A DNA stretch of 38,509 bases, from sequence record DRR723986_10911. One strand, written 5' to 3'. The notes below the pieces were generated by a model. That model made no database searches. It was given only the letters and a program-made list of their open reading frames with translations, and was not told the origin of the DNA. Of the stretch, positions 1 through 38,509 are shown in pieces. The translations under genes and the position numbers were made by a program. The stretch's first letter is position 1. Every line of letters begins with the position of its first letter.

Positions 1-444
1 TTGCGCAAATCCATAAGCGATGAGGACGTCAAGGCTTATTACGAGGCCAATGTACTCGATCAAAATTTTCAGCAGTGGAAGGTCAGCTATTACCTGAGCA
101 ATGATCAAAGCGATGTTCAGCGAACCCTGGAGAAATTGAAAAAGGGGGAGAAAGATGCGCTTGATCAATTAAAGCCGCTGGTCGAGCAAGGTGATGGCTA
201 TGCATCAGCCCAAGCTTTGCCTTACAACCTGGGGCGAGTGGTATCGAAAATGAAAAAGGGTGAGTTCAGTGAAGTACTTCGATTACGAAATGGCCTTTTG
301 GTGTTGAAAATCGAGGACAGCAGGCAGCTGAAAAAACCCACTGTGGAAGAGTTGAAGCAAGACATTGTTCAGGCCCTTGCTTTGGAAAAATTCAACGCCG
401 AACTTGAGCATGCACGCAGGCAGGCCAAAGTGGAGTTGGGTTAA
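1..444 (+). CDS. Peptidyl-prolyl cis-trans isomerase / foldase (PpiC/PrsA-like), 5'-truncated by window edge
   Basis: ORF is open from base 1. 'ISDEDVKAYYEAN' and 'MKKGEFSEVLRLRNGLLVLKIEDSRQLKKPTVEELKQDI...RRQAKVE' match the C-terminal pattern of parvulin-type periplasmic foldases; divergent. Confidence 0.7.
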   Translation: MRKSISDEDVKAYYEANVLDQNFQQWKVSYYLSNDQSDVQRTLEKLKKGEKDALDQLKPLVEQGDGYASAQALPYNLGRVVSKMKKGEFSEVLRLRNGLLVLKIEDSRQLKKPTVEELKQDIVQALALEKFNAELEHARRQAKVELG

Positions 445-495
445 CTAAGTGAAGTCAACAAGGCTTGAGCAACACTGGTAATCAAGGAGAACGTT

Positions 496-1188
496 ATGAA
501 GTCTATTTCCAATCCCGCAGCCCTTTTGCGAAAGCAAAAACAGGCGGGTTTTATCCAGGCGGCTTTGCTGTTCGGCATTGCCTTGATGACAGCAGTGCTG
601 GGTGGTTTTGCACTGGCCAACCGAAGCCCCACCTCACAAACCGATGTGGAGCAGGCGAAAGTGAATGCGTCTGTAATTTTGAAACAGGCCAGTGATTTGC
701 GCGATGGTGTGGCCAGGTACTCGAGTGATTTTGGTTCATCTGCAGTACAAACATCACTAGATTTTTCGAACACCACCAACCAGGGGCTTTTCGATCCTGC
801 TGCCCGTTATGCCTCACCACAAATCATGCCGACTACCGCTTTTGCAAACGGTGAAGACACGACGATCAAGGCGCCTTCAGCGTTGTCAGCAGGTCATTGG
901 TACATCAACAAAGTGACGCCGGGCAAATCATTGGCAACCCCAAGTGAAGATCCGATGGTGATATTGCCAGGTCTGCGAGCGGACGTGTGCGGACGTGTGA
1001 ATACTCTGTTGTACGGCAGTGATGCGATCCCCGTTGCAGGAACCGCTTTGTCGGTGTGGACCACCGGTACCACTGATGCAGGAATTTCTGCAATCAGCAC
1101 CGCACCAGATCCGGCAGGCTGGCCAGAAGGTTGTATCGCGACCAGTGACGCCAAATATGTGTACTTCAAGGTGATCCAGGAAAATTGA
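496..1188 (+). CDS. Type IV prepilin-like protein (candidate major pilin)
   Basis: AAGGAG RBS. Basic leader RKQKQAG|FIQAALLFGIALMTAVLGGFALA (class III signal, G|F, hydrophobic helix, no Glu+5), then an amphipathic helix and a C-terminal Cys pair (DVCGRVN...EGCIATS). Followed by a terminator. Confidence 0.65.
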   Translation: MKSISNPAALLRKQKQAGFIQAALLFGIALMTAVLGGFALANRSPTSQTDVEQAKVNASVILKQASDLRDGVARYSSDFGSSAVQTSLDFSNTTNQGLFDPAARYASPQIMPTTAFANGEDTTIKAPSALSAGHWYINKVTPGKSLATPSEDPMVILPGLRADVCGRVNTLLYGSDAIPVAGTALSVWTTGTTDAGISAISTAPDPAGWPEGCIATSDAKYVYFKVIQEN

Positions 1189-1204
1189 ATCGCCGAGCTT
1201 CGCC

Positions 1205-1230
1205 AAGCCCGCAAATGCGGGCTTTTTTTT
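1205..1230 (+). terminator. Rho-independent terminator
   Basis: AAGCCCGCA-AA-TGCGGGCTT stem with a T8 run, starting 16 nt after the pilin-like stop. Confidence 0.9.
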
Positions 1231-1330
1231 CGCCCCTTTTCACCAAAGCAAGGGATGTGGGCTTGTATCCATTCACCCGTTAACCCGGTATGCGCAGAAA
1301 TCCGTGCAGGCAACCAAGGTGAACGAAATC

Positions 1331-1867
1331 GTGAACAGGAAAATATTTCTGCAACAAAGCGGATTCATCGCTTCCTACATTTTGTACGGCATTGGCTTGC
1401 TGGCCATTGTGGGTGCTGCCTATGCACGCTTGAGCACCAATACGCAACAGGGCCAATCGGTTCAGGACACGGTCAACGAAGTTGCAGTGCAGCTGGAAGT
1501 AATCAAAGGAAAAATCATGTTGTGCGCAGCAGTGTATCCCGATGGCGATCATGCTCAGTTCGATACACGCCACGCGTACCCGGCTCCGGCCACAGCGGGC
1601 AATGCTGCGCTTATTTCGGCTGTGGTCTGCCCCACGCCCAATGGTCCATTGTCGCTTGCCTTGATGCCCGATGGAATTCCATTGCCCGTCAGTCCGCCTG
1701 ACTTCGAGGAGTGGGTGTATGAACATACCGAGGCAGGTGGTATCCGGCTTCGTTTAATCCCGCGGGTTAACGCAGGCGCAGCTGCAGCCCGGGAACGTCT
1801 GCTCCGTCAGTACGAAGGGTCAGTCATGGCCAGCGGCGATGAACTGGTGTTTGCGGTTTTGAACTAG
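1331..1867 (+). CDS. Second prepilin-like protein (minor pilin / pseudopilin-like)
   Basis: RKIFLQQSG|FIASYILYGIGLLAIVGAAYA class III-like N-terminus, no Glu+5, two Cys. GTG at 1331 preferred (AAGGTG 9 nt upstream) over the ORF-track start 1304. Confidence 0.6.
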   Translation: MNRKIFLQQSGFIASYILYGIGLLAIVGAAYARLSTNTQQGQSVQDTVNEVAVQLEVIKGKIMLCAAVYPDGDHAQFDTRHAYPAPATAGNAALISAVVCPTPNGPLSLALMPDGIPLPVSPPDFEEWVYEHTEAGGIRLRLIPRVNAGAAAARERLLRQYEGSVMASGDELVFAVLN

Positions 1868-1875
1868 AGGTTCGC

Positions 1876-4800
1876 ATGAAGAACAACAACAGCAAAATTA
1901 GCCCGGTCAGTTTTACACCGAAACCTCTGGTGGTAGCTGTGAAGCATGCTTTACCTTTTCTGGTTGCAATTGGTTTGGGTGCTGCTGTCAATTCGCCCGC
2001 GGTGGGTCGTTCGGGCGATTCTGCTGCCGCTTTTACCGCGACACAGTTAATCCGCCAATTCACCTTGAAAAATACCGTGGCACAAGTAAGCCAAGGTATG
2101 CAGGGCTATGTGAGCGAGGTCAATGGCGTACTGCGGGCCAATGAAATGGGGGGGCCAGTCAGTGGTTACCCGGTGGACATGGGCTCGGTTCCCTCATCGG
2201 TGAACATGCCTCAGCGAGATGGCGCTGGCCGACCTTTGGGTTACTGCGCTTGGGATAACAGCTCTTCCACATCCAACAGCAGTTTTCTGGCCGGGCAGGG
2301 TGTGGCCAATCCGCTGGTGTATGCCGTGGTATCACCTGGCCTGAATGGCAGCATGGAAACGAGTTGCGCTTTCATTCTTGCAAACCGCAGAGGCGTTGGT
2401 GACGATTATGTGCAGGTAACAGCGCCTTTCCAAGCATCTTCCAGGCAATTCAGAAGTGCCGTAAGTACCTATACACAATTAGCGACCCTACCCGGTGAAG
2501 AGGGTGATATCCGTTTGGTACTTGATACCAATAAATTGTATAGCTACGTGGGCGGTACATGGCAGCCGGTGGACGGCAGCAAATTCAATGACGATTCTGC
2601 GGCCAATGGTACAGGCGCAATCGCCTACACCGCAGGCAAGGTAACTGTGGCTGATTTTCAGGCTCAAAGCGCAACCATCACTGGCGCATTGTCTGGAATC
2701 GCTGCCACATTCTCAGGCAGCGTCACTGCCAGCAGTTTTATCGGCAACGGTGCAGCGTTAACTGATCTGAATGCCAGCAATGTGAACAGTGGTGTGTTGG
2801 GTGTTGAGTTTGGTGGTACGGGCGTTGATTCAAGCGCAGCTGCGCAGGGTAGTTTGCTGATTGGCACCGGTGCGGGGTTTGCTTTGGGTGCGATCAGCGC
2901 AGGTGACGGAATCGGTGTGCTCAACGGCGCAGGCAGCATCACGATTTCCAACACCGGTGTAATCAGTATCGCTGGCACCAACAACCAGGTGGTTGCAAGC
3001 GCCATGAATGGTGATGTAGTGCTCAGCTTGCCGCAAGACATTGCCACCACCAGCACGCCAACATTCGCAGGTGCATTTTTCAACGGCAATATTGATGTGG
3101 CGTCGATCAGCCAGGCAGGAGTACCCGCCACATTGGCTTTTCAGTATGCAAGCGACACTGGCTCAACCTTTTATGCCGAACCCAACCTGGGGCTGGGAAC
3201 AGGTGCATTGGCTGCACGAAAAAGTGCTGGCAATGTCGCCGTGGGTATCGACGTGCTGGGGAGAATGACCACACTCGGGTATTACGATGAATCGGGTACC
3301 TGGAACACGGGTGTGGGCTATCGGGCCCTCTACAGCAATGACTATGGCGATGAAAATACTGCCGTGGGTTACAAAAGCCTGTATGCCAACACCACCGGTT
3401 ACTACAATACTGCGATCGGTTCGCAGTCGATGTTATCGAATACAACCGGCGTGGCCAATACCGCTGTTGGTTACAACGCGATGCGAATGAACACCACCGG
3501 CACCGGTAACACATCACTCGGAGTGGCTTCACTGCACAGCAATACCACCGGTTTTCGAAATGTGGCGTTGGGCCGTGGTGCCATGTACTACAACACGACT
3601 GGTTATCGAAACGCCATGGTGGGTCAGGCTGCCCTGTATTTCAATACCGAGGGTCATCAAAACGCGGGTGTGGGCCAAGCATCCATTTATCTGAACACCA
3701 CGGGCTATTACAACGCATCAGTGGGCGCATATGGCTTGTATTACAACACCACCGGTGCCGAAAACTCGGCGTTCGGTGCGAACTCCCTGTTGGGCAATGT
3801 GAGCGGCAATCGAAACTCGGCGCTGGGTTATCAAGCCAATGTCTTGAGTGGCGCCTTGAATTACGCCAGCGCGATCGGTGCGGATTCGCGTGTGGGTACT
3901 TCCAATACCGTGGTGCTTGGTGCTCTGGGTGTGAATAAAAACCCAATCTATTCAACAATTGATGACCAAATTGTAATCGGCTCAACCGCACGCAACGATG
4001 CATTCCCAAATACAAAGTTGTACGTGGAAGGCAATGTGAATTTGAATGGCGATTTATATGCTGCCAATGCAACCTTCAGCGGTGCAGTCAACTTTCAAGG
4101 TGGTGTGCTAATTCCCACAGATCAAAAACTGCGCTTCGGCGGAGATTTTGAAAATTCGGACTCACAGTTCATTTATCGATCCAATCTTGCCGACGATCAA
4201 ACGTTGATGCGCGTGGTGATCGGCGACAATCCCAATTCCTTTGGTCATCCGCAAGCCGATGAATTTCAGATTGGTCGATTGGAAGGGGACCAACTCACTT
4301 ACACGCCGGTTTTTCGAGTGGCAGGCAACGGCGATACCCGCATTGCCGGCAATGTTGACATCAGTTCACTCAGCGTATCAGGGACACCCGCCACACTGGC
4401 TTTTCAGTATGCAAGCGACACGGGTTCATCTTTCTATGCGGAACCCAATTTAGGCATGGGTAACGGCGCATTGGCCGGGCGCAAGAATGCCGGGAATGTG
4501 GCTTTGGGCGACGGTGTGCTGGGTCGAATGACAACTCTGGGTTATGGAGAGGAATCAGGGACCTGGAATACGGGGGTAGGTTATCAAGCCCTGTACGGCA
4601 ACGATTACGGTGATGAAAACACCGCACTTGGCTACAAAAGCCTGTACAGCAACACCACCGGCTATTACAACACTGCGTCGGGCGCGTGGGCCATGTACGC
4701 CAATACCGAGGGCAGAAGCAACACAGCCACTGGCTATCGCAGCCTTGAAAGCAATACCAGTGGAAGCTTCAATGTGGCTTACGGTGCATACAGCCTGGGT

Positions 4801-7800
4801 TCAAACACCACAGGTGGCAGCAACGTGGCTGTTGGCGAGAGTGCTTTGTATTTCAACACCGATGGCGATTTAAACACTGCGGTTGGCAATTATTCAATGC
4901 TGTACAACAACACTGGCAGCTCAAATACAGCTTTGGGTGCCTGGGCCATGTACAACTTGAGTTTGGGTTCCTCCAATACTGCGATTGGGTCTTATGCCGG
5001 GTCATCTCTGGTCAACAGTCAATTGGTGACTGCCATTGGTGAATCGTCTGCACGCTCAGCCACCGGTTCAGAGAGTGTTGCAGTGGGTGTGTCTGCATTG
5101 TCTCAGTTTCAAGGCTCTTATCATGTTGCAGTGGGCAACAACGCTTTGGGCAGTTTGCTGACAGGTAGCTCAAATACAGCACTTGGTCACTATGCAATGC
5201 CTTCGCTGGGCAGTGGCGATACCAACATTTCAATTGGCCATCGCTCGGGCAATACCGTCACAACTGGCAGCCGAAATATTCTGATCGGCGACCTGGCTGG
5301 CAATGGAACTTTGACCAGCAACAACAACATCGCTTTGGGCCACAGCACAACGATAGGCGATTCGCTCTCGTATGCTGTCACGATTGGCAATGACTCCTCC
5401 GTCACAACATCCAATACAGTGGTGTTGGGCCGCACTGTGGACAACATCGTGATGGGTGCGACTGGGGATGACGGCAGTGGTCACAAACTTCAGGTAACCG
5501 GCGGACTGCGTGCATCTGGCAATGTATTTCTCAACACGGGCGATGCAGCCAATTACACGCAATTGAGGGATCTGCGTGTCATGTCTTCTGTGGATGATGC
5601 GGGTTGGGATCACCTTCGCATTTATACGCGGGGTCGGAAAACGTCGATTGATGCAGGTGGTGCAGAAGATGGCCTGGTGTTCCGGGTGGGTCAGGGCAAT
5701 TCAGGTGGTGTAGGTGATCAAACTTACAACACAGTGCTTACATTGAAACCCGATCAATCGGCGGTGTTTGCAGGCCGCGTCGATGTACAAAGCCTTTATG
5801 TCAACGGGGAGCAAGTCGCGCCCGTCAACAAGGCCAATATTGATGCGGCACTCACCTTTGCAAGTACGGTGGGTGCAGCCTACCCGCAAAGCAGTTTGGC
5901 CCTGGGAGTTAATGCGCTAGATGCAGACCCACGCGCAGGCAATATTGCGATCGGTGAAGGGGTGCTGACCAGTTTGTCGCCCAGTGCAATCAACACCGAA
6001 GGAATTTTCAACACAGGTGTGGGTTTCAATGCGCTCACCCTGAACAGCACAGGTTCAAACAATACCGCGGTAGGCACCTACACATTAAACCGTAACACCT
6101 CTGGTTACAGCAACACTGCCATGGGTGTTTACGCGATGGTCAACACCACAACCGGCTTTGACAACGTAGGTGTCGGTGTCAATGCACTTAATTTGAACAG
6201 CACAGGAAGTCGTAACAATGCCGTGGGTGTGAACGCCTTGTATAGCAACAGTACGGGTGCGCAAAACAATGTGTTGGGTACGAACGCCATGTTTTCGAAT
6301 ACGACGGGTTATCAAAACGTGGCAGTGGGCGACAACGCTTTGTACACCAACTCCGTGGGTTACCAGAACGTGGCTGTGGGTCCCGATGCCTTGTACAACA
6401 ACACCACTGGTTACCAAAACATCGCGATTGGCTACAATGCGCAACGCAATACAACATCCGGATATAGAAATACCGCAGCAGGTGCCAATGCGCTGTTAAA
6501 CAACACAGACGGTTTTCAAAACAGTGCGTTTGGTGCAAATGCACTGCTGGCGAATACCAGTGGCGATTACAACAGTGCATTTGGTACCAATAGCATGTTG
6601 AGTAACACCCTGGGTGAGCGAAATGTCGCAACCGGTTTCAATGCGTTGCAAGCCAATACAACAGGCTCCAGCAACGTAGCCGTGGGTGTTAACGCCATGC
6701 TTAAAAACACCACTGGCAACGAAAACACTGCAGTGGGTGACAATGCCTTGTTCGAGAACACCACAGGCCACTCCAATGCGGCGGTGGGTCGAGGTGCCTT
6801 GTACAACAACACCACTGGTTACTACAACATTGCGGTAGGCCGAAATGCCTTGCTCACCAACAGCACCGGTTACAACAACAGTGCCTTGGGCTACAACAGC
6901 CTTATTTTCAATACCACCGGGTACAATAACTCGGCTCTGGGGCGCAACACCTTGCAGAACAACACTACAGGTCTGAACAACACAGCCTTGGGCACTTATT
7001 CCATGTTCGGCAGTACGACAGGTATTGACAATACTGCAGTGGGCTTGAATTCTTTGTACTCCAACACCACGGGTAATTCCAACGTGTCTTTGGGTATGAA
7101 TGCCCTGTTTGGCAATGCAACGGGCAGTTACAACATGGGGTTGGGGCGGTCAAGTGATGTGTTGCTGAATAACCTGAACTATGCCTCCGCAATCGGCGCA
7201 TTTGCCCGGGTCACTACGTCGAATACGCTGGTGTTGGGTGCTTTGGGTGCGGGCAAAGACGGTGTTGTCTCTTCCGTGAATGATCAAGTGGTGATTGGTA
7301 CAACATCGCGCAACGACACCATTTCCAATACCATTTTTCACGTCGCGGGCATTTCCAATTTTACGTCCACGCTGTATGCAACGGGGGGTGCTCAAATTTC
7401 CACCAACCATTCGTTACACTTTGGACCAGACTCGGAGTCCACCGATAGATTGTCCATTTATCGTTTTAATCCGGCGTTTGATCAATCAATCTTGCGAATA
7501 TCCATCGGCGACAATATCAAAACCTTTGGTGAGGCAACCGGAGATGAATTGCAGGTCGGGCGACTCAACCCGGATAACTCTTTCAATCCTGTATTCCGCG
7601 TAGCAGGCAATGGCGATGTCATCGCCAGTGGTTACATGCAAGCCACAGCCTTCAACGTCAGTTCCGATCGCCGGCTTAAAACCAATATTCAGGCGCAAGA
7701 TTCCAGTTCTGTTTTAAGCAGGCTTGAGCAATTGCAAACCTACAGTTACGAGTATTTGTCCAATCCCAACCTGGGGCGTCGAATTGGTGTCATTGCCCAG

Positions 7801-8682
7801 GAAATTCAGGGCCTGTTTCCTGAGGCTGTTGCTACACGTGCCGATGGCATGATGTCGGTGGACTACAGCGCTTTGGGTGCCATGGCGGCCATGGGCGTTG
7901 GCCAGTTAAGCAAGCAGGTCAAAGTACTCGACAAAACAGTGGCAGATCAAGGCCAGCGAATTGCAGTGCTGGACGACCGCATCAACCAGCATGACACCCG
8001 CATCACCTCGCTTGAAGGTTGGAAAGTGGAGGCCGGCAAACGCATGGATGAGATGCACAATGCAATTGATCTGAATATCCAGAAAATCGCGGCCAATACA
8101 GTGGCCATTCAAACCAATTCAGTCGCAATTGAGCGGCTGGACGACGCCTTGTTCACGCTGGATGGACAGGTGAAAAACAATTCAGATTTGATCAACAACA
8201 TCAATTCACGCTGGGCAAAAAACTTCAGCGAGTCTGCAGACGGTTCGCTCCTGACCGTGAATGCAGTTGAGTTGAAGGTCAGCAATTTCACAGCGCAGCA
8301 GTTGCGTACAAATTCAGTGTATTCGCAACGGCTTGAAGCTGAAATGGCCCGAATTGCAGACCTGGAAGTGAATAACTTAAAGGCCAATTCTGCTGTAGCC
8401 AACACGGTGCGGGCCGAACAAGTGAATACCGGTTCGGCTCAGGTTTATGCCGGGGTGGGTTCACCCGCTGTGCTATTTGCTGCCAAATCAGATGGTCACT
8501 ACACCGTCAGTACCAGCGCACTCGATGGCAGCTATGCCACTGCAACCGTGATCGTGAATGCCGGGCAAGCCAAAGTGGTGTCGGTGGCCAGCGAGGGCAT
8601 TGAACTATATGCAGAGGGGAATGTGGTGAAGGTGATTGCTGCTGGCAAATCGATCAAAGCAAGCTGGATCAAAATGGGGTAA
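1876..8682 (+). CDS. Giant (2268 aa) tail-fibre-like surface protein/adhesin with 17-aa beta repeats and a Peptidase_S74-like intramolecular chaperone
   Basis: GAGG RBS, hydrophobic N-terminal signal-like segment, about 47 copies of xN(T/S)AxGxxAL/MxxNTTG, S74 motifs SDRRLKTNI...GVIAQE...FPEAV...VDY, then a heptad coiled coil. Confidence 0.85.
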   Translation: MKNNNSKISPVSFTPKPLVVAVKHALPFLVAIGLGAAVNSPAVGRSGDSAAAFTATQLIRQFTLKNTVAQVSQGMQGYVSEVNGVLRANEMGGPVSGYPVDMGSVPSSVNMPQRDGAGRPLGYCAWDNSSSTSNSSFLAGQGVANPLVYAVVSPGLNGSMETSCAFILANRRGVGDDYVQVTAPFQASSRQFRSAVSTYTQLATLPGEEGDIRLVLDTNKLYSYVGGTWQPVDGSKFNDDSAANGTGAIAYTAGKVTVADFQAQSATITGALSGIAATFSGSVTASSFIGNGAALTDLNASNVNSGVLGVEFGGTGVDSSAAAQGSLLIGTGAGFALGAISAGDGIGVLNGAGSITISNTGVISIAGTNNQVVASAMNGDVVLSLPQDIATTSTPTFAGAFFNGNIDVASISQAGVPATLAFQYASDTGSTFYAEPNLGLGTGALAARKSAGNVAVGIDVLGRMTTLGYYDESGTWNTGVGYRALYSNDYGDENTAVGYKSLYANTTGYYNTAIGSQSMLSNTTGVANTAVGYNAMRMNTTGTGNTSLGVASLHSNTTGFRNVALGRGAMYYNTTGYRNAMVGQAALYFNTEGHQNAGVGQASIYLNTTGYYNASVGAYGLYYNTTGAENSAFGANSLLGNVSGNRNSALGYQANVLSGALNYASAIGADSRVGTSNTVVLGALGVNKNPIYSTIDDQIVIGSTARNDAFPNTKLYVEGNVNLNGDLYAANATFSGAVNFQGGVLIPTDQKLRFGGDFENSDSQFIYRSNLADDQTLMRVVIGDNPNSFGHPQADEFQIGRLEGDQLTYTPVFRVAGNGDTRIAGNVDISSLSVSGTPATLAFQYASDTGSSFYAEPNLGMGNGALAGRKNAGNVALGDGVLGRMTTLGYGEESGTWNTGVGYQALYGNDYGDENTALGYKSLYSNTTGYYNTASGAWAMYANTEGRSNTATGYRSLESNTSGSFNVAYGAYSLGSNTTGGSNVAVGESALYFNTDGDLNTAVGNYSMLYNNTGSSNTALGAWAMYNLSLGSSNTAIGSYAGSSLVNSQLVTAIGESSARSATGSESVAVGVSALSQFQGSYHVAVGNNALGSLLTGSSNTALGHYAMPSLGSGDTNISIGHRSGNTVTTGSRNILIGDLAGNGTLTSNNNIALGHSTTIGDSLSYAVTIGNDSSVTTSNTVVLGRTVDNIVMGATGDDGSGHKLQVTGGLRASGNVFLNTGDAANYTQLRDLRVMSSVDDAGWDHLRIYTRGRKTSIDAGGAEDGLVFRVGQGNSGGVGDQTYNTVLTLKPDQSAVFAGRVDVQSLYVNGEQVAPVNKANIDAALTFASTVGAAYPQSSLALGVNALDADPRAGNIAIGEGVLTSLSPSAINTEGIFNTGVGFNALTLNSTGSNNTAVGTYTLNRNTSGYSNTAMGVYAMVNTTTGFDNVGVGVNALNLNSTGSRNNAVGVNALYSNSTGAQNNVLGTNAMFSNTTGYQNVAVGDNALYTNSVGYQNVAVGPDALYNNTTGYQNIAIGYNAQRNTTSGYRNTAAGANALLNNTDGFQNSAFGANALLANTSGDYNSAFGTNSMLSNTLGERNVATGFNALQANTTGSSNVAVGVNAMLKNTTGNENTAVGDNALFENTTGHSNAAVGRGALYNNTTGYYNIAVGRNALLTNSTGYNNSALGYNSLIFNTTGYNNSALGRNTLQNNTTGLNNTALGTYSMFGSTTGIDNTAVGLNSLYSNTTGNSNVSLGMNALFGNATGSYNMGLGRSSDVLLNNLNYASAIGAFARVTTSNTLVLGALGAGKDGVVSSVNDQVVIGTTSRNDTISNTIFHVAGISNFTSTLYATGGAQISTNHSLHFGPDSESTDRLSIYRFNPAFDQSILRISIGDNIKTFGEATGDELQVGRLNPDNSFNPVFRVAGNGDVIASGYMQATAFNVSSDRRLKTNIQAQDSSSVLSRLEQLQTYSYEYLSNPNLGRRIGVIAQEIQGLFPEAVATRADGMMSVDYSALGAMAAMGVGQLSKQVKVLDKTVADQGQRIAVLDDRINQHDTRITSLEGWKVEAGKRMDEMHNAIDLNIQKIAANTVAIQTNSVAIERLDDALFTLDGQVKNNSDLINNINSRWAKNFSESADGSLLTVNAVELKVSNFTAQQLRTNSVYSQRLEAEMARIADLEVNNLKANSAVANTVRAEQVNTGSAQVYAGVGSPAVLFAAKSDGHYTVSTSALDGSYATATVIVNAGQAKVVSVASEGIELYAEGNVVKVIAAGKSIKASWIKMG
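3301..3828 (+). repeat. Intragenic array 1: ~10 copies of a 17-aa (51-bp) repeat
   Basis: WNTGVGYRALYSNDYGD / ENTAVGYKSLYANTTGY / ... in translation; degenerate at the DNA level. Confidence 0.85.
4564..5340 (+). repeat. Intragenic array 2: ~15 copies of a 16-17-aa repeat
   Basis: WNTGVGYQALYGNDYGD ... NNIALG in translation; second half more degenerate. Confidence 0.8.
6007..7146 (+). repeat. Intragenic array 3: 22 full copies of a 17-aa (51-bp) repeat
   Basis: FNTGVGFNALTLNSTGS ... SNVSLGMNALFGNATGS counted by eye in strict 17-aa register. Confidence 0.9.
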
Positions 8683-8755
8683 CCGCGAAGGGTGAAGTCG
8701 AAACCAGTCGGCTCGAATAATCTGGTGCTGTTCCTATCATTCTTCAAACGAAGGT

Positions 8756-9847
8756 GTGACAGTGCAAAACCAGCTTGTTCAGTCCAATCATTACCCGGTT
8801 CACACGCAAGTGCACTGCAATCCCGAGTGGATTGCCTTGCAGCAACAACTCGGTTGTACTGTGTTGCTGGGCACTCGCAGCATGGGTGATTTGCATGTGT
8901 TGAGTACACCAACCCCCGATTCCGTGAATTTTCATGTGGTGAGGTTTCCCCTCTGTATGGGTATGGCTGTGCAGGGCAATCACCTTGCAGTGGCCTGCAA
9001 ATCAGACATCCGCCTGTATTACGATTTACTGTCGCACCCGCAGGTGTCCAGTCCGGTTTATCAGCGCAGCTACAGTCCACGCAGTATTCATTTCACTGGC
9101 GACCTGGATACACACGAACTCGATTTCGATCGGCATGGGCACCCCCTTTTTGTTGCCGCACGTTACAGTTGCATCGCTGAAGTCAGCCCGGTACACAGCT
9201 TCAAACCAGTGTGGCAACCCAAATTTATCAAGCGGTTGACCCCCGAGGATTGTTGTCACCTCAATGGTCTTTGTATGGACCAAGGTGAATTGAAGTATGC
9301 CAGCATGTTTGCTGCAACCGCCGAGCCAAAGGGTTGGAGAACCATGCCATTTAACAGCGGTCAGGTGTGGTCGACCGACGATCAAGAGCCAGTGTGCACC
9401 GGGTTGGTTCAGCCACATAGCCCGCGTTTGTATCGTAGCGAGCTCTATGTTTTGAACAGTGGTGCGGGTGAAATTGGACGAATTGATTTGAACAGTGGGC
9501 ATTACGATTGCATCGCCTTTGTGGGCGGTTATGGTCGAGGCTTAAGCTTCATTGGCGACTACGCAATTTTTGGTATCAGCAAGCCGCGGCACGATGGCTA
9601 TGTAACCAACTTTCCATTGCATGACCGTTTGAAAGCACTGCATCTGCCAGATCGTTGCCAGCTGATCGCCGTTAATTTAAAAACCGGTCACGTTATCCAG
9701 GCGATTACTTTTGAAGGCGCCGCACGTGAGTTTTTCGACACCGTAGTGATTCCCGATTGTCGCAACGGGGTGATCATGAATCTGGATGAGGCACAGCATC
9801 CGCAACTGGTGACCTGTGAGCAGCATGATTGCGCCATGCCAGCATGA
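8756..9847 (+). CDS. TIGR03032 (DUF4915) family protein
   Basis: Family-like motifs FTGDLDTHE, HSFKPVWQPKFI, PEDCCHLNGL, PHSPR, GRGLSF, GISKPR. True start may be GTG 8762 (AAGGT 6 nt upstream). Confidence 0.85.
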   Translation: MTVQNQLVQSNHYPVHTQVHCNPEWIALQQQLGCTVLLGTRSMGDLHVLSTPTPDSVNFHVVRFPLCMGMAVQGNHLAVACKSDIRLYYDLLSHPQVSSPVYQRSYSPRSIHFTGDLDTHELDFDRHGHPLFVAARYSCIAEVSPVHSFKPVWQPKFIKRLTPEDCCHLNGLCMDQGELKYASMFAATAEPKGWRTMPFNSGQVWSTDDQEPVCTGLVQPHSPRLYRSELYVLNSGAGEIGRIDLNSGHYDCIAFVGGYGRGLSFIGDYAIFGISKPRHDGYVTNFPLHDRLKALHLPDRCQLIAVNLKTGHVIQAITFEGAAREFFDTVVIPDCRNGVIMNLDEAQHPQLVTCEQHDCAMPA

Positions 9848-10424
9848 ATTGTTAAAAAAGCACACGGCATGCGTTGTGTGGTTGACTGGCTTGAGTGGGG
9901 CTGGAAAAACCACGCTGGCGATGGCGTTGGAGAAAGAGTTGTACAACAGGGGTGTTCACACGTCTTTACTGGATGGTGACGGCTTGCGGCTCGGTTTGAA
10001 TAGTGATCTTGGTTTTTCACCAGAAGACCGTGCCATCAATGTGCAACGCACAGCACAAGTGTGCAAGCTGATGGTGGATGCCGGCCTCGTGGTGATTGTG
10101 TCCATGATTTCGCCTCAAGCCCAGAGCCGCATCATGGCCCGCTCCTTGTTCAATCCCGGGCAATTTTTTGAAGTGCATGTGAATGCACCTCTTCAGGTGT
10201 GTGAACAACGCGATCCCAAAGGCCTCTATCGCAAAGCGCGTCGCGGCGACATTGCGCAGTTCACCGGGGTCAGCGCTACTTATGAAGTACCCGAAAGTCC
10301 CTGTCTGATTTTGCAAACCCACCAGTACACTGTTTCCGAATGCCTGGAGCAACTTTTTGCAATCCTGGAGCCTGCTTTGGGCCGGTATTCAATAAACGGG
10401 AGAATGAATCAACAACCGGATTGA
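9816..10424 (+). CDS. cysC: Adenylyl-sulfate (APS) kinase
   Basis: VVWLTGLSGAGKTT P-loop, LLDGD..R.GLNSDLGFS, ISP, RDPKGLY, FTGVSATYE.P. Overlaps the upstream gene; start could be ATG 9825. Confidence 0.95.
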   Translation: MSSMIAPCQHELLKKHTACVVWLTGLSGAGKTTLAMALEKELYNRGVHTSLLDGDGLRLGLNSDLGFSPEDRAINVQRTAQVCKLMVDAGLVVIVSMISPQAQSRIMARSLFNPGQFFEVHVNAPLQVCEQRDPKGLYRKARRGDIAQFTGVSATYEVPESPCLILQTHQYTVSECLEQLFAILEPALGRYSINGRMNQQPD

Positions 10425-10448
10425 CAATCAATCGGTTTCGGGTAAGGT
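10421..10448 (+). promoter_or_regulatory. Putative sigma70 promoter of the epimerase-like gene
   Basis: TTGACA-16 nt-TAAGGT; the -35 lies inside an inverted repeat (10414-10437). Confidence 0.45.
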
Positions 10449-10479
10449 TAAGATCCTCTACCGCGCACGCAGAACCAAT

Positions 10480-11640
10480 ATGGGAATCAAAATGGAGGCC
10501 TTTCCGGCCCCGGATCAGCTCAAAAATGCAGCACCCAAAGCAGAGGAACTTCAAACCAAAGAATTGGCCGAGCTTGAGGCGGTCGATCCAGGCTTGGTGA
10601 AACAGGCTCGCCAGAAACAAACTGTACTGGTCACAGGGCATGCAGGTTTTATCGGATTTCACACGGCCAAGGCGCTCCTGGAGCGTGGCGACAAAGTGAT
10701 TGGCTTTGATTCACTGAACAGTCACTATGACACCCGGCTCAAGCGTGAACGCTTGACTATGCTCGATGAAATTGCAAAGGCCACTGGATCGAAATACCAT
10801 TCAGTGCGCGCTGATCTTTGCGACAGTACGCAGCTGCACGAATGCTTGGAAACTTACAAAGTTCAGCGGGTCATTCACCTCGCCGGGCAAACCGACAAAT
10901 TTTTGTCGCAGGACAAACCTGCCGAGTGTGTGCAAAACAATATCAACAGTTTTGTGTCGCTGTTGGAAGCTTGCCGACATTTCAAAATTCACCACTTAAC
11001 GTATGCCAGCAGCCATGCTGTATACGGGGCGGGTTTCCAGAAACCCATGAGCGAGCGCGACAGTGCAAACCACCCACAGCGCCTGGATGCCGCCACTCAG
11101 CGTGCCTGCGAACTCATGGCCCATTCCTACAGTCACCTGTTTAATTTGCCCACCACTGGCTTGCGGTTTTTCTCGGTGTACGGCCCTTGGGGCAGACCCG
11201 ATTCGGTGCTGTTCGCGTTCACCAAACGTATTCTCGAAGGCAAGCCCATTCAAATTTACAACGATGGTCGTAACACCCGGGACTACACCTACATTGCTGA
11301 TTTGGTGGAGGCGGTGCTGCGTGCCAGCGACACCCCCGCCGAGCCCAACCCGGTGTGGCTGGTTGAGGCGCCTGATCAGGCCACGAGTAACGCACCCTGG
11401 CGAATTTTGAACGTGGGCAACAGCTTGCCAGTTTCAATTGAGGAATTGATCGCAGCGCTGGAACATGCCTTGGAGAAAACCGCCATCAAGGAATACATCA
11501 CCGGCCCGATTCTGGAAAAGAGCCAAAGCTGTGCCGATGTCACTGCCTTGCAATCGGCCACTCAATTCAGGCCTGTCACCCCCCTGGCGCAGGGCATCGC
11601 TGAATTCGCCGCCTGGTATCGTATGTATCACCAGGTGTAA
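10480..11640 (+). CDS. UDP-glucuronate 4-epimerase-like extended SDR with degenerate active site
   Basis: LVTGHAGFIGFH, ELMAHSYSHLFNLPTTGLRFFSVYGPWGRPD, RDYTYI, ATSNAPWRILNVGN are typical of this family, but YAATK is replaced by DAATQ. Confidence 0.85.
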   Translation: MGIKMEAFPAPDQLKNAAPKAEELQTKELAELEAVDPGLVKQARQKQTVLVTGHAGFIGFHTAKALLERGDKVIGFDSLNSHYDTRLKRERLTMLDEIAKATGSKYHSVRADLCDSTQLHECLETYKVQRVIHLAGQTDKFLSQDKPAECVQNNINSFVSLLEACRHFKIHHLTYASSHAVYGAGFQKPMSERDSANHPQRLDAATQRACELMAHSYSHLFNLPTTGLRFFSVYGPWGRPDSVLFAFTKRILEGKPIQIYNDGRNTRDYTYIADLVEAVLRASDTPAEPNPVWLVEAPDQATSNAPWRILNVGNSLPVSIEELIAALEHALEKTAIKEYITGPILEKSQSCADVTALQSATQFRPVTPLAQGIAEFAAWYRMYHQV

Positions 11641-11788
11641 TGCTTCTTGATGTTTACTCAGTGTCCAAGTAGTGTCGGCTTAGCGACACTTCAGGCACAT
11701 CTAATTCCTGTCATCTCCCGGTAACAAGGGGATACACACTTAAATCCACAACGCCAAAGTCACAAGGCGGAGATGGCAGGAGACACCC

Positions 11789-13933
11789 ATGACCGTAGTA
11801 CCCTTCAACAAACTGTTGCTTGCGGCCCTTCTCGGGGCCACCTTGGGCCTCGCAGCCTGTGGCAGCGACGATACCCCGGCGAGTTTGGCTGGCCCGAACA
11901 ATCCCACCAATCCCAATGAGGAAGTTGAGCCCACCATTACCTTGGTGGCCAACTTTAAAAACCCGGATCCTGAGGCAGTACAACGGCAGTTCACGTCCAC
12001 GGCATGCAGCGACAATGCCACACAACCTCGTGCAGGTGGCAACAGTTACAGCGTGAACCTGCAGTCTGCAAGTGGCCACAATATTGCGTTCACTGTGTTC
12101 GAGCCTGCCGAGTTTAATTGTGATCGGGGTAATCCTTTGGTGCTGGAAGGCCACGGTTATGGCGGCTCGCGCGCGAGCAGCCCTCGCGGCATCATGGGCG
12201 ACCTGATTGAGGCTGGTGCTGGGGTGATTAGTATTGACCAACGCGGCTTTGGTGAAAGCGGCGGATCTGTCCGCGTCTTGGATCCAGACTTTGAAGGGCA
12301 AGACCTGCTTCAAATCCTCGATTGGGCTGAGGCCAACCTGGACTGGTTGCGCTACGCCAGCACGCCCAAACCTGCGGGCAACCGTGAATTCAACATGGTG
12401 GCTGGAGCCACGGGTGGCAGCTACGGTGGTGGCTATCAACTGTTGATTCACAACATTGATCCACTGAAGCGCCTGGATGCGCTCACCCCCGATATTGCAT
12501 GGAATGACCTGCGCTACAGCTTGAACCCTGGCGGCGCGTATGGCATCGAAAATTTTGAGCCCGCCGAGGGCAATGTCAAGCCCACCGGCACCGTGAAGTC
12601 GGGATGGGCCTTGCTGTTGGTGGCCGGCGGCGAATCGGGTTCTTTGAGCCCAAAGCTGCAAGCAGGCGACCCCATGGCTTTGCAAACCAGCGGGCAAGAC
12701 AACTTAATCCGCGAAACCCTGTTGCGCGGCGCCACCGCCAATCGTTTTCCAGAGGGAGCGCTGGAGTTTTTCCGTTACCACAGCCCAAGTTATTGGTGCG
12801 ATTCTGAAGCCCCCGGCGCGCAAAGCTTCCTTCAAAGCGAAGTAACGCCTGGTCTGGCCCAGAAAACACCGGACCCGGTCGATATTCTGTTCACTCAAGG
12901 TTTTCGGGACACCTTGTTCAACTTCAACGACGCATTCCACAACTTCAGTTGTTACCGCGCGCTTGAGGATGACAAAGGCAAAAAAGCCGATGTACGTTTG
13001 CTGACCCACCAAAGTGGTCACATTCTGCCCCTGTCGCCTTCGATGGTCCCTGGTTTGGCTGACCTGACGGAGCAGGGCGCCCAAAACGGTCTCAATGAAA
13101 TTGAGTTCCAAAAGCCAGGTGGCCCTTTTGCTTGTGGTGACCTGAGTATTCCAGAGGCCCAATTTGCATTCCTTGTTGAAAAGTTGTTTACGCCCCAGGA
13201 AGCTGCTGCGATCAAAAACGCCAGCGAATCCAATGCGTTCACAACCTTGGCTGCAAACAAAGGCAAGGTTTGCCTCAGCCTGAATGACGACGTGGGACAA
13301 GGCACGGCCAGTGAAAACGCCGCAGTGTGGGTGAATGAAAACACATTGTTCAGCAACCTGGGGCCGCAAGCCAAGGGCCAAGCAACCAATAGCAATATTC
13401 AGCCTGTGGCCATTGATTTTACGCCAGGGGCTGATCCACTGAATGTGCTCACCAGTGCGGTGACCGGCATTTTGCGTTATCCGTTTGCGCCCGCGGTTAT
13501 GCCCATTGACTTGCCCGCCGGTGTGAATGTGGTGGCAGGTATTCCAACTGCGACCTTCGAAATCGCACCACCTGTGGATATGTTGATGAACCCTGTGTGT
13601 GGTCAAATTTATTCAGCCACGGCCATGTCACCCATTGGGTTGGCAGGTTTGGAGCCTGGCTGCGACCCCATGTTGTTCGTTGGGCTCGGCGTGAACAGAA
13701 ACGGCGCCTGGCGTTTGATCGATGATCAGGTGACGCCCATTCGTGGCTTTGGCAAGCGCCATGTGGAAATGACTGGCGTGGCCGAACGTTTGGCCGAAGG
13801 TGAAACCTTGGGCTTGCTGGTGTATGGTTATCACCCACAATATTTGGCAACCGCCTCTCGCGATCTGGTCACCCCCTTGGTCGCACTGCGCGGTACTTTG
13901 AATTTACCCACATTGCAAAATTTAATGCCATAA
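11789..13933 (+). CDS. Alpha/beta-hydrolase lipoprotein (CocE/NonD, peptidase S15-like)
   Basis: Lipobox LAAC, GHGYGG, IDQRGFGESGG, nucleophile elbow GGSYGG, QGFRDTLFNF; AGGAG RBS. Confidence 0.85.
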   Translation: MTVVPFNKLLLAALLGATLGLAACGSDDTPASLAGPNNPTNPNEEVEPTITLVANFKNPDPEAVQRQFTSTACSDNATQPRAGGNSYSVNLQSASGHNIAFTVFEPAEFNCDRGNPLVLEGHGYGGSRASSPRGIMGDLIEAGAGVISIDQRGFGESGGSVRVLDPDFEGQDLLQILDWAEANLDWLRYASTPKPAGNREFNMVAGATGGSYGGGYQLLIHNIDPLKRLDALTPDIAWNDLRYSLNPGGAYGIENFEPAEGNVKPTGTVKSGWALLLVAGGESGSLSPKLQAGDPMALQTSGQDNLIRETLLRGATANRFPEGALEFFRYHSPSYWCDSEAPGAQSFLQSEVTPGLAQKTPDPVDILFTQGFRDTLFNFNDAFHNFSCYRALEDDKGKKADVRLLTHQSGHILPLSPSMVPGLADLTEQGAQNGLNEIEFQKPGGPFACGDLSIPEAQFAFLVEKLFTPQEAAAIKNASESNAFTTLAANKGKVCLSLNDDVGQGTASENAAVWVNENTLFSNLGPQAKGQATNSNIQPVAIDFTPGADPLNVLTSAVTGILRYPFAPAVMPIDLPAGVNVVAGIPTATFEIAPPVDMLMNPVCGQIYSATAMSPIGLAGLEPGCDPMLFVGLGVNRNGAWRLIDDQVTPIRGFGKRHVEMTGVAERLAEGETLGLLVYGYHPQYLATASRDLVTPLVALRGTLNLPTLQNLMP

Positions 13934-13945
13934 TCCGGCTGTCAA

Positions 13946-14650
13946 ATGATTACATGCAGCGCCCACTCCACGTGGGCGCTCTTATTTCCAGTGAAAAATC
14001 AAGCCAAAGCTGAAGCTGTAGAAAATACACAAGGTGTGCGCCCAGCCATGCAGGCCCGCAGCCTTCGAAAGCGGCACGACCTGCTCAAAGCCGGGCGCAA
14101 GCTCTTGCACACCCGTGTGCTTGAGGAAATTTCAATCAAAGACATCTGCACTGAAGCGGGTTGCACCGTGGGTTCGTTCTACAGCCGGTTTGAAGACAAA
14201 GAAAGTTACTTCGACGCCTTGATCGCCGAGAGCTGCCAGGAGTTGCTCATGAGCGCTGCCAGTCAATTTGATGACCGCAACTGGGTGGGTGTGGAAGGTA
14301 AACTGATTTGCGACGAAGTAGTCAGTTTTCTAGTCGGTATTTTTCAGGGTGAATACAGTTCAATCTTGACTGAAGCGTTTATTCGCGAATCCAAGGGCTT
14401 CATTGAATCCACTCCCATGCGCGATGTGGGTTTCGGTTTCATCACCACAGTTTCAAAGCCTCTGCTGCCGCACATCGACAGCGCCGTTCACCCAGATCCC
14501 TTGCGGGCCTTGGCTTTCGCCATTCAGGTCGTCTACGGTGCGCTTCACAATGCCCGCCTGCGTGATGCGGGCCCTGTTAAATTTCGCACCCAGGAATTCG
14601 AAACGCGAATTCAGAATGTGGTAAGTCGATACCTCGGAATCGAGTCCTGA
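13946..14650 (+). CDS. TetR/AcrR family transcriptional regulator
   Basis: QARS...LLKAGRKLL...ISIKDICTEAGCTVGSFYSRFEDKE HTH. Real start is probably later (e.g. GTG 13991). Confidence 0.9.
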   Translation: MITCSAHSTWALLFPVKNQAKAEAVENTQGVRPAMQARSLRKRHDLLKAGRKLLHTRVLEEISIKDICTEAGCTVGSFYSRFEDKESYFDALIAESCQELLMSAASQFDDRNWVGVEGKLICDEVVSFLVGIFQGEYSSILTEAFIRESKGFIESTPMRDVGFGFITTVSKPLLPHIDSAVHPDPLRALAFAIQVVYGALHNARLRDAGPVKFRTQEFETRIQNVVSRYLGIES

Positions 14651-14754
14651 CAAGCCCTGTAGTGAAATTACTACTAAATTGCGACTATTGACAATTCGCG
14701 CAACATTTCATGTTACTCCGGTGGTACATTTTTAGATAAGGCGCTCTAAATTAT

Positions 14755-14776
14755 TAAAACTGTAATTACGGTTTTA
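14755..14776. promoter_or_regulatory. 22-bp near-perfect palindrome, candidate TetR operator
   Basis: TAAAACTGTAATTACGGTTTTA (one mismatched pair) in the AT-rich region upstream of the DUF1302 gene. Confidence 0.55.
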
Positions 14777-15026
14777 TTTTTTGGAAAGCTGCTTTACACT
14801 AAGCAAAAAATTAGCAAAAAGCATCAATCAAGGTGCAATTACTGGAGGTGACATGTCTTATCTTTCTCAAGGTTCTCGAAGTTCCCCATAAGGTTGGTTC
14901 GCGCCTCTAGCAGGCCGGAACAACTATTCGATTTTTCAGTTGATTTTCCGACATCCTCAGTCTGAGGACTGTTCGGCAATTGCAGGCGTGTTTCGTCTGC
15001 TGACTCGATAATTATTTGGGGGCTAC

Positions 15027-16838
15027 ATGAACAAACATTCTTTTACTAAAACAAGAACACACGTTGCCGTGCGCAACATGATCGCAGCGGGGCTGTTTGC
15101 CGCGGCTGTGATGCCTGTACAGGCTGCCAATTTTCAGATTGGCGATTTCGACCTCAGCGTAAACTCCACCGTATCGGCGGGTACTAGTTTCCGCGTTGAG
15201 GGGCAGGATAGGGCGCTTTATGGGCCTGCGAATAGAAACGCTGAAGGAATTACTGGGACCGGAGCGTCTAACACCGGCGATGACGGAAATTTGAACTTTC
15301 AAAAGGGCGATACCTTCTCGACCATTATCAAAGGCGTTCACGACTTTGAATTGAAGAAGGACAATTATGGTTTCTTCACGCGCGTTAAGTGGTTCTATGA
15401 CCACACGTTGAATCAAAAAGATGTATTCCACGGTCATGAGCCAACAAGTAACACTCCAAATCGCAGATTGGATGATAACGGCTTCCACCCATATGCGCGT
15501 TTTGACGGTGTTGACGTATTGGATGCCTTTGGTTATATCAACACCAATGTAGGTGGAATGCCGCTTGATTTGCGTCTAGGTAAACAAGTCATCAGCTGGG
15601 GTGAAAGCACCTTTATTTTGAGCCCAATTGCTGGTTTGAATACGATTGACGTTTCAGCATTCCGCCGCCCCGGGGCGGAATTGAAAGAGGGCTTTACTCC
15701 AGCTGAAATGTTGTACGCTAACTTAGGTGTCACTGACACTACCAGTCTCGAAGGTTTTGTTCAATTGAAGTGGCGTAAAACTGTACCCGAAGGTTGCGGT
15801 ACATTTTTCTCAACTGCGGATTTCTTGGCTGATGGTTGTGGGCGACTTGCGTTCCTTTCTTCTGCGCCTGATCAGCAAAACTTCCCAGGCGGGTTCTTCA
15901 TCAATCGAGGGTTGGATCGCCAGCCTGATGATGGTGGCCAGTTTGGTCTAGCACTCCGTAGTTATTTTGAATCTTTGGATGCAGAGCTCGGTGTCTACGC
16001 TATGCAGTATCACAGCAGATTGCCGATGGCTAGTTTGTTTAAAGGAGCGGTTCCAGCGCCTACATTTGGCCCTACTTCTCAGTCCCGTTACGTCGCAGAC
16101 TACCCTGAAGATATTAAAGTCTTCGGAGCCAGTTTTGCAACAAACGTGGGTGGCTGGGCATGGTCGGGCGAGGCATCCATGACTCAAGACTTGCCAATTC
16201 AAATTAACGCGACCGACCTGCTGCGTGCTGGTTTGACACTTGGTCAGCCAACGGGCGCCCCTTTCTTTGGAATCACTGCTCCCGCAGATTTGCGCAACAG
16301 GATTGCAAGCGCTCCTAACGGAACTGTTGTAAACGGATTCGATCGGTTTGATGTGACGCAAATTCAAAACACCTTTATCAAAACTTTTGACCGGGCCTTG
16401 GGGTCTAGTCAAGTCGCTTTCGTAGGTGAGGTTGCAGCGGTCTTTGTAGATGGGTTGCCCGATATTCGGAATGGGGGAATTCGCTACGGACGGAACGCAG
16501 TGTTCGGTGGCGCTCAAGATCCAGGTAACAATTTCAATGGTTTTGTGACTGAGTTCTCTTGGGGTTACCGCTTGAGAACCCAAGCGACTTATCGCGACGT
16601 TTTCTTGGGTACTGATTTGATTCCAAGCATCGTGTGGTCCCATGACGTAGACGGCTATTCGCCGGAGCCAGGTCAGGCCTTCAACGAAGGCCGTCAATCT
16701 GTTGGCTTGGGCTTGGGCTTTGAGTTTGATGCCAACACCAAGGCTTCAATCAACTACACCACATTCACCAATGCAGCTGATTTTGATGTTCTTCGCGATC
16801 GCGACTTCATCTCGTTGAGCGCATCCTACTCATTCTAA
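15027..16838 (+). CDS. DUF1302 family outer-membrane beta-barrel protein
   Basis: Signal peptide, NTGDDGNLNFQKGD, RLGKQVISWGESTF, PGAELKE, YPEDIKVFGASF, C-terminal DRDFISLSASYSF. Confidence 0.9.
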   Translation: MNKHSFTKTRTHVAVRNMIAAGLFAAAVMPVQAANFQIGDFDLSVNSTVSAGTSFRVEGQDRALYGPANRNAEGITGTGASNTGDDGNLNFQKGDTFSTIIKGVHDFELKKDNYGFFTRVKWFYDHTLNQKDVFHGHEPTSNTPNRRLDDNGFHPYARFDGVDVLDAFGYINTNVGGMPLDLRLGKQVISWGESTFILSPIAGLNTIDVSAFRRPGAELKEGFTPAEMLYANLGVTDTTSLEGFVQLKWRKTVPEGCGTFFSTADFLADGCGRLAFLSSAPDQQNFPGGFFINRGLDRQPDDGGQFGLALRSYFESLDAELGVYAMQYHSRLPMASLFKGAVPAPTFGPTSQSRYVADYPEDIKVFGASFATNVGGWAWSGEASMTQDLPIQINATDLLRAGLTLGQPTGAPFFGITAPADLRNRIASAPNGTVVNGFDRFDVTQIQNTFIKTFDRALGSSQVAFVGEVAAVFVDGLPDIRNGGIRYGRNAVFGGAQDPGNNFNGFVTEFSWGYRLRTQATYRDVFLGTDLIPSIVWSHDVDGYSPEPGQAFNEGRQSVGLGLGFEFDANTKASINYTTFTNAADFDVLRDRDFISLSASYSF

Positions 16839-16865
16839 GAACAGAGACACACTGGAGGAATTTTT

Positions 16866-18233
16866 ATGTTGAAGTTTCAAACAAAGCTCACAGCACTGGC
16901 TCTGGCAAGCTTGTTTGCTGTTGGCACTGCGCAAGCGGCTGTCAGCGCGCAAGAAGCGGCAAAGCTGGGCACAACCCTGACTGAATTTGGTGCTGAAAAA
17001 GCGGGCAACGCCGCTGGCACCATTCCAGCCTACACCGGTGGCCTCACCAAGGCACCAGCAGGCTACAAGCCAGGGCAACACTTGGTAGACCCGTTTGCCA
17101 ATGAGAAGCCTTTGTTCACCATCACTGGTGCCAATGCGGATCAGTACAAGGCCAACCTGTCACCAGGTCAGCTGGAAATGCTGAAAAAGTACCCCACATT
17201 CAAAATGAATGTGTACAAAACCCACCGCACAACGGCTTACCCCAAGAAAGTGTTGGACGCAGCCAAGAAAAACGCAACCAACGCCAAAACTGAAAACAAC
17301 GGTAACTCCGTGGTTGGTTTTGAACAGGCCATTCCTTTCCCAATTCCACAAAATGGTGTTGAGGTGATTTGGAACCACCTGACCCGTTATCGCGGTGGTG
17401 CAGCCAAGCGCGATTTCGTTCAAGTACCTGTTGAGCGCGATGGCACCTTCATTATTAACCGCATTGAAGACACCCTGGTGTTCCCGCGCAACCTGCCTAA
17501 TTTTTACAAGGCTGGCGAAGATGACAACATCAACTTCTACTTCTATCAAATCCTGAAGAGCCCGGTTTCTGTGTCCGGCAACGTATTGCTGGTGCACGAC
17601 ACACTGGACCAGGTTACTGAAGGTCGCCGTGCATGGCAGTACAACGCGGGTCAGCGTCGTGTTCGTCGCGCACCTCAAGTGGCCTACGACTCACCAGGTA
17701 CAGCGGCTGATGGCTTGCGTACAACCGATAACTACGATTTGTTCAATGGCGCGCCAGACCGTTATGAGTGGAAGTTGAAAGGCAAGAAGGAAATGTACAT
17801 TCCGTACAACTCCTATCGTTTGGCCAGCAACAAGCTGACTTACAAGGAAATCCACCAGCCACTGCACATGAACCCAGAGCACCTGCGCTATGAGTTGCAC
17901 CGCGTGTGGGAAGTGGAAGCAACCTTGAAGAGCGATGCACGCCATATTTACGCCAAGCGTGTATTCTTCGTGAACGAAGACAACTGGCAAGCCTCCATCA
18001 TCGATCACTACGATGGCAAGGGCGCATTGTGGCGCGTGGCTGAAGCCCACAACATTCAGTACTACAACGAAATGGTTCCTTTCTACGCTGCTGAAGTCTT
18101 GTACGACTTGCAAGCGGGCCGTTACCTCACCATTGGTTTGACCAATGAAGCAGAACAGCCCTTCGTATTCGACTTCACACCAGACCGCGCCAACTACACG
18201 CCGGCTGGCCTGCGTCGACTCGGCGTTCAGTAA
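16866..18233 (+). CDS. DUF1329 family periplasmic protein
   Basis: AVSAQEAAKLGTTLTEFGAEKAGNAAGTIPAYTGG, PFPIPQNGVEVIWNH, RRAWQYNAGQRRVRRAP, RYELHRVWEVEATLK. Confidence 0.95.
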   Translation: MLKFQTKLTALALASLFAVGTAQAAVSAQEAAKLGTTLTEFGAEKAGNAAGTIPAYTGGLTKAPAGYKPGQHLVDPFANEKPLFTITGANADQYKANLSPGQLEMLKKYPTFKMNVYKTHRTTAYPKKVLDAAKKNATNAKTENNGNSVVGFEQAIPFPIPQNGVEVIWNHLTRYRGGAAKRDFVQVPVERDGTFIINRIEDTLVFPRNLPNFYKAGEDDNINFYFYQILKSPVSVSGNVLLVHDTLDQVTEGRRAWQYNAGQRRVRRAPQVAYDSPGTAADGLRTTDNYDLFNGAPDRYEWKLKGKKEMYIPYNSYRLASNKLTYKEIHQPLHMNPEHLRYELHRVWEVEATLKSDARHIYAKRVFFVNEDNWQASIIDHYDGKGALWRVAEAHNIQYYNEMVPFYAAEVLYDLQAGRYLTIGLTNEAEQPFVFDFTPDRANYTPAGLRRLGVQ

Positions 18234-18248
18234 TAGCTAAGTAAATTC

Positions 18249-18286
18249 AGGCTACAAGGGGGCATGGTCCCTTTGTAGCCTTTTTT
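18249..18286 (+). terminator. Rho-independent terminator inside the cluster
   Basis: AGGCTACAAGGGGGC-ATG-GTCCCTTTGTAGCCT stem with a T run. Confidence 0.8.
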
Positions 18287-18304
18287 AATTTCAAAGGATC
18301 TTCA

Positions 18305-19477
18305 ATGTTTCTCCGGAATCGTTTTTCCAACAAGGCGGCTTCCACGCTGCTACTGGGTGCCATGCTGTGCGCAGGTTTAATCACCTATGGCAGTTTGTCG
18401 ACAGCCAAAGTTGACCTGCTTCAAATACCTGCAATTCCGAGCGTGAATGCAACCCGTTCCCTGCTGATTGATGTCGAGCGTGTCGGTAAAAATCTGTTTG
18501 CGGCGGGCGAGTTCGGTCAAATTTTGAAAAGCGAAGACAACGGACAAACCTGGACTGCAGGCAAGGTGCCTGTGTCCGTCACCTTGACCTCGGTGGCTTT
18601 TGCGAATGAGGCCGTGGGTTATGCAGTGGGTCACGACGGTGTAGTACTGAAAACTGAAGATGGTGGTGTGAACTGGGTCAAGTTGATCGACGGTGGAACC
18701 ATTAATCAGTTTGTGCTCGATATCGCGCAAGCCAAGGCAGATGCCTTGCAAGAACAAGTGGACAACCTTCCTGATAACGCACCCGCAGATGTGCGCGAGG
18801 CATTGGAAGTGGCCGCCGAAGAAGCTGCATTTGTGGTGGACACCGCGCAAGGCGACCTTGAAGTGGGCCCCTCCAAGCCACTGCTGGATGTGATTGTGAA
18901 TGGCAATGGCAATGTATTTGTGGCGGGCGCTTACGGACAGTTGCTGAAAAGTACCGACCAAGGTGCAAGCTGGGTGTACCTGGGCGACCGCACCAACAAC
19001 CCCAACAACTATCATTTGAACACCATGCTGCTTTCCAAAACCGGAGAAATCTGGGTGGCTGGTGAGCAGGGTACAGTGTTGGTGAGCGCTGATGAAGGCG
19101 AAACCTGGACCAACAAAAAAATCGATTACGACGGCTCGGTGTTTGCTTTGATGGAGGCGCCCGACACCCGCACTGTAGTCGCCGTTGGCTTGCGTGGTCA
19201 CGCATTCCGCTTGCCTTTCGGCGGTGAGCAATGGGAAGAAGTGAATACCAACCTGCGAGAAACCTTTAGCGGCGCAACCGTGCTGGCCGATGGTTCCATG
19301 GTGGTGGTGGGGTCGCGCGGTATTTTGGCGCGTAGCACCGATGACTTCCGCTCCATTCAGGTCACACGTCGTGCTGACAAGTTGCCCTCCGCCAGTGTGG
19401 TGCAATTGAATGATCAAGAAATTCTGTTGGCGGGTCTGCGTGGTTTCAAAACCTTGCCCCTGTCTGAATTCAAATAA
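18305..19477 (+). CDS. YCF48-related / BNR-repeat beta-propeller protein
   Basis: Repeated Asp-box motifs SEDNGQTW, TEDGGVNW, STDQGASW, SADEGETW; AVGHDGVVL; standard position between DUF1329 and RND. Confidence 0.9.
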   Translation: MFLRNRFSNKAASTLLLGAMLCAGLITYGSLSTAKVDLLQIPAIPSVNATRSLLIDVERVGKNLFAAGEFGQILKSEDNGQTWTAGKVPVSVTLTSVAFANEAVGYAVGHDGVVLKTEDGGVNWVKLIDGGTINQFVLDIAQAKADALQEQVDNLPDNAPADVREALEVAAEEAAFVVDTAQGDLEVGPSKPLLDVIVNGNGNVFVAGAYGQLLKSTDQGASWVYLGDRTNNPNNYHLNTMLLSKTGEIWVAGEQGTVLVSADEGETWTNKKIDYDGSVFALMEAPDTRTVVAVGLRGHAFRLPFGGEQWEEVNTNLRETFSGATVLADGSMVVVGSRGILARSTDDFRSIQVTRRADKLPSASVVQLNDQEILLAGLRGFKTLPLSEFK

Positions 19478-19507
19478 ACGGACCCAACACACGGACGCAA
19501 CACAACA

Positions 19508-21847
19508 ATGACTTCTCCAGACTCAACAAAAACCAAAGCCCCTTTGGCCGAACGATTGATTTTCAGCAAACGCCCCTTGGTCATGTTGCTGATGTTGATC
19601 GCGACGATCGTGCTGGCCTGGCAGGCCACGCAACTGAAAGTGGCGGCCAGCTTTGAAAAAATGATTCCAACCAACCACGAGTATGTGGTCAACTTTCTTG
19701 AAAACCGTGCTGATCTCACCAGTCTCGGTAACGTGGTACGCGTCACGGTACAAACCAAGGAAGGTGATATTTTCAACGCCGAATACCTTGAAACACTGAA
19801 GCAGGTGACCGACAAGGCCTTTTACATTCCTGGTGTGAATCGTCCGGAAATGGCATCGCTTTGGACTGCCAACGTGCGTTGGACTTCGGTGACTGAGGAA
19901 GGCCTTGAGGGTGGGCAGGTCATTCCTGCCACCTACAACGGTGATGCTGAAAGCATCGCACTGGTGCGCCAGAACGTTGAGCTTTCCGGGCAAATTGGTC
20001 GCTTGGTGGGCAACGACTTCAAAAGCACAATTGTGTATCTGCCTTTGCTGGAAATTAACCCGGAAACTGGCAAGCGTCTGGACTACAAAGAGTTCTCCGA
20101 GCGCATCGAAACTGAACTTCGCAATGAATTCAATTCCGACAAAATTGAAATCCGCGTCACTGGTTTCGCGAAAATTGTAGGTGACCTCATTGAAGGTGCA
20201 ACACAGGTGGTGATGTTTTTTGGCATCGCGGTACTCATCACCTTGGTCATGTTGTTTTTCTATTCCCGCAGTATAAAAAGCACCTTGGCCACACTGGCCT
20301 GTTCAATCACTGCCGTGATTTGGCAGTTGGGCTTGCTCAATGCCATGGGCATGGGGCTCGATCCTTACTCCATGTTGGTGCCTTTTCTGGTGTTCGCGAT
20401 CGGTGTAAGCCATGGTGTGCAAATTGTGGGTGCCATCGCCCACAAGCAAGGTGAGGGGCACAACAGGCTAGACTCAGCCCGTTTGGCTTTCCGTGGTTTG
20501 TACATTGCCGGTTTAACTGCGCTGGTGTCCGATGGTTTCGGCTTTGCTACGTTGATGGTGATCGACATTCCTGTGATTCGCGATTTGGCAATTGCAGCCT
20601 CGGTGGGTGTGGCCGTCATCATTCTTACCAACCTGGTGTTGTTGCCGCTGATCATGAGCTACACAGGTGTCGACGAAAAGGCAGTGGCGAAGTTGCAGCA
20701 AGAGGAATCTGGCAGCAACAAGTTGTGGCACTTTCTGGCTGGTTTTGCGCAAGCCAAAATGGCAAAAGGTGCATTGGCAGTTGCCCTGGCCTTGTTGGCC
20801 GTGGGCCTGTGGGGCAATGCCAATGTACAAATTGGTGACCTTGACAAGGGTGCCCCCGAGTTGCGCGCGGATTCGCGCTACAACCTGGACAACGCGTATG
20901 TGACCGACAACTACTCCACAAGTACTGATGTGTTTGTGGTCATGGTTGAAACCGAGATGGACGGTTGTATCAAGTACAACACGCTGGCGGCTGTGGATTT
21001 GTTCCAGTGGACCATTGAACAGGTACCCGGGGTGCAAAGCAGTATTTCTCTGGCCGACCGTTCCAAGTTCGTCATCAGTGCTTACAGCGAAGGCGACTTG
21101 AAATGGAATGCATTGAACCGAAACCAGTTTGTGTTGAACGGCACCATCAGTGGCATGAACCTCTCTGACGGTTTGTTCAGTTCTGACTGTTCTTTCATGC
21201 CAATCATTGTGTTCCTTGAAGATCACAAAGCCGACACCTTGAAGCGTGTCGTGGCTGCAGCCGAAGACTTTATTGCCAAGAACGACACTGGTGATGCTGT
21301 GTTTAAACTCGCAGCGGGCAACGCCGGTATTGAAGCAGCGACCAATGAAGTGGTGGAGCGCGCCCAAACCGAGATGCTGATCTGGGTTTACGGTGTGGTG
21401 GCTATTCTGGTTTGGCTGGCCTTCCGTTCGGTGCGCACGGTCATCTGTATTATTGCCCCTCTGGCGCTCACCTCCCTGTTGTGTTCAGCGCTGATGGTCG
21501 CACTGGGCATTGGCGTGAAAGTGGCTACTTTGCCGGTGATTGCGCTGGGTGTCGGTATTGGTGTGGACTACGGCATTTACATCTATGGCAAGCTTGAGGA
21601 GTACTTGAAAGAGGGTATGCCATTTGCTGACGCTTACTTCGAGACCTTGAAGTCCACTGGTAAAGCCGTGGTATTTACCGGTCTTACCCTGGGCATCGGT
21701 GTGGCCACCTGGGCATTCTCGCCCATCAAGTTCCAGGCTGACATGGGCTTGCTGCTCACCTTCATGTTCTTGTGGAACATGGTGGGTGCTGTAGTCTTCC
21801 TGCCCGCTTTGGCCTACTTCCTTGATCGCCGCGGTGAGAAGGTGTAG
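19508..21847 (+). CDS. RND-superfamily (MMPL-like) transporter
   Basis: Two TM-rich halves, LDPYSMLVPFLVFAIGVSHGVQ, ATLPVIALGVGIGVDYGIY, FSPIKFQADMGLLL. Confidence 0.95.
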   Translation: MTSPDSTKTKAPLAERLIFSKRPLVMLLMLIATIVLAWQATQLKVAASFEKMIPTNHEYVVNFLENRADLTSLGNVVRVTVQTKEGDIFNAEYLETLKQVTDKAFYIPGVNRPEMASLWTANVRWTSVTEEGLEGGQVIPATYNGDAESIALVRQNVELSGQIGRLVGNDFKSTIVYLPLLEINPETGKRLDYKEFSERIETELRNEFNSDKIEIRVTGFAKIVGDLIEGATQVVMFFGIAVLITLVMLFFYSRSIKSTLATLACSITAVIWQLGLLNAMGMGLDPYSMLVPFLVFAIGVSHGVQIVGAIAHKQGEGHNRLDSARLAFRGLYIAGLTALVSDGFGFATLMVIDIPVIRDLAIAASVGVAVIILTNLVLLPLIMSYTGVDEKAVAKLQQEESGSNKLWHFLAGFAQAKMAKGALAVALALLAVGLWGNANVQIGDLDKGAPELRADSRYNLDNAYVTDNYSTSTDVFVVMVETEMDGCIKYNTLAAVDLFQWTIEQVPGVQSSISLADRSKFVISAYSEGDLKWNALNRNQFVLNGTISGMNLSDGLFSSDCSFMPIIVFLEDHKADTLKRVVAAAEDFIAKNDTGDAVFKLAAGNAGIEAATNEVVERAQTEMLIWVYGVVAILVWLAFRSVRTVICIIAPLALTSLLCSALMVALGIGVKVATLPVIALGVGIGVDYGIYIYGKLEEYLKEGMPFADAYFETLKSTGKAVVFTGLTLGIGVATWAFSPIKFQADMGLLLTFMFLWNMVGAVVFLPALAYFLDRRGEKV

Positions 21848-21872
21848 TTTTTGTAAGTAATTAGTAAGTTAT

Positions 21873-21905
21873 TGAAAAAACGGGCTTTATCGGCCCGTTT
21901 TTTCA
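21873..21905 (+). terminator. Rho-independent terminator (bidirectional shape)
   Basis: TGAAAAAACGGGC-loop-GCCCGTTTTTTCA. Confidence 0.85.
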
Positions 21906-21985
21906 TTTCAACACAGTTCATTTGAGGGGGTTGTGTACAACTGTTAGCGCCCTCACAATCAAACCTCATTGATATGGAGAGTTGA

Positions 21986-23425
21986 TTGTTGGATCGAGTC
22001 GATAACCTACAACTGGTCAGTGGACGATTGCAGGATGTGTTCGATTGCCAACAGCGAACCTACCGGGCCAATCCCCACCCCAGCAAACAAGAGCGAGTCA
22101 GCAACCTCGAATTGCTTGAAGAAATCATTCTTCGCAATGAAAGTGAGTTGATCGACGCCATGTCGGAAGACTTCGGCCATCGTTCCCGCCACGAATCAAC
22201 CATGCTCGACATCGTCAGTAGCCTGTCTGCGGTCAGGCACAGTCGCAAGCATGTGGGTTTGTGGATGAAGCCACGCAAAGTGCCCACGCCACTACAACTT
22301 CGCCCGTCGGTCTCGTATATCAAACCCCAGCCTTTGGGCGTTATTGGCATTATTACACCGTGGAATTTTCCGGTGTATCTCAGTTTTGCAGGCCTGGCTT
22401 CAGCGCTGGCTGCGGGCAATTGCTGCATGCTGAAACCCAGCGAGTACAGCCCGAGAACCTCGGCACTCATGGCCCGATTGCTAGAAAACAATTTCGGTGA
22501 AGAGCACGTGGCCGTGATCGAGGGTGATGAAACTGTTGCAGAGGCTTTTTCTCGCCTGCCTTTTGACCATTTGTTGTTCACAGGTTCGCAAAGGGTAGGG
22601 CGTCTGGTGGCCAAGGCGGCAGCCGAGAACCTGACCCCGGTGACCCTGGAAATGGGGGGGAAGTCCCCCTTGATTGTTGCGCCCAGCGGCAATGTGGCGC
22701 AGGCCGCTGCATGTGCAGCTCACGGTAAAATGATCAATGCGGGGCAGGTGTGCGTAGCACCCGATTACGCCATGGTGCATGAAAGTCAGCTCAGGCGCTT
22801 CATCTCCGAGGTCAAGCGAGCCTCCCACAAACAATATCCCACTATTCGAAACAATCCCGACGTGTCGTGCGTCATCAATTCCAAGCACATGGCGCGTTTG
22901 CGCGATCTCGTAGACGATGCCCGGAAAAAGGGGGCTGAAATCATCGAGATTAATCCGGCTCACGAGGTGTTCGAGCCAGCAGCCAAAAAGTTTCCTTTAA
23001 CCCTCGTCATCAATCCAAGTGCGGACATGCGCGTGATGCAGGAAGAAGTATTTGGCTCCATTCTGCCAATTCTGGCGTATCGGACACTCGAGGAGGCTGT
23101 GGCTCAGGTGCAATCCAAAGAAAGAGCGATTGCGCTTTATTTGTTTGCCAGCAAACAGGCTGAAAAGGAACTGGTATTGAGTCAAACCGTGTCGGGTGGT
23201 GTCACGGTAAACGACGCCATGTGGCATGTGCTGAACGATCACATGCCATTTGGCGGAGTGGGTGCCAGTGGTATGGGTGCCTATCACGGTTTGGTGGGGT
23301 TCAATGCCATGTCTCAACTCAAACCGGTCTTGGAGCAATCCAGATTCAATGCTGCGCCCCTGCTTCGCGCTCCCTATGGCACAGTGTTCGAAAAAGTTGT
23401 TACAGTATTGAAAAAAATCGTCTAA
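21986..23425 (+). CDS. Aldehyde dehydrogenase, coniferyl-aldehyde dehydrogenase (CalB)-like
   Basis: PLGVIGIITPWNFP, LPFDHLLFTGS, LEMGGKSP (catalytic Glu), NAGQVCVAPDY (catalytic Cys), PFGGVGASGMGAYHG. Confidence 0.9.
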   Translation: MLDRVDNLQLVSGRLQDVFDCQQRTYRANPHPSKQERVSNLELLEEIILRNESELIDAMSEDFGHRSRHESTMLDIVSSLSAVRHSRKHVGLWMKPRKVPTPLQLRPSVSYIKPQPLGVIGIITPWNFPVYLSFAGLASALAAGNCCMLKPSEYSPRTSALMARLLENNFGEEHVAVIEGDETVAEAFSRLPFDHLLFTGSQRVGRLVAKAAAENLTPVTLEMGGKSPLIVAPSGNVAQAAACAAHGKMINAGQVCVAPDYAMVHESQLRRFISEVKRASHKQYPTIRNNPDVSCVINSKHMARLRDLVDDARKKGAEIIEINPAHEVFEPAAKKFPLTLVINPSADMRVMQEEVFGSILPILAYRTLEEAVAQVQSKERAIALYLFASKQAEKELVLSQTVSGGVTVNDAMWHVLNDHMPFGGVGASGMGAYHGLVGFNAMSQLKPVLEQSRFNAAPLLRAPYGTVFEKVVTVLKKIV

Positions 23426-23438
23426 AGGGAGTGTTTAC

Positions 23439-24236
23439 ATGCGTCGGGTGGTCTTCAACCAAAAAGGTGGGGTTGGTAAATCCACTATCGCTAGCAACCT
23501 CGCAGCCATTTCGGCCAACAGTGGCTTGAAAACACTGTTGATTGATCTTGATCCTCAAGGCAACAGCACCCAGTACATTATGGGTCGCGGCTCCGCGCCT
23601 CTTGAATATTCCCTGGCTGATTTTTTCGATCAGGCCTTGAACTTCAAAATTCGCCCCAAAAAAAGTGCGGAATTCGTGGTTGAAACGCCTTATGAGAATC
23701 TTGATTTACTGGGTAGTCACCCCGCGCTTGAAGAGCTGCAAGTAAAGCTTGAATCACGTTACAAAATTTTCAAATTGCGTGAGGCCCTCGACGAGCTCAA
23801 AGGCCAATACGACCGTGTTTACATTGACACGCCACCAGCCCTGAATTTTTTTTCGCGTTCTGCACTCATCGCGGCCGATGCTGTGCTTATTCCTTTCGAT
23901 TGTGATGAGTTCTCCCGTCGGGCCCTTTACAACCTCATGGATGCGCTCAATGAAATTCGTGCTGACCACAACCCGGCGCTTGAAGTGGAGGGTATTGTGG
24001 TGAATCAGTTCCAGCCCCGCGCAAGCCTGCCACAAAAGCTGGTTGCCGAGTTGCTGGAAGAAGGACACCCCGTACTCAACACTTGTCTGTCGTCTTCCGT
24101 CAAAATTCGCGAGAGCCATGAGGCGGCCAAGCCCATGATACATTTCATGCCCGCGCACAAGCTAAGTCAGGAGTTTGTGGCCATGCATGCCGAAGTTGAG
24201 GCGGCTGCTGCAAAACGCAAGAAGAAAGTCGCTTAA
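23439..24236 (+). CDS. ParA/Soj family ATPase (orphan)
   Basis: NQKGGVGKST deviant Walker A, IDLDPQGN, IDTPP. Confidence 0.9.
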   Translation: MRRVVFNQKGGVGKSTIASNLAAISANSGLKTLLIDLDPQGNSTQYIMGRGSAPLEYSLADFFDQALNFKIRPKKSAEFVVETPYENLDLLGSHPALEELQVKLESRYKIFKLREALDELKGQYDRVYIDTPPALNFFSRSALIAADAVLIPFDCDEFSRRALYNLMDALNEIRADHNPALEVEGIVVNQFQPRASLPQKLVAELLEEGHPVLNTCLSSSVKIRESHEAAKPMIHFMPAHKLSQEFVAMHAEVEAAAAKRKKKVA

Positions 24237-24281
24237 TCCTCATCAAATCCTTTCTGTCACATCCCTGAAACCTGAGGGCTT

Positions 24282-24318
24282 CACACTCACACTTTGACAT
24301 TAATTCAATGTGAGTGTG
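24282..24318. promoter_or_regulatory. Perfect 10-bp inverted repeat enclosing TTGACA
   Basis: CACACTCACA-17 nt-TGTGAGTGTG; TTGACA at 24294-24299. Confidence 0.5.
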
Positions 24319-24322
24319 TGCA

Positions 24323-24445
24323 ATGCGCCAAGCCATGGTTTGGGTTAACAAGCTGGGTGGTCAGTTTAAAGTGGCCCGTCAGCAACGTCTGCAAAAGAAA
24401 TTACAGAAACGTTTGGGGAAACTGGTCTCCTACGGCCTCTCTTAA
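24323..24445 (+). CDS. Candidate 40-aa basic small protein
   Basis: ATG..TAA encodes MRQAMVWVNKLGGQFKVARQQRLQKKLQKRLGKLVSYGLS; lies wholly in the intergenic gap; RBS weak. Confidence 0.35.
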   Translation: MRQAMVWVNKLGGQFKVARQQRLQKKLQKRLGKLVSYGLS

Positions 24446-24489
24446 GGGCAACCTCGGGGACCATTTCCAATCCATCAGCCTGATCTGTT

Positions 24490-26784
24490 TTGCTCAAATC
24501 ACTTGGTCCTTCCCAAAACCCTGTACTTCGTAAACTTGCGCGGGGGATAGCGCGCCTGTCCAGCTCCATGGGTTGGTTGTCTGTCCGCTACCCCAGCTAC
24601 ACGCTTGAAGACCGGCTTGCGCAATTCAAGGCATTGCGTTTGCCATACCCAGAGGGTACCTGCATACGCTTCAACGAGTTTTTTGTTCCCTATGTGTTCT
24701 CCAACTCAGATCGCGATGGCGCTTTCGCGTTGGGAACAATCACTGAGTTTCAACGTGGTCCTCAACTGCAGTTTCTCAAGCGTCTGGCTCTAGGCCGTCT
24801 TTCCGAAATGGGCGGGCGGGGCTTTGTCGACATGGACCACTTGATCCGTCTGCTCGATTTTGGCCGTGCCGCAACTGAAATATGGGCCAACATGCCCGAT
24901 CACAGCCGGGCCTGGGTGGAAGGCTTTGTGGACGGGCTGAATTGTGTCCAAGCTCAGCGAAAGCGGGGCGTGGATGAAAAGTTTTTGGGCATTCAACCCG
25001 AGCCTTACACCCCTTTGGACATTCTGCTGTTTGGTCGGCTTGCAGGTGCCGACGTCAACTGGCCCATCTATTTTTCCCTCATTGAGCATCGTCTGTCCGG
25101 GGACTTTATCGAATGGTGGAACCGGCTTCGCCGCGTTGGGGCTGGGGTGTCGACCAGCTTCGATCATCCGAACTCGCGCAAGCCCAGCACGGCCCAACAA
25201 ATTGGCGAGTTTCTAAACAGTTTGTCCCGCTCTGGCAGCAACTCAATCGTGGTGCACGGCACGCGCACACAAAGCGGCAAGCCGTTGATGGTGAACGACC
25301 CCCACCTGGGTCAGCACCTGCCCAATGTGTGGATGATGGTGGGGCTGCGCACGCCTACTTACCAGTGTGTGGGTTTGATGTTTCCAGGCGTACCCATATT
25401 GGGCCTTGGGAGAAACCCACACCTGGCTTGGGGCGGCACCAATTTGCGCGCCGCCTCTTCAGACCTGGTGCGCCTGGACGACAGCACCCTGCACAACACG
25501 GCCGAGCAACTGGTAAAAATCCGGGTCCGTTTTTCCTGGTCCCGCAGCAGAAAACTCAGATTCTCCCCGCACGGTCCTGTGCTCACTGATTGCGCTGCCC
25601 TGGGCCGCTTGTGTGGCAAGGACAATCTGGCGTTGCGTTGGGCAGGTCATTGGCCTACCGATGAAATCACCAGCTTCCTGTTGGGCATGCAGGCTCAGAA
25701 CGTCGGTGAACTCCAGAAGGCCATGCATGGCGTGGGCGTTACGCCGTTGAATGTGCTGGGGGCAGACACCGCAGGCAACATCGGACATGTGCTGGCGGCA
25801 ACCCTGCCCAAGCGCCCGGGTTTTCCGGAGGATGATTGGGTGTTGGCCGAGTCCATGGCCAGCGAACACTGGTCAGTGCGTGTCTGCGCTCGCGACTTCC
25901 CCAGTGTAATCAACCCAGCATCTGGTTTCATTGTGTCTGCCAATAACCGGCCTTCAGAAGTCACTGGCCTGGGGTTTCTGTTCAATGGCGATGATCGCGT
26001 CATGCGGGCGCGCGCTTTGTTCAATTCTCAAAAAAGATTCACTCCCCACACTTTGCTGGCCCTGCAACTGGATGTGACTTCCCCGCTGGCTGACCAGTTG
26101 TCCAGTCAACTGGCTGAGTTTTGTCGTCCTCACTTGCAGAACAGTGAGCAGGCTGTGTTGTGCAATTCAATTGATTTGTGGGGTGGCGCTTATACGGCAG
26201 ACAGTTTTGCCGCCCTTCAATTCGAGTTTTTGTTGGCCGCTTTGGTGAAACAATTGTCTGTTTTGCGCCACGCAGGACGGACCCCCAGCCTGATGGATCA
26301 GTGGTCTTACCTGTCGGCCTGTTTGATGGAAGACCTGGAGAGTCTCACCGAGGAGGAGCGGGACCGAATTGTGCCCTTGTGTGTGGACGAGGCGAATCGC
26401 AAGGCTCAACATTGGCAACTTTGGGGTAATCTGCACAAGATTCGCCTGCGTCATGTACTCGGGCACGTGCCATTGCTGGGCAAGCTGTTTTCTTCGAAAT
26501 CGTTTCCTGCCGCGGGCTCCAGAGAAACCTTGATGAAAAATGCACACAATCTGATTCGGGGTTTTGATGAAACCAGTTATGGTTCTCAAAGCCGGCATCT
26601 GTCCGACCTGTCCGATCCCGACGAGAATCATTTTGTGCTGTTGGGAGGTCAGGATGGCTGGGTGGGAAGCCAGTTGTTGACCAATCAAATTCCGCTGTGG
26701 CAGACCCTGCAGAGCATTCAAATGCCGTTGCGGCCAAGCCGCATCGAACAACTTTTTCCCCACTGCATAGGCAGGTTAGAATAA
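24490..26784 (+). CDS. Penicillin acylase family (Ntn hydrolase, peptidase S45)
   Basis: GRLSEMGG, GSNSIVVHGTRTQSGKPLMVNDPHL (N-terminal nucleophile Ser codon at 25237), GRNPHLAWGGTN, NPASGFIVSANN. Start uncertain. Confidence 0.9.
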   Translation: MLKSLGPSQNPVLRKLARGIARLSSSMGWLSVRYPSYTLEDRLAQFKALRLPYPEGTCIRFNEFFVPYVFSNSDRDGAFALGTITEFQRGPQLQFLKRLALGRLSEMGGRGFVDMDHLIRLLDFGRAATEIWANMPDHSRAWVEGFVDGLNCVQAQRKRGVDEKFLGIQPEPYTPLDILLFGRLAGADVNWPIYFSLIEHRLSGDFIEWWNRLRRVGAGVSTSFDHPNSRKPSTAQQIGEFLNSLSRSGSNSIVVHGTRTQSGKPLMVNDPHLGQHLPNVWMMVGLRTPTYQCVGLMFPGVPILGLGRNPHLAWGGTNLRAASSDLVRLDDSTLHNTAEQLVKIRVRFSWSRSRKLRFSPHGPVLTDCAALGRLCGKDNLALRWAGHWPTDEITSFLLGMQAQNVGELQKAMHGVGVTPLNVLGADTAGNIGHVLAATLPKRPGFPEDDWVLAESMASEHWSVRVCARDFPSVINPASGFIVSANNRPSEVTGLGFLFNGDDRVMRARALFNSQKRFTPHTLLALQLDVTSPLADQLSSQLAEFCRPHLQNSEQAVLCNSIDLWGGAYTADSFAALQFEFLLAALVKQLSVLRHAGRTPSLMDQWSYLSACLMEDLESLTEEERDRIVPLCVDEANRKAQHWQLWGNLHKIRLRHVLGHVPLLGKLFSSKSFPAAGSRETLMKNAHNLIRGFDETSYGSQSRHLSDLSDPDENHFVLLGGQDGWVGSQLLTNQIPLWQTLQSIQMPLRPSRIEQLFPHCIGRLE

Positions 26785-26829
26785 ATTCTCGATATTGCTT
26801 TAATTTCCTATTGCACAGGATGTCCACCC

Positions 26830-27453
26830 ATGAAAACCATCATCATTAGCAGCCGCAAAGGCGGGGCTGGGAAAACAACGCTTTCCTTGAATCTTTCTGC
26901 CTTGGCCAGCCAGCATGGCAAGAAGAAAGTGGCTTTGCTTGATTTGGATCCTCAGGGGTCCAGCCGCTTTTGGGATTCATTGCGTGAAGCCGATTATCCA
27001 GATGTACGAAAGGTGGGTTTCAATGACATTGTGATTGAGCTTTCCGAACTTGAAGAGGAGGGCTATGACTATGTGTTTATCGACATGCCTCCGACGGACA
27101 AGAAATGGGTGAAAGACGCCATGGAGCACGCAGACCTGGTGTTAATTCCCACCAAGGCTAGCCCGCTGGACATTCACAGTGCGAGCAGTACCCTGGAGTG
27201 GGCATCCGATGCCGGCAGCAAAGTGACTTGGGTCATCAACGGTGCTTCGGTGTTCAGCAGCACCCCTGAAATCGTCTTTGAGCAACTCAAGGCCACAGCC
27301 AAGATTTGTCGCACGATCGTGCACGAGCGAAACGACTTTGTGATCAGCGTTGGTTTGGGTAAATCGGTCAATGAGTTCGCGCCGAATTCCAAGGCTGCTG
27401 CTGAAATTGACAGTTTGTGGCGGGAAATCAAGGGCATGCTTGGCCGGGCCTGA
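26830..27453 (+). CDS. Short ParA family ATPase (orphan)
   Basis: SRKGGAGKTT, LDLDPQGS, IDMPP, DLVLIP, SKAAAEIDSLW. Confidence 0.9.
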   Translation: MKTIIISSRKGGAGKTTLSLNLSALASQHGKKKVALLDLDPQGSSRFWDSLREADYPDVRKVGFNDIVIELSELEEEGYDYVFIDMPPTDKKWVKDAMEHADLVLIPTKASPLDIHSASSTLEWASDAGSKVTWVINGASVFSSTPEIVFEQLKATAKICRTIVHERNDFVISVGLGKSVNEFAPNSKAAAEIDSLWREIKGMLGRA

Positions 27454-27510
27454 TCTCATGTTCTGAATCCGGGGCCTGCACCAAAACGGGCCATTTTTCC
27501 ATCGTGTTTC

Positions 27511-27526
27511 TGGCACCTTAATTGCT
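27511..27526 (+). promoter_or_regulatory. Sigma54 (-24/-12) promoter
   Basis: TGGCAC-CTTAA-TTGCT exactly matches TGGCAC-N5-TTGCW; intergenic, 32 nt before the ATG at 27559. Confidence 0.7.
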
Positions 27527-27558
27527 AAACAACTTCCAAATACCAAAGGGAGGGGGCA

Positions 27559-27969
27559 ATGACAACGGTGCTTATCGTCGATTCAAACAAAGACTCACGT
27601 TTGGCGCTAGAGGTTCAACTGGCCGCATCAAACCAGTTTGAGCGTGTTCTGTCCTGTTCAGGATTGCAGCTGGCTGAGAGTTCAATCCAGCAATATGAAG
27701 TAAAAGTCATGTTGATTGAGGCTGAACAGGCCAGTCAATCTCGTTTGTTACACCAAATCAAGGCGAACTATCCTGAACTGGGCGTGGTTTTAATCCAGGG
27801 CAAAACAGGTGTGGTCGACACCGCAACCCTGCTTGAGCTGGGCGCGCACGCACAAACCTCCAGGCTCGCCGCACCCATGGAAATAATCGCAAGTGTGGCC
27901 AAAGCACTGGTTGGACGTCTCAAACCCAGCAAGCGAATTCTCGGCAAGTTCCTCAAAGACGGTCAGTAA
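27559..27969 (+). CDS. Stand-alone atypical (NarL-like) receiver domain protein
   Basis: MTTVLIVD, YPELGVVLI, LLELGA...EIIASVAKALVG receiver pattern; the phospho-Asp position reads VMLIE; GGGAGG RBS. Confidence 0.7.
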   Translation: MTTVLIVDSNKDSRLALEVQLAASNQFERVLSCSGLQLAESSIQQYEVKVMLIEAEQASQSRLLHQIKANYPELGVVLIQGKTGVVDTATLLELGAHAQTSRLAAPMEIIASVAKALVGRLKPSKRILGKFLKDGQ

Positions 27970-28076
27970 AGCGGCATTGAAAAACGCGATCTGAATGCGG
28001 ATTTCCCGCCTGCTTTGGATATCAAATTGATCGCTTTTGATGCAAAATCAAGCTTGTTCGCCCTTGCAGCATTGAC

Positions 28077-29567
28077 ATGTCCATACATTTTTCCAGGTCT
28101 AATACAGCGTCGCCCCGCCAGCGCGGAGCCATGACCATCCTCACGGTGTTCATCATGTTGATGACCGTGGGCGCTCTGGCCGTCCTGGGTTTGGGGCAGG
28201 TGGTTTGGGAAAGGGAAGAGGTGCAGCGAATCGCTGACCTGGCCGCCAAAGCCGCCGCCAGCGATATTGGCAACGCCCCCCAGGGATTCACCGCAGCGGT
28301 GGACTACGCAAGGCGCAACGGCCTTGATGACACCACTGACAGTATCTCGATTAACTGCAATGTACGTGGTACCGACACATTGCTGCCCCCCAATGCCTGT
28401 GATCGTTCCGTGCTGGTGCGCTTGGTGCGCAATGTGCCAGCTGCTTTTTTGGGCACCGAGCCTGTGGTGGCTGTGGCTGAAGCGACCGTCACGCCCGTGG
28501 TCTCGGGTCTGGTAGGTACCAACTTGCTGGCCTTGAATTTGAACGGCTCTGGCTTGTCCCCCTTGATGAGTGCCATCGGTACCGAGTTGCGTCTGAATTT
28601 GCTGGGATTTCAAGGTCTGTTGGCGTCGAACGCCCAAGTTGACTTGTTGGAGTTGGGTGTTGAATTGGGTGTGTTTGGAACCGGCGATCAACTCGACATG
28701 GCACGTTTGCTCAATACCGAGGTTACTGCTGCTCGCCTGTTGGATGCGGCACTGAGTGTTGCGGGACCAGAAGCGCCTGTCATTGCCATACCTGGCAATG
28801 GTCCTGCCGACACAGTCGATTTTTTGCTCGGTGAAATATTGTCTGCGGACACCAGTGGGGATTCCGAATTTGCTGGCGCATCGGTTCGATTGGGTAATTT
28901 GGCGTTCGCCTCCAGCTTTGCTGCAGCAAGCGGGGTGGGGGGCAATGGTATTCGACTTAATTTGGGCAATACCCTGAATGTTTCCGTACTGAGCCCGCCT
29001 CAATTGTTTGTGGCCACCAAACGAAACACGGATGGGCGAGTAATCGCTACGGCACGCACTGAGCAGGTCGCAGTGTCAAGCAGGATCGGTGTCCTTGATT
29101 TGACCTTGACCGCGGGGGGTGGCTCCGTGGACATCAAAGACATTGATTGCCGATTGCCCCAATCCGACTCATCGGTTGCGGTTGACCTTGATTCCACTCC
29201 GATAGCCGCTGCGCTGCGTTTGCCCTCTTTGCCGTCCATAGGACGCCGCACAATTGATGCGAATGTGGGCAGTGGCAGTGCGAATGACGTGCCGATGGTG
29301 GGTTATCCCGACCCCGTTGTCACGACCTCATACAGCTTTGAAGCCTCGCAGGGTGTGGGCAATTTGTTGACGAATTTGAATACTGGTGTCAATGCACTCA
29401 ACGGCATACTGACTGTCTTGGCAACCAACCCGGTTTTGCGGGCGGGTTTGAACTCGTTGGGTAGCAGTCTTGATCAAATTCTGGAAGTGTTAGGCTTGGA
29501 AGCCAATGAAGTTTATGTTCAAGTTGACAACATGGATTGCTTCAACACTGCCGTGCTCACCCGTTGA
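28077..29567 (+). CDS. TadG-like pilus assembly protein
   Basis: RQRG|AMTIL...TM...EVQRIADLAAKAAA N-terminus and ATARTEQV motif typical of Tad/TadG-related membrane proteins. Confidence 0.8.
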   Translation: MSIHFSRSNTASPRQRGAMTILTVFIMLMTVGALAVLGLGQVVWEREEVQRIADLAAKAAASDIGNAPQGFTAAVDYARRNGLDDTTDSISINCNVRGTDTLLPPNACDRSVLVRLVRNVPAAFLGTEPVVAVAEATVTPVVSGLVGTNLLALNLNGSGLSPLMSAIGTELRLNLLGFQGLLASNAQVDLLELGVELGVFGTGDQLDMARLLNTEVTAARLLDAALSVAGPEAPVIAIPGNGPADTVDFLLGEILSADTSGDSEFAGASVRLGNLAFASSFAAASGVGGNGIRLNLGNTLNVSVLSPPQLFVATKRNTDGRVIATARTEQVAVSSRIGVLDLTLTAGGGSVDIKDIDCRLPQSDSSVAVDLDSTPIAAALRLPSLPSIGRRTIDANVGSGSANDVPMVGYPDPVVTTSYSFEASQGVGNLLTNLNTGVNALNGILTVLATNPVLRAGLNSLGSSLDQILEVLGLEANEVYVQVDNMDCFNTAVLTR

Positions 29568-29606
29568 GTTAAACTTCCCCTACATCAATCACAGCAGGGG
29601 ACACAC

Positions 29607-29873
29607 ATGGGCGAACAACGAGTTTGGTATGGGCTTCAGGCAGGTCTTGTGGCTTTCTGGTTAATCGTTCCACTCGTCGGGCTGCTGGGTTTTCATGTCC
29701 CGTTTCTCACTATATTCGCGGCCATTATTTTGTTGGCACATGTGCTTGAAATTCCATTGGCCATCAATCGTTTGCGCGCCCTCCATCTTCCCGTCGGCAA
29801 GGTGATTCTGAAAACCCTGGTGTTTGGTTTCACCTGGTGGCTACCTTTAAGCAAAGGCTACACCCGGGAATAA
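29607..29873 (+). CDS. Small membrane protein (DUF1145-like)
   Basis: Hydrophobic 88 aa; LLAHVLEI and TLVFGFTWW motifs; AGGGG RBS. Confidence 0.65.
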   Translation: MGEQRVWYGLQAGLVAFWLIVPLVGLLGFHVPFLTIFAAIILLAHVLEIPLAINRLRALHLPVGKVILKTLVFGFTWWLPLSKGYTRE

Positions 29874-29903
29874 GCGAGGTGTCACAGGCCGGTCATTGAG
29901 GCT

Positions 29904-30365
29904 TTATTTCAAGCGTATCACCTTCAAACCCTCGGGCAGTTTTGGCTTGCTGCCCGGTGGAACCCAAACGTAGCCGATTCCATCTGGCTGCTCTTTGAGT
30001 TTGGCAAACAGTTCTTCCTTGCTTTCCACCTCGGCGGGTGGCGTGCCTTGACCTGAATATCGGCGGACATGCCAGTAACCGGTGTAGTCCAGTTCGTTCA
30101 AATTCATGATGCGTTGCAAAAACTCATCTCGATCAGTGGTGCCCGGGGCTGTATTCAGCGGAGTAAGTCGATGGCCATTTACCTGGCTCAAACGGCCTTT
30201 GTAAATACTGCGCAGTTCACGAATGGCAATCTCATTCACCGGGTGGTTTGCAGACGACACGACGTACACTTCCGCTGAGGCGGCGCCAACCACCCCCAGC
30301 ATCAAATACAAACCGATGGATGCCGCAGCTTTTACAAAGCTGGTGGTGCGCACGATCATGGCCAC
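29904..30365 (-). CDS. Small periplasmic protein (phosphate-ABC substrate-binding-like single domain)
   Basis: Signal peptide ..ASA|EVYVV, ELRSIYKGR, YW...YSGQGTPP, GIGYV; overlaps the porin gene end. Confidence 0.75.
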   Translation of the reverse strand: MAMIVRTTSFVKAAASIGLYLMLGVVGAASAEVYVVSSANHPVNEIAIRELRSIYKGRLSQVNGHRLTPLNTAPGTTDRDEFLQRIMNLNELDYTGYWHVRRYSGQGTPPAEVESKEELFAKLKEQPDGIGYVWVPPGSKPKLPEGLKVIRLK

Positions 30366-31504
30366 ACCCAGTTATAAGACACGCTCAAGAAATTGAACGT
30401 GGTGTTCGGGATTCGGTTGTCGGACAGTTGGGGGCGATTGCTTTTCTCGACCACATGCTGCAATTCAAGCTTGATGGAGTCGGACGGGCTAAGGTTGTAC
30501 TTTCCACCCACTGCAAACGAATACTGATCGTCAAATTCGGAGATAAAGCGGCCGTAGCTGCCATACACCGCGTGCTTTTCAAACACTTTGCGGATCAACA
30601 GGATGTTCGCGCCATGTTCTTCAAATTTCGGGGCAGACTGCGTAATTCTTGGAAGTCCGCTACCCGTGATAATCCCGCTTTGAGACGTGGCGATTTCTGT
30701 CTGGCTCAGCTCACCGCGCAGTGAGTACAGATCCCACCGATATTCAGCTCCGATATTGGTGAACCTTGCATTTGCGTCAAGGCGTCCATCTGTCAGTTGA
30801 ATGCCGTTAACTTGCGTGAGAACCCGGTCAACCTCAGCGCCGTGATGGGCAATCTGAATACGGTAACGATCACCTTGAACACTTAGAATCAAGCCGCCAA
30901 TTTCAAATGAATTCAGAGGGAAGTCTTGGTTAAATCCGGACAGTCGTTGAACAATATCCCTATTGCCGGTGATTGCTTGTACGCCCCAGTATCTTCCGCT
31001 CGAATCTTCAAAGTTGTAGTTGGCCGAGAAGCCGTCAACAGACAGTACCCCAGCGTTGAAGTAAACCTCAGGGTTCAAGTTGGCTGGGACATAGGTGTGG
31101 CCAACATCCAGGTTCTCGGAATCTAGGTAATAATTTAATCGTTGACGCCCCAGTTTGAAGTGCCAGTTGTCGTTGGGTTTGAATTTCAAGAACGCCCAAC
31201 GGTTGTCAAATTCGACACCTTCGTCTCGTCTCTGCTTGGGTGCAACAACATATTGCACCGTGGCGCTGATCTCATCTGACAGCTGTACATCCAGCTGTGC
31301 ACCCAAAATCGAGTTGACTTTGAAGGTGCCGTCTTCATCAACGAAGCGCAGGTACTTGCGTTCGTTGTCGCCCTGCGTGTATTGAACAGTGCCGAACCCG
31401 CTGAGCGAATAGTCCACTGCCATGGCTGGCCCGTGGGCGAGCGCAAGCCCCATCGCAAGCGCGGCGGCTTTCAGCAATTGGTGCAAAGTGAGGACAGGGT
31501 TCAA
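30356..31504 (-). CDS. Putative porin / outer-membrane beta-barrel
   Basis: Signal peptide AMA|VDYSLSGFGT, SILGAQLD, WAFLKF...KLGRQRL, C-terminal FLSVSYNWVWP. Confidence 0.8.
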   Translation of the reverse strand: MNPVLTLHQLLKAAALAMGLALAHGPAMAVDYSLSGFGTVQYTQGDNERKYLRFVDEDGTFKVNSILGAQLDVQLSDEISATVQYVVAPKQRRDEGVEFDNRWAFLKFKPNDNWHFKLGRQRLNYYLDSENLDVGHTYVPANLNPEVYFNAGVLSVDGFSANYNFEDSSGRYWGVQAITGNRDIVQRLSGFNQDFPLNSFEIGGLILSVQGDRYRIQIAHHGAEVDRVLTQVNGIQLTDGRLDANARFTNIGAEYRWDLYSLRGELSQTEIATSQSGIITGSGLPRITQSAPKFEEHGANILLIRKVFEKHAVYGSYGRFISEFDDQYSFAVGGKYNLSPSDSIKLELQHVVEKSNRPQLSDNRIPNTTFNFLSVSYNWVWP

Positions 31505-31545
31505 AAGCAGGCTCGGTACATATTATTTTTAGAGTGCGCCCATTA

Positions 31546-33933
31546 TCAGGCGCTTGACGGTCTGAAAACAATCAAAGACCAAGGTGTTCCAGTCTCTTTG
31601 TCGACAAAAGGCGACACCAATATTTCGCAGGGTACATGTGCGCCGGCGTCTGTTTCATAGCGTGTTGTAATCGTTAGCTTCTCACGTTTTAGCAGGTAAA
31701 CCAGCAATTTGCGGAAATCGCGCAAAGGCAAACGGTCTGCAATCAAGGGGTAAGGATTGCGGCCCAGCCATTTAGACACCGCCTGTCCAGTCACATTTTC
31801 AAAGGCCGAGTTCAGATAAATACACTGAAAGGTTGTGGCGTTGCTACCCAGGTCATTGGTCACCATGATCACTTCATTGATCTGCTCAATTGCAGATCCC
31901 ACCATGAACAAGTCCCGATACATTGCCTTGCGCTGAGTAATGTCTCTCAGCAGAATGGTGAGCCCATCTTCCCGGGACAAAAACTTGAATCTCAGCCAGC
32001 GATCTGTTTTGGGGTTAAAAAACTCATAGTCTGTAGCAGTGCCTTCCCGTCGAAGTGTGGCCTGGCGTTTGCGAAGCTCTTGAGTGTCCAGTTCGGGTAG
32101 GACATCGGAAATTGCTGCCTGGTGAATGAAAGGATCCCGGCCCAGAATCAAATGCCGCGCTTTGGCGTCAATTGCCTCAATCTGCAGGGCTTCATCCAGT
32201 TCAAGCGTGCCATCGGTCAGGGCGTTCAGCACCTGGTTGAGTTCGGCGCTTTTTCGGGACAATTCTTGAGCCAGATGTTTGGTATGAGTAATGTCTTCGA
32301 CGGCACCGTACAAGCCGCTACTGCTTCCCAGCCCGTTACTGATTGGTTGAAAACTGAAGCGAAACCAGCGGTGACCGGAAAGCCCGTCGAAATCCACTTC
32401 GCATTCAACGCTGGTGGCCTGTCGATTGTTGATGCATTCGATCAGGGTGGATGCCATGTTTTTTCCGGTTAATCGGGTCAACAATTCCGTCAGTTCAAAA
32501 ATACTGCCCAAGGGCAATTCACGGGCTTTACAGATCGCCTTAAATTGATCGCTGACTTTGAGTAAACCGCTGTCGACATGATAAAACCAGGTGCCAAGAC
32601 CACCCAGTTTTTCGGTGATGCCCAACAGGGTTTGGTCAAACAGATTACGGTCAACCATGGTCGATTCATTCACCATTTTGGTGTACTGGAGTACCAGGGC
32701 TTTTCGGCTGTTTTCAATGCCTGTTGCAGGGCGCTCGATCACAAATCGCGTCCATATTGGCTTGCTGTCGGGTAGCCTGATTCTGGCAAATGCTTTCTTC
32801 TTCAGGCGCGTGCCCAGTACCGTTTCCATTTCCCGAATAAACTGGTCTCTGTCTTCTTCGTATATGAATTCGAGAACGGAGGGGTTGTCCTTTACCTTGT
32901 GAAGTTCAGTGTCATCGACCTGTCCCAGTTGTACCAGTTTGAAATTCAAATCCAGCACAAATTTTCCGCGGGTTGATTCGGCCAGAAAACTCAGGGTATT
33001 TGTTTTCAGGGTGTCCAAGGGGTTCGGGCGGCTTTGCACTGCTGTTCTTGGGAGTTGCGCCGAGGTGGCTACGTTTTGCAGCAGCCCCACTGCCAATGCT
33101 TCACCCGCTTCTTCCGGGGTTTTGTAGGTGCGTTCTTTCAGGGTAAGCAAGCGGCCATTGTGCAACTGGATTTGATATTGAAATACCTTGCCATCACCGA
33201 GTTCTCTGGCCAGTTCTACATCGTGCCGGTGCTCTCTCACAATCAGGCTGTTGAACCAGGCCCAACTCACCTTTGGGCTTTGGCTTAAGCAAAGCCAATC
33301 TTCCAGGTTGGGTGAGAGCGCAACAAAACTCTCGTCACCGTGTCGTCGCCAGCTTGCATAGGCCTGTTCATGGACAGCAAAGTCGCTTCGGTGTCCACTT
33401 TGAAAAATTGGCGCTCTCGAATTAGTGTGCAGTGTTTGCTGCTGCCGGTTGCTTAGTGTGACCTCCGCCAAAGCAGCCATTGATTTCGCCATTTTGATTT
33501 CAGCACTGCTCCAGTTTCGGGGGCTGGTGTCGATCAGACAGAACGAGCCCACTCTGGCACCTGTGGGCGTTTTGATGGGCACACCCAGATAGGCACGAAT
33601 CCACGGAGATCCGGTGACCAAGGGGCTGTCTTTCACCCGGTCATCCTGAGTGCAGTCCGCGATGACCATGGGCTCATCTTTCTTGATTGTGTGGGTACAA
33701 ATGGAGATATCGCGCGGGGTTTCATCTGCGTGCAGGCTGTTAAAGCCGCGACGGGCCTTGAACCATTGCCGGTCCGAATCTACAAATGAAACAATGCAAC
33801 TTGAGCAATTGAAAGCAGACACACCCAAATCAACCACTGCCTCAAACCCTTCTTCGGGTTGAGTGTCCAGAATCGCAAGTTGATACAACTCGGCCAATCT
33901 TAAAGCCTCGGCCACCTCATTGGGCTTGGTCAT
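31546..33933 (-). CDS. GAF and multi-PAS domain sensor protein with no output domain
   Basis: EALRLAELYQLAILDTQPEEGFE...VSFVDSDRQWFKA...PRDISICTHTI...SPLVTG.PWIRAYLGVP...GSFCLID GAF, followed by several PAS-like segments. Start set at ATG 33933 because the longer ORF runs into the tRNA. Confidence 0.85.
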   Translation of the reverse strand: MTKPNEVAEALRLAELYQLAILDTQPEEGFEAVVDLGVSAFNCSSCIVSFVDSDRQWFKARRGFNSLHADETPRDISICTHTIKKDEPMVIADCTQDDRVKDSPLVTGSPWIRAYLGVPIKTPTGARVGSFCLIDTSPRNWSSAEIKMAKSMAALAEVTLSNRQQQTLHTNSRAPIFQSGHRSDFAVHEQAYASWRRHGDESFVALSPNLEDWLCLSQSPKVSWAWFNSLIVREHRHDVELARELGDGKVFQYQIQLHNGRLLTLKERTYKTPEEAGEALAVGLLQNVATSAQLPRTAVQSRPNPLDTLKTNTLSFLAESTRGKFVLDLNFKLVQLGQVDDTELHKVKDNPSVLEFIYEEDRDQFIREMETVLGTRLKKKAFARIRLPDSKPIWTRFVIERPATGIENSRKALVLQYTKMVNESTMVDRNLFDQTLLGITEKLGGLGTWFYHVDSGLLKVSDQFKAICKARELPLGSIFELTELLTRLTGKNMASTLIECINNRQATSVECEVDFDGLSGHRWFRFSFQPISNGLGSSSGLYGAVEDITHTKHLAQELSRKSAELNQVLNALTDGTLELDEALQIEAIDAKARHLILGRDPFIHQAAISDVLPELDTQELRKRQATLRREGTATDYEFFNPKTDRWLRFKFLSREDGLTILLRDITQRKAMYRDLFMVGSAIEQINEVIMVTNDLGSNATTFQCIYLNSAFENVTGQAVSKWLGRNPYPLIADRLPLRDFRKLLVYLLKREKLTITTRYETDAGAHVPCEILVSPFVDKETGTPWSLIVFRPSSA

Positions 33934-34099
33934 CGATTCATGTGTGCAAAGTGTGGCGTTGCGAAGCAGGGCGTGGCGCCAATCTTGAGTTATTTGTTGT
34001 AGATCAAGTGTATCAGCTAATCCAAGCGCTGAAATATGCTCAAGGAAATCAATAGGGGGCTCCCCTTTTTGAATGCACCGGGCGGTACAAGGGGCAGGG

Positions 34100-34175
34100 T
34101 GGTGGCCGAGGACAGAATCGAACTGCCGACACAAGGATTTTCAATCCTCTGCTCTACCGACTGAGCTACTCGGCC
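34100..34175 (-). tRNA. tRNA-Phe (GAA)
   Basis: Reverse complement GGCCGAGTAGCTCAGTCGGTAGAGCAGAGGATTGAAAATCCTTGTGTCGGCAGTTCGATTCTGTCCTCGGCCACCA: 76 nt, cloverleaf, GAA anticodon, encoded CCA. Confidence 0.98.
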
Positions 34176-34312
34176 ACGCGTTTTCGGTGGTGTTCACTAC
34201 CGAAGCCCGCAAGTTTATCCGAAACTTTGACGTTGCGCAAACAACAAATGCAAAATCGCTGTAGCATGTTCAATAATTCACAAAGCCAGTCGTTCATCGA
34301 CCCTCAGTCATC

Positions 34313-35548
34313 ATGAGCAATCTAACAAGCCTGCAGCCTCAGCAAACGCCAAGCTACGATGTGGCCATCATCGGTTGCGGTGTCGTGGGCTTGGTGGCTT
34401 CTCTGGTGTTGGCCAGTTCAGGTTTCAAAGTTCTGGTGGTCGGGGCTCGACCACCCCAGTTTCAGTCCAATCCCGATCAACGGTTTGACCCACGGGTGTT
34501 CGCCTTGTCGCATCGCAGCCAACGTGTGCTCGACCGGTTGAGGGTATGGGACAACATCCCAAGCGAGAAAGTGCAGCCTGTCACCGAAATGCAGGTCTGG
34601 GGCGATTCCAGCGGCGATTCACAAGGCCATTTGCGCTTCAATGCCAGCGATACTGGGGTTGATTACCTCACTTGGATCATCGAGCAAAGTTGCCTTTTCG
34701 ATGTGTTGTTCTCCGCCATGCGTTATCAGCCGGGCATTGACTGGCTTGATGCCCGGGTTGAAGGGCTTTCCCGCGAAAAAGAGGGATGGGCGGTGGTAAC
34801 CAACTTGAAAACTGTACGTGTGCCGCTGCTGATCGCGGCAGACGGCGCACAAAGTCAAACGCGCAAGCAGGCCGGGCTGGATTTTGCGTTGGATGACTAC
34901 AGCGCCGAAGGGGTCGTCACTACCTTCGCAATTGAAAAGCCCCACCATGGCGCTGCACGCCAATGGTTCGCCGGCGAATCGGTTTTGGCGATGCTGCCTT
35001 TACCGGGCCCACATGTATCCATGGTGTGGTCGATGCCTTTGTCCCAGTCACAGGCCTTGTTGCAACGGAGCCCCCTGGACATGGTGAAGCAGGTACAGTC
35101 CCTCTCCGGTGGCGCGGTCCATGAACTCTACGGCGATTTGGTGCCAGTGGGTAAAACTTATGCATTTCCGCTCAAACATGGCGTGGCGCCGGTGTGGTTC
35201 GACAATGGCGTGGTGTTGATGGGAGATGCCGCGCACGTGATTCACCCCCTGGCGGGTCAAGGCCTGAACCTCGGGCTTGAAGACGCTGCCGAGTTGGCCA
35301 ATTTACTCACCTCCCGCAAGCGCCTGTTGGCTGTTCAGCGTTTGGGTCTGGCCGACGAGCAATTGTGGCGCGCCTGGGAGCGTCGTCGCAAAGCGGCGTG
35401 CACTCCGGTGCACTTTCTCACCGATGGCCTGCACACGCTATTCAGGCTTGATTTGCCGGGAGCCGCTTGGATTCGCAACAAAGGCATGCATGTTGTCAAC
35501 CAATTACCAATGCTCAAGCGTTGGTTGTCCCAACAAGCCATGCGCTAG
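34313..35548 (+). CDS. UbiH/UbiF/VisC family FAD-dependent monooxygenase (ubiquinone biosynthesis)
   Basis: DVAIIGCGVVG, FDPRVFALS, LLIAADGAQS, GDAAHVIHPLAGQGLNLGLED. Confidence 0.92.
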   Translation: MSNLTSLQPQQTPSYDVAIIGCGVVGLVASLVLASSGFKVLVVGARPPQFQSNPDQRFDPRVFALSHRSQRVLDRLRVWDNIPSEKVQPVTEMQVWGDSSGDSQGHLRFNASDTGVDYLTWIIEQSCLFDVLFSAMRYQPGIDWLDARVEGLSREKEGWAVVTNLKTVRVPLLIAADGAQSQTRKQAGLDFALDDYSAEGVVTTFAIEKPHHGAARQWFAGESVLAMLPLPGPHVSMVWSMPLSQSQALLQRSPLDMVKQVQSLSGGAVHELYGDLVPVGKTYAFPLKHGVAPVWFDNGVVLMGDAAHVIHPLAGQGLNLGLEDAAELANLLTSRKRLLAVQRLGLADEQLWRAWERRRKAACTPVHFLTDGLHTLFRLDLPGAAWIRNKGMHVVNQLPMLKRWLSQQAMR

Positions 35549-35634
35549 CTGCAACTGAAAAGTCCTGGCGCAATGAACAAATTGCCTTCGGGCGTGTCCT
35601 AATTACAATTCATCATTTTTACCCAAGCAGGCCT

Positions 35635-36444
35635 ATGAAATTCAATCTACCATCGTCCCTTCGCAAGCGCAGCACTGCTGTAGTTTTTTCTGTTATTGCC
35701 TTGTCGGCGGGTGCATGGGCCCTGTCCCAATCGGTTCAGCCAGCGCAGGCAGCGGCGAGCAAGTCGCAAGTTGAGCGAATTACTGCGGCTGTGAATGAAT
35801 CGTTGGGGGCCTCTGGTGTCAAGGTGATATCGGTCAGCGACATCGAGTTTATCGATGGTTTGTTTGAGGTGGTGGTGACTCACAATGGCACCAAGAAAAT
35901 CATATACACCAATGCCAGTGGCAGCCATCTTATCTTGGGCGAACTCATGGAAAGCAAATCCATGGCCAATTTGACCGAAGCCCGGCTGGACAAGCTCAAT
36001 GCCATTAATTTCGAGAAAGACCTGCCTTTGGGTCTGGCTTTGAAAACCGTTTACGGAACAGGTAGCCGGAAAATCGCCGTGTTCGAAGATCCCAATTGCG
36101 GTTACTGCAAACGTTTTCGCAAGGAAACTTTGACGAAATTGCAGGACACCACGGTCTACACCTATGTGTATCCAGTGCTGGGTCGTGATTCTATCGACAA
36201 AGCTCAAAAAGTCATGTGTGCAAGCGACAAATCCAAGATGTGGGATGACTGGATGCTCAAAGACCAATCTCCAACAGGAAACGGCAACTGTAATCCCCCC
36301 ATTGAAGAGCTGGTAAGTTTGGGTCGCGGCATGGGTGTATCGGGTACGCCCACTGTGTTTTTTCAAGATGGCACCCGTGTAAGTGGCGCCATCCCCTCTG
36401 CTGACTTGAATCGCCGCATTGCAGCGGCTTCAAGGGCCAAATAA
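35635..36444 (+). CDS. dsbC: Thiol:disulfide interchange protein DsbC
   Basis: Signal peptide from ATG 35635, GLFEV, VFEDPNCGYCKR (CGYC), GVSGTPTVFF.DG.RVSGA. Confidence 0.92.
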   Translation: MKFNLPSSLRKRSTAVVFSVIALSAGAWALSQSVQPAQAAASKSQVERITAAVNESLGASGVKVISVSDIEFIDGLFEVVVTHNGTKKIIYTNASGSHLILGELMESKSMANLTEARLDKLNAINFEKDLPLGLALKTVYGTGSRKIAVFEDPNCGYCKRFRKETLTKLQDTTVYTYVYPVLGRDSIDKAQKVMCASDKSKMWDDWMLKDQSPTGNGNCNPPIEELVSLGRGMGVSGTPTVFFQDGTRVSGAIPSADLNRRIAAASRAK

Positions 36445-36463
36445 ATTACACGGCCCCCAGAGC

Positions 36464-37720
36464 TCAGCTTCCGCCTTCGGGCAGGGGAGTGCCTTTGGGC
36501 CAAATTAGCCACATTTTCAAGGGTTGACGGGTCAGGCCAGCGGCCGTACCCGCTTCTTCTCCTGTTCCCCAAAAATAGTCAGCACGAATTCGCCCGCGAA
36601 TGGCGCCTCCCGTATCTTGTGCCAAGGTGCCCTGTGCGATGGGTGCGTTGGTCACCGGGTTACTGGACTCGATCCAGATCGGGCTTCCATATGGTACTTT
36701 CTCACGGTCAATCGCCAAGCTGAGTTGACCTGTCAAGGGAACACCCATGGCGCCTATCGGGCCCTCCTGTGGGCGCAGTACTTTGTTTTCCTTGAAAAAT
36801 ACCACGCTCGGGTTGGCATTCAGCAAATCATCCAGTTTGCCTGGGTTGGCTTTCGCCCAGTTTCTGATGCCTGGAATCGTGGCTTGTGCAGCAGTCAGTT
36901 CGCCTCGGTCTACCAGCACCTTTCCGATGGATTTGTAGGGGTGACCATTTTGTTCGGCGTAACTCAAGCGAATCACGCTGCCGTCGGGCAGCGTCACTCG
37001 GCCCGAACCTTGAACCTGCAACAGGAATGCATCCAGTTTGTCGTCTACCCAGACAATCGGTTTTTCCCGGTCTGGCCCCAGGCGCTCCCATTCCGCCCGG
37101 TCAAAGAAGGGAACCAGGGTGTTGCCTTGCAGGCGACCGCGCAGGCGTTTTCCCTTCAGCTCGGGATATTGCTCGTCCAGTTTGACCGTAATCAAATCGG
37201 CTGGCACACCGTACAGCGGCGCATTGTAGGCTCCCTGTGCCTTGCGCGAACCTTTCAGCATTGGCTCGAAATAACCTGTGAGTAAACCCTCTTTCCTGCC
37301 ATCTTCCTGCTGGAATTGCCACACATCGAAATTCGCTTCCATCCATATTTGTGCCGGTAGCAAGGCATTCCCGCTCAAGTTCTGTCGAGCTTTGCGACAG
37401 GCTTCCAGCAAACCAGCGGGTGTGGCTTTGCGTTTTGCCAGTGCGTTGCCATTGACTGAACATTGCTCAGCAAAGGCCTCCAGAAAACGTCCGTGATCGG
37501 TAGTGCTCCAGCCAGGCAAGCTTGAGAAGTCTGCCTTTACAAACAAAGGTAAGGCTGGTTTTTCCTCTTTTTTCTCGGCTTGAGCCTGTTTTTCTCCTGC
37601 GGGGCATGAACATTCAGCCGATTTCGGGGTCGGAGCAGTAGCGCATCCAGATAGAATCAAGGCGGCCAGCACGGTGCTGGGCCACCAACAACGGAGTGGA
37701 TTGGACATGTGGTTACTCAT
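36464..37720 (-). CDS. mltA: Membrane-bound lytic murein transglycosylase A
   Basis: Lipobox LSGC, GLLTGYFEP, FLLQVQGSG, NGHPYKSIG, AQDTGGAIRG.IRADYFWG. Start uncertain (37720/37708/37762). Confidence 0.93.
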   Translation of the reverse strand: MSNHMSNPLRCWWPSTVLAALILSGCATAPTPKSAECSCPAGEKQAQAEKKEEKPALPLFVKADFSSLPGWSTTDHGRFLEAFAEQCSVNGNALAKRKATPAGLLEACRKARQNLSGNALLPAQIWMEANFDVWQFQQEDGRKEGLLTGYFEPMLKGSRKAQGAYNAPLYGVPADLITVKLDEQYPELKGKRLRGRLQGNTLVPFFDRAEWERLGPDREKPIVWVDDKLDAFLLQVQGSGRVTLPDGSVIRLSYAEQNGHPYKSIGKVLVDRGELTAAQATIPGIRNWAKANPGKLDDLLNANPSVVFFKENKVLRPQEGPIGAMGVPLTGQLSLAIDREKVPYGSPIWIESSNPVTNAPIAQGTLAQDTGGAIRGRIRADYFWGTGEEAGTAAGLTRQPLKMWLIWPKGTPLPEGGS

Positions 37721-37853
37721 TGCGGAAATGGTGTTGGCTTTGGGCCTGATCGTGTTCATCATGTGGTGGACGCTTAGAGCCAGGGTAGATCATCCAGTCG
37801 AAAAATCCGATGATGAATCATCCAAACCCGGCAAATCAGCAGACGGGGATTAG
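37707..37853 (+). CDS. Candidate 48-aa single-pass membrane protein, antisense to apaG-mltA
   Basis: MWLLIAEMVLALGLIVFIMWWTLRARVDHPVEKSDDESSKPGKSADGD; GGAG upstream; fills the apaG-mltA gap. Confidence 0.55.
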   Translation: MWLLIAEMVLALGLIVFIMWWTLRARVDHPVEKSDDESSKPGKSADGD

Positions 37854-38233
37854 TGCAGTACCCTGGGCATGGACAGCAAAAACTCGGGCACTGGTACATC
37901 AAATTGTTCACCACCTTCGCCCACAAAGGTGTATTTGCCTTTCATGGTACCCACCGGGGTGGGTAGCGGGCAGCCGCTGGTGTACTCAAACCGTTCGCCA
38001 GGTCGCAGGGTGGGTTGTTCACCCACAACGCCATCTCCTTTCACCTCCTGAACAATGTTGTGGGCGTCGGTGATTATCCAGTGGCGACTGAGCAACTGCG
38101 CGGTTTGTTCGCCCACATTCTCAATTTCGATGGTGTAAGCGAACACATAAGGGCCTTTGTCCTTGTCGCTCTGCTCTTCCAGAAACTGGGTGCTGACTCG
38201 AACTTCAAACTGATAAGGTGACGGGCTGCTCAT
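37850..38233 (-). CDS. apaG: ApaG protein
   Basis: YVFAYTI.I.N, QLLSRHWIITD, EVKGDGVVGEQP, FEYTSGCPL.TP.GTM.G.Y, PRVLH. Confidence 0.97.
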   Translation of the reverse strand: MSSPSPYQFEVRVSTQFLEEQSDKDKGPYVFAYTIEIENVGEQTAQLLSRHWIITDAHNIVQEVKGDGVVGEQPTLRPGERFEYTSGCPLPTPVGTMKGKYTFVGEGGEQFDVPVPEFLLSMPRVLH

Positions 38234-38384
38234 GCGGTGTGGCTTGTGAATGTTGCTCTGGATTTCAAGTATGACTTCAAACCCCTGATTTCACAAATCC
38301 GAAGCCGCTTTCTAGGTCATTTGCCGAGGGTAACTTCGTTTAAACTCTTGCTTTGATTGTCGAATTCTCCATCGAAGGCCAACC

Positions 38385-38509
38385 ATGAACCCGTTTGTAA
38401 TCGCTCCCAGTATCCTTTCTGCTGACTTTGCCCGATTGGGTGAAGAGGTGAAAAATGTGATTGCAGCGGGCGCAGACTGGGTGCACTTCGATGTGATGGA
38501 CAATCATTA
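38385..38509 (+). CDS. rpe: Ribulose-phosphate 3-epimerase, 3'-truncated by window edge
   Basis: [41 protein letters not shown] read directly from 38385. Confidence 0.96.

Follow-up and report, generated by a model that had tools for sequence, protein, structure and literature searches.

Our results support a model in which Limnobacter encodes a compact type IV filament system, built on type IVb/T2SS-like logic, that exports or displays at its tip a trimeric fibre matured by an S74 domain; on balance, we consider this reading probable. The stretch analysed here (38,509 nucleotides of sequence record DRR723986_10911, hereafter the window) comes from Limnobacter and is best explained as carrying the distal half of an operon-like cluster of ~17-20 kb. 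Positions 1-11640 encode, all on the plus strand, the C-terminus of a peptidyl-prolyl isomerase (PPIase), two prepilin-like proteins, the S74 fibre, a TIGR03032 protein, CysC and an SDR epimerase (Table 1). An initial annotation of this DNA had listed the same genes, and ORF coordinates together with Pfam and NCBIfam matches place each of them where it had been drawn. In two RNA libraries from a single study, contigs span 25 and 27 of 30 bins across window positions 1-12000; this is a weak hint that the locus is transcribed, as the contigs may stem from carried-over DNA.

Table 1. Features of the cluster and its neighbours at the left end of the window.
Feature	Position	Strand	Properties
PPIase, 3' end (C-terminal 147 aa)	1..444	+	Parvulin/Rotamase_2 type; Pfam PF13145 Rotamase_2, E 2.8e-13
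Pilin A (P0002, 230 aa)	496..1188	+	Basic 18-aa leader with Gly as its last residue, then FIQAALLFGIALMTAVLGGFALA
Intrinsic-terminator-like hairpin directly 3' of pilin A	1205..1224	+	8-bp stem, 6 G-C pairs, T run
Pilin B (P0003, 187 aa from GTG at 1304)	1304..1867	+	Leader to Gly, then FIASYILYGIGLL
Giant fibre protein (P0004, 2268 aa)	1876..8682	+	Starts 8 nt past the pilin B stop codon
Fibre residues 1-44, putative Sec-type signal peptide	1876..2007	+	By eye: basic n-region, hydrophobic core, ...SPAVG|RS
Fibre residues 45-240, conserved N-terminal domain	2008..2595	+	SAAAFTATQLIRQFTLKNTV..., RDGAGRPLGYCAWDN, 2 invariant Cys
Fibre variable shaft	3232..7131	+	3 blocks of 17-residue repeats (N-T-A-x-G...N-T-T-G type) plus spacer modules
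Fibre residues 1930-2268	7663..8679	+	S74 intramolecular chaperone (Pfam PF13884), coiled-coil, C-terminal domain
TIGR03032/DUF4915 protein (363 aa)	8756..9847	+	299.9 bits, cut-off 251.5
CysC, APS kinase (202 aa)	9816..10424	+	TIGR00455, 229.6 bits, cut-off 138.7
SDR NAD-dependent sugar-nucleotide epimerase/dehydratase (386 aa)	10480..11640	+	PF01370, E 3.3e-51

The initial annotation had proposed that a type IV-filament or T2SS-like machine is encoded to the left of the window. Such a machine does lie upstream of the PPIase gene in relatives, where the order is lipoprotein secretin (lipobox judged by eye), p285, GspE/PilB-like ATPase, GspF-like platform, p289, p161, PPIase, pilin A, pilin B and fibre. 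This order is complete from the secretin to the fibre N-domain in 16 of 19 Limnobacter genomes, and in one further genome of the 19 the cluster is cut by a contig end. The same machine genes stand upstream on a metagenome contig (L077) that matches window positions 1-11175 in one piece at 97.9% identity and is the closest proxy for the window's own genome. In one relative (G012) the machine genes match Pfam Secretin, T2SSE plus MshEN (ATPase) and T2SSF (platform), while p285, periplasmic and Gly-rich, and p289 and p161, both bitopic membrane proteins, had no recognisable family in family searches. The full-length PPIase of relatives has 284 aa and an N-terminal hydrophobic anchor (orthologue L016:912-1766, PF13145 E 1.3e-11), and in each of the 19 metagenome loci of at least 6 kb its gene immediately precedes that of pilin A. 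All NCBIfam scores of the machine are far below the equivalog cut-offs: the ATPase scores best with GspE (244 bits, against 226 for PilB; cut-off 630) and the secretin with MshL (100.6 bits; cut-off 250). Of the components anticipated in the upstream flank, secretin, ATPase and platform are thus present in relatives, but the prepilin peptidase is not in the cluster; neither is a retraction ATPase, and no GspC/L/M or MshI/J/K family was detected there. Each of three genomes searched has a single prepilin peptidase (PF01478, A24) gene. In the Limnobacter genome this gene adjoins the type IVa pilB gene.

The cluster extends beyond the genus. Ten freshwater metagenome contigs of 57-69% GC carry the same gene order at 42-45% identity for the ATPase and 27-33% for pilin A, and behind pilin B all ten have a giant ORF, ranging from at least 1285 aa to at least 3173 aa. 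Only one of these ORFs is closed; it is 1857 aa long and has an S74 match and an SDxRxK motif. Pilin B and the fibre are separated, or overlap, by at most 24 nt in 16 of 17 Limnobacter loci and in all four cleanly called distant loci. Thus the expected synteny of pilins and S74 fibre holds in both the genus and the high-GC clade, whereas the TIGR03032 gene, which had been included in it, is not fixed. At the level of gene order, these comparisons establish the linkage of machine, pilins and fibre.

Neither pilin matches a Pfam or NCBIfam family, and both have a basic leader, Gly-Phe and ~21 hydrophobic residues. The pilin A leader differs in length and sequence among 16 orthologues, whereas Gly18 and the following 25 residues are nearly invariant, and Gly18 (Gly(-1)) is invariant in all 91 family members; the class III signals reported for these proteins are therefore beyond chance. 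In the same 91 sequences C165, N169 and C213 are at least 90% conserved. Gly20 and Tyr25 (Tyr at +5) are invariant in 22 pilin B sequences, and the orthologues suggest that pilin B truly starts near 1331. Structure models are consistent with a type IV pilin fold for both proteins. The AF2 model of pilin A (pLDDT 90.9) has pilins as its top VIA matches (CofA 9iuf, Z 7.1; C. difficile PilA1, Z 7.1; TcpA, Z 5.7; EpsG, Z 5.0; PulG, Z 4.7), and that of pilin B (pLDDT 82.1) matches C. difficile PilA1 (Z 9.2), CofA (Z 8.0) and TcpA (Z 6.7) against a helical background of at most 6.0. The two families align with each other over their N-terminal 69 columns (hhalign, 96.9% probability). The description of these proteins as atypical pilins is accurate because neither has the usual Glu5 (0/91 pilin A family members, 0/22 pilin B); in the pilin A family no Asp or Glu occurs anywhere from +1 to +22 (0/91). 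Classical pilins with Glu5 mutated are described as failing to form homopolymeric pili (PMC4471445), and with Glu5 missing from both proteins a normal filament is not assured. Pilin A is the probable major subunit and pilin B a probable minor or tip pilin. A GC-rich hairpin followed by a T run lies behind the pilin A gene in 17 of 19 Limnobacter loci with differing stem sequences, and we read it as an attenuator that would set a high ratio of pilin A to pilin B and fibre.

The fibre is rich in Gly, Ala, Asn, Ser and Thr. An N-x-x-x-G motif recurs in it 45 times, in three blocks, with a 17-residue spacing for 35 of the copies. Its orthologues range from 1493 aa to more than 3384 aa, and one RNA-library contig joins 4676 to 6147, representing a length variant. 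The first 44 residues look by eye like a Sec-type signal peptide; in 17 orthologues this leader varies in sequence and length while the residues after it are invariant. The N-terminal 330-residue segments of these orthologues share 57 invariant columns, 38 of them within residues 45-240, a region that includes the protein's only two cysteines (residues 124 and 164) and that we propose to be a docking or anchor module. Beyond this N-domain the orthologues diverge, and the domain remains recognisable at 26-35% identity in the distant clade; profile comparison revealed no similarity between it and either pilin family. The only Pfam match of the protein is Peptidase_S74 (residues 1930-1985, 53.6 bits, cut-off 22), which contains the motif S1930-D-R-R-L-K1935 (SDxxxK), described as catalytic in S74 domains (PMC10769870). 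A phmmer search aligned the C-terminus with the long tail fibre of phage S16 (6f45) via 'NVSSDRR(I/L)K'. Because of the S74 domain the fibre should be trimeric, and residues 1930-2268 are predicted to be cut off after trimerisation.

The S74 domain, the tail-fibre-like repeats and the NCBI name of the orthologues ('tail fiber domain-containing protein') could suit the leftover tail fibre of a prophage or tailocin that lies beside pilus genes by chance. We regard such an origin as extremely improbable. A Pfam scan of 24 large ORFs across the 38.5-kb window, covering only ORFs of 150 aa or more beyond 11.6 kb and leaving four of the 24 with no family, detected no family linked to phage structure, replication or lysis. 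The fibre itself carries a Sec-like leader and a genus-conserved N-domain, and its chromosomal position is fixed in at least 16 species.

How the machine, the pilins and the fibre could work together is suggested by type IVb pili. We envision a scenario in which the cell's single prepilin peptidase cleaves pilin A and pilin B after the Gly. Pilin A would be the abundant subunit, given the conserved terminator-like hairpin behind its gene, whereas pilin B, produced in small amounts together with the fibre, whose gene lies 8 nt behind, would prime the filament or sit at its tip. The fibre would cross the inner membrane via Sec and trimerise in the periplasm, driven by its C-terminal S74 domain and with the cluster's PPIase assisting folding; the S74 domain would then sever itself at Ser1930. 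The invariant N-domain of the fibre, with the two cysteines, would dock onto the pilin B tip, and the growing filament would carry the fibre through the secretin, so that it ends at the pilus tip or is released. Both the export step and display by the filament are what we infer from this arrangement. The logic matches that of type IVb pili, in which a minor-pilin trimer takes a trimeric exoprotein out of the cell, holding it by the N-terminus, with TcpF/TcpB and CofJ/CofB described as precedents (PMC9565799, PMC10120004).

Several features are shared with the TCP of V. cholerae (TcpA/TcpB/TcpF) and CFA/III of ETEC (CofA/CofB/CofJ). These systems likewise have one major and one minor pilin, a lipoprotein-type secretin and, within the same operon, one Sec-exported cargo gene (Sec export being judged by eye here). 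In TCP, as described, a minor-pilin trimer occupies the tip, and the cargo trimer uses its mature N-terminus to hook onto it (PMC9565799, PMC10120004). The Limnobacter cargo also has an invariant mature N-terminus, and CofA and TcpA are among the best structural matches of both modelled pilins. In contrast to TCP and CFA/III, however, neither Limnobacter pilin has Glu5 or fits a pilin family model, the operon has no prepilin peptidase, and the cluster consistently includes a PPIase gene. By score, the ATPase is closer to GspE/PilB and the secretin to MshL than either is to type IVb models, all below cut-off. The Limnobacter cargo, at 1500 to more than 3300 aa, is a fibre whose 200-aa N-domain is folded, whereas that of TCP and CFA/III is small and globular with a disordered signal.

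The domain content of the ATPase (T2SSE plus MshEN) and the local order secretin-x-ATPase-platform are shared with T2SS and MSHA systems. An alternative is T2SS-like secretion with no surface pilus: the pilins would build only a short endopilus in the periplasm, which would drive the folded fibre out via the secretin, and the fibre would end up free in the medium or on the matrix instead of being bound at a tip. The ATPase scores best as GspE, the operon has a single cargo gene and the cluster no retraction ATPase, and pilins without Glu5 may make long filaments poorly. We nonetheless hold this to be quite unlikely: the cluster has two pilins, where the T2SS has a GspG-type major and four minor pseudopilins and T2SS/MSHA systems in general have five or more pilins; GspC, GspL and GspM were not detected and the T2SS equivalog scores are far below the cut-offs; and the hairpin behind pilin A suggests a subunit in large excess. 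Secretion of this kind and tip display have a common core, namely export by this machine.

Export by this machine is what a further alternative denies. The genes could be co-regulated and mechanically independent, with pilins A and B forming an ordinary adhesive pilus and the fibre acting as a separate surface adhesin, resembling the mosaic adhesive trimer (MAT) fibres of Bdellovibrio; it could leave by a route such as the general T2SS and be held by its N-domain on an outer-membrane or LPS element, and synteny would reflect a shared role in attachment. The S74 subgroup of the MAT fibres of Bdellovibrio bacteriovorus (Caulton et al. 2024, PMC10769870) is, by its description, alike in architecture: signal peptide, conserved N-domain, variable repeat/beta-helical shaft and S74 with SDxxxK, encoded in the chromosome outside prophage, as here. 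In that account the MAT fibres are ~1000 aa long with 21 paralogues, their anchor is assumed to be a surface element, and type IV pili are raised only as a possibility (PMC10769870). The Limnobacter fibre gene, in contrast, is single and hard-wired behind two pilins and a dedicated machine. Several genomes do separate the parts. One that is 100% complete (G008) has machine and pilins with the fibre N-domain nowhere in the genome, so the machine is not strictly dependent on the fibre; another (G007) retains the fibre and lacks p285, ATPase and platform. In a member of a different Burkholderiales family (G674), a pair resembling pilins A and B is 5 kb away from an S74 protein of 1271 aa, a second, independent pilin-S74 association, and no machine lies within 20 kb. 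The Limnobacter genome also encodes a separate GspE-type ATPase (510 bits for T2SSE). G007, however, together with a locus that has lost the fibre (G001), looks like a decaying locus and not a working alternative. Moreover, the order PPIase-pilin A-pilin B-fibre and the gap of at most 24 nt are kept at 27-45% identity and very different GC, and their persistence in the distant clade makes co-regulation alone a hard explanation. We therefore think mechanical independence unlikely and favor the model in which the filament exports or displays the fibre.

Other tip-presented proteins offer partial parallels. PilY1/PilC are large Sec-exported proteins thought to ride minor pilins at the tip of type IVa pili, as we propose for the Limnobacter fibre. 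They are beta-propeller proteins, whereas this is a repeat protein with a trimerising chaperone, and a Pfam scan found no PilY1/PilC family in it. Modular type IV pilins that carry an S74 module (architecture IPR012902-IPR030392) appear in the survey of Raynaud et al. 2021 (PMC8179133), which assigns S74 a peptidase activity. As described there, these proteins also unite type IV pilin and S74 in one system and imply a pilus-presented module, but pilin and S74 are fused there in one chain behind a canonical class III signal, whereas Limnobacter has separate genes and a Sec-type fibre leader. We found no description of this machine-fibre cluster in the published literature and no clean match to a described system, which agrees with the initial annotation, where the combination was not recognised as PilY1, PilV-shufflon, Tad or trimeric autotransporter.

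The initial annotation also counted a modification cassette as part of the system, and here its interpretation has to be revised, while what it said of the machine and the linkage stands and display of the fibre keeps the inferred status given above. The TIGR03032 and cysC genes overlap by 32 nt, start 73 nt after the fibre and are gained or lost together exactly at this site, an arrangement that would suit a fibre decorated by TIGR03032 and CysC, with or without help from the epimerase, through PAPS-dependent sulfation, glycan modification or the like. There are 61 N-x-S/T sequons in the fibre, and in two of four unusually long TIGR03032 ORFs, picked from 30 loci elsewhere and scanned, DUF4915 is fused to Glyco_transf_41 (GT41), a glycosyltransferase family some of whose members modify proteins. 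The pair nevertheless follows the fibre in only 6 of the 13 genus loci in which the region is visible, is absent behind the sole complete fibre gene of the distant clade, and has no counterpart among the 30 TIGR03032 loci of other Pseudomonadota, where cysC, S74 or these pilins occur within 1.5 kb in 0/30. A sulfotransferase family was not detected, sequence comparison yielded no PDB relative of TIGR03032 and a literature search no paper on it, and the site between fibre and epimerase carries unrelated genes in other species. We assign decoration of the fibre only a slim likelihood; the TIGR03032-CysC pair is a strain-variable accessory insert and not a core part. The epimerase gene adjoins an S15 peptidase in 13/13 loci, whatever else is present, and survives in two deletion variants without the fibre (G001 and L071), so it looks like chromosomal backbone and is probably a neighbour, not a part of the system.

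Altogether, these data suggest that Limnobacter probably puts out a sticky surface fibre by means of a dedicated pilus-type machine. If so, its role is likely to be adhesion to surfaces, particles or other cells.

Our results indicate that the genes at the left end of the window form a real and conserved Limnobacter cluster, undescribed in the literature found, and that this cluster belongs to the type IV filament (T4F) superfamily by its ATPase, platform protein, secretin and pilin fold. The seven ORFs that the initial annotation had listed for window 1-11640 were all found as it gave them, and all run in the same direction (Table). The remainder of the window (11.7-38.5 kb) carries housekeeping genes unrelated to the cluster. 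Two features of this remainder are recorded for completeness. A 496-aa ORF at 28077-29567 has a TadE/G-like N-terminal motif (PF13400, E 8.6e-07) and has ParA-like ATPase genes flanking it (23439-24236 and 26830-27453); the ORF may be part of a separate Tad-type system. DUF1302, DUF1329 (LolA-like), BNR-repeat and MMPL genes behind a TetR regulator (15027-21847) make up a conserved outer-membrane/transporter cluster with no substrate assigned.

Table. Genes of the cluster in the window, and of the machine upstream of the PPIase gene in the complete genome G012
Feature	Location	Strand	Evidence
Parvulin-type PPIase, last 147 aa	window 1-444	+	PF13145, E 2.8e-13
Pilin A (P0002), 230 aa	window 496-1188	+	no family in Pfam or NCBIfam
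Pilin B (P0003), 187 aa	window 1304-1867	+	no family in Pfam or NCBIfam
Fibre (P0004), 2268 aa	window 1876-8682	+	Peptidase_S74 (PF13884) alone, residues 1930-1985
TIGR03032/DUF4915	window 8756-9847	+	TIGR03032, 299.9 vs cut-off 251.5
APS kinase CysC	window 9816-10424	+	TIGR00455, 229.6 vs cut-off 138.7; 32-nt overlap with TIGR03032
SDR sugar-nucleotide epimerase/dehydratase	window 10480-11640	+	family scan
Secretin, 541 aa	G012, upstream of PPIase	same as PPIase	PF00263, E 3e-14
p285, 285 aa	G012, upstream of PPIase	same as PPIase	signal sequence, Gly-rich tail
ATPase, 566 aa	G012, upstream of PPIase	same as PPIase	PF00437, E 1.2e-73; MshEN N-domain PF05157, E 7.1e-07
Platform protein, 456 aa	G012, upstream of PPIase	same as PPIase	PF00482, E 1.2e-18
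p289 (289 aa) and p161 (161 aa)	G012, upstream of PPIase	same as PPIase	one hydrophobic segment each

The two small proteins encoded ahead of the fibre both have the leader, glycine and hydrophobic tract set out for T4F subunits in the accessible text of PMC4471445. Pilin A starts MKSISNPAALLRKQKQAG/FIQAALLFGIALM... and pilin B starts ...FLQQSG/FIASYILYGIGLL..., with the slash between positions -1 and +1. Orthologues differ widely in their leaders, whereas Gly(-1) and the mature N-terminus are constant, as is characteristic of a cleaved class III signal. A pilin A profile retrieved 633 cluster representatives at E <=0.001 and 206 at <=1e-10 from 1.84 billion proteins; the ten that were looked up are unnamed or "hypothetical" and most are metagenomic. 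In a 91-sequence alignment of this family the leader is 7-29 aa long (median 13) with a net positive charge, Gly(-1) is invariant (91/91), Phe occupies +1 in 71 sequences, and Cys165, Asn169 and Cys213 are each at least 90% conserved. Gly(-1) is likewise present in all 22 pilin B sequences. The main oddity of the system is the absence of Glu5. None of the 91 pilin A-family or 22 pilin B sequences has Asp or Glu anywhere from +1 to +22, and in pilin B position +5 is Tyr in 22 of 22. According to the portion of PMC4471445 consulted, Glu at mature pilin position 5 is "almost invariably" present in bacteria; it is not needed for cleavage, and Glu5 mutants form no homopolymeric pili.

AF2 models of the two pilins have pLDDT values of 90.9 (pilin A) and 82.1 (pilin B). 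When these were compared with 48,161 chains by VIA-align, type IV pilins headed both lists. The top matches of pilin A are CofA (Z 7.1, rmsd 5.4, 159 residues aligned) and PilA1 (Z 7.1, rmsd 3.1, 110 aligned), with TcpA, EpsG, PulG and PilS also near the top, and those of pilin B are PilA1 (Z 9.2, rmsd 2.8, 110 aligned), CofA (Z 8.0, rmsd 2.9, 133 aligned) and TcpA (Z 6.7), set against a helical background of at most 6.0. Foldseek searches of the PDB with the pilin A model also placed CofA and TcpA first, at non-significant E values of 0.34 or more. The consistent run of pilins at the head of both lists, at middling Z values, thus points to a predicted type IV pilin fold. The two families are related to each other over their first 69 columns (hhalign probability 96.9%). 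A strong terminator-like hairpin lies directly 3' of pilin A (1205-1224), and a GC-rich hairpin followed by a T run is found behind pilin A in 17 of 19 loci, with stems that differ. From this hairpin we infer that pilin A would be made in larger amounts than pilin B, the minor subunit. In three runs an additional C follows window position 1200, just ahead of the hairpin.

The initial annotation had predicted a type IV-filament or T2SS-like machine to the left of the window, and in relatives such a machine is present directly upstream of the PPIase. Six genes in this position in the complete genome G012, on the PPIase strand, provide the traffic ATPase, polytopic platform protein and secretin of a T4F system together with three accessory proteins named by their length, p285, p289 and p161. 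Secretin orthologues have a Cys-containing lipobox-like motif (LAGC or LSAC, by eye). Profiles of p289 and p161 matched no PDB sequence below E 0.4, and the Atlas returned only "hypothetical" clusters for them, with a weak PAP_PilO lead for p289 (score 0.85, 15% of members); by topology and gene position the two proteins could have GspL/GspM-like roles. A scan of the G012 upstream genes found no prepilin peptidase within the cluster. An A24 prepilin peptidase is encoded elsewhere, by a single PF01478 gene adjoining type IVa pilB in each of three Limnobacter genomes. A metagenome contig (L077) that matches window 1-11175 in one piece at 97.9% identity has the whole machine upstream, and the genome from which the window derives probably encodes it as well.

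The fibre gene begins 8 nt past pilin B. This tight spacing is general: 16 of 17 Limnobacter loci and all four cleanly called distant loci have a gap of at most 24 nt, commonly 8 nt or else an overlap of 4 nt. The first ~44 residues of the fibre are variable among 17 orthologues and resemble a Sec leader by eye. Residues 45-240 are highly conserved; they include ...SAAAFTATQLIRQFTLKNTV... and RDGAGRPLGYCAWDN, and the two cysteines here are the only ones in the protein. Behind this N-domain lies a shaft with 45 N-x-x-x-G motifs, 35 of them at 17-residue spacing, in three blocks; the shaft varies in length, the shortest orthologue having 1493 aa and the longest more than 3384 aa. PF13884 scores 53.6 bits against a cut-off of 22, and its motif S1930-DRRL-K1935 (SDxxxK) aligns through the motif with the long tail fibre of phage S16 (6f45). 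The C-terminus is a coiled-coil and a small domain ending ...KASWIKMG. By analogy with Bd3182, which according to the available text of PMC10769870 was shown to cut itself at its catalytic Ser, cleavage would free a 339-residue portion that begins with Ser1930.

Several other readings of the fibre were considered. Some orthologues bear the JGI name trimeric autotransporter adhesin; scanned over its whole length against Pfam, the protein matches Peptidase_S74 only and has no YadA-type anchor. That the fibre might belong to a prophage was rejected because Pfam scans of the window's large ORFs did not turn up any phage gene. A reading of the N-domain as a pilin module in its own right was dropped, with profile probabilities of 8.9% and 1.3% against pilin families. 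Contigs from two RNA libraries covered 25 and 27 of 30 bins, at most a weak hint of transcription, and the 5 and 3 bins without cover carry no meaning. One such contig joins window 4676 to 6147 through 27 other letters and corresponds to a repeat-length variant of the fibre.

The synteny of pilins and S74 fibre on which the initial annotation's proposal turned extends to other genomes. It is kept in 16 of 19 Limnobacter genomes, in which the order from secretin to fibre N-domain is complete, and recurs in a distant high-GC clade; one further Limnobacter locus (G005) is broken by a contig end and otherwise agrees with the full order. As a single query, P0002 had a match in 22 of the 26 Limnobacter species genomes searched and in none of the 35 from other genera, and p289 is still present in two of the four genomes lacking a P0002 match, both incomplete MAGs. 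The distant clade emerged when metagenomes were scanned with a sub-alignment of pilin A, whose pattern GFIQ[GA]x[IL]LF[GA] confines the sample to one pilin A subfamily. Of 48 loci found, the 19 of at least 6 kb were analysed: nine are Limnobacter-like and ten derive from DNA of 57-69% GC (52% in the window). The identity of these ten to Limnobacter is no more than 42-45% for the ATPase and 27-33% for pilin A. As far as their contigs extend, they nonetheless have an unchanged gene order: secretin, a p285-like protein, ATPase, platform protein, p289, p161, PPIase, pilin A, pilin B and a giant ORF. The p285-like protein has an NPL(I/M/V)RP motif and Gly-rich stretches in common with Limnobacter p285, and pilin B reads ...RG/FIMGYILFAL..., again with Tyr at +5. 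The shortest of the giant ORFs has at least 1285 aa and the longest at least 3173 aa, most of them leaving the contig end; the only closed one, in L113, is 1857 aa long, matches S74 with 49% identity and has an SDxRxK motif.

Another Burkholderiales family also yielded adjacent pilin A-like and pilin B-like genes (G674:C183:1-20000), with a 1271-aa S74 protein 5 kb away and a 1250-aa DUF5907 protein. Here the leaders end ...RG/N and ...GG/G, without Phe, a FlgE-like hook gene adjoins, and no T4F machine lies within 20 kb of the pilin pair. The link of these pilins to S74 fibres therefore recurs, and the ten-gene layout is conserved over a deep split. Pilin A searches of broader genome samples gave three weak N-terminal matches among 400 genomes chosen at class level, and Limnobacter, G674 and one N-terminal match in G519 among 401 chosen at order level; a first look that scored at most seven candidates per genome makes misses possible in these counts. 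The G519 match is a 418-aa ORF (G519:C1:1321083-1325759) whose N-terminus resembles the pilin A leader and helix (E 8.6e-09), with a GspE/PilB-like ATPase (39% identity) about 3.5 kb away; it may be a further relative of the pilin A family in another T4F system. A search for the fibre N-domain among longer proteins, with 8000 candidates scored, returned Limnobacter-like fibres only, a result that is weak on range.

The locus also occurs in rearranged and reduced forms. G001, the nearest genome compared, has a deletion of ~15 kb that removed the platform protein, p289, p161, PPIase, both pilins and the fibre, and left a 199-aa hybrid ORF (L002:2555-3154, minus strand) in which the MshEN-like N-terminus of the ATPase is joined to the last ~90 residues of TIGR03032, matching the window from 9573 onward. 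This fusion is itself a trace of the ancestral arrangement. G007 is without p285, the ATPase, the platform protein and part of p289, and has kept the fibre and cassette. In L071 the secretin is joined to the PPIase and pilin B is reduced to a stub, and in L072 the fibre is only ~210 aa, which may reflect assembly collapse of the repeats. The divergent Limnobacter G008 (G008:C7:26885-46884) has a rearranged locus with the machine, PPIase, pilin B, two pilin A paralogues and a 786-aa secretin relocated behind the pilins; a search of the whole genome, which is 100% complete, turned up no fibre N-domain. In one species (G026, L029:9336-11923) two extra genes of 462 and 400 aa stand between pilin A and pilin B. 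The range of fibre lengths, the independent deletions in G001, G007 and L071 and the swappable cassette site give the locus an appearance of turnover, a pattern typical of exposed surface structures.

The initial annotation also proposed a modification cassette behind the fibre. The identities of TIGR03032 and CysC stood, both scoring above cut-off; a fixed place in the system did not. The pair follows the fibre in six of 13 genus loci with this region visible, six lack it and one (G013) has a 31-residue remnant; in two species the site holds an unrelated gene in the opposite orientation, and L113, the closed distant locus, has neither gene. The epimerase, by comparison, stands beside an S15 peptidase in 13 of 13 loci and is retained even where the fibre has been lost. 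Given this patchy pair and ever-present epimerase, we treat TIGR03032/CysC as accessory and strain-variable, without an assigned function, and count the epimerase among the neighbouring genes. Of 401 Pseudomonadota genomes sampled, 42 encode TIGR03032, and within ±1.5 kb of 30 of these loci there was no cysC, S74 domain or pilin of this kind. Four unusually long TIGR03032 ORFs from these 30 loci were scanned. Two (L123 and L126, other Pseudomonadota) are fusions of at least 838 aa, with a GT41 glycosyltransferase in front and TIGR03032/DUF4915 at the C-terminus, a weak hint that TIGR03032 might act in macromolecule modification. The other two, of 605 and 657 aa, have N-terminal parts with no assigned family. 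A sequence search of the PDB gave no relative of TIGR03032, the Atlas returned its own family only, and no literature on TIGR03032/DUF4915 was found. A separate protein, P0216, consists of a pilin B N-terminus joined to DUF4915.

How does this cluster compare with described systems? The initial annotation did not recognise in it a PilY1, PilV-shufflon, Tad or trimeric autotransporter system. Every equivalog cut-off for T2SS, T4aP, T4bP and MSHA was missed, and literature searches returned neither a paper on the Limnobacter system nor one that combined Peptidase_S74 with pilins, intramolecular chaperones and tail fibres with type II secretion, or endosialidase chaperones with secretins. The cluster is set apart by Glu5-less pilins, only two of them, by its built-in PPIase and by a giant S74 fibre as fixed partner. 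Against the T2SS models GspE scores 244 bits vs 630, GspD 59 vs 351 and GspF 51.5 vs 424; a T2SS has the major pseudopilin GspG and four minor ones, whereas here there are two pilins without a family match, and GspC, GspL and GspM have no match in the cluster. MshL reaches 100.6 bits against a cut-off of 250.2; the ATPase carries an N-domain of MshEN type but over its full length scores best with GspE and PilB. With a putative major and a putative minor pilin, the Limnobacter cluster agrees in pilin count with type IVb pili (TCP, CFA-III, R64). However, the PilN-family score here is 54.8 against 287.65, and type IVb operons include a prepilin peptidase that the Limnobacter cluster is without. 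In the accessible parts of PMC9565799 and PMC10120004, the trimeric type IVb minor pilin (TcpB, CofB) primes the pilus and takes a trimeric exoprotein outward, held by its N-terminus; type IVb pili are the closest worked-out precedent for the mechanism we propose. The fibre has its own counterpart in the MAT fibres of Bdellovibrio, phage-like trimeric surface fibres described in 2024. Their design matches; the Limnobacter fibre has a conserved N-domain behind a variable leader, a possible counterpart of the beta-rich N-terminal domain that follows the signal peptide in MAT family members. The consulted portion of that work (PMC10769870) states that MAT export and the cell anchor are unknown and raises type IV pili as a possibility only. 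A survey (PMC8179133, in the text available) lists pilin-S74 fusions as an unexplained "peptidase" architecture.

We envision a scenario in which the genome's prepilin peptidase would cut both pilins and the machine would polymerise pilin A from a primer of pilin B. The fibre, exported through Sec, would trimerise in the periplasm through its S74 chaperone, with the PPIase assisting, and would then be trimmed. Its N-domain could dock on the pilin B tip, and the growing filament could move the fibre through the secretin, where it would stay at the tip or be released. Synteny strongly suggests a functional link between filament and fibre. Strict coupling of machine and fibre is disfavoured, however, because G008 has the machine without the fibre, G007 the fibre without the motor, and G674 has pilins and a fibre but no machine close by. 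A complex prediction run without alignments on pilin B (21-187), pilin A (19-230) and the fibre N-domain (45-245) gave ipSAE values of 0.01 and 0.00, with the mark at 0.34, and counts neither for nor against docking. We regard it as possible, on the unlikely side, that the cluster represents a distinct unnamed T4F branch combining Glu5-less packing, a threefold pilin B tip bearing an S74-matured trimeric fibre, and a PPIase for fibre folding.

If this proposal is true, a phage-type fibre borne at the tip would serve as a long-reach, swappable adhesin, in some strains also modified by the PAPS-dependent TIGR03032/CysC cassette, and the cluster would be the first genetic explanation of the way in which MAT-like "tail fibres" reach and stay on the cell surface. 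In Limnobacter, where two pilins and a dedicated machine regularly precede such a fibre, the question of MAT export has a testable candidate; the genus is cultivable and harmless and the layout deeply conserved, which makes knock-out tests direct. If the filament-fibre link fails, a conserved unnamed T4F variant and a MAT-like adhesin remain. Under the proposal of a distinct T4F branch, pilins without Glu5 would follow another rule for subunit packing: a working filament of such pilins, from a family of at least 633 representatives in which none of the 91 sampled has Glu5, would change the Glu5 assembly rule.
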